In this document: piece after piece, positions 1 through 32,000 of the stretch | How positions within the stretch are numbered: position 1 is the stretch's first letter | How the letters are laid out: the number at the start of each line of letters is the position of its first letter | Source: Candidatus Binatia bacterium | GTDB lineage: Bacteria; Desulfobacterota; Binatia; DP-6 | Reading direction: 5' to 3' | DNA length: 32,000 nucleotides | Assembly (NCBI GenBank): GCA_036009625.1 | Contig: DASYLJ010000177.1 | Span: 11,501 to 43,500 of the forward strand | The notes under the pieces: model-generated | What the model was told of the DNA's origin: nothing | Database searches by the model: none | The model's input: the letters and a program-made list of their open reading frames with translations, nothing else | Translations under genes and position numbers: made by a program

Positions 1-1
1 C

Positions 2-559
2 GCCACCTACGATCAGGGCGAGGTGCTCTTCCACACCATGGGCTTCGGCCAGGCGCTCGACGCGACGCCGCTGCTCCTGACGCCCGGCGTGCTGACGCTG
101 GCGTGGGGCCCGACGGTGGACATGATCGCCGCCGGCCTCGGCGTCGAGCTCGACGAGATCCGCGAGGTGCACTCGCGTCTGCCCGCGCCCGACGAGGTGA
201 CGGTGTCGGCGGGCAAGGTCGCCAAGGGCACCACCGCGGCGCTCCGCTTCGAAGTGCAGGGCATGGTGCGCGGCCGGCCGGCCGTCATCGTCGAGCACGT
301 GACCCGTCTGCGCGACGACCTGGCACCCGAATGGCCGCAGCCCACCGGCTCGGGATGCTACCGCATCCTCATCGAAGGCTCGCCGTCGATGACGTGCGAG
401 CTGACGCTCTCCGGCGACGACCGCGACCACAATACCGGCGGGCTGGTGGCGACCGCGATGCGGCTGCTGAACGCGATTCCCGCGGTGTGCGCGGCGAAGC
501 CTGGCATGGTCTCGCCGCTCGATCTGCCGATGTACACGGCGAAGCATCTCGTGGCCTGA
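2..559 (+). CDS. Partial CDS (5' end outside window): C-terminal part of a DapB-like / 2,4-diaminopentanoate-dehydrogenase-like NAD(P)-dependent oxidoreductase
   Basis: The frame is open from nt 2 with no upstream stop and ends at TGA 557-559. GC3 is high. Segments such as GSGCYRILIEGSPSM and HNTGGLVATAMRLLNAIPAVCAAKPG resemble, from memory, the C-terminal domain of the dihydrodipicolinate-reductase-like amine dehydrogenase family. Not searched. Confidence 0.5.
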   Translation, partial: ATYDQGEVLFHTMGFGQALDATPLLLTPGVLTLAWGPTVDMIAAGLGVELDEIREVHSRLPAPDEVTVSAGKVAKGTTAALRFEVQGMVRGRPAVIVEHVTRLRDDLAPEWPQPTGSGCYRILIEGSPSMTCELTLSGDDRDHNTGGLVATAMRLLNAIPAVCAAKPGMVSPLDLPMYTAKHLVA

Positions 560-581
560 GCCGTTGCAGTCTGGGAGGGGT

Positions 582-1202
582 GTGCGAGCACGTCTCTACG
601 ACCTGCTCATCGTGCCCCTCACGTCGTCCTGGTACGACGCGGTGCTCGGTCGGCTGCCCGCCGGCAGTCGGCTGCTGGATGTCGGCATCGGGACCGGTGG
701 CGCGTTGCTGGCCCATGCGGACCGGCTGCGCCGGCAGGATCTCTCGGTGATCGGCGTCGACATCGATGCCGACTACGTCGCCCACTGTGCCCGCGAGATC
801 GAACGCCACGGCGTGGCGGACCGGGTCGCCGTCTGCCTCGAGTCGATCTACGACCACCACGGCGGCCCGTACGACGCGGCCTACTTCAGCGGCAGCTTCA
901 TGCTGCTGCCCGATCCGCCCGCCGCCGTGCGCCACGTCGCGACGCTGCTCGCACCGGGCGGATACATCTACTTCACGCAGACCTTCGAGCACGAGCGATC
1001 GCGCGTGCTGGAGGTCGTGAAGCCGATGCTGCGACGGATCACGACCGTCGACTTCGGTCGCGTCACCTACGAAGCGGATTTCGAGCGTGCACTCGCAGCG
1101 GCAGGTGGCAACTGCGAGGAGCGCGTCGTCCTGCATGCGGGACGACGGCGGTCGGCGCTGCTGCTGGCGGTGCGTGTCCGAGAAGGTATGTGTGCGCCGT
1201 GA
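582..1202 (+). CDS. Class I SAM-dependent methyltransferase
   Basis: Motif I LLDVGIGTGG followed by VIGVDID (acidic loop) and LAPGGYIYF (post-II/III region). The GGGAGGGG Shine-Dalgarno-like run at 572-580 favours the GTG at 582 over the TTG at 564. Stop is TGA 1200-1202. Confidence 0.8.
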   Translation: MRARLYDLLIVPLTSSWYDAVLGRLPAGSRLLDVGIGTGGALLAHADRLRRQDLSVIGVDIDADYVAHCAREIERHGVADRVAVCLESIYDHHGGPYDAAYFSGSFMLLPDPPAAVRHVATLLAPGGYIYFTQTFEHERSRVLEVVKPMLRRITTVDFGRVTYEADFERALAAAGGNCEERVVLHAGRRRSALLLAVRVREGMCAP

Positions 1203-2128
1203 CGTTGCCCGTGACCTCCGACCTCCCGACGCTGCTGACGCGACTCCGCACCGAGGAGCGCGCGCGCCAGGCGGAGCTGGCGAGGCTCGAAGCGCGGCTG
1301 CGCGAGTTCGAGGACGTCGAACGCCAGGCGTATGCGCGATGGTTGCGGCACGAGCTGGGTCCGGTCCTCGCCATCCTCGAAGCACGCCGGGACGAGCTGC
1401 GTGCGCGTCGTGCCACGGCCGAGCGGGTGATGGCATTGGCCGACCAGGAAGGATGGCATCCGCGCGAAGCCCTCTACGTGGTGCTGAACCCACGTAGCGA
1501 GTCGCCACCTGCCCGCCGCGATCGCATGGACCCCGACGAGGTCGCAGCACGACGGCGTGCGAAGGTCGACCGCAAGCGTGCCGAGCGGAAAGCGGCGCGC
1601 CGGGCGACGCCGGATGCCGCCATGCCGGGTGACGGCGTCGCGGCATCGAGCGCCGCTCCACGCTCCCGACGCATCGCCGTCTACCGTGCCGTGGCACGCC
1701 GACTGCATCCGGACTCACCGACCGTCGTCCGTTTCCTCGATCCGTCGCGCGCGAAGGCGCTGTGGGTCGAAGCGACCATCGCGTATACCGCCGGCAACCT
1801 CGAGCGCCTGCTCTCCATCGCCGCCTGGCTCGACGCCTCGGAGGAAGGCGACGCCGACCCCATCGTCCCGTCCTCGCTGAGCGAGCGGTACGAGCGCCTG
1901 CGCGCGCTCACCCGTTCGACCCGCGCACTGGAACGCCGGCTAGAATCCCTGGCGGATGATCCGGCGTGGGAGTTCTCGCTCCGGACGCCGCGCGACCGGC
2001 GACGTCTGCGTGCGGCCGCCGCCCAGATGCTCGACGAGGAGATGGAGCTGGTCGACGCGGCGCTGGCCGCAGCCGCCGATTTTCTCGCCGCGATCGGATC
2101 GCCGCGTCCGCCACGCCGCTCACGCTGA
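1190..2128 (+). CDS. Hypothetical coiled-coil protein with a J-domain-like segment (HPD motif)
   Basis: 312-aa ORF with high GC3. The Arg/Glu-rich N-terminal half is predicted helical or coiled. The segment RRIAVYRAVARRLHPDSP...AKALWVEATIAYTAGN matches the J-domain helix II-HPD-helix III pattern. The start is ambiguous: GTG 1190, or GTG 1199 which gives a GTGA overlap with the upstream stop. Confidence 0.55.
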   Translation: MCAVTLPVTSDLPTLLTRLRTEERARQAELARLEARLREFEDVERQAYARWLRHELGPVLAILEARRDELRARRATAERVMALADQEGWHPREALYVVLNPRSESPPARRDRMDPDEVAARRRAKVDRKRAERKAARRATPDAAMPGDGVAASSAAPRSRRIAVYRAVARRLHPDSPTVVRFLDPSRAKALWVEATIAYTAGNLERLLSIAAWLDASEEGDADPIVPSSLSERYERLRALTRSTRALERRLESLADDPAWEFSLRTPRDRRRLRAAAAQMLDEEMELVDAALAAAADFLAAIGSPRPPRRSR

Positions 2129-2158
2129 CGTTCCGAGCCATCCGCGCGCGACGCCGGC

Positions 2159-3691
2159 TCAGAAGCCGACGGTGGCCAGTGCCTTCGCGATGCGCTGGCG
2201 CGTGCCCGGGTCGGCGAACGGGAATGAGCGGAAGAAGTCGGCCTCGGTGATGGCGCCGTTGCGCTCACGGGCGTTGGCGGCCCATGCGGCCGCACGCGTG
2301 CGATCGCCGTTCAACGTGTGCGCCACGGCGGCGATCAGCGCGATCAGCACGTGGGCGCCGGGCGATCGCGCCGCACGCTCCGCCCAGATCGCTCCCTCCG
2401 CGGTTTCGCCGTCGACCATGTGCGACAGCGCCCGCGTCGCGGTCATCGCGTAGTGCAGTGGATCGAGAGGGCTCAGCGTCATCGCGGTATCGGCGTCGGT
2501 GCGTCCCTCCGCCCCGCGACCGGAGAGCGTGTGCGTCCAGGTCCGCGCATAGACGCCCTGGGCGTAGTTCGGGCTGATCGCGGTGGCACGATCGAGCCAC
2601 CCGAGACTCGTATCGAGCTCGCCGCCGAGCCAGAAGCTTCGGCCCATGGTGAGGTTCGCGAACGGGTCCAGCGGATCGAGCTCGACGCTGCGCTCCGCCG
2701 CGCGTCGCGCGTTGCGGACCTCGGCGTGCAGGTCCGGCGTGTAGCGCAGGAAGGCGTTCTGGAAATGGACGAAGGACAGTCCGGCATGCGCGCGTGCGAA
2801 GCTCGCATCCTCGGCCACCGCGCGCGCGAACAGCTGGCCCGCCGCGGCGTTGTCGTTGCGATTGAAGCGGAACATGTGTTGCAGCCCGAGATGATACGCC
2901 GACCATGCATCCAGGTTCTCCGGCGCCACGAGACGTGCGGCGCGCGCCTCGTTGAGGGGAATCTGCAGCTCGAGCGCAGCGACGAGCCGCGCCAGGATCG
3001 TGCTGCGCGTGGCGTGGACGTCGGCGATGCGCGACACCAGGCGATCGCCCCACACCACGCCGGTGCTCCGCGTGTCGACGAGCCGTGCCGTCACGACGAG
3101 CGTCGAGTCCGTGATCTCTACCGTTCCAGACAGGCCGTAGCGCACGCCGAGCAGTGAGCCGACCTCGGCCAGATCGGGTGCCGCCGAGCGGAACCGGAAC
3201 GACGATCCCCGATCGATGACGAACAGCCAGCGCAGCCGCGAGAGCTCCGCGATCAGCTCGTCGGGCAGCGCATCGGCGATGGTGGCATAGGGTCCGGGCT
3301 CGCCGAGCAGGCGGAACGGCAGCACCGCGAGCGACGGCTTCGCATGCTCGTCGTGCACCAGCATAGTCGACGCGATCCCGCTCACGTCCTGCACCTCGGC
3401 GACGAACCGGAAGCCCTGGCCGTGGACGGTGCGGATGAAGCGCTGCGCCTTGCCGTCGTCGCCGAGGGCCCGCCGCGCCGACTTGATGCGGCTGTCGAGG
3501 GCCGAGTCGGAGACGATGCGTCCGTCCCAGACCTTTTCGATGATCTCGTCCCGGGTGACCAGGCGTTCGCGGTTCTCGGCCAACAGCAGCAGCAGAGAGA
3601 ACACCTGGGGCTCGACGGGGATCACCTCGTCGTCGCGGCGCAGCTCGACCTTCGAGCGATCGAGCTCGAAGCCATCGAAGCGGTGGATCAT
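2159..3691 (-). CDS. Transcriptional regulator: N-terminal OmpR/CadC-type winged-helix DNA-binding domain plus a C-terminal TolB-like/TPR sensor region
   Basis: The N-terminus is the classic trans_reg_C pattern: [76 protein letters not shown]...[12 protein letters not shown]. It is followed by the LAVLPF segment and TPR-like helical repeats seen in this regulator class. Confidence 0.85.
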
Positions 3692-3722
3692 CGGGCCCGA
3701 CTCTATGCCGCGGGTGTGCTCA

Positions 3723-3750
3723 TTCTCCAGCCCGTCTCCAGGTGCTCTCC
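3723..3750. promoter_or_regulatory. Three direct TCTCCA repeats phased at exactly 11 bp; candidate winged-helix regulator binding sites
   Basis: TCTCCA occurs at 3723-3728, 3734-3739 and 3745-3750, in the contexts tTCTCCAg, gTCTCCAg and cTCTCCAa. The repeats sit in the 144-bp divergent intergenic region between the regulator (start 3691, minus) and the tautomerase (start 3836, plus). A GGTGCT-N5-AGCACC hairpin overlaps at 3740-3756. Confidence 0.4.
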
Positions 3751-3835
3751 AAGCACCCGAGTCGGCTCGACGCTACGACTCTGGGCACGGTCGCCGGAAC
3801 GGTTCCCGACACCGAACCCGCAGAGGAGAGATGCC

Positions 3836-4060
3836 ATGCCGCTCATCACGATCGATGTGATCAAGGACGTCTTCACGCCGCGCCAGAAGCAGGACCTCAT
3901 CAACGCGGTCACCGAGGCGGCCATCGCCGTCGAAGGCGAGAGCCTCCGCCCGGTCACCTGGGTGCGGATCAACGAATTCGCGCAGGGCGACTGGGCCATC
4001 GGCGGCAAGCGTCTGGTGGCTGCGGACGTGCACGCGATGCAGGCGAGCAAGGTCGCCTGA
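3836..4060 (+). CDS. 4-oxalocrotonate tautomerase family protein
   Basis: A 74-aa product starting MPLITIDV (catalytic Pro1 after Met removal), of typical tautomerase length. GAGGAGAG SD at 3823-3830, 5 nt upstream of ATG 3836. The longer 3344 ORF upstream is antisense shadow of the regulator gene. Confidence 0.85.
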
Positions 4061-4085
4061 GGCCGTCGTGATGGCGCGAGCGAAG

Positions 4086-4107
4086 GGGGGGCGGCCTCGC
4101 GCCCCCC
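4086..4107. terminator. GC-rich hairpin between convergent genes (candidate bidirectional terminator)
   Basis: GGGGGGCG (4086-4093) pairs perfectly with CGCCCCCC (4100-4107) around a 6-nt loop, GCCTCG. Outer GCGAG/CTCGC pairing occurs at 4076-4080 and 4114-4118. The hairpin lies between the tautomerase stop (4060) and the TetR stop (4119). There is no U-tract, which is common in high-GC genomes. Confidence 0.5.
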
Positions 4108-4118
4108 GTGCGCCTCGC

Positions 4119-4790
4119 TCAGCGTCGCTTCGCCGGCACCCGCCGCAGGGTGCCAGCGTCCGCGGCGCCGACGCTGCGGCGGCAGAAGCGCACCAGCGTC
4201 GCGACGATCTCCTCCTCGGAGGTCATCTGCCCGGCGACGGGAGAGAGCGGGCCGACGAGGGCCTCGGCGATGGCCCCCACCAGGGCCGCGGCGCTGAACT
4301 CGACGTTCTGATCCGGGATCTCCCCGGCGGCGATCGCCTGCCGCAGCAGCGCTGCCATGTTCCGACAGTACGTCCGGCGATAGACGAGCCGTTCGGCGTC
4401 GACCAACGGATCGACGGGCTCGTGCAGCAGCGCCCAGGCCAGCCGTCGATGGCGCAGCGCGCCCCGGGCGTGCGCCGCCACGGCAGCCTCGAGGCGCGCG
4501 ATGCAGCTCTGCGACGACGCGGCCTCCTCCACGGCGGCGAGGTCGCGCCGGGCGGCATCGCGGAAGACGTCGACGAAGAGCTCGGCCTTGGAGGGAAAAT
4601 GGCGGTACATCGCTCCCGCCGCGACGCCGGTGCGGTCGGCGATGGCCTGGACGGATGCCGCCGCGTAGCCGCCCTCTTCGAGCAGCTCGCGCGCCGCGTC
4701 CACGAGACGTTGGCGCGTGGCGACCACCGGCTTGTCCGACGATCTGGCGACGCGTGACCGCAGCCGTGGCTTCGGCCGACGCGTCGTCAC
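4119..4790 (-). CDS. TetR/AcrR family transcriptional regulator
   Basis: The N-terminal HTH RQRLVDAARELLEEGGYAAASVQAIADRTGVAAGAMYRHFPSKAELF is the canonical TetR_N signature. GTG start at 4790 overlaps the upstream gene's stop (GTGA). Confidence 0.9.
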   Translation of the reverse strand: MTTRRPKPRLRSRVARSSDKPVVATRQRLVDAARELLEEGGYAAASVQAIADRTGVAAGAMYRHFPSKAELFVDVFRDAARRDLAAVEEAASSQSCIARLEAAVAAHARGALRHRRLAWALLHEPVDPLVDAERLVYRRTYCRNMAALLRQAIAAGEIPDQNVEFSAAALVGAIAEALVGPLSPVAGQMTSEEEIVATLVRFCRRSVGAADAGTLRRVPAKRR

Positions 4791-5929
4791 GCGGCGACTC
4801 CCGCGGCGTCGAGCTGCGCGTGCAGCGTGTGATGGAAGTGCACGATGGCGCTCTCGAAGCGCCCGAACGTGAAGGCCTCGTTGGCGCCGCTCGCGAGCCC
4901 GCGCTGCACGGCGCAGAGCACCTCCTGATCCTCGAGCGTGCCGGCGTCGACGAGCGCCGTCGCCTGCTCGATGAACGCCTGCGCCGGCGCGTCGCTGGGG
5001 TCGTGATCGCTCAGCATGTAGGTGACGAACCGCGTGCGGTCGACGGCGAGCGGCTCGAGCGCGACCATGAAGATGCGGCGCGGGAACGTCGCGACGATCG
5101 CGTTCGGGAAGAGATGGTAGACGTAGGTCAGCGTCCCGTCCGCGGATCGCTGCGCGGGGGCGAGCTCGCGCTGCTTCCTGATGGCGCGGAACGGGAACGC
5201 GATGCGGTTGTTGCGGCCGAAGCGCTCGACGACGTTCAGGTTGTCGAACTGGAGCGGGTAGAAGGTGTCGGGGTGGGTCGAGCGGATGTGGTAGCCCTCG
5301 AGGAACCCCTCGATGACGACCTTCCAGTTGGCCGCCACGTCGCGCTCGTTGACGGTGACGAACCGGAAGCCCGGGCCGACGAGCGCCGGCAGCGCGTCCA
5401 GCTCGGCGCCGGTGACGGCCGGCGTGTCCTGCGTCACGAACACGAGACCCTGGCGCTCGACGGCGTCGACCGGCACCAGGCCCATCGTCGTCGTGTCGAG
5501 GCCTGGAAAGCCGTGTGCGCCGGGAACGTGCCGGAGGCGTCCGTCGAGCTCGTAGGTCCAGCCGTGGTAGCGGCAGACGAGCGCGCGCTCGCAGCCAGTG
5601 CCCTCGACGACCTGCGTGCCACGGTGACGGCAGGCGTTGCGGAACGCGCGCACGCGACCGTCGTCACCGCGGACGGCGACGATCGGGGTTCCTGCCGCCT
5701 CACGCGCCACCCACGATCCAGACGCCGGAAGCGCCGCCGACGGGCAGAAGGGCGTCGGATAGCGGCGCAGCACCAGGTCGCGCTCCGCCGCGAAGCGCGT
5801 CTCGGAGCGGTAGTTGGCGACCGGCTCGGTCCACGTCGTATCGCCGAGGTCGGTGGTGCGGTTGTCGATGTGATCGAGGATGCGCTGAACGACCGTCGCA
5901 TCGTCGGCCAGCCGGCTCACCGTCGTCAT
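4787..5929 (-). CDS. Rieske [2Fe-2S] non-heme-iron oxygenase, alpha subunit-like (380 aa)
   Basis: Rieske motif CRHRG-x17-CRYHGW. Mononuclear iron motif NWKVVIEGFLEGYHIRSTH. The chosen start, ATG 5929 (MTTVSRL), has a GGAGG SD and an ATGA overlap with the upstream crotonase stop. The upstream 144 codons of the 524-aa ORF are Arg-rich shadow of the neighbouring gene. Confidence 0.9.
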   Translation of the reverse strand: MTTVSRLADDATVVQRILDHIDNRTTDLGDTTWTEPVANYRSETRFAAERDLVLRRYPTPFCPSAALPASGSWVAREAAGTPIVAVRGDDGRVRAFRNACRHRGTQVVEGTGCERALVCRYHGWTYELDGRLRHVPGAHGFPGLDTTTMGLVPVDAVERQGLVFVTQDTPAVTGAELDALPALVGPGFRFVTVNERDVAANWKVVIEGFLEGYHIRSTHPDTFYPLQFDNLNVVERFGRNNRIAFPFRAIRKQRELAPAQRSADGTLTYVYHLFPNAIVATFPRRIFMVALEPLAVDRTRFVTYMLSDHDPSDAPAQAFIEQATALVDAGTLEDQEVLCAVQRGLASGANEAFTFGRFESAIVHFHHTLHAQLDAAGVAA

Positions 5930-6705
5930 GACGCCTCCGATGTGTGGTCGCGCCAGCTGCCCGATGCATAGTGCTCGAGCCCGCCGAACAGCTCGCCGGT
6001 TTCGATCGTGGCCATGCCGTGGCGGTACTCGCCCGCCAGCGCCTCGTCGAGCCCGAGTGACCACTGCTCGTACGACGAGCGTCGATCGCTGCGGAGCGCC
6101 GCCTGCGGCCGGCTCGCGATCTCGCGCGCGAGGGCGATGGCCTCGGGCAAGGCGCGGCCGGGCGGCACGAGCCGGTTGGCGAGCCCCATCCGCTGCGCCT
6201 CCTCGCCCGAGACGCCACGTCCGGTGAGGATCAGATCGAGCGCGTGCGAATGGCCGAGCAGCCGCGGCAGTCGCACGGTGCCGCCGTCCATGAGCGGGAT
6301 GCCCCAGCGCCGGCAGTAGACGCCGAACACGGCGTCGTCGGCCGCGACGCGGAGGTCGCACCAGGCGGCCAGCTCGAGGCCGCCTGCGACCGCATGCCCT
6401 TCGATGGCGGCGATCACCGGCTTGCCGAGCAGCATCCGTGTCGGTCCGACGGGGCCGTCGCCGTCGGCCGCGACGCGGGTGATGGGCGTGCCGTCGCCGC
6501 TGCGCATCGCCTTCAGGTCGGCGCCGCAGCAGAACTTGGCGTTCGCACCGGTCAGGACTGCGACGTGGAGCGCCGGGTCGGCATCGAAGCGACGAAAGGC
6601 ATCGGCCAGCGCCTCGGCGGTGGGGCGATCGATGGCGTTCGCCACCTCGGGTCGGTCGAGCGTGACGACGACGATGGGGCCGGCGGGTTCGTAGTGGACG
6701 GGCAT
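5926..6705 (-). CDS. Enoyl-CoA hydratase/isomerase (crotonase) family protein
   Basis: IVVVTLDRPEVANAI...VLTGANAKFCCGADLK...KPVIAAIEGHAVAGGLELAAWCDLRVAA is the crotonase-fold oxyanion-hole pattern. GAGGAGG SD lies just upstream of ATG 6705. Confidence 0.9.
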   Translation of the reverse strand: MPVHYEPAGPIVVVTLDRPEVANAIDRPTAEALADAFRRFDADPALHVAVLTGANAKFCCGADLKAMRSGDGTPITRVAADGDGPVGPTRMLLGKPVIAAIEGHAVAGGLELAAWCDLRVAADDAVFGVYCRRWGIPLMDGGTVRLPRLLGHSHALDLILTGRGVSGEEAQRMGLANRLVPPGRALPEAIALAREIASRPQAALRSDRRSSYEQWSLGLDEALAGEYRHGMATIETGELFGGLEHYASGSWRDHTSEAS

Positions 6706-6727
6706 CGGAGCCTCCTCGGGTTGGCGT

Positions 6728-6766
6728 GTGAATCCACGTTCACGCTGGTAGTGAATCGGGATTCAC
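6728..6766. promoter_or_regulatory. Two 16-bp palindromic operator-like sites upstream of the crotonase-Rieske-TetR operon
   Basis: Site 1 is 6728-6743, GTGAATCCACGTTCAC (GTGAA-N6-TTCAC). Site 2 is 6751-6766, GTGAATCGGGATTCAC (perfect 7-nt arms, GTGAATC-GG-GATTCAC). The sites start 23 bp apart and lie 23-61 bp upstream of the operon's first start codon (6705, minus strand). Confidence 0.45.
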
Positions 6767-6792
6767 GAGTCAACGGGGGGCGGCGGGCGGCG

Positions 6793-8103
6793 CTATTCGG
6801 TGGACACCACGCCACACGCTCCGGATGGGCCGACGCGGAGGCTGGCGTGGATCGGCATCGCCGCTCCGAACCCGGTGCGGGGTGTCTTCAGCACCAGCTT
6901 CCGGAGGGCACCTTTCCGGATGGTCGCCCGCGCGATGGTGAAGGCCCCCACGGCGCTCTGTTGGAACTGGCCGCGGCCGACGCGGCGCCATGGCCCGGCG
7001 ATGACCTGGCAGCCGGCCTCCGCCGTCGAAATCACGACGGTGGTTTCGGCCGCGTCGAAGAGCACGCCGGGCGGTGGCCGCGCGACCACCGACAGGCGCA
7101 GGCCGTTGCGCCCATACGTCGCCGTACCGGTGATCGGCTCGGCGAGTGTGCAGCACGCCGGATCGTCCGCGTCGACCAACGCGTTGCCGTCATCGTCGAG
7201 GCAATTGTCGCAGGTTTCGGTGGGGGCCGACGTCGCCATCCCGCAGTTGCACGAACACGACGACGCGGTCGTGCCGTTGTCGGCGCCGTCGTCGCAGAGC
7301 TCGCCGAGATCGGTGTCGAGGAAGCCGTCACCGCAGGCGGCGCCGAGGCACGACTGCCCGGCGTGGATCGGTGCCCCGATGCCGATGATCGGTCCGGTCT
7401 GCTTCGTGAAGCCGAGCACGACGTCGTACTCGGCGCGGCTGCCGGTCGATGCGATCGGGTTCTGGTCGTAGCGCTCCGTGGGGGTGCACGGGAAAAGGCT
7501 GCAGTCGATGTCGGCGCCGCAGGTGCGGACGCCGTCCTCGCACACACCCGCGTCGCACGTCCGGTCGCATGCGAAATCGCCTTCGCACTCGGCGAACAGC
7601 CCCGTCGTTTCGGGGCGCTTGCAGGCGGTTCTCGACGTGGCCAGGCAGCTACCGTCGGCGCAGCCTTCGACGCCGAGCAGGCTGGCTATCTCGGAGGAGT
7701 AGAACTTGTATGCCAGCCACGACCCCTGGGGGAGATGGGTTCGAACGAGCTCGGTCTCGGTGAGGCCGGTGACGCCGTTCTCGCTGGACACGCACAGCTG
7801 CGCCGGTTGGTTGTTGTCATCGCAGGCCGGGTACTGCACCGTGGTTGCGACGTCGTTGCGCGAGCACAGGACGGCCCCTTCGGTGCGCAGGACCCAGCTG
7901 GCGGTGCTGCCGGCTGGACCGCAGGCGTCACCATGATCCGTCACGGTGAACGTGATGCGGGCCGAGCGGTCACCAAAGGTGCCGAAGCTGCGTTCCCCAG
8001 GTGGCGGCCCCCCCGCACGTGCGTTACCGCCGAGGACGACCAAGGCGCAGAGCAGCAAGGTGCCCAGGTGCATACGCCGCTGGAGCGGTTCGATGCCGCG
8101 CAT
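6793..8103 (-). CDS. Secreted cysteine-rich repeat protein (Myxococcus-type CGDG...CDDG repeat and metal-binding-like CxxCxDDD motif)
   Basis: Signal-peptide-like N-terminus MHLGTLLLCALVVLGGNARA; the alternative start is ATG 8073. There are more than 30 Cys residues. CGDGFLDTDLGELCDDGADNG matches the myxobacterial cysteine-rich repeat, and ETCDNCLDDDGNALVDADDPACC resembles the DDD-rich putative metal-binding repeat. High GC3. Confidence 0.7.
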   Translation of the reverse strand: MRGIEPLQRRMHLGTLLLCALVVLGGNARAGGPPPGERSFGTFGDRSARITFTVTDHGDACGPAGSTASWVLRTEGAVLCSRNDVATTVQYPACDDNNQPAQLCVSSENGVTGLTETELVRTHLPQGSWLAYKFYSSEIASLLGVEGCADGSCLATSRTACKRPETTGLFAECEGDFACDRTCDAGVCEDGVRTCGADIDCSLFPCTPTERYDQNPIASTGSRAEYDVVLGFTKQTGPIIGIGAPIHAGQSCLGAACGDGFLDTDLGELCDDGADNGTTASSCSCNCGMATSAPTETCDNCLDDDGNALVDADDPACCTLAEPITGTATYGRNGLRLSVVARPPPGVLFDAAETTVVISTAEAGCQVIAGPWRRVGRGQFQQSAVGAFTIARATIRKGALRKLVLKTPRTGFGAAMPIHASLRVGPSGACGVVSTE

Positions 8104-8155
8104 GTCGGCAATGACTTAGATCGTACGGTAGTGAAGGCACAAGGAAAATCGGGTC

Positions 8156-11100
8156 TCACCGTCGCGGGGCCAGCTCGCAGATACCCTCCCATGGCACGGA
8201 CGGGGGATCGTCGCGCAGCTGGCGGCATCGGTCACAGTAGAGCCGTACGGCAGGATCGTCGGGATAGTCCCGCGCCAGGCGCTCGAATCGCGCAAGGGCC
8301 TCGGCGAAATCACCCGCCAGGTACTCGGCTCGCGCACGCACGAAGTGATCCTCGAGACGGCGTAGTCGTCCGTCGAGATCGTCGCTGACCGTCCCCAGCA
8401 GCTCGTGGACGACCAGCGGCGCTTCGCGGTCGGTGATGCGCACGCGATCCAGCTCCCGAAAGACGAATTCGGAGCCGGCGCTGCGTCGGGTCGCGTCGCT
8501 GACGAGGATCGGAGATCCATGACAACGCAGACGCTGCAGCGTCGCGGCCATGTCGGCAGCGTCGCCGCGGGCCGTGAAATGAACGTCGAGCCCGTCGCCG
8601 AAGTTGCCGACCAGGGCGTGTCCCGATGCGATGGTGACGGGAAGCAGCGGCGCGCTCGCAGGGGCATCGTGGAGGAGGGCGAGTGCACCGCGGCAGGCGG
8701 CCGCGGCGTGGTCCGGACCCACCATGCGGTCGTCCCAGAACGCGGTCAGGCCCAGGCGAGTTCGGAGGTCCACGATGCCGCGGGCCGCGACCAGTGGGCG
8801 CTCCAGGGCATGGCGCGCCTCGTCGTCGAGGACGTCCACGGGGCCGGTCATCAGCACGGATGCGTCGGCATGCACGGGCGCCTTCGTGACGTCGGGAAGG
8901 ATCGTGTTGAACAGCTCGCTCGAGGCATCGATGCCGGTGTCGTCGCGCGCGAGACCGACTGCGGTGGCATCGGCGATGCGCGCCAGATGCGCCAGCTCCT
9001 GCGGGTCGTAGACCTCGCCGGAGCGGCGAACGCCGAGAACGATGAAACCGAGGAAGAGTGGTCCCTGGCGTAGCCCGAGGACGATCTCGCCGTGCAGCCG
9101 GGTGAGGACGTGCCGCTGCGACGGCGGAATGCGCATGGCCGCCAGGGTGCTCCAGCGGACCTGAAGGTCGGCGACGCCTGGAGCATGGTAGAGCACCGAC
9201 AGGATCGGATCGTCGAGCGACAGGGTGGATGGCGGGGCCCGGCGCCCCGGACGCCCCTGGGTGAACGCGGTCCGGAAGGTGGTGCCCTCGCGCACGTAGC
9301 CCGTGCATTCGGAGACTCCGATCAGCGTCATCAGACGCTCGCACGAGAGCCGCAGCACGTCGCGTGCGTCCCGACGCGTGGCGAGATCCGCGAGGAGCTC
9401 GTCGGTGGCCGTCGCGAGTCGCCGGCGTTCCGACCGGAAGAGGCGGTCGACCACGGGCACGATCACCCACGCACGCAGGACGAGGGCTCCGACCAGGAGG
9501 GCGACGGTCATGATGGTCGCGACCAGCCGTCGCAACGCCTCGCTGGCCTCGCCGGGGACGAGCTGCTCCACGGCAGCGCGGGTCACGTCCGGATAGACGA
9601 GCAGGCCGCCGCAGGCCACGACGAACAGCGTCGAGTACAGCATGGTGGTGCCGGCGAGGAGCCGATCGATGTCGAGCAGGTTTGCTCGCGTTACCGCGAC
9701 CAGAATCGACAGCGGAATGAGCGCCTCGCAGAGCATCAGGACGTCGTGGAGCCAGTACCATGCGGACCCTCCGATGCCGGCGACGGCGTTGGCGAGGGCG
9801 ACCGGGAGCAACGCGGCATAGAAGCCGAAGTAGATCCACTTGATCTGCAGGCGTCCGCGGGGATCGGCGTTCCGGTAGTTGCGCGTGATGAGCGCTAGGA
9901 TCGCGACCACGAACACGAGATTGACGACGTACATCCCGACGATGCCGAGCCACGTCGGAAGGGGGCCGCCGAGGACGTAGGTCAACACGAGCGGACCGAA
10001 CACGGCGAAGAGCCACGGCCAGTATTTCGGCGGGGGCGGCGCCGAGGATTCCGGCACCATGGCGATGGGGCGGACCAGAAGCGGAAAGACCAGTGTGGAG
10101 CTGACCGCGAAGACCGTGAGCCACATCCAGCTCATCGCCGGCGTCCCGCCGAAGAACCACAGCCAGTGCAGGGCCAGGAGCAATGCGCCGACGTAGACGG
10201 CCCGAGCGAATGCGGAGTGCGGTCGGCGCAGGAAGACGAACAGGCCGGTGAACACGTAGACGCCGGTCATGACGGGAAGGCGCCATGCGGATGCAACCGG
10301 GACGAAGGGAAGCTCGGTCACGAGTCGCGTGCCGCCGCGATCGATCAGGGCCGGCACGACGCCGGTGGGGGATCGCCAACGCTCGTCCTGTGCCGCGACG
10401 AAGACGTCGATACGACCGGCGCCGGCGAGGTCGGTGGTTCCGACCGACAGCAGGCGGTCGCCCGGCCTCGGCATGGTGTCGCTCGTCGCGGCCGTTCCCG
10501 GCCAGTACGCCTGGACGGTCGGATGGTCGGAAGAATCCGTTGCTGGTGTGACGTACACCCCGACCCATGCCAGGCCATGGTGGAGCATCTGTGCGCTCCA
10601 TGCGCCGACGGCGACGAGCCAGAGCAGGGCCAACGCGAGCATGGCGACCTCGCGCAGACCGAGGTCCCCGGCGCGATCGCGTGCGCCTGCGGTCCAACGA
10701 CGCCACGACGCGTCCTGGGCGGCGATCGGTGGTCGCGCGGGGGGCCATGGTCGATCGGAACGATGCGGATGGTCGCCCGGTGGGGTGGAGGCGGGCCGCT
10801 CGAGCGCGCGATCGAGGAGACGAATGCGGTCGGTGTCGACGGGACGCCGCGGAATGCCCAGCGCCTGCACGCCGGCGCGGATGGCCGGGAGCGTTTGCTC
10901 CAGAGACGCATGGGTCAGCCGGGTCGAGGTCGCGGCCCCCACCATGAATGCCACGTTGGGTGCCCGGCGCTTCAGATCGTCGTGGGTGATGTCGAGCAAC
11001 AGCGGAACGAGCGGCTTGCCGCCTTCCACGGCTGCGAGGAGCTCGCGATCGACCTGCGGCGAATGCAACGACCGTGGAGACAGGATCACCAGCAGGGCCG

Positions 11101-11263
11101 TGGACGCGGCGACCGCCCGTCGAACGCGTTCGACGTAGGAGGGCCCGGTCTCCGTGTCGACCTCGTAGATCCAGGTCGCATGACCGGCCACCTCGAGGTC
11201 GCGCGCGATGATGAGAGCGACGTCGGCATCTTCGGCCACGTGGCTTATGAAGATCGTGCTCAT
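8156..11263 (-). CDS. 1035-aa multidomain membrane protein: N-terminal TIR, PDZ-like loop, about 10 TM segments, GAF-like domain, catalytically degenerate class III cyclase-homology domain, TPR-like tail
   Basis: Domain coordinates are approximate.
- TIR (aa 1-135, nt 10859-11263): IFISHVAEDADVALIIARDLEVAGHATWIY...LLVILSPRSLHSPQVDRELLAA, with the conserved Glu at E74 (codon 11042-11044).
- PDZ-like (aa 235-320): ...PGDRLLSVGTTDL...
- Hydrophobic segments: aa 205-225 and nine more between aa 328 and 605.
- GAF-like (aa 620-775): ends ...GEIVLGLRQGPLFLGFIVLGVRRSGEVYDPQELAHLARIADATAVGL.
- Cyclase-like (aa 795-950, nt 8414-8881): ASVLMTGPVD replaces the xxVLFxDIVGFT metal-binding motif, and ARGDAADMAATLQ replaces GxxVNxAxRxE. 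The metal Asp and the Asn/Arg are therefore lost.
- C-terminal tail: YLAGDFAEALARFERLARDYPDDPAVRLYCDRC is typical of sequence downstream of bacterial cyclase domains. Confidence 0.85.
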   Translation of the reverse strand: MSTIFISHVAEDADVALIIARDLEVAGHATWIYEVDTETGPSYVERVRRAVAASTALLVILSPRSLHSPQVDRELLAAVEGGKPLVPLLLDITHDDLKRRAPNVAFMVGAATSTRLTHASLEQTLPAIRAGVQALGIPRRPVDTDRIRLLDRALERPASTPPGDHPHRSDRPWPPARPPIAAQDASWRRWTAGARDRAGDLGLREVAMLALALLWLVAVGAWSAQMLHHGLAWVGVYVTPATDSSDHPTVQAYWPGTAATSDTMPRPGDRLLSVGTTDLAGAGRIDVFVAAQDERWRSPTGVVPALIDRGGTRLVTELPFVPVASAWRLPVMTGVYVFTGLFVFLRRPHSAFARAVYVGALLLALHWLWFFGGTPAMSWMWLTVFAVSSTLVFPLLVRPIAMVPESSAPPPPKYWPWLFAVFGPLVLTYVLGGPLPTWLGIVGMYVVNLVFVVAILALITRNYRNADPRGRLQIKWIYFGFYAALLPVALANAVAGIGGSAWYWLHDVLMLCEALIPLSILVAVTRANLLDIDRLLAGTTMLYSTLFVVACGGLLVYPDVTRAAVEQLVPGEASEALRRLVATIMTVALLVGALVLRAWVIVPVVDRLFRSERRRLATATDELLADLATRRDARDVLRLSCERLMTLIGVSECTGYVREGTTFRTAFTQGRPGRRAPPSTLSLDDPILSVLYHAPGVADLQVRWSTLAAMRIPPSQRHVLTRLHGEIVLGLRQGPLFLGFIVLGVRRSGEVYDPQELAHLARIADATAVGLARDDTGIDASSELFNTILPDVTKAPVHADASVLMTGPVDVLDDEARHALERPLVAARGIVDLRTRLGLTAFWDDRMVGPDHAAAACRGALALLHDAPASAPLLPVTIASGHALVGNFGDGLDVHFTARGDAADMAATLQRLRCHGSPILVSDATRRSAGSEFVFRELDRVRITDREAPLVVHELLGTVSDDLDGRLRRLEDHFVRARAEYLAGDFAEALARFERLARDYPDDPAVRLYCDRCRQLRDDPPSVPWEGICELAPRR

Positions 11264-11297
11264 GGCGTCGCGCGGCGACGGCTACCACGACGGGTCG

Positions 11298-12755
11298 TCA
11301 CCTCGCCAGGCGCGTCATGCGGATCGTGAGGAGCACGGCGAGCGCGAGTGCTATGGCGAGCGGGGTGTCGCCGGTGCGTTGATAGACGGTGGTTCCGTCG
11401 AGGGGGACGATCATGGCGTTCAGGACGTCGGGTCGACCGAAGCTGCTCGTGCGAGACAGTCGCCCCTGCGGGTCGATGACGGCCGAATACCCCGTGGTGG
11501 CCGCGCGGAGCAGCCATCGCCGCGACTCGATGGCGCGAAACGACGCGATCTCGAGATGGTGGCGTGCCGCCGCCTCGCTTCCGAACCACGAGTCGTTGGA
11601 GAGGTTCAGGAGCAGCTGTGCGCCCCCGGCAACGGTTTCGCGGACCAGCTCGGGATACATGGCCTCGAAGCACAGGAAGATGCCGAGTCGCCCGGCCCTG
11701 GACGTCAGCACGCCTGACTCCACACCGCCGGTATAGTGCGTCGTGCCCGTGGTTTCGGCGAAGGGCACGAGCCGACGCTTGTCGTATCGTCCAGCGAGGT
11801 CACCGTCGCGGACCAGAAAGACCGAGTTGTGATAGACGGTGCCGGCGGTGTCGGTGAATGCGTAATGCGGTGCGCCGAGAACGAGATCGCTTCCGAATCG
11901 GCGCGATCCATCGAGGAGCTCTTCGCGCTCGCGCGAAGCCTCCTGCGGGTAGAAGCTGACGGCATACTCGGGCCAGACGATGAGTGCCGGCGGCGCCGTG
12001 CTGGTGCTCGAGAGCGCCAGATGCTCCGCGAGGCCGACGCGCTGATACTCCGGGAGCCAGTGCAGTCCGCGACCGACGCCGGCCTGCACGACCATCACCG
12101 GCACGTCGGGCGTGGGCGCCGGCCGCGTCAGCTGCCAGCGTCCGTACACGATCGTCGCGACGACGGCGCATCCCACCGCGGCTGTCGACCAGCGCTGGCG
12201 GCGTCCGCGGAGATCCGGAACGAACCTCGATGCCACCAGCGCGTTGACGGCTGCCACCAGCATGCCGCCGGCGTACGGACCGGCGAGATCGGCGGTCTGC
12301 GTCAGGGTGGGCCAGTGTACCAGCGCGTACCCCGAGAGGACCCAGGGGTCGCCGCCGAAGGCGCGGGCACGGACCAGCTCGTATCCTGCCCACGCGAGGG
12401 CCACGCGTCCGGGGGAGGCCACGCCGGCGCGCGCCATCCAACCGACCGCGGCGCCGAAGGCCGCGCAATAGATGCCGGCGTGGGCCATGCCGATGACGGG
12501 TAGGCTGAGCCACCCGATCCACGCGGGTTGCTCGAAGTAGACAGAGATCATGCCTGGGAACCACGTGCCCGTCTCCACGCCGATCGCGGTTCCCCAGAGG
12601 AGGCCGAGCAGGGCGCCCCGCAGGGGGCCGTGGCGGGTGAGAGCGACCAGGAAGGGGATCAACGCGACCCAGATCAGCGGCGTGAACGACCATGGCGGAA
12701 AGCAGGCCGCGTACAACGTGGCGGAGGTCAGGACGAGGAGGGCGGAGACCAGCAC
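11298..12755 (-). CDS. lnt: Apolipoprotein N-acyltransferase
   Basis: Polytopic N-terminal half plus a CN-hydrolase domain with the Glu-Lys-Cys triad contexts IVWPEYAV, YDKRRLVPFAE and LGIFLCFEAMYPE. The Lnt-typical LLLNLSNDSWFG is also present. GTG start at 12755. Confidence 0.9.
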   Translation of the reverse strand: MLVSALLVLTSATLYAACFPPWSFTPLIWVALIPFLVALTRHGPLRGALLGLLWGTAIGVETGTWFPGMISVYFEQPAWIGWLSLPVIGMAHAGIYCAAFGAAVGWMARAGVASPGRVALAWAGYELVRARAFGGDPWVLSGYALVHWPTLTQTADLAGPYAGGMLVAAVNALVASRFVPDLRGRRQRWSTAAVGCAVVATIVYGRWQLTRPAPTPDVPVMVVQAGVGRGLHWLPEYQRVGLAEHLALSSTSTAPPALIVWPEYAVSFYPQEASREREELLDGSRRFGSDLVLGAPHYAFTDTAGTVYHNSVFLVRDGDLAGRYDKRRLVPFAETTGTTHYTGGVESGVLTSRAGRLGIFLCFEAMYPELVRETVAGGAQLLLNLSNDSWFGSEAAARHHLEIASFRAIESRRWLLRAATTGYSAVIDPQGRLSRTSSFGRPDVLNAMIVPLDGTTVYQRTGDTPLAIALALAVLLTIRMTRLAR

Positions 12756-12833
12756 GATGGGCTCCGAGCCAGCTAGTGGGCGATGCGGGTGCCGTCAAAC
12801 GGTTTTGGGATGCGCGGAAACCGACGACCGGCG

Positions 12834-15428
12834 CTACACGATCTTGCGCACCCGGAATCCTGCCCGCTCGACGAGCAATGGAAGGTCCCGGATGGTGTTG
12901 CGATCCCTGACCTTGTCGGGCTCGGTGAGCAGGTCCCAGGGTATCAGGAGCGGGTGATGCTTGCGGGCGTCGTCGCGCTTGGGGGCGAAGGTCCAGCCGC
13001 TTCTTCGACGTTCAGCCATCCAGCGATCGTGCTCGCGCATCGCGAGCATCTCGATGTCGGCGTCGGTGATGATGATCTCCGACGGGCGCATGCCGTGGCT
13101 AGGAGCGAGCTCATACCCGAGGAGACGGAGCTTGTCTGGAATGTCCGCCACGTTGGCGCGGTTCGCATGCCGGAGATCCTCGGTCAGATCCTCCCAGGGG
13201 CGCATCGACCTGTTGGTGAGCGGAGTATCGCCGCGCATCCGGGATTCCGCGCAGTAGCTGTCGTGCTGCGCTCTCGCCAGGTCCTCGAGTGCGAGCACGC
13301 GTTGCGGGACGACGCGGTAGATGCGGTAGCGGCCCGGATAGCCCTTCGCGAGCGGAATCGTGCCCCCGTACTCGCACACGAATCCCTCGTCGCCCGCCGT
13401 GTCGTGACCGATGCCGGCCGACTGCCGCCGGCGCTCGATCTCGGCGCCGAGCTCCGCGAGCGCGGCGAACTCCTCACTCGCGAAGACCTCGCCAGGTCTG
13501 GTCACCGGTTCGATGCGCGCCGCCCGGTTCACGTGCGACCCGGTGAACCCGAGCCGTCGAACGACCGGGTCGTAGTGCATGACGACCGGACCGGCGTGGA
13601 GCCCGGTGCGGATGTTCAAGGGATGCTTCTCCCCATCGAGCTCCCAGTAGAGGCCCAGCGCGAGCCACTCGTCCCGACCTTCCTGCACCAGCTGGGCGAG
13701 CTCCAACGCGAACAGACCAGCGTCACGCGCGAAATCGAACACCGCGTAGATCGCGTCACCCCAGGTGTTGACGCTGCACGGCGCGTGCTTGCTCGTCGCG
13801 ATCAGCTGGGCGACGCGCCCGAGGAAGGCGCCGACGAACTCGGGGACCACCTTTTCGGTGAGCTTGCTGTAGCCGACGATGTCGGCGAACAGCATGCTCT
13901 TCACTTCCTGGTGCATGCTCGATCGCTCGCACCTACGGACCCACGGTTCGTGGGTGCCGACGCTGTCGTGGTCCACCGGCACGGCCGGTGGCTGGACGAT
14001 GATCGGCTGCTCCTGCAGCTGCCCGTGCCAGAACCAGTAGGTGGAATCCGTTCCGCCCGCGCCGCGGCCGGGGAACCCGTTCCAGAAGACCATGGGCTGG
14101 ATGTCGAGCCGTGATGCCCGCGCCGTGTAGAGGGCGATGCCCGCACTGACCTCCACCATGTATTCCCAGCCCACGTCGCTGCTGGGCTCGTAGACCTGAC
14201 CGATTTCGCGGATGGTGGCCGCGCCATCGATCGCGCGCTCGAACAGGGGCTGCCAGACCGGCGGGCCGGGCAGATCGAACGGCTCGATGCTGGTGCGACG
14301 GAACTCCTCCTTCGACCATGGGAGGACGAGGTGGACCGTCCCCCCACGTGCCAGCAGGGCCTCGGCGAACAGGAGATCGGCACCAGCGCACGCGCTCACG
14401 AGACCGACTCTCGCTTGCAGGGTGTCGAGCTGCTTGCGGAGCGACTCACGCGCGCCCTCGATTGATTCCGGTGGAAACCGCACGCGCTCGCCCGGACGAT
14501 CGGGAAGATGGCCGGCGAAGACGATGAGCTGCAGCGGCGGGAATGCGGACTTGAACAGATCGCGCGGCTGGCCGAGCGCCTCGGCCAGGAATTGCGCCCA
14601 GTAGCGCCGCTCGGCGAGCTGCGCCGTGGTGACGTTCTCGATGGTCTGCAGCAGCTCGTAGTGCCTCGTGGCCGCCTGCACGTCGCCGAGCACGGTGAGC
14701 GCGGTGGCGCGCGCCCATGTCGTGTCCAGACTCGGGCCCTCGTCGTCCTCGCGCGCATTCACGCGGGTGACGACGTCCCGCGCCTTGCTCCGCGCCTCGT
14801 CGCGGAGGGCAGATCCTTCCTCGCCGAGGACGAACGCGGCGGCGGCGGTGAGGACGAGGGCGTCGAGCTGCGTTGGGTCGAGTGCCAACGCACGCTGGTA
14901 GAACCCCAGCGCCTGCTCCGCCGTTCGGACGTAGGTGGCCTTCGCCGCCACGTGCTGCGATTCTTCACGGAGGATGTCGCCCAGCTGCAGGAGGATCGCG
15001 AACTGCATGCGCCGGCCCAAGACCGGTCGGGAGCGGGGATCCAGACACGGCTCGATCACGCTCCGTGCGTCTCGCGTCAGGCCGAGTCGCGTGAGGGCGG
15101 ACGCGTAGTCCATCCGGACTCGGACGAGCTCGGTGGGATCGTTCTGATCGGCCGGGTCGAGGCGGAGAATCTCGCGCGCAGCATCCCATACGAGGAGGAA
15201 CTCCTCCTGCGCGAGCGCATGGCGCGTGAACAGCCGCGCGAGCGCGATGTCCTGCTGCAACCAGGCAATCTGCGGCGCGGGTCGTCCCACCCCGTCGGCC
15301 TTCTTGCGCTGATCCGGGTCCGGTACCGGTTGCCGCTGCGCCCAGATCGCGTGCAGATCGCGTACCGAGACTCTGTCCGACCGGAGAAGGCTCTCGACGT
15401 CGCCGACGTGCTCGAAGCTCATGACCAT
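12834..15428 (-). CDS. 864-aa multidomain protein: TPR-like N-terminus, SLOG/DprA-LOG-like Rossmann domain, intact class III nucleotide cyclase domain with non-canonical specificity residues, two C-terminal RyR repeats
   Basis: Domain coordinates are approximate.
- TPR-like helical repeats: aa 55-295.
- SLOG-like (aa 298-470, nt 14019-14537): LIVFAGH...VGLVSACAGADLLFAEALLARGGTVHLVLPW (DprA-like Gly-rich motif) and GFPGRGAGGTDSTYW (LOG-like GGxGT motif).
- Cyclase (aa 505-705, nt 13314-13916): MLFADIVGYS (metal Asp D516, codon 13881-13883), NTWGDAIYAVF (D558), IRTGLHAGPVV, GSHVNRAARIE (N634, R638). Asn554 (codon 13767-13769) sits where adenylyl cyclases have Lys, and Gly627 where they have Asp.
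- RyR repeats (aa 712-860): LARAQHDSYCAE...RPWEDLTEDLRHANRANVADIPDKLRLLGYEL and LAMREHDRWMAERRRSGWTF...HHPLLIPWDLLTEPDKVRDRNTIRDLPLLVERAGFRV. Confidence 0.85.
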   Translation of the reverse strand: MVMSFEHVGDVESLLRSDRVSVRDLHAIWAQRQPVPDPDQRKKADGVGRPAPQIAWLQQDIALARLFTRHALAQEEFLLVWDAAREILRLDPADQNDPTELVRVRMDYASALTRLGLTRDARSVIEPCLDPRSRPVLGRRMQFAILLQLGDILREESQHVAAKATYVRTAEQALGFYQRALALDPTQLDALVLTAAAAFVLGEEGSALRDEARSKARDVVTRVNAREDDEGPSLDTTWARATALTVLGDVQAATRHYELLQTIENVTTAQLAERRYWAQFLAEALGQPRDLFKSAFPPLQLIVFAGHLPDRPGERVRFPPESIEGARESLRKQLDTLQARVGLVSACAGADLLFAEALLARGGTVHLVLPWSKEEFRRTSIEPFDLPGPPVWQPLFERAIDGAATIREIGQVYEPSSDVGWEYMVEVSAGIALYTARASRLDIQPMVFWNGFPGRGAGGTDSTYWFWHGQLQEQPIIVQPPAVPVDHDSVGTHEPWVRRCERSSMHQEVKSMLFADIVGYSKLTEKVVPEFVGAFLGRVAQLIATSKHAPCSVNTWGDAIYAVFDFARDAGLFALELAQLVQEGRDEWLALGLYWELDGEKHPLNIRTGLHAGPVVMHYDPVVRRLGFTGSHVNRAARIEPVTRPGEVFASEEFAALAELGAEIERRRQSAGIGHDTAGDEGFVCEYGGTIPLAKGYPGRYRIYRVVPQRVLALEDLARAQHDSYCAESRMRGDTPLTNRSMRPWEDLTEDLRHANRANVADIPDKLRLLGYELAPSHGMRPSEIIITDADIEMLAMREHDRWMAERRRSGWTFAPKRDDARKHHPLLIPWDLLTEPDKVRDRNTIRDLPLLVERAGFRVRKIV

Positions 15429-15497
15429 CTCGAGGGATAGAATTCTGCCAGAGCCCGTGGAGAAGAGCCAGCCCGAAGATCACTGGCGTGGACCTCC

Positions 15498-18400
15498 TCA
15501 GCCGCGGCGACGCTGGCGTGGACGACCCCGGCGAGGGGTGGCCGCGTGCCGTCGTCCGGGTGTCCTGCCGATGTCCGCCTCGAAGAATCGGAAGAACGGA
15601 TTGCCATAGTGCTGATAGGCGCCCCACGTGCGTACGCCGTAGGCCAGTTTCCCGACGACCCGGCGGGCTTCACGCATGGCCTCGTGCATGGCCTCGGGCG
15701 GCTCGACGTCGGCTGTGTTGGCAGGGGTTCCCTCCACGTCGAGACCGAGGAGGCCACCGTAGAGCCGCCGCGCGAACGCGCGCGCGGCCATGTCGTCGAC
15801 GGGCCACGCCGTGCAGACGAAGTTCGCGACGCCGCGCGCGAAGAACGCCTCGGCGAAGCTCGGCGCGAGGGTGGCGTTCCTCAGCTCGGAGCGATCCGGG
15901 GTGATGCCGGACTCGCACGCATTCGAGAACACGAACTTGGGGATGCGGTCGATACGGTTCAGCTCGCGTGCGCTCAGGGTCTTGCCGCCGGAGAAGATCC
16001 AGCCCGATGCAGGCGGATTCGTCTCGTCGTAGAAGCAGTGGCCCGCGAAGTGCAGCACGTCCCAGGCGCTCCCCATGAGCTCTTCCAGCACACGGGCACG
16101 CGTTGCCTCGCTCGGGCCGAAGAGCCGCACGACCTCGGCGCGGTTCTCGTGCCGACCCTGCGCGGCCGCGTTGAAGCGCTCGAAGAGCTCCGCGACGGCG
16201 ATGCCTTCTTCCTCTGCGCCCGGGAGGTGTGCCTCGGCCGCGGGATCGGCCACGATGAGCACCCGGAGGGTCCGCCGGGGTGGTGGCGGTGGCTCGGGCG
16301 GTGGGGCGAAGGCCGTCCGAAGCTGGCGCGTGAGGCCACCCGCCGTCCCGAAGAATCGATCGAACTCGTCGGTCGCGATCGGCGACGCCGGCAGCGGGGT
16401 TCCAGGAGGCGCATCGAGATCGGGGCGGGTGACGAGCTCCCAGTGAATCGCCGCGGCCTTCGTGTCGAGCAGCATCACCAGTGGAGCATTACCGCGCAAT
16501 CGCTCGCGGAAATCGGCCGGGAACATGAAGCGACCGAGGTTGCCTCCGTGCCACTCCTGCTGCTTGACGTCGGTCACCGTCACTAGCGACTCGTTGATCT
16601 CGCCGACCAGTGTCGAGTCGAGGTCGATCTCGCGCTCTGGGACCGAGGCGGTCTCGGTCAACGCACCATAGCGGTACTTGTCGTGCTCGAACGTCAGGGT
16701 GATGCGTGTGGGCGGCGGGTCCGTTCGCGGGGATGCCTCGGCGCTCCGCCGGGCCTTCTCCTGCTTGCGGTCCCAGGCGATGGCCTGCCGGTTCAGACGT
16801 TTCGTCTGCTCGGGTGTGAGTGGGGCGTAGCGCAGCGTGAACGGCGCGCCGTCGTCGTGGTCGCGCTGCTCGTCCGCCAGCGCGCGATCGATCTCGGCGA
16901 CGCGATGGGGATCGAACTCGACGAACGTGATGCGCTGGAGCCGCCGCCGTGTGTCGCTGCTCGACCCCGTGAGTGCGTACCGGAGACCACGTACCCATGC
17001 CTGCACGGCCGCGCGCACGGGCAGGTTCCCGTTGCCCGAACCGATCAGCACGGTCGCGAGGTGCTGCTTGCCGAGACGCCCGAGGGCCCAGGCGAGCTCG
17101 CGGACGAGGACCACCAACTCGGGACTGCCGAACCGCGCCGGAACACCGAGCCCGGCAACGGCGAGCACGCGTTCCGGGGACCGTCGGCGCCCGACCCGCT
17201 GGCGAGGATCGGGCAGGAGAAACGGCGTACCCAGCTCTCCCCGCAGCACGCCGCGATCCGTGTACTGGGTGAGCAACAGGTCGGCCGTCCCGACGTCCCG
17301 CGACGAGACGGTGGCGCGCCGGCCGGGCAGTACGGCGCTGATGGCGCGATCGAGCGCCAGCTCGGCTGCCTGCGGGCGCACGCCGAGGTAGTGCCCGACG
17401 GCGACGGCATCGACCGGAAGGCGGCGGCCCCCCAGCTCGTGGGCCCCGTCGATGCTTCCGAGCTGGACGTCGACCTGCACCGAAACCATCGTTTGCGGGC
17501 GCGCGGTCATCGAGCCCGGCGCCGGTCGGGCGGAGGACGGGCTGCCGCCCAGGAAACCGCGAACCACGATGTCCTCGCTGAGGCGCTCCTCGGGAGCGAG
17601 GTAGGTGCGCTCGACCTCTCCCACGCGTGAGCGCGCGCGCATCCGACGCGTGAGCTCCGTGAGCTCCTGTTCCTCGTTCGCTGCGCGCTCGTGCAGGGCG
17701 TGCAGGTCCGCCCGTGTCACCCGCCCGCGCGCGCGGCGCGGAATCGTGGTGCCGAGCGAGCTCGTGCGGCCGTCCTTCAAGAGGTCGTCCAGGGCGGTGA
17801 GGACCGCGTCGTTCATGGGGAGACTGCCGTGCTCGGCCTCGACGTAGTACGTCGGGACGTCCCGCCCGTTCGCGGTGCGTAGCAGTCCCAGGTCGTGGGT
17901 TACGCGTCCATCCCCATCACGGGTCCATAGGTAGGCGCCCTCGTCGCGAAACTTCGACGGATCACGGAGGCCTGCCAGGGTGAGCTGATTGCACCCTGCG
18001 ACGTAGATCATGCGGTCGGGATCGACCACGTTCTGGAGTGCGACGTGTTGTCGCGCGGCGGCCTCGAGATGCTCTCGCCAGATGTCGAGCCCATAGGTGG
18101 AGGCATCGTAGAGGGGTTGCATCGACGGCACCGCGATCGGTGACGGCAGCATCTGCAGAAGCCCGGGAAAAGACGCGATGATGCTGCACACGTCCTTCAC
18201 GCCGTGGTGGAGGTCGACCAATGCGAGTTTCCGCACGAGGGGTTCGATGCCCGCGATCACCTGCGGCACGACGAAGGCCCCGTGGTTCGGCGTGCCGAGC
18301 ATCACGAGTCGCCCGCCTGCCATGCGCCGCCACAGCTGGTCGTGGTTCAGGATGAAGGTGCGTGCGACCAGTCCTCCCATCGAGTGGGCGACGAGATGCA

Positions 18401-18926
18401 CCGGTCCGCCGTCGGGGAACCATTCGACGATCTTCGCGGCCAGATCGGCCGCGGCCAGATTCAGATCCTTCCGCCAGTCGTACCAGAAGGCTTGCACTTT
18501 CCACCGTGCGCCGAGGGCGATGAGGATGTCGCCGTAGTAACGCTTGAGCATCCCGACGGCGCGGACGTCCCAGCCTGGCTCGTATCCCGCGCGACCATCG
18601 GGCCTGAGGCGCAGGCGATCGAAGGACCCGGCGATGAGGCGCCAGACCTTGACCCAGATCAGCTCATTGTCGGCCTGACGAGTGGCCGCGAGCTCGCCGC
18701 CCATGATGCCGTGAAGGACGACGACGTTGCCGATGGGCCGGCAGGCGCCGCGAGCACGATTCCGCGCCAGCGTGCGACCGTGAAGGCGCTCGTACCGAGC
18801 GTCGCCGAAGTACTGCCGCAGCGCGCGCTCCTGATCGAGCGACGGTCGGAGCAGCAGCCGGGCGAAGTCGTCTGGATTCGCTGCCTCGACCTCGGCAATG
18901 AACGCACGTTCGTCGAACGACGGCAT
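15498..18926 (-). CDS. 1142-aa multidomain protein: N-terminal alpha/beta-hydrolase (LCAT/PGAP1-like lipase), central macro-like (peptidase M17 N-terminal-like) domain, C-terminal CHAT caspase-like protease
   Basis: Domain coordinates are approximate.
- Lipase (aa 65-375, nt 17802-18734): VVVLHGIMGG, YDWRKD, nucleophile elbow VHLVAHSMGGLVAR (S182, codon 18381-18383), RDGDGRVTHD (Asp) and EAEHGSL (His).
- Central region (aa 485-685, nt 16872-17474): DAVAVGHYLG...RVLAVAGLGVPARFGSPELVVLVRELAWALGRLGKQHLATVLIGSG...AAVQAWVRGLRYAL. By eye it resembles the leucyl-aminopeptidase N-terminal macro-like fold.
- CHAT (aa 745-1110, nt 15597-16694): AAIHWELV, LRVLIVADP, catalytic His in VLHFAGHC (H963, codon 16038-16040) and Cys in FVFSNACESG (C1004, codon 15915-15917). 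Confidence 0.85.
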   Translation of the reverse strand: MPSFDERAFIAEVEAANPDDFARLLLRPSLDQERALRQYFGDARYERLHGRTLARNRARGACRPIGNVVVLHGIMGGELAATRQADNELIWVKVWRLIAGSFDRLRLRPDGRAGYEPGWDVRAVGMLKRYYGDILIALGARWKVQAFWYDWRKDLNLAAADLAAKIVEWFPDGGPVHLVAHSMGGLVARTFILNHDQLWRRMAGGRLVMLGTPNHGAFVVPQVIAGIEPLVRKLALVDLHHGVKDVCSIIASFPGLLQMLPSPIAVPSMQPLYDASTYGLDIWREHLEAAARQHVALQNVVDPDRMIYVAGCNQLTLAGLRDPSKFRDEGAYLWTRDGDGRVTHDLGLLRTANGRDVPTYYVEAEHGSLPMNDAVLTALDDLLKDGRTSSLGTTIPRRARGRVTRADLHALHERAANEEQELTELTRRMRARSRVGEVERTYLAPEERLSEDIVVRGFLGGSPSSARPAPGSMTARPQTMVSVQVDVQLGSIDGAHELGGRRLPVDAVAVGHYLGVRPQAAELALDRAISAVLPGRRATVSSRDVGTADLLLTQYTDRGVLRGELGTPFLLPDPRQRVGRRRSPERVLAVAGLGVPARFGSPELVVLVRELAWALGRLGKQHLATVLIGSGNGNLPVRAAVQAWVRGLRYALTGSSSDTRRRLQRITFVEFDPHRVAEIDRALADEQRDHDDGAPFTLRYAPLTPEQTKRLNRQAIAWDRKQEKARRSAEASPRTDPPPTRITLTFEHDKYRYGALTETASVPEREIDLDSTLVGEINESLVTVTDVKQQEWHGGNLGRFMFPADFRERLRGNAPLVMLLDTKAAAIHWELVTRPDLDAPPGTPLPASPIATDEFDRFFGTAGGLTRQLRTAFAPPPEPPPPPRRTLRVLIVADPAAEAHLPGAEEEGIAVAELFERFNAAAQGRHENRAEVVRLFGPSEATRARVLEELMGSAWDVLHFAGHCFYDETNPPASGWIFSGGKTLSARELNRIDRIPKFVFSNACESGITPDRSELRNATLAPSFAEAFFARGVANFVCTAWPVDDMAARAFARRLYGGLLGLDVEGTPANTADVEPPEAMHEAMREARRVVGKLAYGVRTWGAYQHYGNPFFRFFEADIGRTPGRRHAATPRRGRPRQRRRG

Positions 18927-18932
18927 GCGGCG

Positions 18933-19724
18933 TCAGGCGAAGATCTGCCGGCGGGTCTTGGCCGCTGCACCTTCGAGCTGCGGGGATTGCGGATAGTCCC
19001 TGATCGCGCGGCGGAGACGGCGATGCAGCTCGTCGTAGGTCAGCTGGTACTTCGCGCGCTCGATGGTCTTGAGCGCGTAGTACGTCATGGCGCCGTGCGG
19101 AATGCCGTCGAACTCGGCGTCGTACGAGTACTGACGGTCGTTGCACCCCGAGAGCACCACCTCTTTCATCTTGGCTTCGGGGTAGTCGGGCCGCGTTGGT
19201 CGTGCGGCCCACGGGTTGTCGAGCTCCGGTAGGCCGCGGAGACGCGGGTTCAGGAAGCGCACCCGTCGGTTGTCGGGCGTGGCACGGTCGAGGGCACGGG
19301 TCGCCGTGCCCGAGAAGCAGTTGTCGAGGATCACGGTGAGCCGGACGCCCTTCGGCAGGCCGGCGATCAGCTCGCGGAGCTCGTCGTCGACGATATCGTT
19401 GGCGTCGATGTCGTAGGGGCACAGAACCTCGTCGTACTTCTCTTCGTCGCCGTCCGTGTCCGCCACATAGGAGCCGTGAGATGAATTGGTGAAGACGAGA
19501 ACGTCGCCCGCCGTCGCCCCGGCCAGGAGTGCCTTGAGGGCGCGGAGCGTCGCACGCTTGGTCGCCTGGGCATTGAGGAGAAGCTTCACGTCGCCCTTCG
19601 AGAAGTCGTAGTGGTCGGCCAGCAGTGCCGCCCACGCGCGCGCGTCGTTGACGCATCCGCTCAGGTCGTTGCCCTTGTACGGGTAATCGTTGATCCCGAC
19701 GCAGAGCGCGCGTTTCCTTCCCAT
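18933..19724 (-). CDS. Peptidase C14 caspase/metacaspase-like protease (stand-alone, 263 aa)
   Basis: RALCVGINDY, with catalytic His in VFTNSSHGS (H83, codon 19476-19478) and Cys in VILDNCFSGT (C136, codon 19317-19319). Start ATG 19724 is preferred over 19757 because of the GGGAGGA SD 6 nt upstream. The stop lies only 6 nt before the start of the CHAT gene. Confidence 0.85.
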   Translation of the reverse strand: MGRKRALCVGINDYPYKGNDLSGCVNDARAWAALLADHYDFSKGDVKLLLNAQATKRATLRALKALLAGATAGDVLVFTNSSHGSYVADTDGDEEKYDEVLCPYDIDANDIVDDELRELIAGLPKGVRLTVILDNCFSGTATRALDRATPDNRRVRFLNPRLRGLPELDNPWAARPTRPDYPEAKMKEVVLSGCNDRQYSYDAEFDGIPHGAMTYYALKTIERAKYQLTYDELHRRLRRAIRDYPQSPQLEGAAAKTRRQIFA

Positions 19725-19890
19725 GCGGCGTCCTCCCGGTGCGGCTCGAGCCCGCACTCGGTGAGCAAACGACGTGCCGGCGCGTCCCGTCGGGAATCAC
19801 CCACGGTACCGACGACGGCGTCCCGTACAGTCGACATCGTGTCCGGCGGAGCGGACGACGCCGTGTCACCCACGCGTGTCCGGAGACGAC

Positions 19891-19913
19891 GCGCGGCTGC
19901 CGTGGAGCCGCGC
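19891..19913 (-). terminator. Candidate terminator hairpin downstream of the SDR gene
   Basis: GCGCGGCT (19891-19898) pairs perfectly with AGCCGCGC (19906-19913) around a 7-nt loop. It lies 31 nt downstream of the SDR stop codon (19944-19946, minus strand) and upstream of the caspase gene. No U-tract. Confidence 0.35.
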
Positions 19914-19943
19914 GCGAAGGACGAGGGCTGCCCCGCCCGCCGG

Positions 19944-20714
19944 CTACAGCACCACGGTCATCCCGCCGTCGACGACGATCGCTGCGCCGTGCACGTAGGC
20001 CGCGTCGTCGCTCAGCAGGAACCGCACGACCTTCGCGATGTCCGCCGGCTGCGCGATGCGCCGCAGCGGAATGCGGCCTTCGAGCTGGCGCTTCGCGTCG
20101 GGCATCGCCAGTACCGGGGCCAGCATCGGCGTATCGACGGCGCCCGGGCACACCGCATTGATGCGAATGCCCTCGAGCCCGAGCCGATGCGCCAGCGAGC
20201 GCGTCAGGCCGAGTAGCCCCGCCTTCGACGCGCAGTAGGCCGGGATCATCCCATTGCCGATGATCGCCTCCACCGACGCGATGCCGACGACGGCCGCACC
20301 CGGCATGCCCTCGCGCAGCGTGTCGACGAAGGCGCGCACCAGCATCGCCTCGGCGCGCAGGTTGACGTCGAGCACGGCGTCCCAGGCGTCGTCGGTCATG
20401 AAGTCGATGGGCATCGCGCCCGATACGCCAGCGGCGTGGACGAGACCGCCGATGGGTCCGAGGGCCGCGCGTGCCGCCGTCACCGCCGTGGCGAACCCGT
20501 CCGCCACCCGCACGTCGAGGCCGAGATGATGCGTGGCGACGCCGAACTGCTCGCGGCAGAGCGTCGCCGTCTCTCGGGCGCCGTCGCCGTCGAGGTCCCA
20601 CGCGGCGACGGGACGTCCCGCCTCCGCGAGAGCGAGGCAGGTGGCGCGGCCGATGCCGGAGCCGCCGCCCGTGACGACGACACCGGTGGTGGGATTCGTG
20701 GGGAGCTGAGCCAT
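19944..20714 (-). CDS. Short-chain dehydrogenase/reductase (SDR) family oxidoreductase
   Basis: Cofactor motif VVTGGGSGIGRA, NAAG-like HAAGV, and catalytic YCASKAG (YxxxK). 256 aa is typical of classical SDRs. Confidence 0.9.
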   Translation of the reverse strand: MAQLPTNPTTGVVVTGGGSGIGRATCLALAEAGRPVAAWDLDGDGARETATLCREQFGVATHHLGLDVRVADGFATAVTAARAALGPIGGLVHAAGVSGAMPIDFMTDDAWDAVLDVNLRAEAMLVRAFVDTLREGMPGAAVVGIASVEAIIGNGMIPAYCASKAGLLGLTRSLAHRLGLEGIRINAVCPGAVDTPMLAPVLAMPDAKRQLEGRIPLRRIAQPADIAKVVRFLLSDDAAYVHGAAIVVDGGMTVVL

Positions 20715-20787
20715 GCGTCGAGGCTACGTCGGCCGCGACGGCTGGGGCAACGAACGGCGCGGGCGGTCAGCGGCCGGTTCCGACCGT

Positions 20788-22869
20788 TCAGCGCAGGCCA
20801 GCGTGGCGCAGGAGCGCATCGGTCGTCGGCGCACGACCGCGGAACGCCGTGAACACCTCCATCGGCGGCCGGCTGCCGCCGAGCGCCAGCACGGTCTCGC
20901 GATAGCGTCGTCCCGTCGCCGCGACGGCCGCAGGGTCGTCGAGCCCGGCTTCCTCGAAGGCACCGAAGGCATCGGCCGACAGCACCTCGGCCCACTTGTA
21001 GCTGTAGTAGCCGGCCGCATAGCCGCCCGCGAAGATGTGCGTGAAGCCGCAGAGGAAGCGGTCCTCCGGCAGCGGCGGCACGACGGTGGTGCGCGCGGCG
21101 ATGCGATGCTGCACGTCGAACGCGCTCTCGGGACCGTTCGGGTCGAACCGGTTGTGCAGCTCCATGTCGAGCGATGCGAAATAGATCTGGCGCAGCATGT
21201 CCGAGCCGGCGCGGAAGGTGCGGGCGGCGGTGAGCTTCTCGAACAGCTCGTCGGGCAGCGGCGCGCCGGTGTCGACGTGCGACGACAACCCGAGCAGCGT
21301 CGGGCGGTGGTAGCACCAGTTCTCCATGAACTGGCTCGGCAGCTCGACGGCGTCCCACTCGACGTTGCGTATGCCCGACGCGAGCCCGTGCTCCACGGTC
21401 GTCAACATGTGCTGCAGGCCGTGGCCGAACTCGTGGAACAACGTGTGGACCTCGTCGAAGCTCATGAGCGACGGCCGCTTGCCGACGGGCGCCGCTTGGT
21501 TGCAGACGAGATATGCGACCGGCCTGCGTCCGTGCAGGCGACCGACGCACTCGTCCATCCATGCGCCGCCGCGCTTCTCGGCGGGTCGGCTGTAGGGATC
21601 GAGGTAGAACGCGGCGATCTCGACGCCGTGCTCGTCGGAGACGCGGAAGAAGCGCACGTCGGGATTCCACACCGGCACCTCGCCGTCGGCGGCGCGCACG
21701 GTGACGCCCAGCAGTCGGCCGGCCAAGGCGAACAATCCGTCGAGCACACGCGGCAGCGGGAAGTACGGACGCAGCGCCTCCTCGCTGTAGGCGTAGCGCT
21801 CCTCGCGCAGCCGCTCGGCCCAGAACGCGACGTCCCAGTTCATGAGCTGCGTGGCCTCCGGGGCGCCGGCGCGGGCGGCCAGCTCGCGCAGCTCGCGATG
21901 GTCGTTCTGCGCCGGAACGAACGCCGCCGAACGCAGTTCCTCGAGCAGGATCTCCACGGTGGCGACGTCGGGCGCCATCTTGGTGGCGAGGCTCAGGGCG
22001 GCGAAGCTGTCGAAGCCGAGCAGTGCCGCCAGCTCACGCCGTAGGCCGAGGATGCGGCCGATCAGCGCCGTATTGTCCTCGGTGCCGGTGCTGGCCCGGG
22101 TGACGTACGCGCGGTAGAGGCGCTCCCGCAGATCGCGACGGCGGCCGTGCTGCATGTAGGGACCGTAGCTCGGGAAGTCGAGCGTGATGCGCCACGGGCC
22201 GCGCTCCACGGTGGCCTCCGCGGCGCCCGCCTGGCGCGCCGCCTGCGCCGCCAGCTCGAGCGCGCTCGGCGGCAGGCCGGCCACCTCGTCGGGTTCGGTG
22301 AGGGTGATGGCGAACAACTTCGTGGCGTCGAGCACGTGGTTGGTGAAGCGGGTGGAGATCTCGGCGAGCTCGGTCTGGATGGCGTTGAAGCGCGCCTGCT
22401 TCGTCCCGGAGAGACCGACACCGGACAGCTCCGCGTCACGAACCAGTGAGGTGACGATGCGACGCTGCGTTTCGTCGAGCGTGCCCCACGCCGGACCGTC
22501 CTTCAGCTGCTTCAGCGCCTGGAAGATCGATCGGCTCTGGCCGAGCCGCATCGAGAACGCCACCACCTCGGGCTGCACCGTCTCCTGGGCCGTGCGGAGC
22601 GCGTCGCTGTTCTGCACCCCCATCAGATGCCCGACGAGACCCCACGCCACCGACAGCCGGTCGCCGAGGCGCTCGATCGGCTCGACCACGTCTTCCCACG
22701 TCGGCGCCACCGCCTCCTCGATGCGGCTGAGCTCGTCGCCCAGCTCGGCCAGGAGCGTGCGGATGCCGGGGACGACGTGCTCGGGGCCGATGCGATCGAA
22801 CCGCGGCGGACCTGATCGATCGAGGAGCGGGTTCTCTTCCTGGGGCGCCATGACGCGCCCCAAGACCAT
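20788..22869 (-). CDS. M3 family zinc metallopeptidase (oligopeptidase A / peptidyl-dipeptidase Dcp-like)
   Basis: Zinc motif TLFHEFGHGLQHML (HEXXH) with a downstream E in the VEWDAVELPSQFMENW context. About 690 aa, typical of OpdA/Dcp. The alternative start is ATG 22851. Confidence 0.9.
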   Translation of the reverse strand: MVLGRVMAPQEENPLLDRSGPPRFDRIGPEHVVPGIRTLLAELGDELSRIEEAVAPTWEDVVEPIERLGDRLSVAWGLVGHLMGVQNSDALRTAQETVQPEVVAFSMRLGQSRSIFQALKQLKDGPAWGTLDETQRRIVTSLVRDAELSGVGLSGTKQARFNAIQTELAEISTRFTNHVLDATKLFAITLTEPDEVAGLPPSALELAAQAARQAGAAEATVERGPWRITLDFPSYGPYMQHGRRRDLRERLYRAYVTRASTGTEDNTALIGRILGLRRELAALLGFDSFAALSLATKMAPDVATVEILLEELRSAAFVPAQNDHRELRELAARAGAPEATQLMNWDVAFWAERLREERYAYSEEALRPYFPLPRVLDGLFALAGRLLGVTVRAADGEVPVWNPDVRFFRVSDEHGVEIAAFYLDPYSRPAEKRGGAWMDECVGRLHGRRPVAYLVCNQAAPVGKRPSLMSFDEVHTLFHEFGHGLQHMLTTVEHGLASGIRNVEWDAVELPSQFMENWCYHRPTLLGLSSHVDTGAPLPDELFEKLTAARTFRAGSDMLRQIYFASLDMELHNRFDPNGPESAFDVQHRIAARTTVVPPLPEDRFLCGFTHIFAGGYAAGYYSYKWAEVLSADAFGAFEEAGLDDPAAVAATGRRYRETVLALGGSRPPMEVFTAFRGRAPTTDALLRHAGLR

Positions 22870-22904
22870 GTGGCCGGCAGATCGTCAAATGGTACGAAGA
22901 GGCC

Positions 22905-24440
22905 ATGTCGAGCTCGTCGCCGTGGTGGAAGCGTGCCGTCGTCTACCAGATCTATCCACGCTCCTTCGCGGACGGGAACGGCGACGGCGTGGGCGACCTC
23001 GCCGGCATCCGCCACCGCCTCGATCATCTGGTGTGGCTCGGCGTCGACACGCTCTGGCTGTCGCCGGTCTTCCGCTCGCCGATGGCCGACTTCGGCTACG
23101 ACGTGTCCGACTACTGCGACGTCGACCCGTGCTTCGGCACGCTGGCCGAGCTCGACGGGCTCATCGCCGACGCGCATGCGCGCGGGCTGCGCATCCTGCT
23201 CGACTGGGTGCCGAACCACACCTCCGACCAGCATCCGTGGTTCGTGGCCTCGCGGTCGTCGCGCACCGATCCGAAGCGCGACTGGTACGTGTGGCGCGAT
23301 CCCGCGCCCGGCGGCGGACCACCGAACAACTGGGTGGCGGCGTTCGATCGCACCGCGCCGGCATGGACGCTCGACGCCCCGAGCGGGCAGTACTACCTGC
23401 ACTCGTTCCTGCCGCAGCAGCCCGATCTCGACTGGTCGAATCCCGACGTCGTCGCCGCCATGCACGACGTGCTGCGCTTCTGGATGGACCGCGGTGTCGA
23501 CGGCTTCCGCATCGACGTCGTGCACTGTCTCGGCAAGGATCCGGCGCTGCCCGACGATCCGCCCGAGCTGGCGGGCATTCCGCACGCCGTGCTGAACCAC
23601 CATCCGTCGACGCAGGATCTCGTGCGCGGGCTGCGCCGGCTCGTCGACGGCTATCCGGGCGATCGCATGCTCGTCGGCGAGGTGTTCCTGCTCTTCGTGC
23701 GCGAGGTCGCGGACTACTACGCCGACGGCGGCGGGCTGCACCTCGCGTTCGACCTGCCGACGACGTTGTACACGCCGTGGGATGCGACGGCGTGGCGCGA
23801 GCGCACCGACACGATCGCCCGCACCCTGCGCGGCTGGCCGACGTTGGTGCTCTCGAACCACGACACGCCCCGCCATCGCACGCGTCTCGGCGGTACCGAG
23901 GCGCGTGCGCGGGCGGCGGCGGTGCTGCTGCTCACACTGCCGGGGACGCCGTTCCTCTACGCCGGCGAGGAGCTCGGCCTCGAGGATGCGACGATTCCGG
24001 CGGATCGCGTCGTCGATCCGGGTGGACGCGACGGCTGTCGCGCGCCGGTGCCCTGGGATGCATCGGCGATGCACGGCTGGGGTCCGTCGCCGTGGCTGCC
24101 GTGGGCGCCCGAGGCGGAGACGCGCAACGTCGATGCGCTGCGCAACGATCGGTCGTCGATCCTCCACCTGTATCGGCGCCTGCTGGTGGCTCGTCGCGCG
24201 TCGCCGGCCTTGTCGGAGGGGGCGTGGACGGCGCTCGAGGCGCCGGACGGGGTCTTCGCGTATGCGCGCACGCACGACGGCGATCGGCGCGTCGTCGCGG
24301 TCAACTTCACGGACGATGCGGTGCCGTGGGACGCGCGCAGCGTCGTCGAGGTGGCGAGCGACGGGGACGGGGAGGGCGCACCGTTCGGCGGCAGGCTCGG
24401 TCCATCGCAGGGTGTCGTGCTAGTGGACGTCGAGTCGTGA
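22905..24440 (+). CDS. Glycoside hydrolase family 13 alpha-glucosidase / oligo-1,6-glucosidase-like enzyme
   Basis: WWKRAVVYQIYPRSFADGNGDGVGDLAGI...LGVDTLWLSPVFRSPMADFGYDVSDY, DWVPNHTS, GVDGFRIDVV (nucleophile Asp region), VGEV (acid/base Glu) and SNHD. These are the four GH13 conserved regions. Confidence 0.9.
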   Translation: MSSSSPWWKRAVVYQIYPRSFADGNGDGVGDLAGIRHRLDHLVWLGVDTLWLSPVFRSPMADFGYDVSDYCDVDPCFGTLAELDGLIADAHARGLRILLDWVPNHTSDQHPWFVASRSSRTDPKRDWYVWRDPAPGGGPPNNWVAAFDRTAPAWTLDAPSGQYYLHSFLPQQPDLDWSNPDVVAAMHDVLRFWMDRGVDGFRIDVVHCLGKDPALPDDPPELAGIPHAVLNHHPSTQDLVRGLRRLVDGYPGDRMLVGEVFLLFVREVADYYADGGGLHLAFDLPTTLYTPWDATAWRERTDTIARTLRGWPTLVLSNHDTPRHRTRLGGTEARARAAAVLLLTLPGTPFLYAGEELGLEDATIPADRVVDPGGRDGCRAPVPWDASAMHGWGPSPWLPWAPEAETRNVDALRNDRSSILHLYRRLLVARRASPALSEGAWTALEAPDGVFAYARTHDGDRRVVAVNFTDDAVPWDARSVVEVASDGDGEGAPFGGRLGPSQGVVLVDVES

Positions 24441-24442
24441 CC

Positions 24443-25234
24443 ATGATCGTCGACGCCCACGTCCACCTCCTCCCCGACCGTCTCGCGGCGGCCATCCGCG
24501 GCTTCTTCCAGAAGCACATGCCCGACGCGATGCTGTATCCGTACGAGGTCGCGGCGGCGCGCGCCGCGATCACGGCGGCCGGCGTCGCGCGGTGCTGGAG
24601 CCTGCCCTACGCGCACAAGCCGCGCATGGCGTCGGCGTTGAACCGCTGGATGGCGGAGACGTTCGCGGACGACCCGCTGGTCGAGCCCGGCGCCACGGTG
24701 CATCCCGGCGACGACGTGCCCGCCGTGGTGTCGGAAGCCATCGACGACCTCCGGCTGCGGCTCTTCAAGCTGCACTGCTCGGTCGGCAAGTTCGGTCCCG
24801 ACGACCCGCGCCTCGACCCGCTGTGGGAGCGTGTCGCCGTGACGGGGCACCCCGTCGTCGTGCACGCCGGCCATGCGATCGACGGTGCGACGTCGGCCGC
24901 CGAGGTGGCACCCATCGCGCGGGTGGCGCGGCGATGGCCCGATGCGCGCATCATCGTCGCGCACTGCGGCGCCCCCGCGGTGCATGCGACACTGGCCCTG
25001 CTGCGTGAGACGCGATCGGTGTACGCCGACCTGACGCCGGTGATCGACACGCCGGCGCCGATCGTGCCGCGCGTATTCCACGGCTTCGAGCGCCGTCTGC
25101 TGTTCGGCAGCGACGCGCCGAACACCGGCGTCCGGATCGAGGATGCGATCGCGCACGTGCGGAGCCTCGGATTCGCGCGCTCCGACGAGGAAGCCGTGCT
25201 CGGCGGCACGGCAACCGCACTCCTCGCCCACTGA
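24443..25234 (+). CDS. Amidohydrolase family protein (Amidohydro_2-like metal-dependent hydrolase)
   Basis: Starts MIVDAHVHL (HxH metal motif), with later VVVHAGH, IIVAHCG and LFGSDAP motifs. ATG 24443 lies 2 nt after the GH13 stop. The upstream 750 codons of the 1016-aa ORF are alternative-frame shadow of the GH13 gene. Confidence 0.8.
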   Translation: MIVDAHVHLLPDRLAAAIRGFFQKHMPDAMLYPYEVAAARAAITAAGVARCWSLPYAHKPRMASALNRWMAETFADDPLVEPGATVHPGDDVPAVVSEAIDDLRLRLFKLHCSVGKFGPDDPRLDPLWERVAVTGHPVVVHAGHAIDGATSAAEVAPIARVARRWPDARIIVAHCGAPAVHATLALLRETRSVYADLTPVIDTPAPIVPRVFHGFERRLLFGSDAPNTGVRIEDAIAHVRSLGFARSDEEAVLGGTATALLAH

Positions 25235-25247
25235 GGACGGCTGGGGC

Positions 25248-26432
25248 ATGATGCCCGGCATGTCGTCCGCATGGATCGTCGGCGTCGCGCGCACCCCCAT
25301 CGGTGGGTTGGCCGGCAGTGTGTCGGAGCTCACCGCCCCAAAGCTCGGCGCGCACGCGCTGCGCGCCGCCATCGAGCGATCCGGCGTACCGTTCGATGCC
25401 GTCGAGCAGGTCGTCATGGGAAACGTGCTCGGAGCGGGTCTCGGCCAAGCGCCGGCGCGACAGGCCGGCCTCGGTGCCGGGGTGCCGCGCACGCACGCGG
25501 CGCTCACCATCAACAAGGTGTGCGGCTCCGGGCTGATGGCGGTGACGCTGGCATCGCAATGGATCCGACTCGGCGAGGCCGACGTCGTCGCCGCCGGCGG
25601 CATGGAGAGCATGAGCCGCGCGCCGCACCTGCTGCCCGGCCTGCGTCGCGGCTACCGCATGGGCGACGCACCGGTCATCGACTCGATGATCCACGACGGC
25701 CTCTGGGATCCCTACAACGACTTCCACATGGGCAGCGCCGCCGAGCAATGTGCGCGTGCCGAGGACGTCTCGCGCGCCGACCAGGATGCCTTCGCGGCCA
25801 CGAGCTACCGTCGCGCGCAGGCGGCGCAGGCGGCGGGCTGGTTCGCCGACGAGATCGCGCCGGTATCGGTGCCGGGACGGAAGGGCCCGACCATCGTCGA
25901 CACCGACGACGAGCCATCCCGCGTCGACTTCGACCGCATCGCCACGCTACGCCCGAGCTTCGCCAAAGACGGGACGATCACCGCAGCGAACGCATCGACG
26001 ATCGCCGATGGCGCCGCTGCGCTGGTGGTTGCGAGCGAGTCGGCCATCGCGAAGCACGGCCTGCGCAAGCGCGCCCGCATCGTCGCCGCCACGGCCGCAG
26101 GCCGCGCGCCGGAGGAGTTCCCGATCGCCCCCATCGACGCCAGCCGGAAGGTGCTGGCGATGGCAGGCCTGACGGTCGCCGACATCGACCTCTGGGAGAT
26201 CAACGAGGCATTCGCCGTCGTCGCGCTGGCGACGATGCGCGCACTGAAGCTCGATCCGGAGCGCGTCAACGTCCACGGCGGCGCAATCGCACTCGGTCAC
26301 CCAATCGGCGCGAGCGGCGCCAGAGTACTCGTGACGCTGCTCAACGCCCTCGAACGCCGCGATCTGAAGCGTGGCCTCGCAACCCTGTGCCTCGGCGGCG
26401 GCGAAGCCGTCGCCATGGTGATCGAACGCTAG
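25248..26432 (+). CDS. Acetyl-CoA C-acetyltransferase (thiolase II)
   Basis: WIVGVARTPIGG, active-site Cys in INKVCGSGL, NVHGGAIALGHPIGASGAR, and C-terminal CLGGGEAVAMVIE. The start is ambiguous among ATG 25248, 25251 and 25260; GAGGA lies about 9 nt upstream of 25248. Confidence 0.9.
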   Translation: MMPGMSSAWIVGVARTPIGGLAGSVSELTAPKLGAHALRAAIERSGVPFDAVEQVVMGNVLGAGLGQAPARQAGLGAGVPRTHAALTINKVCGSGLMAVTLASQWIRLGEADVVAAGGMESMSRAPHLLPGLRRGYRMGDAPVIDSMIHDGLWDPYNDFHMGSAAEQCARAEDVSRADQDAFAATSYRRAQAAQAAGWFADEIAPVSVPGRKGPTIVDTDDEPSRVDFDRIATLRPSFAKDGTITAANASTIADGAAALVVASESAIAKHGLRKRARIVAATAAGRAPEEFPIAPIDASRKVLAMAGLTVADIDLWEINEAFAVVALATMRALKLDPERVNVHGGAIALGHPIGASGARVLVTLLNALERRDLKRGLATLCLGGGEAVAMVIER

Positions 26433-26446
26433 ACGAGCCCCGTCCC

Positions 26447-26580
26447 GCGGAGGGCGGTCGGGGTGCACGGTGCCGTCGAGCGAGCGCGTCGGGAGCACGC
26501 GCTGCGGGGAAAAGGGCGGGGTGGTGCCGTGCGATCGCCGCGCGCAGCCGACGCGCCGTGCAACCCCGGCCGCCCTCCGC
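26447..26580. repeat. Copy A of a 135-140 bp imperfect palindromic intergenic element
   Basis: Arms 26447-26473 and 26553-26580 pair over about 27 bp. For example, GCGGAGGGCGG pairs with CCGCCCTCCGC; there is one bulge and two G-T positions. The apex contains GGGGAAAAGGGCGGGGTGGTGCCGTGCGA. About 75-80% identical by eye to the reverse complement of copy B (30111-30250). It lies between the convergent thiolase and small-ORF genes. Confidence 0.6.
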
Positions 26581-26587
26581 GCAAGAC

Positions 26588-26794
26588 TCAGGTGAGCCGC
26601 GCGTACAACGCCCCCGCGCTCTCCGCCTCCCGGATCGCCTTCAGCCGCAGCTCCGGCGCGACATCCAGGTGCTCCGCGTTGATGTGATCGTGCAGGTACC
26701 GCTTCAGCCCGGGGTCCGGCGTCTTCCAGCGTTGGTCCCATCCGCCGACGAGCTTCTTGCAGAGCGGGCAGTTGATGCCCCAGGTCGCAGCCAT
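26588..26794 (-). CDS. Small hypothetical protein (68 aa, contains CPLC)
   Basis: Read on the minus strand, about 93% of third codon positions are G/C and all Lys codons are AAG, matching the coding pattern of neighbouring genes. No recognisable family and no clear SD. Confidence 0.5.
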   Translation of the reverse strand: MAATWGINCPLCKKLVGGWDQRWKTPDPGLKRYLHDHINAEHLDVAPELRLKAIREAESAGALYARLT

Positions 26795-26820
26795 GCCGGT
26801 CGATAGAGCATGGGACCGGC
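26795..26820. promoter_or_regulatory. Palindrome GCCGGTC-N12-GACCGGC abutting the small ORF start codon in a divergent intergenic region
   Basis: GCCGGTC (26795-26801) and GACCGGC (26814-26820) are perfect 7-nt inverted repeats. The palindrome lies directly upstream of the small ORF's ATG (26794, minus strand) and 59 bp upstream of the GST-like gene start (26879). Confidence 0.3.
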
Positions 26821-26878
26821 GCCACCGCGACCCGTCCGGTTATTGCACCATGTGTGCAGGCTGTTGTATCGCCAGCGC

Positions 26879-27991
26879 ATGGCGTCGTCCGACCCGGTCT
26901 ACCGTCTCTATTCGAGTGAGATCTCCTACTTCTCGCAGAAGGTGCGGCCGGCGTTCCGCTGGAAGCGCGCGCCCTTCGTCGAGCTGCTGGCCACCACCAA
27001 GGCCAGCCGCGAGGTGATCGGCCCTCGCACCGGGCTCGCGATGATTCCCGTCGTCGTGACGCCCGAGGACGAGACGTGGCAGGACTCGAGCGACATTCTC
27101 GATGCGCTGGAGCGCCGCTTCCCCGAGCCACCGCTCTACCCGACGACGCCGGCGCAGCGCCTCGCCGCCTACTGCATCGAGCTCTGGACCGACGAGTTCC
27201 TCCTGATCCCCGGCGTCCACTGGCGATGGAGCTATCCCGAGAGCGCCACCAAGGCACTCGCCGAGTTCGCCGCCAACATGGGGTCGAAGGGCGGTGCCGA
27301 TCGCTTCGCCGGCGCGGTGCAGAACTTCACGCGCATGATCGGCGTCCAGGAACAGACGATCCCCGCGATCGAGGCCCACACGCACGACACCCTCGCGGCC
27401 CTCGAGGCGCACTTCGCCGTGCATCCCTATCTCCTCGGCGGCCACCCGTCGCTCGCCGACTGCGCGCTCATGGGCCCGTTCTACGGCCACTTCTACAACG
27501 ACGCCGTGCCCGGCCGTCTGCTGCGCGAGACCGCGCCGCGCACGTGTCACTGGATCGAGCGCATGAACCACCCCGGCTCCGATGACGTCGCCGGCAGCTG
27601 GCTCGCCGACGACGAGATCGCGCCGACGATGCGCGCGCTGCTGACCGTCGCCGGGCGCGACACGGCGCCGATCGTGCTGAACAACGTGCGCGCGTTCGAG
27701 GAATGGGTCGACACGTCGCCGCTGACGAGCGGCGAGCTGCCGCGCATCGTCGGCATGCACACCTCGACGTTCCGCGGGATCGAGGTCGAGCGCATCACGC
27801 TCCCCTACACGTCGTGGATGTTGCAACGCGTGCAGGGCGCCTATGCGGCGCTCGATGGCGCCGGGCGTGCCACGGTCGATCGCACCCTCGCCGGTACCGG
27901 CTTCGACGACATCCTCGCGTACTCGCCGCGCCATCGCGTACGCCGCAATCCCTACAAGGTGGAACTCGATCGTACGACGACGACGGTGTAG
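26879..27991 (+). CDS. Glutathione S-transferase-like protein with extended C-terminal region
   Basis: Thioredoxin-like GST_N pattern YRLYSSEISYFSQKVR...IPVVVTPEDETWQDSSDILDALERRFPEPPLYP and GST_C pattern HPYLLGGHPSLADCALMGPFY. Start ATG 26879 (MASSDP) was chosen inside the 26810 ORF. Confidence 0.75.
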   Translation: MASSDPVYRLYSSEISYFSQKVRPAFRWKRAPFVELLATTKASREVIGPRTGLAMIPVVVTPEDETWQDSSDILDALERRFPEPPLYPTTPAQRLAAYCIELWTDEFLLIPGVHWRWSYPESATKALAEFAANMGSKGGADRFAGAVQNFTRMIGVQEQTIPAIEAHTHDTLAALEAHFAVHPYLLGGHPSLADCALMGPFYGHFYNDAVPGRLLRETAPRTCHWIERMNHPGSDDVAGSWLADDEIAPTMRALLTVAGRDTAPIVLNNVRAFEEWVDTSPLTSGELPRIVGMHTSTFRGIEVERITLPYTSWMLQRVQGAYAALDGAGRATVDRTLAGTGFDDILAYSPRHRVRRNPYKVELDRTTTTV

Positions 27992-28000
27992 GGGTTCCCG

Positions 28001-28396
28001 ATGAGCGCCATCTTTCCGAACCTCGAGCAGTTCCAGGAGCTGGCCCAGAGCAGGGACACGGGACCGGTGGTGATGATCAACCTGGCGGCGTTCCGCTCGG
28101 GTGGTGGCGCGGGGGGCGCGGCGTTCGCGCGCTGGGCCGAACGCGCGGTGCCGATGGTGGAGTCGGTCGGCGGCAAGCTGCTGTTCGCGGGGCGCGGCGA
28201 TCAGGTGCTCGTCGGCGACGCGGCGGAGTCGTGGGACGTCGTGGCGCTGACGTGGTACCCGTCGCGTCGGGCCTTCCTCGAGATGGTGACGGGTCCGGCC
28301 TACCGGGCGGTGAACGAGGATCGGGAACGCGCCCTCGAGCGCACGCTCATGGTGGCGTGCACGCCGATGATCGACGACCTCTCGCGGAAGGATTGA
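28001..28396 (+). CDS. DUF1330 domain protein
   Basis: 131 aa with GPVVMINLAAFR...WDVVALTWYPSRRAFLEMV...Y..V...R..ALE, the pattern I associate with DUF1330 (dimeric alpha-beta barrel-like). Starts 9 nt after the GST-like stop. Confidence 0.75.
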   Translation: MSAIFPNLEQFQELAQSRDTGPVVMINLAAFRSGGGAGGAAFARWAERAVPMVESVGGKLLFAGRGDQVLVGDAAESWDVVALTWYPSRRAFLEMVTGPAYRAVNEDRERALERTLMVACTPMIDDLSRKD

Positions 28397-28399
28397 CCC

Positions 28400-29974
28400 A
28401 TGGGCCGCAAGATTCTCTTCATCACCACCGACCAGCAGCGCTACGACGCGCTCGGCTGCAACGGTGGCACCGTCGCGCGCACGCCCGTGGTCGATCGCCT
28501 CGCGGCGACGGGCATCAACTACCGCCGCGCGCACAACCAGAACGTCGTCTGCATGCCGGCGCGCTCGACGATGCTGACGGGGCAGTACGTCCGCACCCAC
28601 GGCGTGGTCGCGAACGGCGTCGCCCTGCCGATGGATGCGCCCAGCGTCGCCGCGCATCTCAACGCGCACGGCTACCGCACGGCGCTGCTCGGCAAGGCGC
28701 ACTTCGATCCGGCGTTCGACATGGGCGGCCGCTGGTTCGAGAACCGCATGGCGCGCGAGGGCTCCACGGGACCGCACCGTGGTTTCGACCACATGGAGCT
28801 GGCGATGCACAGCCCCATCGGCGGCTGGCACTACTCGCTGTACCTGCAGCGCGAGCATCCCGACGAGACGGCGGGCTTCGCGACGCTGCTCTCGGCGAAG
28901 GGCGGCGGCGACACCGGCGCGCCCGAGGTGGCCTACAACCCCATCCCGCGCGAGCACTACCACACCGACTGGGTCGCCGATCGCACCATCGCCTATCTCG
29001 ACTCGCTGCCCGCCGACGCCGACTGGTTCGTGTGGATGAGCTTTCCCGACCCGCACCATCCGTGGGATCCGCCGGCGTCCGAGGCGCGACGCGTGCGCTG
29101 GCAGGATCTCGACCTGCCGCCCGGCCATCCCGGCAGCCCCGAGAAGATCGTCGAGATCCTCGCGCAGAAGCCGCGCCACTGGCTCGACTGGTGGGAGGGA
29201 CGCTTCCGCAACAACGAAGGCGGCCCGATGTCGTTCGTGCCGTCGCGCCTCACCGACGATCAGATCCGCGAGGTCAACGCGCTGACGCACGTCGAGAACG
29301 AGCTCATCGACGAAGCGTGCGGTCGCGTCATGAGGCGCATCGCCGAGCGCGGCTGGGACGCCGACACCGACGTGGTGTTCACCACCGACCACGGCGAGCT
29401 GCAGGGCGACTATGGGTTGCTCTACAAGGGCCCGTACCACGTCGATTCGCTGATGCGCCTGCCGTTCGTCTGGCGCCCGGCGCCGTCGGCGGGCGTCACG
29501 CCGGCGGTGATCACGGAGCCGGTCGGACAGCTCGACCTGGCGCCCACGTTCTGCCAGATCGCGGGCGTGCCGATCCCCGAATGGGTGCAGGGCAAGCCGC
29601 TGCCGACGGCGCCGGGCTCGGATCGCCAACGTGTCCTCACCGAGTGGGACAGCCAGTTCCGCGAGATCGGCATGCACCTGCGCACCATCTATCGCGACGG
29701 CTTCATCTGCACCGTCTACGAGCCGACGACGCGCGACTACGGCGTCGAGCTCACGAAGCTGCTGAAGGCGTTCGGCTCGAAGCGCGCGGCGCCGGACATC
29801 CGCTACGATGGCAGCGAGGGCGAGCTGTACGACGTCACCGCGGATCCGCATCAGTGGCGCAATCTGTGGAACGATCCGGGGTACGCGAAGCTGCGCTCCG
29901 ACCTGGTGGCGGATCTGTACGACAGCCTGCCGGCGCCGCGACAGCCGCAGCTGCCCGTCGATACGTTCGCGTGA
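28400..29974 (+). CDS. Formylglycine-type sulfatase (arylsulfatase/choline-sulfatase-like), no signal peptide
   Basis: KILFITTDQQRYDALG, the sulfatase CxPxR signature as NVVCMPARSTMLTG, LLGKAHF, and TTDHGE near the C-terminal half. The protein starts directly with the catalytic core (MGRKILFITTDQ), so it is probably cytoplasmic. Confidence 0.9.
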   Translation: MGRKILFITTDQQRYDALGCNGGTVARTPVVDRLAATGINYRRAHNQNVVCMPARSTMLTGQYVRTHGVVANGVALPMDAPSVAAHLNAHGYRTALLGKAHFDPAFDMGGRWFENRMAREGSTGPHRGFDHMELAMHSPIGGWHYSLYLQREHPDETAGFATLLSAKGGGDTGAPEVAYNPIPREHYHTDWVADRTIAYLDSLPADADWFVWMSFPDPHHPWDPPASEARRVRWQDLDLPPGHPGSPEKIVEILAQKPRHWLDWWEGRFRNNEGGPMSFVPSRLTDDQIREVNALTHVENELIDEACGRVMRRIAERGWDADTDVVFTTDHGELQGDYGLLYKGPYHVDSLMRLPFVWRPAPSAGVTPAVITEPVGQLDLAPTFCQIAGVPIPEWVQGKPLPTAPGSDRQRVLTEWDSQFREIGMHLRTIYRDGFICTVYEPTTRDYGVELTKLLKAFGSKRAAPDIRYDGSEGELYDVTADPHQWRNLWNDPGYAKLRSDLVADLYDSLPAPRQPQLPVDTFA

Positions 29975-30102
29975 TACGCCCCCTCTCGTACGCGATCCTG
30001 TGCGTCGTCGTCCCCGCCGTCTGGGGCCTGCTCATGGCGGGCGCGTTCAGCCTGTGGGAGCGGCGGACCGGGCGACGACGACGGGTCGACTACTCCATCT
30101 AG
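29971..30102 (+). CDS. Possible 43-aa single-pass membrane peptide translationally coupled to the sulfatase
   Basis: GTG 29971 overlaps the sulfatase TGA (GTGA). The hydrophobic core is LSYAILCVVVPAVWGLLMAGAFSLW, followed by the basic tail RRTGRRRR. No family recognised; it could instead be a chance ORF. Confidence 0.4.
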   Translation: MIRPLSYAILCVVVPAVWGLLMAGAFSLWERRTGRRRRVDYSI

Positions 30103-30110
30103 TGTCTTTG

Positions 30111-30250
30111 CGGCGGCGTGGGGCGTTCGTGCCGGGGAGCCTCCGGCTCGCTCGACGCTCGCATGGCACCACGCCACCCCTTTTCCCCACCCGCATGCTC
30201 ACGACTCGCTCTCACGGAGGCCCCCCGGCACGAACGCCCCACGCCGCCGG
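30111..30250. repeat. Copy B of the 135-140 bp imperfect palindromic intergenic element
   Basis: 35-bp terminal inverted arms with a single mismatch. CGGCGGCGTGGGGCGTTCGTGCCGGGGAGCCTCCG (30111-30145) pairs with CGGAGGCCCCCCGGCACGAACGCCCCACGCCGCCG (30216-30250). The core contains TGGCACCACGCCACCCCTTTTCCCC, the reverse complement of the conserved apex of copy A. It lies between the mini-TM ORF stop and the TauE start. Confidence 0.6.
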
Positions 30251-30264
30251 GACGGTCAAGTGAG

Positions 30265-31173
30265 ATGCTGACGCTCGTCGTCGACGGGCACGCCGTGTGG
30301 CTGCCGGGCGTCGCCGTGCTCGGCGTCGTCGTCGGGTACGTCGCCGGGATGTTCGGCGTTGGCGGGGGCTTTCTGCTCACGCCGTTGTTGGCGGTCGTGT
30401 TTGGGGTGCCGCTCGAGATCGCCGTGGGGACGGGGCTCTGTCAGATGATCGGGACCTCTGTCGCGGCGCTCATTCGGCATCGTCAGATGGGGCAGGGCGA
30501 GATCAGGTTCGATCTGATTGCGGTGGTTGGAAGTGTGCTCGGCGTCGAAGCTGGGGCGCGCACGCTCGATGCGCTCTCTGCCCTGGGTGCCGTTCACGTC
30601 GGTGTCGGGAGCGTTTCTGTGGTGCGGTTGGTTGCCGACGGTGGGTACGTCGTCGTGTTGTTGACGGCGGCCATCATGTTCGGACGTGGGGGGCGGGGCG
30701 CGCTCGAATCTACTGCGCATGTGCGGCGGGGGCCGTTGGCGCGCGTGCGGGTGCCGCCGTTCGTCGATCTGCCGGCGGTGCCGTTGCGACGGGTGTCGGC
30801 GACGCTGATCGCGTACGTCGGGCTGGGGCTCGGGTTCCTGAGCGGGTTCCTCGGCATCGGCGGCGGCATCGCGCTGCTGCCGGTGCTCGTCTATGGCTTC
30901 GGGTTCCCGATGCGGCAGGCGGCGGGGACGGGCATCGTCATGCTGTGCGCGACCGCCACCGTGGGTACCGTCGTGCACGCACTGCGCGGGCACGTCGATC
31001 TCGAGCTGGCGATGGTGCTGCTCATCGGAGCCACGATCAGCGCGCAGCTCGGTGCGCGCGCGAGCCGGTCGTTGGGGGTGCGGACGCTGCGACGCCTCTT
31101 CGCGGGCCTCATCCTCGTGACCATCGCGACCATCGTCTGGGATCTCGTGCGACGACTATCCACGGCGGCGTGA
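30265..31173 (+). CDS. TauE/SafE family sulfite/anion exporter (DUF81)
   Basis: Two-fold internal repeat with the hallmark Gly-rich motifs GMFGVGGGFLLTPLL and GFLGIGGGIALLPVLVY, plus about 8 hydrophobic segments. Start ATG 30265 (MLTLVV) was chosen inside the 30118 ORF, which would otherwise read through repeat copy B. Confidence 0.85.
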   Translation: MLTLVVDGHAVWLPGVAVLGVVVGYVAGMFGVGGGFLLTPLLAVVFGVPLEIAVGTGLCQMIGTSVAALIRHRQMGQGEIRFDLIAVVGSVLGVEAGARTLDALSALGAVHVGVGSVSVVRLVADGGYVVVLLTAAIMFGRGGRGALESTAHVRRGPLARVRVPPFVDLPAVPLRRVSATLIAYVGLGLGFLSGFLGIGGGIALLPVLVYGFGFPMRQAAGTGIVMLCATATVGTVVHALRGHVDLELAMVLLIGATISAQLGARASRSLGVRTLRRLFAGLILVTIATIVWDLVRRLSTAA

Positions 31174-31193
31174 CGCCGCTATCGTGCCGCCTC

Positions 31194-31766
31194 GTGCGAG
31201 CAGTGGACGAGGTGCGCGAGGCGCTGCGCCGGCATCTGCCGCGTGTCCTCGACGAAGGAGACGGACCGCGCGCGGCCGTCGCCATCCTGCTTCACGAGCG
31301 CGCCGAGGGGCTCGAGATGCTCTTCATCGAACGCGCGCAGCGCACCGGTGATCCGTGGTCGGGACACATGGCATTCCCCGGTGGCCGCATGGGGCCGCTC
31401 GATCCGGATGCGCGGGCGGCGGCGGAGCGCGAGACGTTCGAGGAGGTGGGCATCGATCTCGCCACGGCGGAGCTGCTCGGACGTCTCGACGATCTCGCCG
31501 GTCCGGTCGTCCCGCTCACGTTGTCGGCGTTCGTCTACCATCTCGAGGCGCCGCCACGGCTGGTGCCGAACCACGAGGTCCGCGAAGTCTTCTGGGTGCC
31601 GCTGGCGCGACTGCTGGATCCCGACCACGCGGTCACGCATCCGTGGGGCGCGAACCGCTATCCGGGCATCCTCGTCGGCGAGCCGGAGCGGCACGTCGTC
31701 TGGGGGCTCACCCGTCAGCTCCTCGAACGCTACTTCGCCATCCTCGGCCGCGTGCTGCCGGGGTGA
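31194..31766 (+). CDS. Nudix hydrolase (CoA pyrophosphatase-like)
   Basis: Nudix box GGRMGPLDPDARAAAERETFEEVGI (Gx5Ex7REUxEExGU), preceded by AAVAILLHERAEGLEMLFIERA..DPWSGHMAFPGG, which is typical of the CoA-pyrophosphatase subgroup. GTG start at 31194 or 31203. Confidence 0.85.
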   Translation: MRAVDEVREALRRHLPRVLDEGDGPRAAVAILLHERAEGLEMLFIERAQRTGDPWSGHMAFPGGRMGPLDPDARAAAERETFEEVGIDLATAELLGRLDDLAGPVVPLTLSAFVYHLEAPPRLVPNHEVREVFWVPLARLLDPDHAVTHPWGANRYPGILVGEPERHVVWGLTRQLLERYFAILGRVLPG

Positions 31767-31881
31767 TCCTGGGCGTCAACGGCATGGCGCGCGCGTCGGA
31801 TCGTCGCCACTGCGCACGTCGCGCGGTCGATCGAGAGTGGCGCCCCGGCGCCTGGTGTGCTTCTTGCTGTCTGGTCAGAAC

Positions 31882-32000
31882 ATGACGGGACTCCGGCCGC
31901 TCTCCATCGGTGAGATCCTCGACGGCGCGTTCTCCATCTACCGTCGGCACTTCCTCGTGATGGTGACGACGACGGCCGTGCTCCTGCTGCCCGGTGCCTT
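31882..32000 (+). CDS. Partial CDS (3' end outside window): probable membrane protein
   Basis: ATG 31882 opens MTGLRPLSIGEILDGAFSIYRRHFLVMVTTTAVLLLPGA with no stop to the window end. The LSIGEILDGAF.IYRR.F N-terminus is a pattern I recall from a widespread family of polytopic membrane proteins. Only 39 codons are visible. Confidence 0.45.
   Translation, partial: MTGLRPLSIGEILDGAFSIYRRHFLVMVTTTAVLLLPGA

Follow-up and report, generated by a model that had tools for sequence, protein, structure and literature searches.

Within the 32,000-nucleotide stretch of DNA analysed here (the window), which originates from a Candidatus Binatia MAG and not from a Myxococcota-like host as had been considered alternatively, five open reading frames form a block of 11.6 kb on the minus strand. 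In the direction of transcription, they code for a small C14 caspase, a lipase-Macro-CHAT protein, a TPR-S/SLOG/cyclase/RyR protein, the apolipoprotein N-acyltransferase Lnt, and a TIR-containing membrane protein. The ORFs, their coordinates, and the inter-gene gaps of 6, 69, 78, and 34 bp calculated from them were all reproduced from the first-pass annotation, and the catalytic residues named there for the TIR, cyclase, lipase, CHAT, and caspase domains were each located by position in the translations and are intact. Pfam searches recovered TIR_2, Lnt, Guanylate_cyc with RyR, an LCAT-like hydrolase with CHAT, and Peptidase_C14 in the five ORFs.

In all five ORFs, the base composition by codon position is that of coding sequence at 70% GC (GC1 ~0.7, GC2 ~0.5, GC3 0.83-0.85), and GC3 is uniformly below that of the flanks across positions 6793-19796. 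The genes are co-directional and tightly spaced; however, a limit at five genes is not given by the arrangement itself, since the same run continues upstream into genes for an M3 peptidase and an SDR, and downstream into a secreted Cys-rich ORF (52-bp gap), an enoyl-CoA hydratase (87 bp), and a Rieske oxygenase. Spacing and strand are thus weak evidence for an operon. The flanks of the window are metabolic, and neither mobile-element nor known defence genes were found in them. The Cys-rich ORF (6793-8103, minus strand, 436 aa), which lies directly downstream of the TIR-membrane gene, is an uncertain member of the block. It is without a Pfam match, and homologues were absent from every CHAT or cyclase locus examined. 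A weak fragment of it was identified 9.6 kb from one TIR-membrane paralogue.

A GC-rich hairpin (19891-19913, minus strand, centroid fold) between the SDR and caspase genes had been proposed as the boundary of the cluster. The hairpin is present, but the folding of this intergenic region is no better than that of shuffled sequences (z=0.41), a U-tract is absent, and a terminator scan did not call it, so that there is no evidence for a function.

Domain composition and partners of the encoded proteins

The caspase gene (18933-19757, minus strand; Peptidase_C14, 5e-26) encodes a stand-alone protein of 263 aa from an ATG at 19724, or of 274 aa from a GTG at 19757, with H83 and C136 as the catalytic pair in the ATG numbering; a match to the PADLOC caspase profile was obtained at 2e-11. 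The adjacent gene (15498-18926, minus strand) codes for a protein of 1142 aa with three domains. The N-terminal alpha/beta-hydrolase is an LCAT/PGAP1-like lipase (aa ~60-400, 17727-18749; Pfam LCAT-like hydrolase, 1.5e-6) with the nucleophile S182 in an HSMGG motif. In an alignment of 25 homologues, S182 is nearly invariant, and H181, G184, and G185 are invariant. The C-terminal CHAT protease of the caspase superfamily (aa 881-1109, 15600-16286; CHAT, 4e-24) contains H963 and C1004, both invariant among 25 homologues. The region between them (aa 470-700, 16827-17519) gave no match in a Pfam search, and the earlier description as macro-like was borne out by its fold. The AF2 model (pLDDT 89.4, pTM 0.87) yielded 324 PDB matches in Foldseek at E<0.001, including the macro domains of macroH2A, YmdB, MacroD2, PARP9/14, and Af1521 (E~1e-6, TMt 0.64-0.73). 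The Macro domain is predicted to be a sensor of an ADP-ribose-type ligand. The same lipase domain was also found on plasmids, fused to trypsin-like or CHAT peptidases.

The full-length lipase-Macro-CHAT family comprises >1200 proteins, with 301 matches in species-representative genomes, and is distributed over at least 10 phyla. Among the 70 loci with enough flanking sequence, a caspase orthologue of 57-68% identity adjoins the gene in 10, and in 7 of these it is located immediately upstream on the same strand at a distance of 21-117 bp. In a neighbour-joining tree the caspase-linked proteins, including the one from the window, form one clade which spans Binatia, Chloroflexota, Actinomycetota, and Acidobacteriota. 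In other clades, SIR2_2 and nSTAND1-WD40 proteins were identified as partners (12-13 of 80 loci), as well as in loci L001 and L002 and in a Rhizobium plasmid relative. Most genes of the family are solo, with no partner within 10 kb, and in Pyrinomonadaceae the gene occupies a fixed chromosomal slot beside lpx genes. TIR genes are not enriched in its vicinity (1 of 80 loci).

The third gene (12834-15428, minus strand) encodes a protein of 864 aa (Guanylate_cyc, 9e-10; RyR, 1e-15), whose family is conserved over the full length (50-71% identity, 100% coverage). For the N-terminal TPR region (aa ~60-290, 14559-15251), TPR-S was detected in the window protein below the cut-off (E=0.017), and the precomputed annotation of several orthologues includes TPR-S (PF20308). 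The following domain (aa 285-500, 13929-14576), with the conserved Gly-rich loops AGADLL and PGRGAGGT, is without a Pfam or PDB sequence match; its previous designation as SLOG-like was confirmed on the level of the fold, since the AF2 model (pLDDT 85) matched DprA, LOG, Moco-carrier, and ShosA structures in Foldseek (probability 0.95-1.0, E 2e-4 to 1e-2, TM 0.35-0.48). In the class III cyclase domain (aa 508-667, 13428-13907; Guanylate_cyc, 9e-10), D516, D558, N634, and R638 are intact, with D516, D558, and R638 invariant among 25 cyclase homologues. Asn554 occupies the base-specifying position, an [NS]TWGDA motif is present, and a weak PADLOC match to PycC was obtained (8.6e-6). The C-terminal RyR region (aa ~715-863, 12840-13286) had been described as two repeats, of which one is clear (aa 792-861, 1.3e-15) while the second scores only E=0.095.

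TIR-domain ORFs were identified in 30 of 80 loci of this SLOG-cyclase family versus 1 of 80 control loci, corresponding to 43.6 versus 0.73 per Mb, or ~60-fold (Fisher p=1.3e-9), where the TIR HMM was partly built from cyclase-locus TIRs and may under-detect other TIR types in the controls. Where a TIR ORF is present, it mostly lies directly beside the cyclase gene, at <500 bp. A TIR-FGE-sulfatase gene lies directly downstream of the orthologue in L168 (71% identity), the orthologue in L169 (66% identity) is located beside a TIR island, and in the soluble protein P0376 TIR and cyclase domains are directly fused. Nevertheless, ~2/3 of the SLOG-cyclase genes are without a partner within 10 kb, and the partner architectures are widely varied. 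Since most lipase-Macro-CHAT genes are likewise partnerless, the partnerships of both families are facultative.

The fourth gene (11298-12755, minus strand; LNT_N and CN_hydrolase) codes for a true TIGR00546 equivalog, which scores 235 bits where the cut-off is 133. Rather than an odd passenger, lnt is a conserved partner of the TIR-membrane gene, because among 6 relatives of the sensor, 5 have an lnt homologue next to them or separated by one gene. This proximity is seen in the window and for P0245, P0246, P0247, and P0243, in several orientations.

The fifth gene (8156-11263, minus strand; TIR_2 and alignment) encodes the membrane sensor of 1035 aa. Its N-terminal TIR domain (aa 1-135, 10859-11263; TIR_2, 3.7e-17) has a catalytic glutamate, E74, which is conserved in the TIR alignment, and is 36% identical to the TIR domain of P0376. 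Hydropathy predicts a periplasmic PDZ-like loop (aa ~229-335) and a membrane-spanning region (aa ~336-610; together 9434-10579). A GAF-like domain (aa ~620-780, 8924-9406) comes next. For the PDZ-like and GAF-like assignments, profile searches of the window protein itself gave no match, but weak matches exist in the homologous regions of relatives: PDZ in P0243 (E=0.007), and GAF/GAF_2 in P0242 (1.9e-6), P0243 (2.7e-4), and others (~0.009). The C-terminal part (aa ~800-1010, 8234-8866) consists of a degenerate class III cyclase domain and a TPR-like tail (TPR_14, 1.2e-4). The alignment upheld the view of a dead cyclase, as the segment with the first metal-binding Asp is missing, GD is changed to GL, and N..R to D..T, so that both metal Asp residues and the N/R pair are lost and the domain is catalytically dead. 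Guanylate_cyc was not matched by Pfam in the window sensor, P0245, or P0246, whereas it was in TIR-less sensor relatives and P0376. Residues 205-775 are homologous to ~190 sensor-cyclase proteins; the TIR-fused form, however, is very rare, as a search of 1.84 billion representatives placed the full architecture in just two further clusters at 50% identity. Genes for a cNMP-binding channel and a Crp-type regulator are located near TIR-membrane paralogues. An ORF with RyR and TPR-S lies 5 kb from one such paralogue, a hint that linkage of SLOG-cyclase-like and sensor genes may be more frequent than it is in this small sample.

Conservation of the gene set

The first-pass annotation had proposed one five-gene signalling or cell-death system. 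Its domain classes and their conflict-system flavour survived profile and structure searches, and the claim that no named system has this gene set stands, since PADLOC gave weak single-domain matches alone. Likewise, no STAND NTPase accompanies the genes in the window, although nSTAND1 NTPases adjoin both large families (lipase-Macro-CHAT and SLOG-cyclase) in other genomes. In the tabulated neighbourhoods the caspase/lipase-CHAT pairing recurs, but the set as a whole is not syntenic elsewhere. The comparison covered ~170 related loci, 80 per family, many on short contigs. None of the 84 lipase-CHAT loci, of which the 80 from species genomes span 1.37 Mb, contained a homologue of the cyclase-RyR, lnt, or TIR-membrane gene, and none of the 80 cyclase-family loci (0.78 Mb) contained one of CHAT, caspase, lnt, or the TIR-membrane body. 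CHAT, caspase, and SLOG-cyclase genes were not detected near the TIR-membrane relatives examined. The full gene order occurs only in the same organism, in three samples. The five genes are therefore three separately conserved units: the caspase with lipase-Macro-CHAT (unit A), the SLOG-cyclase found near TIRs (unit B), and lnt with the membrane sensor (unit C). On balance, the block is probably a lineage-specific juxtaposition of these independently evolving units and not one conserved system.

The domain logic nonetheless suits a single circuit unusually well, with TIR and cyclase as producers, SLOG and Macro as ADPR-type sensors, and GAF as cNMP sensor. In an integrated circuit of five (or six) genes, as originally proposed, cNMP from the cyclase would be read by the GAF-like domain of the TIR-membrane protein, and the NAD-derived signal of the TIR by SLOG (feedback) and Macro (execution), after which lipase, CHAT, and caspase would kill the cell. 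A predicted sensor to match each producer is encoded within the block, TIR E74 and the cyclase are intact, the SLOG and Macro folds are confirmed, and the GAF-like region is seen in relatives; the single strand with its 6-78 bp gaps, the lowered GC3, the stability in three samples, and the TIR enrichment beside SLOG-cyclases, which makes the B-C half plausible, also fit. Such a circuit is still quite improbable, as unit A is combined with B or C in no other genome among the ~170 loci, lipase-Macro-CHAT lacks TIR enrichment, the mid-block lnt is a housekeeping-type enzyme belonging to the sensor, and the tight spacing runs on into metabolic genes.

In a mostly physiological role, lnt and the sensor would keep watch on the envelope or on lipoproteins, the SLOG-cyclase would serve ordinary cAMP/cGMP signalling, and caspase and CHAT would act in developmental or stress-induced proteolysis. 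Such a role would agree with the membership of the sensor body in a common membrane sensor cyclase family travelling with lnt, the channel and Crp-type genes near its paralogues, the Pyrinomonadaceae slot, and the metabolic flanks. It is unlikely, because hallmark conflict genes (nSTAND1 NTPases, SIR2, multiple TIRs, patatin, and pYEATS) repeatedly accompany both large families, their patchy cross-phylum spread and clade-wise partner swapping are typical of defence modules, and CHAT, caspase, or a TIR whose Glu is intact seldom have housekeeping functions. That all adjacent pairs are functionally unlinked neighbours brought together in shared variable genomic regions, to which the many solo genes and the varied partners would conform, is hard to reconcile with immediate TIR adjacency at ~60-fold enrichment, with a caspase-CHAT pair co-inherited across phyla as a clade at 21-117 bp, and with the lnt-sensor proximity, and is highly improbable.

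Proposed roles of the three units

The domain identities, the intact or dead state of the active sites, and the three conservation patterns are direct results of the analysis. For the preferred reading as three units, we infer which ligands are bound, in what order the events take place, and whether phage defence is involved. Caspase-superfamily peptidases are repeatedly found with alpha/beta-hydrolase genes (PMC7159879), SAVED-CHAT processes PCaspase, and the Macro domain of type II Thoeris is a sensor of His-ADPR (10.1101/2024.10.24.620036; 10.64898/2025.12.03.692087). Unit A would be a proteolytic module for cell death or defence that is complete in itself. Binding of an ADP-ribose-type ligand to the Macro domain would free the CHAT protease, possibly also the lipase, so that CHAT could cut and activate the small, sensor-less caspase. 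This resembles a sensor-CHAT to caspase cascade: the proposed activation parallels the processing of PCaspase by SAVED-CHAT, and the Macro of type II Thoeris is the precedent for an ADPR-type sensor. In other clades, the SIR2 NADase may be the source of ADPR and nSTAND1-WD40 the sensor.

Unit B would be a signal transducer acting with TIR-domain proteins in a Thoeris-like manner, where an NAD-derived nucleotide made by the TIR is recognised by SLOG, which gates the intact cyclase, and the signal is passed on as a cyclic nucleotide; alternatively, the cyclase may act first. In unit C, the usual cyclase output of the membrane sensor has decayed, with an N-terminal TIR domain as its replacement. 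As this TIR is the only one near unit B in this genome, B and C may be coupled functionally, and reading of its signal by SLOG is plausible in the window by domain logic. The circuit-like domain logic, the close packing, and the lower GC3 make a co-acquisition or co-function of the units in this lineage possible.

Genes of the block and their synteny

The five minus-strand open reading frames (ORFs) at 8156-19757 were recovered at exactly the positions of the first-pass annotation, and in each the G+C content by codon position is that of genuine genes at this base composition. The main domain calls were upheld by Pfam, with Peptidase_C14 (5e-26) for the caspase (18933-19757), an LCAT-type alpha/beta-hydrolase and CHAT (4e-24) for the lipase-Macro-CHAT protein (15498-18926), Guanylate_cyc (9e-10) and RyR (1e-15) for the SLOG-cyclase-RyR protein (12834-15428), LNT_N and CN_hydrolase for lnt (11298-12755), and TIR_2 (3.7e-17) for the TIR-membrane protein (8156-11263, 1035 aa). 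All catalytic residues named before were located at their positions in the translations, and in family alignments of 25 sequences the most important of them vary little or not at all.

The tight co-directional packing of the genes is present, but the run continues into metabolic genes on both sides, so that spacing is weak evidence for an operon. Downstream of the TIR-membrane gene, after a gap of 52 bp, the run also takes in an unannotated Cys-rich ORF (6793-8103, minus strand), which codes for a putatively secreted protein of 436 aa with a signal-peptide-like N-terminus. No Pfam match was obtained for this ORF, and only a weak match to an acidic double-disulfide repeat. At L172 (18739-19065), a fragment of 122 aa shows 32% identity to it, at a distance of about 9.6 kb from a TIR-membrane paralogue. 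The hairpin described before the caspase gene exists, but is unremarkable and no better than in shuffled sequence; promoter and terminator scans of the window, which has a G+C content of 70%, gave no signal. GC3 over 6793-19796, comprising all genes of the block with lnt and the Cys-rich ORF, is 0.83-0.86, and that of the flanking metabolic genes is 0.86-0.92; the lower value would fit a later acquisition of the block as a whole, or its weaker expression. An AT-skew dip (-0.37) at 30001-31000 was rejected as a feature, being a TauE/SafE sulfite-exporter membrane gene (30103-31173, plus strand) with no repeats. An origin from a Myxococcota-like organism was also rejected, since the source records give a Candidatus Binatia MAG.

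The five genes had been proposed to form a single system. This is not supported by synteny in other genomes, and the five-gene juxtaposition is unique to this lineage. The neighbourhoods of lipase-CHAT homologues (84 loci, +/-10 kb) were queried with all window proteins, whole and domain by domain, and no cyclase-RyR, lnt or TIR-membrane homologue was identified. For the wider SLOG+cyclase family, 80 metagenomic loci (0.78 Mb) were examined, and no homologue of CHAT, caspase, lnt or the TIR-membrane body was present; none of the loci of TIR-membrane relatives contains SLOG-cyclase, CHAT or caspase. The block is most likely a lineage-unique juxtaposition of three units: unit A with the caspase and lipase-Macro-CHAT, unit B with the SLOG-cyclase-RyR protein, and unit C with lnt and the TIR-membrane protein, of which the Cys-rich ORF may be a further member. 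The domains and the flavour of a nucleotide-signalling conflict system are retained from the earlier reading, but not the single five-gene system. A STAND NTPase is indeed absent from the window, but nSTAND1 genes do accompany homologues in other genomes.

The caspase and lipase-Macro-CHAT pair

The part of the CHAT protein that had been called macro-like, its conserved central region (aa 470-700), was modelled at pLDDT 89 and showed a Macro fold by structure search. A Foldseek comparison of the model with the PDB gave 324 matches at E<0.001, and the macro domains among them have TMt values of 0.64-0.73. By the fold of this model, the region belongs to the Macro domain superfamily and is predicted to be a sensor of an ADP-ribose-type ligand. 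The CHAT residues H963 and C1004 are invariant in the family alignment, and the caspase gene is located 6 bp upstream of the lipase-Macro-CHAT gene.

The lipase-CHAT family is conserved over its full length, with more than 1200 matches at 42-53% identity; among species-representative genomes, 301 matches were distributed over at least 10 phyla. Of the 70 loci whose upstream flank is long enough, 10 have a close caspase orthologue (57-68% identity) next to lipase-CHAT, and in seven of these it is directly upstream on the same strand. In a neighbour-joining tree, the caspase-linked lipase-CHAT proteins, including that of the window, form one clade from Binatia, Chloroflexota, Actinomycetota and Acidobacteriota. 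By unbiased clustering of neighbouring ORFs, SIR2_2 and nSTAND1-WD40 emerged as another recurring set of partners, in 12-13 loci of other clades. In most loci, lipase-Macro-CHAT is solo.

Several loci deserve separate mention. In a Caldilineaceae locus (L054, 5555-8158, plus strand), an 868-aa Peptidase_C14 and Trypco1 protein is encoded upstream of the lipase-Macro-CHAT gene; it is a distant caspase partner with an architecture unlike that of the window's caspase. In Pyrinomonadaceae, the place of lipase-Macro-CHAT on the chromosome is fixed, with a radical-SAM (Zn_ribbon_HMPTM) gene on one side and lpxD on the other; SIR2_2 and nSTAND1-WD40 are inserted after lipase-Macro-CHAT in some genomes and are missing in others (two loci, L001 and L002, 7435-21741, and the JGI 3300067032 contig; a further locus, L004, shows the lpxD side only). 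On plasmid p1 of Rhizobium leguminosarum GLR17 (NZ_CP071627.1, 6827-12289; L179), the gene for a hydrolase-CHAT protein of 1028 aa precedes those for a SIR2 family protein and a DNA/RNA non-specific endonuclease; this cultured and annotated relative could be used as an experimental model. Among 72,556 plasmids, only hydrolase-domain relatives of lipase-CHAT and no SLOG-cyclase homologue were found, and this search thus gave no sign of carriage on plasmids.

Unit A is most likely a protease module. The Macro domain would sense an ADP-ribose-type ligand and CHAT would be released, and the freed CHAT would then process the caspase, which has no sensor of its own. There are two precedents: in type III-B CRISPR, PCaspase is a substrate processed by SAVED-CHAT (10.1101/2024.10.24.620036), and His-ADPR is read by Macro in type II Thoeris (10.64898/2025.12.03.692087). 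In other clades, ADPR could plausibly come from the recurrent SIR2 partner. The hydrolase fused within lipase-Macro-CHAT echoes the rule of Kaur et al. 2020 that caspase-superfamily peptidases of conflict systems are accompanied by an alpha/beta-hydrolase gene (PMC7159879).

The SLOG-cyclase-RyR protein and the membrane sensor

For the unit B protein, the region between TPR and cyclase (aa 285-500) had been designated SLOG-like. It was modelled at pLDDT 85 and the SLOG fold was recovered by Foldseek, where DprA, LOG, Moco-carrier and ShosA were matched at probabilities of 0.95-1.0, with modest TM values of 0.35-0.48. Judged from the model, it is a member of the SMF/DprA-LOG (SLOG) superfamily, Rossmann-like with Gly-rich loops. 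G349/D351 and G458/G459/T460 are invariant in the family alignment. Sequence profiles gave no SLOG match, neither with Pfam on 16 family members nor in a PDB profile search, and the fold search alone succeeded. The SLOG superfamily was reportedly defined by Burroughs et al. 2015 (NAR), and this original description may mention a SLOG-cyclase architecture; the literature search revealed no paper in which bacterial RyR domains are treated together with SLOG.

In class III cyclases, the base-specifying residue is Lys in adenylate and Glu in guanylate cyclases. In the window this position is Asn (N554, codon 13767-13769), and it is Asn or Ser across the family, in the motif [NS]TWGDA. Because it is neither Lys nor Glu, the product of the unit B cyclase is uncertain, and its nucleotide substrate may be non-canonical.

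Cyclase-RyR proteins form a full-length family with 50-71% identity. In the neighbourhoods of the wider SLOG-cyclase family, TIR-domain ORFs were identified in 30 of 80 loci, compared to one of the 80 lipase-CHAT loci used as control set (43.6 versus 0.73 per Mb; Fisher p=1.3e-9), and in most of the positive loci the TIR ORF directly adjoins the SLOG-cyclase gene. The partners are varied and include TIR+DUF4062 followed by nSTAND1-TPR, TIR-TPR and TIR-FGE-sulfatase, among others. For the closest orthologues, a TIR gene is located directly downstream at 71% identity (L168), a dense TIR-rich island (12635-22433) adjoins at 66% identity (L169), and no TIR neighbour is present in another close orthologue's locus (L170). 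The island comprises nSTAND1, SIR2_2-TIR, TIR-TPR, TPR-S-patatin and pYEATS-TIR genes and one more faint TIR gene. At L168, a 568-aa Sel1 and Peptidase_C14 protein (8106-9812, minus strand), with an architecture unlike that of the window's caspase, is encoded 4 kb from the cyclase-RyR orthologue.

From these associations we infer that unit B is a transducer working with TIR proteins. SLOG in ThsA is known to read TIR-made cADPR isomers, as described in a Thoeris survey (10.64898/2025.12.03.692087). In unit B, SLOG is fused to a class III cyclase with an intact site, and would read a TIR-made ADPR signal and pass it on as a cyclic nucleotide. That SLOG-cyclase-RyR proteins represent a new Thoeris-type partner class, converting a TIR-made ADPR signal to a cyclic nucleotide, is possible, with considerable doubt.

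For the TIR-membrane protein, the catalytic Glu (E74) is present, and this Glu is conserved in the aligned partner TIRs. The C-terminal cyclase domain was confirmed to be dead, since the alignment showed the loss of both metal-binding Asp residues and of the Asn/Arg pair, all kept by the relatives. The PDZ-like and GAF-like regions receive weak support through relatives, but Pfam searches of isolated segments found neither in the window protein. Homologues were almost completely missed by a word-indexed search, and an exhaustive phmmer search of 1.84 billion representatives was needed, by which just two further clusters with the full architecture were identified, both of them from a single MAG. 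For about 190 proteins the match is confined to the loop-TM-GAF body; most of these are sensor cyclases of about 790 aa. To these membrane-bound class III adenylate cyclases with GAF, the window protein is homologous over aa ~205-960, with the same order of periplasmic loop, TM, GAF and cyclase. However, its active site is destroyed, an N-terminal TIR domain has been added, and its kind comprises only three clusters at 50% identity, the window's own included.

The window lnt scores 235 bits against the TIGR00546 equivalog cut-off of 132.9, and the E/K/C triad motifs are visible in the translation; on this basis its product is assigned as apolipoprotein N-acyltransferase (Lnt). An lnt gene adjoins, or is one gene off from, both TIR-membrane paralogues, the nearest TIR-less relative and one more distant relative, in several orientations, which identifies lnt as a conserved partner of the sensor; its recurrence beside sensor relatives excludes a random passenger. 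For a relative with kinase output, no lnt gene was found adjacent or one gene away. Unit C is most likely an lnt-linked membrane sensor in which the cyclase output has decayed and an N-terminal TIR domain was gained.

Two cNMP-binding proteins are encoded around the TIR-membrane paralogues. At L171 (4560-6065), the gene of an MscS-type channel carrying a cNMP_binding domain is convergent and adjoining, and at L172 (3539-4225) a Crp-type regulator gene is located two genes upstream. These cNMP-binding neighbours suggest that the paralogue loci are still tied to cyclic-nucleotide signalling despite the dead cyclase. Also at L171, 5.4 kb from the paralogue P0245, an ORF (9919-10746, plus strand) codes for RyR (5.5e-31, N-terminal) and then TPR-S (7e-20) before it is cut off at the contig edge; a RyR/TPR-S protein is thus encoded near a TIR-membrane gene in a second, independent case. 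A soluble protein of 419 aa (P0376) contains a TIR domain 36% identical to that of the window, a Pfam-significant class III cyclase and the C-terminal tail of the window protein, and is a direct TIR-cyclase fusion without the membrane/GAF insert.

Since unit C supplies the only TIR near unit B, a functional link between B and C in this genome is plausible, if somewhat doubtful, and is drawn purely from family-level association and domain logic. Beyond domain logic, nothing supports a link of B or C to A. If the three units formed one NAD+/cNMP double-messenger circuit, a membrane (envelope) or TPR-S input would trigger the cyclase, and the cyclic nucleotide would activate the TIR-membrane protein via its GAF-like or dead-cyclase domains. 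The TIR product would feed back on the cyclase through SLOG, and would also fire the lipase-CHAT-to-caspase execution cascade through the Macro domain. Such a circuit is considered very unlikely in this organism, and less likely than the narrower proposal that SLOG-cyclase-RyR proteins are a Thoeris-type partner class; a juxtaposition of three units is the preferred reading.

Comparison with described systems and implications

That the block lies outside any described system was borne out by PADLOC, which gave weak single-domain matches only (PycC at E=8.6e-6, limited to the catalytic core of the unit B cyclase; BovA at 1e-4; caspase at 2e-11; TIRs at 1e-6 at best). None of the three large window proteins is covered by an NCBIfam model. 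Unit B (with C) works most like Thoeris and unit A like a CHAT-to-caspase cascade, and the combinations of sensor and output are new.

Unit A resembles SAVED-CHAT/PCaspase of type III CRISPR in having a ligand sensor fused to CHAT and an adjoining gene for a small caspase-like protease; by analogy, CHAT would process the caspase, which would then cleave many targets. It differs in the Macro sensor, the extra N-terminal lipase-type alpha/beta-hydrolase, the SIR2 and nSTAND1-WD40 partners in other clades and the absence of CRISPR-Cas or a cOA synthase nearby, and there is no family membership at the sequence level. Membership was rejected because the sensor is Macro and not SAVED, with no SAVED match and no cas-type annotation among the scanned window genes. 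Borvo was rejected as well, the BovA profile being matched at E=1e-4 and 19 bits over positions 525-641 of 711 only (117 residues). BovA is similarly a large CHAT-domain protein, often alone in the genome and thought to act through its CHAT protease, but its description includes no lipase or Macro domain and no caspase partner. A gasdermin system was excluded, with no gasdermin family match in any window gene scanned.

Pycsar consists of the cyclase PycC and a TIR or TM effector activated by cNMP. Unit B has in common with it a class III-fold cyclase near a TIR/membrane protein, with Asn in place of the base-specifying Lys or Glu. In contrast to PycC, however, the cyclase is combined with TPR-S, SLOG and RyR, and the TIR protein is without a CAP-type domain. 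Pycsar membership was rejected, since the TIR-membrane protein has no cNMP_binding Pfam match and only a GAF-like region deduced from relatives.

The block resembles Thoeris in that a TIR with catalytic Glu is encoded near a protein whose sensor domain is of SLOG or Macro type. A SLOG or Macro gene beside TIR was found for SLOG-cyclase in 30/80 loci and for Macro-CHAT in 1/80; in the window lnt intervenes, and the relatives of the sensor occur without SLOG-cyclase. Unlike in Thoeris, the window TIR belongs to a membrane sensor of 1035 aa, and the SLOG domain is fused to class III cyclase and RyR, a signal-relay output and not a killing or arresting effector, with no known toxic domain attached. 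In the available text and supplements of a survey of 29 putative Thoeris types, SLOG and Macro are known readers of TIR-made ADPR derivatives and effectors include SIR2-SLOG (type I), Macro-TM (type II) and caspase-like proteins (type IV), with no class III cyclase or RyR effector (10.64898/2025.12.03.692087).

The NTP-dependent conflict systems of multicellular bacteria share their domain vocabulary with the block, namely nSTAND1, TPR-S, pYEATS, a caspase-superfamily peptidase invariably accompanied by an alpha/beta-hydrolase, cNMP cyclases, TIR and inactive cyclase domains (Kaur et al. 2020, PMC7159879), but the window is without their vWA-MoxR, VMAP, iSTAND or GAP1 core. The vWA-MoxR/STAND ternary systems were excluded, as no core NTPase (MoxR, STAND, GTPase) and no vWA/VMAP is present in the window. 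The text of Kaur et al. 2020 contains no mention of RyR, lipase, a fused hydrolase-Macro-CHAT or TPR-S-SLOG-cyclase-RyR (PMC7159879).

The claim of a single system is thereby reduced, and two widespread, uncurated families with strong partner associations emerge. For lipase-Macro-CHAT and TPR-S/SLOG/cyclase/RyR there is no NCBIfam model, only weak single-domain PADLOC matches and no paper in the literature searched. Both families show a partner logic that is clear and can be tested. As a methodological lesson, a tight co-directional packing of "defence-flavoured" domains can represent separate modules that are juxtaposed.

The pairing of lipase-Macro-CHAT with a caspase, or with SIR2 and a STAND NTPase, suggests a second, CRISPR-independent route from CHAT to caspase, which may be gated by an ADP-ribose-type ligand. 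Beside TPR-S/SLOG/cyclase/RyR genes, TIR genes are enriched by about 60-fold. In animals, the connection between cADPR and RyR has long been debated. If the relay mechanism is true, the link of SLOG-cyclase-RyR to TIR would be surprising to specialists: were SLOG to read the TIR product, the relay from an immune-type messenger of bacteria to a cyclic-nucleotide one would be without precedent, and RyR domains would be placed beside cADPR-type and cNMP signalling in bacteria, which bears on the debate in animals.

Follow-up and report, generated by a model that had tools for sequence, protein, structure and literature searches.

A TIR protein with a PDZ-like domain, a polytopic membrane module and a catalytically dead cyclase domain: a probable envelope receptor from a Candidatus Binatia bacterium

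The ORF at 8156..11263 on the minus strand of a 32,000-nucleotide stretch of Candidatus Binatia DNA (hereafter the window) encodes a protein of 1035 aa, a sensor in which the cyclase is no longer active and to which a TIR domain has been added; it is therefore probably a bacterial inner-membrane receptor that couples envelope status to NAD chemistry. From the N-terminus, its domain order is TIR_2, Pro-rich linker, a first transmembrane helix (TM1), PDZ-like domain, nine further transmembrane helices, GAF domain, degenerate cyclase domain and TPR-like tail. The protein, whose function is predicted from its sequence, is a new variant among sensor-gated TIR proteins. The combination of an N-terminal TIR domain (N-TIR) with a dead cyclase was confined to three clusters among ~15 billion proteins and a literature search found no description of a TIR, TM1-PDZ-9TM-GAF and dead-cyclase architecture, in agreement with an earlier, sequence-only reading of this DNA that had considered it undescribed. 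The ORF is a real coding gene (GC3 0.83 versus GC2 0.51), and its product is identical to the NCBI entry 'MAG TPA: TIR domain-containing protein [Candidatus Binatia bacterium]'. All features given below lie on the minus strand of the window.

Results

Domain organization and membrane topology

The TIR domain (aa 1-135; 10859..11263) was matched by Pfam TIR_2 (PF13676) at aa 4-97 (E 3.7e-17; 63.4 bits, cut-off 28), and its candidate catalytic glutamate, E74, aligned to the Glu of W-T-N-Y-E-L (W-x-x-x-E-L motif) in AbTIR chain 7uwg, a residue that we take to be E208 of AbTIR. Sequence matches in the PDB were to the bacterial TIR proteins 7uxr, 7uwg (AbTIR), 3h16, 8g83, 4c7m and 4lzp, and one of the nearest solved relatives is deposited as 'NAD(+) hydrolase AbTIR'. 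The catalytic Glu is kept in P0033, P0034, P0164 and related TIR-TM proteins. With this residue present in all three N-TIR orthologues and with solved relatives that are bacterial TIR proteins, the domain looks functional, and the conserved Glu and family membership suggest a putative NADase activity. The Pro/Arg-rich linker that follows (aa 136-205; 10649..10858) is probably flexible; it was modelled with a pLDDT below 50, and AlphaFold2 confidence was also low for the TIR domain and the cyclase remnant. Because the TIR domain is attached at the N-terminus by this poorly conserved linker of ~70 residues, it is not evident that its conformation is tightly coupled to that of the sensor.

TM1 (aa 206-226; 10586..10648), a helix in the AlphaFold2 model with a hydropathy of 2.17, is preceded by a loop with five K+R residues and runs from inside to outside. 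It leads into a periplasmic PDZ-like domain (aa 229-326; 10286..10579), modelled as a beta-rich domain with a pLDDT of 82-96 and carrying the motif PGDRLLSVGTTDL at aa 267-279. A direct Pfam scan of this domain gave no match, and the best PDB matches to its model, all weak, were PDZ domains (TM-score 0.5-0.64, E 0.02-0.2), among them 4amh (TM-score 0.64, E 0.02) and the PDZ domain of M. tuberculosis HtrA; more distant relatives of the sensor module have clear Pfam PDZ, PDZ_2 or PDZ_6 matches, and P0003 matches Pfam PDZ at E 0.007. The nine-helix membrane bundle (aa 328-604; 9452..10282), evident both from hydropathy and from the AlphaFold2 helices, had no family match in Pfam or NCBIfam and only a weak likeness in the PDB to 7TM rhodopsin/GPCR-like folds (TM-score ~0.5, E 0.03-0.1); its cytoplasmic loops TRNYR..GR.Q.KW and R.NLLDIDRL stand out as conserved columns across 150 relatives. 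The 'in' loops contain 18 K+R per 86 residues against 3 per 40 in the 'out' loops, a distribution by which the TIR domain and all C-terminal domains are cytoplasmic and the PDZ-like domain lies outside.

The cytoplasmic signalling helix and GAF domain (aa 605-776; 8936..9451; pLDDT 74-93) likewise gave no match in a direct Pfam scan. By Foldseek, the confident part of the GAF model matched the solved GAF domains 3oov, 3trc, 3eea and 4g3v with TM-scores of 0.65-0.71 (3oov, TM-score 0.71, E 1e-4), and aligned homologues match Pfam GAF or GAF_2. The sequence-only reading had proposed an N-terminal TIR domain with E74, a PDZ-like stretch after the first hydrophobic segment, one plus nine such segments with both ends of the protein on the cytoplasmic side, and a GAF-like domain, and these proposals are borne out by profile, fold and topology evidence, with weaker matches for the PDZ-like stretch.

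The sensor module and its outputs

The TM1-PDZ-9TM-GAF core (aa 205-776) is a widespread, un-named input module, which we defined by collinear homology over aa ~205-775 together with the loops TRNYR..GRxQxKW and RxNLxDxDRL; the protein described here shows both the homology and the loops. At E <= 1e-30 the module was found in 191 representatives, nearly all of them matching aa ~205-775. In the relatives, the module governs a catalytic domain at the C-terminus, most frequently a class III cyclase: among the best 150 of the 191 representatives, ~94 had a cyclase, ~12 a His-kinase and 6-7 a Ser/Thr kinase, Trypsin_2 was present in five (C-terminal by motif in four of these), and P0068, P0083 and P0132 each had a C-terminal TIR_2 domain with a W-x-x-x-E motif in the output position. 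Most of the representatives thus carry a cyclase that is active. The existence of both N-TIR and C-terminal-TIR forms indicates that TIR has been recruited as an output of the module at least twice. The GAF domain belongs to the module throughout, also in relatives that have their own cyclase, kinase or protease, and for this reason is more likely to be a transducer than to sense a ligand specifically for TIR; this weakens the view of it as a special acquisition. Control by cNMP through the GAF domain is possible.

Decay of the cyclase domain and conservation of the tail

The domain at aa 777-957 (8393..8935) is a degenerate, catalytically dead class III cyclase-homology domain. Pfam Guanylate_cyc (PF00211) had no match in the protein at E <= 1, and a family profile built from 81 cyclase domains of the sensor family matched the C-terminal half only (aa 873-954, E 1.3e-10); by BLASTP the region is 37% identical over 203 aa (E 1.9e-27) to P0035, the closest TIR-less relative, in which the cyclase is intact and the same tail is present. 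The two metal-binding Asp residues are kept in 81/81 and 80/81 of the family cyclases and the transition-state Asn and Arg in 80/81 and 81/81, whereas here all four are lost: Gly stands at the first Asp position (MTGP where the family has FxDI) and Leu at the second (RLG for GDG), and the Asn has become Asp and the Arg Thr (GDAADMAATLQ). The catalytic residues are gone in all three N-TIR orthologues, which have the Asn-to-Asp change in common. The sequence-only reading was therefore right that the cyclase motifs are lost and the domain dead, but the domain is not merely mutated, since its N-terminal half is barely recognizable. That half is less conserved among the three orthologues than any other structured part; it is shortened by ~14 residues relative to active cyclases, and in P0033 ~20 residues are missing relative to the protein described here.

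The domains listed in that reading stand, although the list was incomplete in that it overlooked a conserved TPR-like C-terminal tail (aa 958-1035; 8159..8392), which matches TPR_14 at E 1.3e-5 when scanned alone, ends in a DPPxxxWxG motif and is also found after the cyclase domains of P0035, P0164 and P0186. Among the three N-TIR orthologues this tail is the most conserved region (40-51% identity), with 37-44% in the TIR domain, 37-40% in the nine-helix bundle and 34-38% in the C-terminal half of the cyclase domain; identity is 19-26%, with indels, in the N-terminal half of the cyclase domain and 18-27%, with many gaps, in the linker. The proposal that the dead cyclase domain acts as a nucleotide receptor loses weight because it is the half binding nucleotide and metal that is decaying. 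Retention of the C-terminal half and tail alongside this decay is consistent with a scaffold role rather than nucleotide binding, and we infer that the dead cyclase domain and tail are kept as a scaffold. P0164, a soluble TIR-cyclase-tail protein that has a largely intact cyclase domain and no membrane sensor, indicates that the TIR domain, cyclase domain and tail are tied together independently of the sensor.

Genomic neighbourhood

The gene lnt, encoding apolipoprotein N-acyltransferase (11298..12755; Pfam LNT_N and CN_hydrolase), lies 34 nt upstream of the TIR-sensor gene on the same strand. Among the 12 loci whose flanks could be read it adjoins the sensor gene in eight, namely the window, L002, L005, the P0003 contig, L017, L019, L021 and L023, and is not adjacent in the other four (the trypsin, PP2C and Ser/Thr-kinase types and L007). 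The relative orientation of lnt and the sensor gene varies between loci and the remaining neighbours are unrelated; the adjacency could partly stem from shared ancestry of related, uncultured genomes. As the sensor gene is usually found beside lnt, the cue probably relates to lipoprotein maturation or the envelope, and the earlier idea that envelope status is coupled to NAD chemistry gains support.

Two genes upstream of the TIR-sensor gene, on the same strand and separated from it by lnt, is a gene (12834..15428) for a candidate partner cyclase of 864 aa, comprising a TPR-like region, an unknown domain, a class III cyclase domain (Guanylate_cyc, E 9e-10) and a RyR domain (E 1.3e-15). The catalytic D, D, N and R are all present and the enzyme is apparently active; its membership as a partner of the TIR sensor is uncertain. 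In L021, lnt and a C-terminal-TIR sensor gene have a homologue of this cyclase as their neighbour (30% identity over 414 aa, E 2e-48), and L019 has a short matching fragment (62 aa, E 5e-5) upstream of its sensor; this type of cyclase thus flanks two or three of six TIR-output loci; no homologue was found in four non-TIR sensor loci. Genes for cNMP-binding proteins are near both orthologues (L002 and L005). Housekeeping and metabolic genes flank the TIR-sensor locus. Caspase and CHAT genes also occur near the TIR-sensor gene in the window and are not conserved beside the orthologues.

Discussion

We propose, with moderate confidence, that the protein is a receptor for envelope or lipoprotein status in which TIR is now the enzymatic output and the dead cyclase domain and tail serve as a scaffold. 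In this lineage the cyclase has been inactivated as an output, and the cytoplasmic N-terminus has acquired a TIR domain that retains its catalytic Glu, so that TIR is the most likely enzymatic output. Our current model is of a probably dimeric receptor in the inner membrane, in which a periplasmic or membrane signal would alter receptor conformation or association. TIR-TIR association would follow, possibly by release of the TIR domain from the conserved C-terminal half of the dead cyclase and the TPR-like tail, and would in turn switch on NAD+ cleavage, with an ADP-ribose-type signal or depletion of NAD+ as the outcome.

An arrangement similar to Pycsar, in which a cyclic nucleotide from the 12834..15428 product or from other cyclases binds the GAF or dead cyclase domain and gates a TIR NADase, with the membrane part mainly an anchor, seems to us unlikely. 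It draws on the apparently active cyclase gene nearby, on the relatives of that gene at TIR-output loci (L021 and L019) as against none at the four non-TIR loci, on the cNMP-binding proteins close to both orthologues, on the GAF domains that bind cNMP elsewhere, and on the suggestion that inactive cyclase domains in conflict systems may merely bind a nucleotide (Kaur et al., 2020; PMC7159879). Pycsar and related cNMP-activated TIR effectors (PycTIR; the 'PucsarTIR' preprint) resemble the present protein in pairing TIR with a regulatory domain and having a class III-like cyclase gene nearby. However, the cNMP_binding domain (PF00027) that is the hallmark of Pycsar effectors had no Pfam match in the protein at E <= 1. 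The regulatory part here is a large membrane sensor common to ordinary cyclases and kinases, with a GAF domain that is constant whatever the output; the nucleotide-binding half of the dead cyclase is poorly conserved; and the neighbouring cyclase, which has extra TPR-like, unknown and RyR domains, matches PADLOC PycC weakly and generically (E 8.6e-6) and is set apart by lnt, and the locus is not a two-gene defence operon. The membrane module is moreover conserved as much as the TIR domain, which argues against a mere anchor.

It is rather improbable that TIR is instead a non-enzymatic adaptor or a regulator of the former cyclase, making the protein a signalling scaffold or a dominant-negative partner of paralogous sensor-cyclases. 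Many TIR domains do serve as scaffolds (survey PMC7075850), heterodimers of the dead cyclase domain with active relatives could form, and P0164 joins the same TIR to a largely intact cyclase domain, so that TIR may originally have regulated the cyclase; yet the catalytic Glu is kept in every examined member of the TIR subgroup, and neither a second TIR gene for recruitment nor a paralogous sensor-cyclase gene was found in the window. We likewise doubt that the protein is an abortive-infection effector whose membrane module senses phage-induced envelope damage and whose TIR domain kills by NAD+ depletion. Trypsin-like and TIR domains, both found as outputs in the sensor family, are typical of effectors, there are caspase and CHAT genes nearby, and PADLOC matched the TIR to Aga TIR, SAVED-TIR and ThsB at the domain level only; against this, those nearby genes are not conserved next to orthologues, the flanks are housekeeping and metabolic, most members of the sensor family are ordinary cyclases or kinases, and the sensor region had no match in the plasmid collection.

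With the bacterial TIR NADases AbTIR, TcpB (BtpA) and PdTIR the protein has in common a FISHxxED start and the Glu of an xxxEL motif, but those proteins are soluble, with coiled-coil or no extra domains, whereas here TIR forms the N-terminal end of a membrane receptor with ten helices and has Gln where AbTIR-type enzymes have a Trp four residues before the Glu. The likeness to SARM1, an autoinhibited TIR NADase, would be a mechanistic analogy only and one of proposed principle, a TIR held inactive by another domain of its own protein and released by a signal, and the protein has no ARM or SAM domain. Inactive cNMP-cyclase domains of conflict systems (PMC7159879) have similarly lost their catalytic residues in multidomain proteins alongside TIR-type effectors, but belong to vWA-MoxR/VMAP ternary systems, and the scanned genes of the window contained no vWA, MoxR or STAND component. 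The parent sensor family resembles receptor-type class III adenylate cyclases such as Rv1625c, a membrane enzyme whose anchor acts as a receptor (PMC4821796), in joining a polytopic receptor to a dimeric cyclase output through a cytoplasmic transducer; it is unlike them in its 1+9 helices, periplasmic PDZ-like domain and GAF transducer and, in the present protein, in its dead cyclase. Thoeris (ThsB plus ThsA) was considered and rejected, the ThsB matches being weak (E 0.0015-0.04) and Pfam finding no SIR2 or Macro domain in 20 ORFs of the window.

Animal Toll-like and IL-1 receptors are comparable by analogy only: they too have a sensing domain outside the cytoplasm, a stretch through the membrane and a cytoplasmic TIR that becomes active through association driven by the receptor, but in the present protein TIR is N-terminal with its enzymatic Glu kept, the membrane part has ten helices and a PDZ-like domain takes the place of LRR or Ig domains as the sensor. 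More speculatively, and with low probability in our view, the lnt-linked PDZ-9TM-GAF family may be a general lipoprotein or envelope sensor whose TIR members are functional analogues of Toll-like receptors: a cue from outside the cytoplasm would bring the cytoplasmic TIR domains together to make an NAD+-derived signal, which the 12834..15428 protein would read and relay as a cyclic nucleotide. If true, the envelope would be connected to cNMP effectors by a cascade with two messengers.

Domain organization of the TIR protein

The gene at 8156-11263 (-) is one long ORF picked out by codon-position G+C (GC3 0.83, GC2 0.51) in a window of about 70% G+C, and its 1035-aa product (the TIR protein) is identical to the database entry 'MAG TPA: TIR domain-containing protein [Candidatus Binatia bacterium]'. 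Direct scans of this protein against Pfam, NCBIfam and PADLOC matched only the TIR domain and a weak TPR, and the remaining domains were therefore reached via homologues and structural models. The TIR domain is a member of the TIR_2 family (Pfam, aa 4-97, E 3.7e-17), the NCBIfam and PADLOC matches to it being domain-level only, and its best solved relatives are the bacterial TIR proteins 7uxr, 7uwg, 3h16, 8g83, 4c7m and 4lzp. When the sequence is aligned to solved bacterial TIR proteins, E74 falls on the Glu of their W-x-x-x-E-L motif, which we take to be the catalytic E208 of AbTIR, so that the enzymatic Glu is kept; the Trp at position -4 from this Glu is replaced by Gln.

Hydropathy and two AlphaFold2 models agree on a first transmembrane helix (TM1, 206-226), a beta-rich domain (229-326) and nine further helices (328-604). 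Lys and Arg residues number 18 in the 86 short-loop residues assigned to the cytoplasm and 3 in the 40 assigned to the outside, a bias that places both termini inside and the beta-rich domain outside. The topology proposed in the sequence-only reading, with the TIR and C-terminal domains inside and the PDZ-like domain outside, is thus upheld by hydropathy, models and charge counts together, and we regard it as established that the catalytic and regulatory domains of the protein all face the cytoplasm. The PDZ-like domain bears the usual bacterial signature PG...GL..GD.LL.VG, and its best PDB folds are PDZ domains, including that of Mycobacterium tuberculosis HtrA, at E values of only 0.02-0.2; Pfam PDZ, PDZ_2 or PDZ_6 matches are clear in more distant relatives of the same region. 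No Pfam or NCBIfam family matches the nine-helix bundle and Foldseek gave no significant match for the membrane part (best E 0.02), the models offering only a hint of a likeness to 7TM rhodopsin/GPCR-like folds.

Residues from about 630 to 775 were modelled confidently and match solved GAF domains at a TM-score of about 0.7, and homologues aligned to this region carry Pfam GAF or GAF_2. A profile was built from 81 cyclase domains of related proteins, almost all of which retain the catalytic residues (metal-binding Asp 81/81 and 80/81, Asn 80/81, Arg 81/81); in the TIR protein it recognizes only aa 873-954 (E 1.3e-10). In the alignment all four of these residues, together with the substrate-specifying Lys/Glu position, are replaced. 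The residues that define a class III cyclase were thus checked and are absent, and the TIR protein is no working member of that class. Its C-terminal 78 residues, scanned by themselves, match TPR_14 (E 1.3e-5) and make up a TPR-like tail that was missing from the domain list first drawn up. The full-length AlphaFold2 model is poor over the TIR domain and the cyclase remnant, where the input alignment lacked depth. With this evidence from TIR_2, models, homologues and profile, the order first read from the sequence alone, namely TIR, PDZ-like loop, polytopic membrane region, GAF and dead cyclase, is confirmed.

A sensor module with exchangeable outputs

An exhaustive HMMER search of 1.84 billion representatives returned 191 at E <= 1e-30, nearly all of which match only aa ~205-775, and the TM1-PDZ-9TM-GAF core is therefore a self-standing sensor module. 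Word-indexed homologue searches recovered few members of this family (4, 31 and 26 matches), a contig search of genomes gave one locus with a match to the TIR alone, and a plasmid collection searched with the sensor region gave no match.

Output domains were counted among the best 150 of the 191 representatives, with Pfam run on 58 non-cyclase members. About 94 end in a class III cyclase, about 12 in a His-kinase (some with a receiver domain), 6-7 in a Ser/Thr kinase and 5 in a Trypsin_2 domain (C-terminal by motif in 4), and three (P0068, P0083 and P0132) carry a TIR_2 domain with the W-x-x-x-E motif directly after the GAF; PP2C phosphatase, GGDEF or sigma-54 activator outputs occur in more distant branches. 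Judged from these sequences, it appears established that the module controls whichever catalytic domain comes after it, and it is likewise established that TIR has been recruited as its output in two different ways.

Of 81 active cyclase domains of the family, 73 have Glu where adenylate cyclases have Lys, and 71 have Ser or Thr at the second specificity position, which hints that most would make cGMP rather than cAMP. Two relatives, P0035 and P0164, have Lys at the first position, and Asp at the second is found only in P0035 (Thr in P0164). One locus (L022) holds tandem trypsin-domain genes at 2564-4984 and 5001-7385 (+), encoding 806 and 794 aa, the second being the sensor-trypsin protein P0094; Fic/MazE-like genes and an integrase gene lie near the pair, with no lnt nearby.

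Orthologues and the loss of the cyclase

The full architecture is shared with only two other representatives, P0033 and P0034 (36-38% identity), each a single-sequence cluster in a collection of about 15 billion proteins. The TIR Glu is retained in all three proteins. The catalytic cyclase residues are gone from all three, with an identical Asn-to-Asp change, and the N-terminal half of the cyclase domain is shortened relative to active cyclases, that of P0033 being about 20 residues shorter still than that of the TIR protein. Identity among the three is 40-51% in the tail, 37-44% in the TIR, 37-40% in the nine-helix bundle, 34-38% in the C-terminal half of the cyclase, 19-26% in its N-terminal half and 18-27% in the linker. 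We consider it established that in this N-terminal-TIR lineage the original cyclase output is dead and the TIR is still under constraint. P0035, the nearest relative without a TIR, couples this sensor to an intact cyclase that is followed by the same tail. In the soluble protein P0164, the TIR subtype of the three orthologues is combined with a cyclase that is largely intact and, again, with this tail, which shows that TIR, cyclase and tail stay associated when the membrane part is missing.

TIR domains of this subtype often form the N-terminus of single-pass membrane proteins (L001 2-1540; L006 6150-8483 and 9872-11920; L009 10784-12034; L010 9145-11301), in which a linker of about 90 aa and a single TM helix lead to an extracytoplasmic domain that varies (PQQ beta-propeller, PPC, DUF4384 or TPR), a 'TIR-linker-TM' cassette that recalls inverted Toll-like receptors. 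In L001, from a Gemmatimonadales MAG, an ORF of 1179 aa at 1550-5089 (+) begins 10 nt after such a TIR-TM-DUF4384 gene and, read by eye, has WD40-type repeats and a caspase-like His/Cys dyad.

Genomic neighbourhood and linkage to lnt

The TIR gene belongs to a run of co-directional minus-strand genes with short gaps, in the order M3 peptidase, SDR, caspase (C14), CHAT/lipase-like, cyclase-RyR, lnt, TIR gene, Cys-rich secreted protein and enoyl-CoA hydratase; the remainder of the window is metabolic. The apolipoprotein N-acyltransferase gene lnt, called by Pfam LNT_N and CN_hydrolase, lies immediately upstream at 11298-12755 (-), with 34 nt between its stop codon and the ATG of the TIR gene. 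Indeed, lnt adjoins the sensor gene in 8 of 12 loci with readable flanks, five further loci being too short to judge and outside the 12. It is divergent in the P0033 locus (L002 3-1574) and convergent in that of P0034 (L005 9421-10980). On the contig of the cyclase P0003 the order is lnt, a 215-aa gene and sensor, as it is for the cyclase P0036 (L023), where lnt (3-587) is cut by the contig end; the sensor precedes lnt in L017 (P0035; 3788-5287) and in two loci of C-terminal TIR proteins, L019 (P0083; 2897-4477) and L021 (P0132; 3623-5128, with a 4-nt overlap). The four readable loci with no lnt are L022 (trypsin), L011 (PP2C), L024 (Ser/Thr kinase), whose sensor gene adjoins an IS66 transposase, and L007.

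The adjacency thus spans dead cyclase/N-terminal TIR, cyclase and C-terminal TIR outputs and several orientations, and neighbours other than lnt vary between loci. A frequency of 8 in 12 greatly exceeds what chance would give for a gene found about once in each genome. With lnt the sole constant neighbour, the simplest reading is that the sensor module is functionally connected with lipoprotein N-acylation or the envelope. The pattern suggests that members of the family keep watch on the maturation of lipoproteins or on the envelope.

The protein of 213-215 aa encoded between lnt and the sensor gene in two cyclase-type loci (L023 545-1186 (+); P0003 contig 3538-4185) has a signal peptide, a small Cys cluster and no Pfam match, and might act in the periplasm as a ligand of the sensor or as its partner. 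The 213-aa gene was considered as a cryptic TIR and rejected, as it encodes a secreted Cys-containing protein without similarity to TIR. In the window, the TIR gene is followed after 52 nt by the gene for a 436-aa Cys-rich protein (6793-8103 (-)); this protein has a hydrophobic N-terminal segment, repeated CDDG-type Cys-rich motifs and no match in a Pfam scan, and because its weak match in L005 lies about 9 kb away it is not a conserved neighbour. Further upstream, a stand-alone caspase (C14) gene (18933-19757 (-)) is followed, 6 nt downstream, by a gene (15498-18926 (-)) whose 1142-aa product combines a lipase-like (LCAT/DUF7379) region with a CHAT protease domain. Caspase, CHAT and Cys-rich protein were all rejected as partners of the system since none was found adjoining the orthologues, and the caspase-CHAT pair is for the same reason probably an independent module of cell-death type.

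Upstream of lnt, the gene at 12834-15428 (-) encodes an 864-aa candidate partner cyclase with a weakly TPR/TPR-S-like N-terminus, an unknown domain of about 190 aa, a class III cyclase domain that is apparently active, having all four catalytic residues, and a C-terminal RyR domain. The unknown domain has the motif FxGHxxDRP...RFP...GADxLxAEAxLxxGGxVHxVLP and no match in Pfam or the PDB. In L021 (5191-6408 (-)), lnt and the C-terminal-TIR sensor are flanked by a homologue of its unknown-domain-plus-cyclase part (E 2e-48, 30% identity across 414 aa); in L019 (338-469) a short match to a fragment of 62 aa (E 5e-5) immediately precedes the sensor gene on its upstream side; and no homologue was detected in four loci with non-TIR outputs. 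With numbers as small as 2 or 3 of 6 TIR loci against 0 of 4, the cyclase-RyR protein is only a candidate partner of TIR-output sensors. RyR-domain proteins are also encoded near other members of the TIR subfamily, namely RyR+TPR-S in L002 (9895-10746 (+)), AAA+RyR in L006 (210-2942 (-)) and RelA_SpoT+TPR-S+LSDAT (SLOG)+RyR in L009 (12506-15301 (+)), and there may be a bacterial association of TIR and RyR domains in which the partners carry domains annotated as nucleotide sensors. Near the orthologues are an MscS-type channel with a cNMP-binding domain (L002 4560-6275 (-)) and, in L005, a Crp-family regulator (3539-4309 (-)) and an NDH2-like oxidoreductase with a cNMP-binding domain (1-1545 (+)).

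Discussion

Because the sensor drives the domain that follows it, TIR has been recruited to it in two different ways, the cyclase is dead beside a constrained TIR, and all catalytic and regulatory domains are cytoplasmic, we infer that the TIR would be the present output of the receptor. Cyclases and kinases work as dimers and the active sites of TIR enzymes form between TIR domains; by analogy, a receptor-driven change of association would switch on NAD+ cleavage, with the conserved C-terminal half of the cyclase and the tail serving, most plausibly, as a dimerization or docking scaffold. We give this scheme about an even chance, and the long flexible linker between TIR and TM1 is one of its weakest links.

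The sequence-only reading had instead proposed that the TIR could be gated by a nucleotide, with the dead cyclase domain or GAF as the receptor. Its envelope component has gained from the lnt linkage in 8 of 12 loci, but the idea of a nucleotide receptor is weakened by the decay of the nucleotide-binding half of the cyclase domain and by the presence of GAF throughout the sensor family. A GAF-mediated version, favoured by the recurrence of a neighbouring cyclase and by the cNMP-binding genes near both orthologues, seems to us unlikely. That the TIR is purely a scaffold is decidedly improbable, its Glu being kept in all three orthologues, and we are equally doubtful that the protein is a dedicated phage-defence effector. 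It is not a Pycsar effector, as it has no cNMP-binding domain, nor a Thoeris component, no ThsA-type partner having been found among the 20 window ORFs scanned with Pfam.

A TIR output driven by the sensor would make the protein work like a receptor-type membrane cyclase with its output exchanged. It resembles Toll-like receptors in logic and possibly SARM1 in autoinhibition, in both cases by analogy only. Cyclase domains that are inactive have been described beside effectors of the TIR type in other conflict systems (PMC7159879). Neither the architecture nor the sensor module was found described in the searchable literature, which did not reach every relevant paper. What we describe is a sensor-regulated TIR protein with a pseudo-enzyme domain, all of whose function we infer.

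The three orthologues are a clean natural case of an enzyme domain becoming a pseudo-enzyme on gain of a new output domain. Their interest is raised by the clean succession in evolution that leads from an active cyclase to a TIR as output, by the extracytoplasmic input and by the sizeable sensor family behind them, which is linked to lnt, lacks annotation, had gone unnoticed and comprises about 190 representative clusters. To our knowledge, the bacterial TIR enzymes studied to date are switched on intracellularly, by phage proteins, nucleotide messengers or STAND/Argonaute partners. Placed on a polytopic receptor with a periplasmic domain, a TIR would route extracytoplasmic signals into NAD+-derived signalling, following the logic of Toll-like receptors in animals, except that its TIR would be enzymatic. 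Linkage to lnt as tight as this suggests that lipoprotein maturation is under a surveillance so far unrecognized, and poses the testable question of what signals failing lipoprotein acylation to a Gram-negative-type cell.

Follow-up and report, generated by a model that had tools for sequence, protein, structure and literature searches.

What would a bacterium use a protein for that joins up to three kinds of NAD-signal-binding modules, some of them such by prediction, to an unusual nucleotide cyclase? This question was raised by a single open reading frame for 864 aa in a stretch of 32,000 nucleotides from a Candidatus Binatia bacterium, the whole of which is called the window here. The protein is publicly annotated as 'class 3 adenylate cyclase/TPR repeat protein' (P0001). 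No NCBIfam model matched it, and PADLOC had no system model for it, a weak match to PycC being the only one obtained. A preliminary description had divided the protein into a TPR region, a SLOG-like domain, a class III cyclase and two RyR repeats, and each motif that it quoted was found at the given residue of the ORF translation. The TPR, cyclase and RyR assignments held; the SLOG assignment was supported by the predicted fold but not by sequence and profile comparisons. The four-part protein and its features are the following:

12834..15428, minus strand: whole ORF, 864 aa; the otherwise identical public protein P0001 begins at M3 (15422)
14559..15251, minus strand: TPR region of the TPR-S type, about aa 60-290 (PF20308 at E 0.034 here; homologs; tblastn)
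13989..14543, minus strand: SLOG-like Rossmannoid domain, about aa 296-480 (AF2 pLDDT 88.5; Foldseek; conservation)
13314..13916, minus strand: class III nucleotidyl cyclase domain, about aa 505-705 (PF00211; PDB profile alignments; Foldseek)
13881..13883, minus strand: D516, first metal-binding Asp (invariant)
13755..13769, minus strand: NTWGD motif with N554, W556 and D558 (alignments and conservation)
13548..13550, minus strand: G627, the Asp/Cys base-specifying position (alignments and conservation)
13515..13529, minus strand: N634-R635-A636-A637-R638 (conservation)
13074..13295, minus strand: RyR repeat 1, about aa 712-785 (Pfam; by-eye register against repeat 2)
12837..13073, minus strand: RyR repeat 2, about aa 786-864 (Pfam; PDB; ungapped BLASTP to DyoEdafos gp78; conservation)

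Both fold and profile placed the catalytic domain among the class III nucleotidyl cyclases. Guanylate_cyc (PF00211) matched aa 508-667 with E 9e-10 and 38.8 bits against a cut-off of 21.9 (Pfam), and the structural model resembled CyaB, CyaC and Cya2 (Foldseek E 1e-12, target-normalised TM up to 0.79). In HMM alignments to sGC 3et6, CyaB 3r5g and RhGC 6aoa, N554 fell on Glu, Lys and Lys, respectively, and G627 on Cys, Asp and Asp. These alignments bore out the earlier by-eye placement of Asn and Gly at the base-specifying positions, where neither the Lys/Asp pair for ATP nor a Glu/Cys-type pair for GTP is present. The two residues are no chance occurrence since they are conserved among homologs: N554 is Asn in 49 of 55 close homologs and in 66 of the 71 sequences of the wider family, for which NTWGD is a signature, and G627 is Gly in 49 of the 55, the position being occupied by G, N, S or T, never by D or C, in the 71. 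W556 is almost invariant (70/71), and the metal-binding D516 and D558, the latter inside NTWGD, are invariant in the 71 sequences, as is the phosphate-binding R638. The earlier suggestion that the product may be other than cAMP or cGMP does not follow from these residues. Rv1900c carries Asn/Asp at these positions and yet forms cAMP. That the cyclase should be active, as had been proposed, is favored by the invariant Asp pair and Arg; the claim is weakened, however, by N634, the ribose-orienting, transition-state Asn (equivalent to Asn1025), which is present here but is Ser in 54 of the 71 relatives (Asn in 15, Thr in 2). Since this canonical catalytic residue is poorly conserved, the enzyme may turn over slowly or follow an atypical chemistry. 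Class III cyclases require a dimer for activity.

The family-wide loss of both purine-reading side chains, with metal and phosphate residues invariant, would also suit a triggered, base-promiscuous cyclase that starves the invader by cyclising NTPs in bulk, with no dedicated second messenger, and many family loci hold no obvious cNMP receptor gene. Class III cyclases, however, are slow enzymes in general, as is textbook knowledge, and the near-invariance of N554, T555 and W556 points to a defined rather than a relaxed pocket. In one clade, the recurrence of a GAF protein and of further cyclases gives a hint of cNMP sensing. We consider such an NTP-depleting effector very unlikely, even with the precedent that depletion of nucleotide pools is the proposed output of ThsA and ThsI in Thoeris (10.64898/2025.12.03.692087).

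For the domain in front of the cyclase, Pfam gave no match to aa 292-483 at E<=10, and the family profiles A2 and A5 found no PDB sequence matching aa 288-500. An hhalign comparison with a DprA profile was not significant, this profile being shallow and enterobacterial (E. coli Smf homologs, all >=68% identical). The AF2 model of aa 288-500, however, was confident (pLDDT 88.5, pTM 0.86), and its top Foldseek matches belonged mostly to the SLOG superfamily (DprA, LOG, the Moco carrier protein and the TRPM2 N-terminal domain), with E 1e-4 to 1e-2 and probability mostly 0.9-1.0 at TM values of just 0.3-0.5. It is this predicted fold that suggests a SLOG-like Rossmannoid. The domain shows the motifs AGH, AxGAD and GxGGT; H307 is nearly invariant, G349, D351 and T460 are invariant, and G458 and G459 nearly so. 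AxGAD resembles the DprA loop, and with GxGGT the motifs noted before are present, but the LOG-type Glu after GGT is missing: in a by-eye register its position is Thr here and Phe in the family consensus. Because this Glu is absent the domain is probably no LOG-like enzyme, and a role as LOG-type hydrolase was rejected given the non-acidic residue at the catalytic position. ThsA keeps the Glu of GGxGT..E, and ThsA was absent from the Foldseek matches of our domain. Like ThsA of type I Thoeris (SIR2 plus SLOG, activated by 3'cADPR), the present protein is a TIR-associated fusion of a SLOG-type Rossmannoid with an enzyme; unlike in ThsA, the output is a cyclase in place of a SIR2 NADase, and the SLOG-like domain may not be the receptor.

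The N-terminus matched TPR-S (PF20308) weakly in the 864-residue protein (E 0.034, 15.2 bits versus a gathering score of 27.6). Of 55 close homologs, 32 had a TPR-S match at E<=0.01, the homologous N-termini of distant relatives scored 48-83 bits, and all 10 TIR-adjacent relatives tested, and also L030, were above the Pfam threshold. By tblastn, the TPR-S segment taken from a TPR-S–Patatin protein matched the N-terminus of relatives. Patatin and CHAT effectors of the same islands share TPR-S with the family. Most likely TPR-S, and not necessarily the SLOG-like domain, would be the primary sensor. ThsI of type VIII Thoeris offers a parallel: it consists of a TPR, proposed to perceive cADPR and of the kind predicted by the Aravind group for TIR signalling, and a CMP-hydrolase-like domain, and canonical cADPR activates it (10.64898/2025.12.03.692087). 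That report leaves the type of TPR unnamed, and we read it as TPR-S (PF20308), an identification of our own. In both proteins an N-terminal TPR, which the preprint attributes to the kind of Burroughs & Aravind 2020, is fused to a nucleotide-acting output, and both are encoded beside TIR genes. They differ in that a SLOG-like domain and a class III cyclase here take the place of the CMP-hydrolase-like output, that an RyR module is added, and that our cyclase family is known from sequence alone.

The RyR assignment was clear, with PF02026 matching at E 1e-15 and 57.8 bits against a cut-off of 27.4 (Pfam). Two stretches appeared when the C-terminus was scanned alone, and the region matched RyR repeats in the PDB with E 9e-27. 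The function of RyR repeats in bacteria had been described as unknown, a view that is outdated since RyR domains have cADPR isomers as ligands or substrates: members of the RyDEP family bind 2'/3'cADPR or cleave it, and the majority of the homologs tested bind only (PMC13232231, May 2026). In an ungapped BLASTP alignment to gp78 of DyoEdafos (RyDEP 75-117), H800, W803, H825 and D842 of repeat 2 corresponded to H75, W78, H100 and D117, so that all four ligand and catalytic residues of RyDEP are kept at identical spacing. From sequence, a glycosidase cannot be told apart from a binder; repeat 2 does keep the His/Asp dyad of the known cADPR glycosidase. Repeat 1 has a degenerate pocket, with H722, Y725, R743 and N756 at these positions in a by-eye register against repeat 2, and differs in this from RyDEP. 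The single-repeat RyDEP is a 2'/3'cADPR glycosidase or sponge of the same Pfam family (PF02026). It differs further as a stand-alone, homodimeric anti-defence protein of a phage, whereas the tandem repeat described here is part of a multi-domain host protein. A tblastn search of phages with our RyR region did not reach DyoEdafos.

The TPR-S–SLOG-like–cyclase core defines a large family of 3444 representatives at 50% clustering. The pairing of the SLOG-like domain with a following cyclase is obligate in character, being seen in 123 of 147 representatives. RyR stands at the C-terminus, at the N-terminus or is missing, a mobility that fits an accessory module. With an iterated TIR profile, 34 of 82 loci had TIR ORFs no farther than 10 kb from the gene and 23 of the 82 had them no farther than 500 bp, a link that was seen only with this sensitive profile and in the more distant subfamilies. 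They were mostly co-directional with the family gene, and in a Pfam check of sampled ORFs TIR was confirmed in nine of ten. Up to 1 kb from the gene, TIR ORFs occurred at a density of 1.6 per 10 kb; at 2.5-10 kb the density was about 15- to 25-fold lower (0.06-0.11 per 10 kb). A TIR gene is thus genomically coupled to a candidate effector, as in Thoeris. The TIR partners, which look like sensors or generators, comprised TIR-WD40, TIR-TPR (as in the pair of locus L077) and TIR+DUF4062 followed by nSTAND1-TPR; in Acidobacteriota the last set forms a compact three-gene version with an RyR–TPR-S–SLOG–cyclase protein. nSTAND1 NTPases often accompanied the adjoining TIR genes. CHAT was found near relatives in three lineages, and TPR-S, nSTAND1, CHAT, Patatin and SIR2-TIR genes recurred nearby in several phyla. 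A single fixed partner gene was rejected as no Pfam family was dominant among the 119 ORFs that flank the first 33 loci (Peptidase_S8 7, CobW_C 7, CHAT 3, TIR_2 2). In Chthoniobacterales, GAF, S8 and CobW_C genes are conserved on the upstream side. P0185, a candidate SLOG–cyclase–TIR fusion, was likewise discarded, being an apparent frameshifted read-through into a downstream TIR gene.

An ordinary adenylyl or guanylyl cyclase of soil bacteria, regulated through its TPR, Rossmann-like and RyR parts and without an immune role, would be found near TIR genes merely by co-location in islands. The closest relatives, in Verrucomicrobiota (50-65% identity), mostly lacked TIR and other conflict genes over 10 kb, which also counts against a TIR-linked role, and many close homologs are solitary and adjoin housekeeping genes. 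The public annotation as adenylate cyclase and the occurrence of non-canonical pairs in ordinary cAMP-formers such as Rv1900c point the same way. We nevertheless think this quite unlikely, given the steep, co-oriented rise in TIR density beside the gene and the recurrence of the same conflict genes across phyla.

In the window itself, four further genes run in the same direction as the cyclase gene:

18933..19757, minus strand: caspase (Peptidase_C14) gene, 6 bp upstream of the CHAT gene
15498..18926, minus strand: fusion of an LCAT-like alpha/beta hydrolase with a CHAT protease, 1142 aa, upstream of the cyclase gene and co-directional, with a gap of 69 bp
11298..12755, minus strand: apolipoprotein N-acyltransferase (Lnt) gene, between the cyclase gene and the TIR gene
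8156..11263, minus strand: TIR-domain protein, 1035 aa (TIR_2 at E 4e-17, Pfam; PADLOC TIR models; hydropathy; tblastn)

The five genes, in the order caspase, LCAT-CHAT, cyclase, Lnt and TIR, follow one another at distances of 6-78 bp, and terminator-like sites were not detected between them. The co-directional TIR gene lies 1.5 kb downstream of the cyclase gene. Its product consists of TIR, a multi-pass membrane region, a stretch with homology to the cyclase portion of CHASE2-cyclases, and TPR, in this order; the homology was seen by tblastn to the CHASE2-cyclase of L030 (E 5e-12). By eye, the C-terminus of this TIR protein reads as a degenerate cyclase; the family cyclase profile gave no significant hhalign match there (E 0.14), nor did Pfam give any, and with the tblastn link this stays a side observation. 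Two observations in the window speak against an effector or relay that responds to the TIR protein: Lnt, which probably is outside the system, separates the two genes, and the TIR partner is an unusual membrane protein. The fold-level SLOG assignment, the TPR-S score of the window's protein below the Pfam threshold and the poorly conserved catalytic Asn weigh in the same direction.

The signal might also travel in the reverse direction, as in Pycsar or Pucsar: the cyclase would sense infection, and its cNMP would activate the neighboring TIR NADase as effector; the CHAT or caspase proteases might be cNMP-activated in addition. Adjacent PF00211 and TIR genes are the hallmark of Pycsar, and a recent TIR survey classed such pairs accordingly and discarded all PF00211-containing systems. 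According to a 2026 preprint, cyclases that make cGMP are paired with TIR effectors. The base-specifying residues, non-canonical in our family as in these systems, are variable in PycC enzymes, R142 of EaPycC standing at the Lys position by our own arithmetic relative to the metal Asp, and PADLOC gave its PycC match at E 8.6e-6. However, this match scored 23 bits, less than the 39 bits of the generic Pfam cyclase, and PycC enzymes are without TPR-S, SLOG-like and RyR modules. The TIR partners in Pycsar have a cNMP-binding domain, whereas a Pfam scan of 14 adjacent TIR and partner proteins found none, so that of the Pycsar pair, a PycC-type cyclase and a cNMP-binding TIR or TM effector, the first is matched weakly here and the second was not seen in these proteins. 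Instead, the adjacent TIR proteins have sensor repeats of the WD40 or TPR kind, or nSTAND1 NTPases as partners. TPR-S, SLOG-like and RyR domains have all been tied to ADPR-type ligands, by experiment or prediction, and TPR-S on the Patatin and CHAT effectors of the same islands fits parallel receivers of one signal. In view of this we hold the reverse direction to be unlikely.

We give an even chance to the reading that the protein is an effector or relay that responds to a TIR signal and has a cyclic nucleotide as its output, in a TIR-based conflict system of the Thoeris-like, nSTAND1/TIR/TPR-S type. Because its relatives adjoin TIR immune genes, we propose that it may convert one immune messenger into another. 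The preliminary description had already suggested a relay with one nucleotide in and another out, to which the enrichment of TIR genes, the 'sensor' type of the TPR-S and the link between RyR and cADPR lend independent support. Conflict systems built on nSTAND, TIR and TPR-S were reportedly predicted in 2020 by Kaur and colleagues and by Burroughs and Aravind, and the islands of our family resemble them in their nSTAND1-TPR NTPases, TIR or SIR2-TIR and pYEATS-TIR proteins, and TPR-S–effector fusions. In Kaur et al. 2020, cNMP cyclases appear in vWA/VMAP and EACC1 contexts only, and RyR and TPR-S are never mentioned.

In the scheme that we infer, including its ligand, direction of signalling, receptor domain, product and any defence phenotype, infection or stress would trigger a nearby TIR protein to convert NAD+ into an ADP-ribose-derived signal. 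The N-terminal TPR-S would bind this signal, and maybe the SLOG-like domain as well. Binding would lead to dimerisation or oligomerisation of the SLOG–cyclase unit, and the cyclase would then make a cyclic nucleotide from an NTP; this nucleotide would serve as a second-tier messenger, or its formation would deplete the NTP pool. The tandem RyR would provide an extra pocket for cADPR-type molecules, most likely buffering or terminating the incoming signal, or else acting as a second input. A more specific two-tier cascade can be formulated, running from the TIR signal over TPR-S and the NTWGD cyclase to killer proteins with a reset by RyR. Here, an ADPR-type signal made by TIR and read by TPR-S, possibly by the SLOG-like domain too, would be converted by a dedicated NTWGD-pocket cyclase into a cyclic mononucleotide, possibly neither cAMP nor cGMP. 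This product would switch on killer proteins, for example a protease of the CHAT or caspase type or an S8 peptidase linked to GAF, and the built-in RyR glycosidase or sponge would reset or threshold the input. That all five elements hold jointly seems to us rather unlikely. Such a class would be overlooked since TIR surveys drop PF00211 operons as Pycsar.

If the proposed role is true, TIR- or NAD-derived signals and cyclic mononucleotides, which are separate branches of nucleotide-based immunity in bacteria, would be united in one polypeptide, and signals would be converted or amplified in the manner of eukaryotic cascades. A role of host-encoded RyR in cADPR-type signalling would be defined, and this would bear on the long-debated link between cADPR and the animal ryanodine receptor. 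The exclusion of PF00211 would be exposed as a blind spot of defence-system discovery pipelines. Furthermore, the family would supply many cyclases in which a non-canonical base pocket, made up of NTWGD and a small residue, is conserved, and these could be screened for new cyclic nucleotides.

The cyclase gene is the third of five co-directional genes in the window, which are separated by gaps of 6-78 bp with no terminator-like site between them, in the order:

18933-19757, (-), stand-alone caspase (C14) gene, with the LCAT-CHAT gene 6 bp downstream
15498-18926, (-), LCAT-like alpha/beta hydrolase fused to a CHAT protease
12834..15428, (-), cyclase gene, a single ORF of 864 aa
11298-12755, (-), apolipoprotein N-acyltransferase (Lnt) of housekeeping type, between the cyclase and TIR genes
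8156-11263, (-), TIR protein of 1035 aa with N-terminal TIR, multi-pass membrane region and C-terminal TPR

Pairing of caspase-like peptidases with alpha/beta hydrolases has been described (Kaur et al. 2020). The Lnt gene, with flanking gaps of 78 and 34 bp, is co-directional with its neighbours; tblastn detected no Lnt close to other family members. The TIR protein has about 8-10 hydrophobic segments, and its residues 695-1034 are homologous to the cyclase-containing part of CHASE2-cyclases (tblastn E 5e-12) located near RyR-less family members of Chthoniobacterales. Since neither Pfam nor hhalign detected a cyclase domain in it, any such domain would be highly degenerate. Three long ORFs of the window, all (-), are without Pfam match (369-1718, 6793-8103 and 26840-29851). 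In this genome of 70% G+C, some of these are probably artefacts overlapping genuine genes of the opposite strand; the last one, for instance, overlaps a sulfatase-like ORF (28400-29974, (+)).

A public protein identical to the cyclase gene product, [quoted passage not shown], starts two codons downstream of the window ORF start. The motifs quoted in the preliminary description were all located at the residues it had given, and its cyclase and tandem RyR assignments were borne out: Guanylate_cyc (aa 508-667) and RyR both matched over the Pfam gathering score, with two RyR stretches if the C-terminus was scanned separately, and a search of PDB sequences returned RyR repeats (E 9e-27) and one soluble guanylyl cyclase.

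N554 and G627 had been placed by eye at the purine-selecting positions. When the family cyclase-domain profile was aligned to solved cyclases, these residues were found opposite Glu and Cys in sGC (3et6), and opposite Lys and Asp in both CyaB (3r5g) and the RhGC double mutant (6aoa). For an AF2 model of this domain (pLDDT 87), superposition on class III cyclases gave target-normalised TM values as high as 0.79, and profile alignment and superposition together confirm the by-eye placement. Asn and Gly were each present at these positions in 49 of 55 close homologs. Across 71 sequences from several phyla, NTWGD was near-invariant (N 66, T 69, W 70), and column 627 held G 21, N 19, S 18, T 12 and V 1, with Asp or Cys in none. 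As judged from these alignments, non-canonical residues at the specificity positions are a trait of the family. The expectation that the enzyme should be active was only partly upheld: D516, D558 and R638, i.e. the metal Asp and phosphate Arg residues, were invariant in the 71 sequences, but the ribose-orienting Asn position (N634) was Ser in 54 of them. Metal and triphosphate binding by the window cyclase is probably retained. The base pocket departs from the canonical form, as does part of the catalytic apparatus. Pycsar cyclases have their base-determining residues at and around the same positions, varying by clade: F100/R142/Q144 in EaPycC (metal Asp D102/D146), Y50/D94/R97 in BcPycC and F60/K104/F109 in AnPycC (PMC11224242). 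This likeness makes the near-invariant Trp two residues ahead of the second metal Asp a plausible candidate for a base contact. Some family members (representatives P0195 and P0197) kept TPR-S and the SLOG-like domain, with a cyclase domain without the metal-binding Asp motif, for example LFIRMGG where the window protein has FADIVGYS. In some members the TPR-S–SLOG-like–cyclase module may be without catalysis.

For the middle domain, the SLOG assignment made earlier stood at the level of predicted fold. Its AF2 model (40 homologs; pLDDT 88.5, pTM 0.86) was of high confidence, alternating beta/alpha and Rossmann-like, and top Foldseek matches in the PDB were mostly SLOG-superfamily proteins, namely DprA (4ljk, 5mll, 3uqz, 3maj), Moco carrier protein (2iz7, 6y01), LOG proteins (1ydh, 5zbk, 5zbl, 5its, 1t35, 1rcu) and the TRPM2 N-terminal domain (7aov, 8src). 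E-values ranged from 1e-4 to 1e-2 with modest TM-scores of 0.3-0.5; Foldseek probability was mostly 0.9-1.0 for SLOG-family matches and lower for some DprA chains. Sequence-level support, however, did not follow: aa 292-483 had no Pfam match even at E<=10, two middle-domain family profiles found nothing among PDB sequences, and hhalign against a shallow DprA profile was not significant. We accept the designation "SLOG-like fold" on the strength of the model. H307 was near-invariant and G349, D351 and T460 invariant, within motifs AGH, AxGAD and GxGGT. Identity as a LOG-like enzyme was rejected because, in a by-eye register, the residue opposite the catalytic Glu of LOG proteins is not acidic. 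The family built on this domain is large, at 3444 representatives among 50%-identity clusters (E<=1e-3). A cyclase directly followed it in 123 of 147 new top representatives, the exceptions being mostly fragments and two with degenerate cyclases, so that SLOG-like domain and cyclase form one evolutionary unit.

The N-terminus of the window protein gave weak Pfam TPR matches; of these, PF20308 "TPR-S" was the most specific (E 0.034). PF20308 was detected in 32 of 55 close homologs (E<=0.01), and among more distant relatives that have N-termini homologous to that of the window protein it scored 48-83 bits (cut-off 27.6). In addition, tblastn matched the TPR-S portion of a TPR-S–Patatin protein to the N-termini of relatives. 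By homology, this region is probably of the TPR-S type.

At the other end, the RyR repeats can be compared with phage single-repeat RyR-domain proteins (PF02026), which are binders of 2'/3'cADPR. In RyDEP (DyoEdafos gp78), the founding member, the ribose-ribose bond is cleaved with H75 and D117 as catalytic dyad, W78 stacking on the adenine and H100 in contact with the phosphates (PMC13232231, May 2026 preprint). A gap-free BLASTP alignment (E 3e-7) of gp78 75-117 with aa 800-842 equates these with H800, D842, W803 and H825 of repeat 2, respectively. In RyR-bearing relatives H800, W803 and D842 were invariant and H825 near-invariant; repeat 1 has H722, Y725, R743 and N756 at the corresponding positions (by-eye register). 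RyR is C-terminal in the window clade, N-terminal in Acidobacteriota or absent, and is an accessory module, repeatedly recruited.

A scan of species-representative genomes yielded 406 relatives; most belong to Verrucomicrobiota and Acidobacteriota, and some to Planctomycetota, Poribacteria and Proteobacteria. A first Pfam count of immediate neighbours at the closest loci gave no dominant partner gene. TIR genes were nevertheless concentrated at the gene. With an iterated TIR profile applied to the flanks of 82 loci (Pfam agreed for 9 of 10 sampled ORFs), a TIR ORF was found within 10 kb in 34 and within 500 bp, mostly co-directional, in 23; TIR density was 1.6 per 10 kb up to 1 kb from the gene vs 0.06-0.11 per 10 kb at 2.5-10 kb. 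All ten TIR-adjacent members tested had TPR-S and cyclase. Their TIR partners were TIR with an uncharacterised C-terminus, TIR-WD40, TIR-TPR, or TIR+DUF4062 followed by an nSTAND1-TPR NTPase, and Pfam found no cNMP-binding domain in them. Many close homologs are solitary, which makes a plain regulatory cyclase a serious alternative to TIR-linked signalling. Signalling in the reverse direction, with the cyclase acting on the TIR protein in the manner of Pycsar and Pucsar, is a serious rival too.

At one locus (L001), nSTAND1, SIR2-TIR, TIR-TPR, TPR-S–Patatin and pYEATS-TIR lie beside the cyclase gene; at another (L002, a Terriglobia MAG), DUF7379, LCAT and CHAT–TPR-S lie directly upstream of the homolog. 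Five Acidobacteriota loci (L063, L066, L069, L073, L081) share the order RyR–TPR-S–SLOG-like–cyclase, TIR+DUF4062, nSTAND1-TPR NTPase, the N-terminal RyR being established by Pfam for L066 and L069. The nSTAND1 assignment comes from Pfam at three of these loci (L063, L066, L069) and from tblastn alone at the other two (L073, L081). Directly upstream of the module, L066 has a further gene, coding for FHA–GAF–cyclase. The RyR-less Chthoniobacterales clade had no TIR gene within 10 kb; its order of GAF_2, Peptidase_S8, CobW_C, TPR-S–SLOG-like–cyclase, a 278-aa gene, TPR-CHAT and CHASE2-cyclase (L030, 7097-20826) is conserved in 12-17 other loci of the clade, and the cyclase product has a candidate receptor in the small GAF protein.

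TPR-S was reportedly defined by Burroughs and Aravind in 2020, and a cyclase-type TPR-S effector may already be listed there. TPR-S and RyR are unmentioned in Kaur et al. 2020. PADLOC (2023) has no model except for a weak PycC match, and NCBIfam none. A systematic TIR survey removed every multi-gene TIR system with PF00211 as assumed Pycsar (10.64898/2025.12.03.692087, Methods), a filter that would exclude TIR-linked non-Pycsar cyclases, the present class among them. The window protein would belong to a TIR/TPR-S, Thoeris-like system in which the output is a cyclase and the RyR module is encoded by the host.

The TRPM2 N-terminal domain binds ADPR, and we read the TPR of ThsI, the type VIII Thoeris effector, as PF20308. 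That TPR has been proposed to perceive cADPR, a role in TIR-mediated signalling having been predicted by Aravind's group, and the SLOG of ThsA binds 3'cADPR (10.64898/2025.12.03.692087). The TPR-S, SLOG and RyR module classes are each linked, experimentally or by prediction, to ADP-ribose-derived ligands. Given these three classes and the genomic TIR linkage, the best-supported reading is that the window protein would be a TIR-signal-responsive effector or relay with the cyclase as output. TPR-S would be the primary receptor of the TIR-derived signal, since this module is common to other effectors of the same islands and RyR-less members are still TIR-adjacent. SLOG–cyclase would then constitute the output unit, and RyR may act as a buffer, a terminator or a second input.

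Follow-up and report, generated by a model that had tools for sequence, protein, structure and literature searches.

The stretch of DNA analysed here, in the following called the window, comprises 32,000 nucleotides of a contig from a Candidatus Binatia bacterium. On its minus strand, to which all coordinates below refer, an open reading frame with an ATG start (15498..18926) is translated into a protein of 1142 amino acids, in which a lipase-type module, a domain like the one at the N-terminus of M17 leucyl aminopeptidases (M17N-like domain) and a CHAT protease follow each other in a single chain. The GC3 of the gene is 0.84 compared to a GC content of approximately 0.70 for the window, and neighbouring real genes are alike in that regard. 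Its product is identical to a 'CHAT domain-containing protein' of a Candidatus Binatia MAG (P0001), and the locus is also present on three metagenome contigs. Since full-length homologues number more than 1200, and 311 of 185,579 species representatives, belonging to about ten phyla, carry a relative, the fusion reflects neither chance nor an assembly artefact, a possibility raised in the initial annotation that can hence be dismissed. The three-module fusion is a real and widely conserved bacterial gene.

A gene coding for a caspase-like Peptidase_C14 protein (18933..19724; 263 aa counted from Met12; Pfam C14, 92 bits) ends with its stop codon 6 nt before the ATG of the target gene, which bears out the earlier notion of a second caspase-fold protease next door. 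A ribosome-binding site (GGGAGGA) precedes Met12, and both the His motif (SSHGSY) and the Cys motif (DNCFSG) are intact. Downstream, after a gap of 69 nt, follows a gene for an 864 aa protein with TPR, class III cyclase and RyR domains assigned by Pfam (12834..15428). A gene for Lnt is located two genes downstream of the target. The TIR protein of the window is a multi-pass membrane signalling protein encoded by the third gene from the target, and STAND or SIR2 genes were not found within the window.

Domain architecture

In the AF2 model, the first 62 residues (18741..18926) are predicted to form four helices (6-15, 18-26, 30-40 and 42-61; pLDDT 81-93). This segment shows low to moderate conservation across the family and co-occurs with the lipase module, including in a STAND-fused copy described below. 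The suggestion that it is a small helical adaptor stood with respect to its helical nature, but residues 1-60 gave no match in Pfam or PDB and could not be assigned to any known adaptor family. Residues 65-385 (17772..18734) were assigned to an LCAT/LPLA2-type alpha/beta-hydrolase based on Pfam (LCAT on aa 144-223, 28.2 bits, cut-off 21), a profile match to LPLA2 (4x90) that spans the Ser motif and Foldseek, with LPLA2 and LCAT as best matches (TM per target 0.61-0.68). The lipase triad proposed from the sequence was confirmed as conserved: Ser182 (codon 18381-18383) in AHSMGG (aa 180-185) is kept in 75 of 80 family members, Asp339 (17910-17912) in GDGRVTHD (338-345) in all 80 and His366 (17829-17831) in EAEHGSL (363-369) in 79. 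The lipase is not always catalytic, as the nucleophile is lost in five of the 80 members, in which CHAT is intact. While the AHSMG nucleophile motif, the GDG-type Asp and the His are common to this module and LPLA2/LCAT, identity amounts to only 17-21%; the target is a bacterial, cytoplasmic protein without signal peptide, adds the four-helix segment and is fused to other domains. The adjoining linker (aa 386-480; 17487..17771) is helical, then disordered and poorly conserved, apart from a conserved helix at approximately 445-459; residues 464-479 have a pLDDT below 50.

The middle region was previously considered, by eye, to be macro- or M17_N-like. AF2, Foldseek and sequence profiles agree on this assignment and place the predicted M17_N/macro-like fold at aa 481-700 (16827..17486). 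The model of the domain (pLDDT 91.7, pTM 0.88) retrieved PepA (1gyt, E 1.3e-7) and other M17 N-domains as top PDB matches, with macro domains also matched (TM per target 0.65-0.78). A profile search against the PDB yielded the N-domain of 3jru (E 5e-4) over the RGxxxGxxG...RVxxxGxGxxGxFG stretch, and Pfam Peptidase_M17_N (PF02789) matches 22 of 53 homologues, while the target's own sequence alone falls short of it. The family signature comprises DAxxVGHY, RGxxxGxLG, AGMGxxGxFG, ELxxxxRELxW, HLATVLIGxGxGN and ITFVE; as with the catalytic motifs, the stretches quoted in the initial annotation, DAVAVGHYLG (aa 506-515), RVLAVAGLG (586-594) and ELVVLVRELAWALGRLGKQHLATVLIGSG (603-631), were all found in the translation at the residues given there. 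In contrast to the N-domains of PepA and other M17 enzymes, the domain is not joined to an M17 catalytic domain, is conserved far more strongly and has invariant motifs of its own (GHY, IGxGxGN). Similarity to the ADPR-binding motifs of macro domains was not detected in an hhalign comparison with a YmdB sequence (probability 2%). M17 N-domains serve as oligomerisation scaffolds in leucyl aminopeptidases, and M17_N is not known to bind nucleotides.

A long charged helix and a variable linker (aa 701-739; 16710..16826) connect the M17N-like domain to the CHAT protease (aa 740-1110; 15597..16709), in which an N-terminal sub-domain (740-884) precedes a caspase-like core (885-1110). Pfam CHAT matches aa 881-1109 with 86 bits (cut-off 24), and the dyad recognised earlier, His963 (codon 16038-16040) in LHFAGHC (958-964) and Cys1004 (15915-15917) in SNACESG (1001-1007), is complete in 80 of 80 members for either residue. 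A conserved disordered poly-proline motif, FAPPPEPPPPP (873-883), lies inside the CHAT region. The best structural matches of the C-terminal half in Foldseek were the TPR-CHAT protein Csx29 (Craspase), separase and DdvA, which agree with the target in CHAT fold and His/Cys dyad. In contrast to these proteins, it lacks a TPR or armadillo region and has different partners, and sequence similarity to them was undetectable in the profile search of the PDB.

Distribution and gene neighbourhood

With 437 clusters at E<=1e-3 in a set of 1.84 billion representatives, the M17N-like domain constitutes a small family of its own, and it is followed by CHAT in all eight proteins whose architecture was checked. 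The signature residues are preserved across all architectures, whereas the N-terminal module is a lipase, a Metallophos domain (P0138) or missing (P0125, a complete internal gene); in P0177 a C-terminal PLD is added. M17N-like domain and CHAT thus form the invariant core, to which a swappable N-terminal enzyme is attached. The fusion that the initial annotation wanted surveyed is widespread (>1200 full-length proteins). One locus (L089) shows the order lipase-M17N-CHAT, SIR2_2 and an nSTAND1 to which the entire protein is fused once more. This second copy is catalytically dead (Ser to Glu, Cys to Val) with intact M17N motifs. The fusion physically links STAND to the module and is compatible with homotypic recruitment.

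In at least 9 of approximately 69 loci from four to five phyla, the window counted, a C14 gene lies beside the family gene on the same strand; the orthologues elsewhere have 57-68% identity to the C14 protein of the window, and the C14 caspase is likely a functional partner. The commonest neighbours are SIR2 NADases: SIR2_2 lies directly downstream on the same strand in 14 of about 68 loci, and in 13 of them nSTAND1(-WD40) comes next. Roughly 40 of the 68 or so loci with flanks have no conserved partner, and the gene is often found among housekeeping genes. In Pyrinomonadaceae its position is syntenic, with a radical-SAM gene on one side and lpxD/lpxA on the other and lpxB also nearby, and in some members of this family, not in others, a SIR2-STAND pair sits exactly between the gene and lpxD. 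The family tree largely tracks taxonomy; together with the synteny, this is less typical of mobile defence genes. A TIR homologue adjoins the family gene in none of 80 loci, and TIR is absent from the 25 most frequent of 44 Pfam families in adjacent genes. The TPR/cyclase/RyR protein belongs to a conserved family of its own, homologues of which occur by unfused LCAT-like and CHAT genes (L092) or by nSTAND1, SIR2 and TIR genes (L090), but in none of the 80 family loci; its membership in the same island is possible but unproven. PADLOC returned no system apart from a weak CHAT-only match to BovA (19 bits, E 1e-4, ~120 residues).

Comparison with known systems

SAVED-CHAT of the type III-B CRISPR-CBASS hybrids (Haliangium ochraceum) polymerises when bound to cA3 and then cuts the neighbouring PCaspase, which is thereby activated (bioRxiv 10.1101/2023.06.23.546230). 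The likeness to the target lies in a regulatory alpha/beta domain ahead of a C-terminal CHAT and in a small caspase-like protease encoded alongside; in the published mechanism, assembly activates CHAT, which then cleaves the second protease. However, the regulatory domain of the target is M17_N/macro-like rather than SAVED, any ligand is putative, a phospholipase domain is additionally fused, and CRISPR or CD-NTase genes are missing nearby. In STAND-type conflict systems, alpha/beta-hydrolases are listed as membrane-lipid effectors (PMC8195603) and combinations of caspase-like proteins with alpha/beta-hydrolases have been noted (PMC7159879). These systems (Kaur, Burroughs, Iyer and Aravind 2020/2021) resemble the family in the recurrent nSTAND1 neighbour and fusion partner, in an effector repertoire of caspase-like peptidases, alpha/beta-hydrolases and NAD-processing enzymes and in similar soil phyla. 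They differ in that an effector-associated adaptor (EAD or Death-like) was undetected in the target (Pfam/PDB) and the window lacks a STAND gene; the M17N-like domain and the exact architecture did not turn up in these papers with the terms searched. Borvo likewise relies on a single-gene, stand-alone CHAT protein (BovA) with a defence role, CHAT being the protease of Borvo and type III-E defence systems (PMC10952713), but the BovA match is confined to the CHAT core and the N-terminal architecture is not evidently common.

Discussion

Could the middle domain sense a nucleotide? In type II Thoeris, a Macro domain senses His-ADPR, and in type IV, TIR-derived N7-cADPR activates a caspase-like protease; this precedent of a macro-fold sensor or caspase-like effector under an NAD-derived signal underlay the initial proposal of a dual effector gated by a nucleotide-binding middle domain. 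Of that proposal, all three domain assignments hold, but gating by TIR-derived ADP-ribose is not supported: the conserved TIR partner that defines Thoeris is missing from all 80 loci, two genes lie between the target and the TIR protein in the window, and the domain is no canonical Macro domain, its sequence being akin to M17_N. A broader version, in which ADP-ribose, a cyclic ADPR isomer or O-acyl-ADPR from TIR or, more plausibly, the adjacent SIR2 allosterically activates lipase and protease, is in our view unlikely. It would fit the macro-like fold, the SAVED-like placement of the domain, the frequent SIR2_2 neighbours and three invariant loops, GHYxGVxP (after strand 507-513), AGMGxPGxFG (after 587-594) and IGxGxGN (after 622-628), which are polar or glycine-rich in the manner of binding pockets and, judged from secondary-structure order, colinear with macro ligand-binding loops. 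Yet about 60% of the loci lack any signal-generating partner, and from characterised systems SIR2 is known only as an NAD-depleting effector and not as a signal synthase. The M17N-like domain may nevertheless have a nucleotide ligand, given these loops and the SIR2 neighbours.

The stand-alone occurrence amid housekeeping genes, the lipid A synteny, the Lnt gene in the window, the taxonomy-following tree and the PADLOC result would rather suit a stably inherited cytoplasmic enzyme that turns over envelope components or lipoproteins or remodels lipids, without any role in cell death, in which acyl-hydrolase/acyltransferase and peptidase share one lipidated substrate and the M17N-like domain is only an oligomerisation scaffold. 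We consider this improbable, because a family confined to 311 of 185,579 species representatives does not serve a core function; the nSTAND1, SIR2 and C14 genes that became linked to it repeatedly and independently in several phyla, the STAND fusion, the exchange of the N-terminal module for typical toxin-type enzymes (Metallophos, PLD) and the precise SIR2-STAND insertion next to lpxD likewise argue against it. More doubtful still appears a self-processing zymogen, whose CHAT would mainly cut its own linkers (386-480 and/or 701-739) and free the lipase as sole executioner. The long, variable, partly disordered linkers on both sides of the M17N-like domain, the swappable N-terminal 'cargo' next to a constant core and the proteolytic release of an autoinhibited hydrolase in trypsin-MBL (bioRxiv 10.1101/2025.09.03.673762) are in its favour. 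However, a conserved cleavage motif was not seen in the linkers, and CHAT must have further substrates, as it is kept in lipase-less and dead-lipase members. This idea overlaps with the explanation we favour and does not exclude it.

We tentatively favour, at slightly less than even confidence, lipase-M17N-CHAT as a cytoplasmic programmed-cell-death or antiviral effector, the CHAT of which is activated by regulated assembly via the M17N-like domain. One chain would unite two destructive enzymes, an N-terminal LCAT/LPLA2-type phospholipase and the C-terminal CHAT protease, with the M17N-like domain as built-in regulatory and assembly module at the position of SAVED in SAVED-CHAT and of TPR in Csx29. 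Its role in oligomerisation is inferred from the behaviour of M17 N-domains and the single STAND fusion to a dead copy. A trigger would gather copies of the protein through the M17N-like/CHAT core, by means of the nSTAND1 NTPase where one is encoded alongside and, in stand-alone genes, by a putative ligand or protein at the conserved loop face. Proximity would then turn on the CHAT dyad, and CHAT, by analogy to SAVED-CHAT and PCaspase, likely processes the adjacent C14 caspase, starting a protease cascade, and perhaps also cuts the linkers of its own protein. The working unit in the window would consist of the C14 caspase and lipase-M17N-CHAT, with the nearby TIR protein outside it. Breakdown of membrane phospholipid by the lipase would finally lead to cell death or growth arrest.

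Results

The gene for the lipase/M17N-like/CHAT protein is a single ORF that fills window positions 15498-18926 on the minus strand, starts with ATG and encodes 1142 aa. Its GC3 is 0.84 and its codon-position GC pattern is like that of the neighbouring genes (the window has 70% GC). The product is 100% identical to a database protein whose sole name is 'CHAT domain-containing protein [Candidatus Binatia bacterium]'. Among 5.8 billion proteins searched, 1208 matched at E ≤ 1e-5; the best 120 of them all span 96-100% of the query, with identities of 46-53%. Scanning one genome per species, we found relatives in 311 species. The best 80 of these loci are all full-length and span Acidobacteriota, Verrucomicrobiota, Chloroflexota, Myxococcota, Planctomycetota, Gemmatimonadota, Actinomycetota, Gammaproteobacteria and others; among them are the isolate Hyalangium versicolor (Myxococcota) and Tautonia sociabilis (Planctomycetota). 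In a neighbour-joining tree of the family, branching mostly tracks taxonomy. The initial annotation had described one polypeptide combining a lipase with a CHAT protease, and all sequence motifs it quoted were found in the translation at the residues named. That the fusion is a real gene, and not an assembly or frameshift artefact, follows from more than 1200 full-length homologues and from the identical locus being present on three independent metagenome contigs. A family model covering the protein was not found in NCBIfam. Two full-length paralogues (L078 and L080) are located about 0.6 Mb apart on the same Planctomycetaceae contig (CAVWUB010000004.1), and a divergent C14-like ORF lies upstream of the L080 gene on the opposite strand.

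A full-length AlphaFold2 model (46-sequence alignment, pLDDT 82.4, pTM 0.63) places four helices at aa 1-61, an alpha/beta-hydrolase at aa 65-385, further helices at aa 405-455, a disordered stretch at aa 464-479, the alpha/beta/alpha M17N-like domain at aa 481-700, a long helix at aa 705-728, the N-terminal sub-domain of CHAT at aa 740-884 and a caspase-like core at aa 885-1110. In a Foldseek search of this model against the PDB, each part was matched separately, the middle one by PepA and macro domains.

The CHAT domain and its His/Cys dyad, both part of the first description, were clearly recovered: Pfam CHAT (PF12770) scores 86 bits against a cut-off of 24 at aa 881-1109, homologues match profile positions 2-289, and H963 (HFAGHC) and C1004 (SNACESG) are each present in all 80 family members, as is His959. 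Foldseek aligned the C-terminal half with Csx29, the TPR-CHAT protein of Craspase (8d9f, 7y84), with separase (9hn5, 5fby) and with the CHAT anti-sigma factor DdvA at E-values of 1e-10 to 1e-7, with a high global rmsd that stems from domain orientation. By profile, residues and fold, this half thus belongs to the CHAT protease family, and peptidase activity is predicted. A nearly invariant poly-proline motif, FAPPPEPPPPP (aa 873-883; window 16278-16310, minus strand), sits just ahead of strand one of the caspase-like core. Predicted to be disordered (pLDDT below 50 at 874-880), it might act in docking, autoinhibition or cleavage.

The hydrolase was likewise confirmed as lipase-type with an intact Ser-Asp-His set. 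Pfam LCAT (PF02450) matches with 28.2 bits (cut-off 21), restricted to aa 144-223, and PGAP1, DUF7379 and generic alpha/beta-hydrolase families match weakly; no Pfam family matched aa 1-140 or 380-880. The region also has a profile match to lysosomal phospholipase A2 (LPLA2; 4x90, E 0.021). In structure comparisons with the PDB, the TM-score per target was 0.68 for LPLA2 4x90 and 0.61-0.64 for the LCAT structures 5txf, 6mvd and 4xx1, over about 390 aligned columns. The triad consists of Ser182 in a GxSxG-type elbow (AHS182MGG), Asp339 (GD339GRV) and His366, conserved in 75, 80 and 79 of 80 family members, respectively, and all tabulated catalytic residues of both enzymes are present in the window's copy. 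Profile, residues and fold hence identify aa 65-385 as an LCAT-like alpha/beta-hydrolase with predicted activity on lipids. Five Chloroflexota members (L024, L038, L040, L056, L058) carry Gly or Ala in place of Ser182 and keep Asp339. None of the 80 members has lost the CHAT dyad, and the hydrolase domain may therefore have an additional, non-catalytic role.

A small helical adaptor had been proposed for the first 60 or so residues. The model supports the helical part of this proposal; an adaptor family was not recognised, as the N-terminal 62 residues gave no Pfam or PDB profile match that would mark them as an EAD or Death-like domain. Comparison with the SIR2 and nSTAND1 partner proteins described below revealed no N-terminal segment in common with the protein.

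For the middle region, a resemblance to the macro-like N-terminal domain of M17 leucyl aminopeptidases had been noted by eye; the predicted fold bears it out, and profiles of the family agree. Modelled alone (aa 476-745; AlphaFold2 pLDDT 91.7, pTM 0.88), the domain retrieved M17 N-domains as top Foldseek matches (E 1e-7 to 1e-6), i.e. those of E. coli PepA (1gyt, E 1.3e-7), Plasmodium (6wvv) and Pseudomonas (8pzm). Macro-domain folds were matched as well (TM-scores per target of 0.65-0.75); with the full-length model included, the scores were 0.69 for macroH2A (1zr5), 0.73-0.78 for TTHA0132 (2dx6), 0.69 for YmdB (5cb5; also 1spv) and 0.66 for the PARP9 macro domain. A profile built from 53 middle domains matched the N-domain of Xanthomonas PepA (3jru, E 5e-4) over RGxxxGxxG...RVxxxGxGxxGxFG. 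Pfam Peptidase_M17_N (PF02789) was matched by 22 of the 53 homologues (best E 1.2e-5) and gave no match at E ≤ 5 with the window's own middle-domain sequence alone. On this profile and model evidence, we take the domain to be a probable M17_N homologue; M17_N belongs to the macro-like fold class. The two-metal catalytic Peptidase_M17 domain has no Pfam match in the protein, in which CHAT follows the middle domain instead. Membership in the canonical Macro family was rejected, given that Pfam Macro did not match and that hhalign against a YmdB sequence, as a lead only, gave a probability of 2%. A separase- or Csx29-like pseudo-caspase was ruled out, too, because the top 50 PDB matches of the domain-only model contain no caspase fold and consist exclusively of M17 N-domains, macro domains and macro-derived designs, and because the sequence profiles point to M17_N.

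The invariant residues of the domain lie in three loops: D506, V510, G511, H512 and Y513 after strand 507-513; G592, F599, E603, R609 and E610 after strand 587-594; and I628, G629, G631, G633 and N634 after strand 622-628. Judged from the order of secondary-structure elements rather than from coordinate superposition, these loops appear to run colinear with the three that hold the ligand in macro domains. At the sites of the ADPR motifs (the NAAN...GGG loop and the GxxG loop), the domain reads GHYxGV and IGxGxGN.

A single-sequence phmmer search of 1.84 billion cluster representatives found just 437 clusters with the middle domain (E ≤ 1e-3), for which reason we regard it as a small dedicated family. 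CHAT accompanied the M17N-like domain in every protein whose architecture was checked. Lipase-M17N-CHAT is the commonest arrangement among the phmmer matches. Variants comprise M17N-CHAT alone (P0125 at L088, 661 aa, encoded by a complete gene internal to a 9.9-kb contig), Metallophos-M17N-CHAT (P0138 at L093, 998 aa), lipase-M17N-CHAT-PLDc_2 (P0177 at L094, 1776 aa, a complete gene on a 41-kb contig) and an nSTAND1 fused to the module (P0134). The L088, L093 and L094 genes stand alone wherever flanks were available. The M17N signature residues are retained across all these architectures, which indicates that they do not serve a lipase interface. Judging by these domain combinations, the N-terminal enzyme behaves like exchangeable effector cargo on a constant M17N-CHAT core.

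Just upstream of the gene, a Peptidase_C14 caspase-like protein with intact His and Cys motifs is encoded on the minus strand (window 18933..19724), its stop codon lying 6 nt before the ATG of the lipase-CHAT gene. This spacing suggests translational coupling of the two genes. The start codons of both (Met12 in the case of C14) are preceded by an identical 8-mer, GACGCCGC (GACGCCGCATG including the start codon), at window 18924-18937 and 19722-19735 on the minus strand; a clear GGGAGGA ribosome-binding site is found for the C14 caspase only. When the window's neighbours were searched by tblastn in the 80 species loci, the C14 caspase was detected in nine (57-68% identity), directly upstream in six (L047, L024, L029, L034, L009, L011) and within about 2.5 kb in three (L065, L071, L087). 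A partner census, in which flanking ORFs were clustered without supervision and 84 same-strand adjacent ORFs were searched with Pfam, also placed C14 adjacent in six loci.

The same census, covering about 68 loci, revealed SIR2_2 directly downstream of the family gene in 14 loci and, behind it in 13, an nSTAND1 NTPase (about 950-1000 aa; WD40 repeats where annotation is available). Verrucomicrobiota, Acidobacteriota, Rhodothermales and Solirubrobacteraceae are the groups in which these loci occur; the other loci, clearly more than half, show no conserved partner. In Pyrinomonadaceae, the family gene is found at a syntenic position, flanked by a radical-SAM gene and lpxD, and the SIR2-nSTAND1 pair is inserted exactly between family gene and lpxD in some genomes and missing in others. 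No STAND family was matched among the nine minus-strand genes around the lipase-CHAT gene, and none is listed among the Pfam families precomputed for the metagenome locus that matches. One locus, L089 (3-9154), encodes the lipase-M17N-CHAT protein, SIR2_2 and an nSTAND1 fused to a second complete copy of the module. In the second copy, the lipase Ser is replaced by Glu, the lipase His by Asn and the CHAT Cys by Val, with VGHY and IGxGxGN intact. By its residues, this fusion is a STAND protein carrying a pseudo-enzyme copy of its own effector. As the copy is found where STAND proteins usually carry sensor repeats, it may serve as an adaptor or as an integrated decoy.

The other neighbours, all on the minus strand, are a TPR/cyclase/RyR protein (12834-15428, 69 nt downstream), followed by Lnt, a TIR/multi-TM/cyclase-like/TPR protein three genes away (8156-11263) and a Cys-rich protein of 436 aa (6793-8103). 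None of these four is a conserved partner, their homologues being found in 0 of 80 loci by tblastn. In the window's TIR protein, which is not a STAND, an N-terminal TIR_2 domain is followed by some ten predicted transmembrane helices, a C-terminal region resembling cyclases and a TPR. The TPR/cyclase/RyR protein (864 aa) combines a TPR region, a SLOG/TPR-S-like region, a class III cyclase and an RyR domain. It has its own full-length conserved family with 153 matches at E ≤ 1e-10 (48-71% identity among the 120 listed). Three loci were noted for it (L090, L091, L092): at L092 the homologue directly follows unfused DUF7379-hydrolase, LCAT-like and CHAT-TPR-S genes, and at L090 it faces nSTAND1, SIR2-TIR, TIR-TPR and TPR-S-patatin genes. 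Given this gene company, the 864-aa protein looks like a conflict-system component that repeatedly accompanies lipase and CHAT genes. The 436-aa protein has a signal peptide and many cysteines and weakly matches the 'acidic double-disulfide repeat' family; it is probably a secreted protein with no bearing on the present finding.

Discussion

Recent work has shown CHAT and other caspase-like proteases to act as executioners in bacterial immunity, namely in Craspase, SAVED-CHAT/PCaspase, type IV Thoeris and Borvo; to our knowledge, it is not known how most CHAT proteins are switched on. The literature we could cover, which leaves out most subscription journals, yielded no description of an M17_N-like domain coupled to CHAT or of the lipase/M17N/CHAT architecture. 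By analogy, the family would work most like SAVED-CHAT/PCaspase and the STAND-centred conflict systems (Kaur et al.). As in the former, a CHAT gene adjoins that of a second caspase-like protease, here and in at least nine further family loci, but SAVED and CD-NTase/Cas10 were not matched in the protein or its neighbours. The link to the latter lies in the nSTAND1 genes of 13 of about 68 related loci and in the one fusion. Thoeris is ruled out because the family has no conserved adjacent TIR as signal generator, and Borvo because the match to the PADLOC BovA model is weak (19.4 bits, E 1e-4) and confined to the CHAT core (model positions 525-641 of 711). With Macro proteins, the middle domain shares the fold, but not the canonical sequence.

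Beyond anatomy and gene linkage, what we say of the family is inferred. We tentatively favour, with a little less than even confidence, a cell-death or immune effector in which a trigger would make copies of the protein assemble, under control, via the M17N-CHAT core. CHAT would next process the C14 caspase encoded beside it and might also cut its own linkers, and the lipase would attack membranes. We infer this because it is proximity or assembly that activates CHAT and caspase-fold proteases, and because the M17N-like domain, in front of CHAT, holds the position of SAVED or TPR and M17 N-domains take part in oligomer contacts. The STAND carrying a dead copy would fit homotypic recruitment. 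A precedent is cA3-bound SAVED-CHAT, which forms filaments and then cleaves and activates the adjacent PCaspase (bioRxiv 10.1101/2023.06.23.546230), and alpha/beta-hydrolases are recognised lipid-targeting effectors in STAND-type conflict systems (PMC8195603, PMC7159879). A self-processing zymogen, for which a trypsin-MBL system offers an analogous precedent (bioRxiv 10.1101/2025.09.03.673762), would be compatible with the assembly-driven effector and may be part of it; we give it the lowest probability of the readings considered here. Housekeeping turnover of lipids or proteins would suit the stable, stand-alone gene contexts of the family, but sits badly with its sparse distribution, its partner genes and the swapping of toxin-type domains, and appears quite improbable to us.

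The initial annotation had suggested gating by TIR-derived ADP-ribose chemistry. As a gate for the family this found no support, with homologues of the window's TIR protein in 0 of 80 loci and no TIR family among the 25 most frequent of the 44 families in the census of 84 adjacent ORFs. The broader idea that an NAD-derived ligand gates the lipase-CHAT protein, its source more plausibly being SIR2 than TIR, we consider unlikely, since most loci are without a conserved generator and no sequence link leads from the middle domain to ADPR-binding macro domains. In its most extended form, the M17_N-like domain would be a hitherto unrecognised macro-fold sensor of a small NAD-derived molecule, for instance ADP-ribose or O-acyl-ADPR set free on firing of the adjacent, STAND-controlled SIR2 or, alternatively, upon cellular NAD collapse, and the SIR2 NADase would act upstream as a signal source beyond draining NAD. 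The ligand-bound domain would polymerise the protein, phospholipase and CHAT would fire, CHAT would act on the C14 caspase, and the STAND fused to the dead copy would be an integrated bait or adaptor for the effector. That all these elements hold jointly is decidedly unlikely in our view; if true, they would amount to a death cascade in three tiers, similar to that of initiator and executioner caspases in eukaryotes.

Real and widespread, the architecture is also suggestive as to mechanism. For CHAT proteases, it puts forward a new regulatory domain of M17_N/macro-like type that can be tested, in a family that reaches hundreds of soil-bacterial species and bears interchangeable toxin-type enzymes. 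In the STAND fused to a dead effector copy, bacteria offer a parallel to pseudo-enzyme recruitment or to an integrated decoy. Should the ligand of the M17N-like domain prove to be derived from NAD, this would tie SIR2 NADases to signalling further downstream, and if the adjacent C14 caspase is a substrate of CHAT, two-step protease cascades would reach beyond CRISPR-linked systems.
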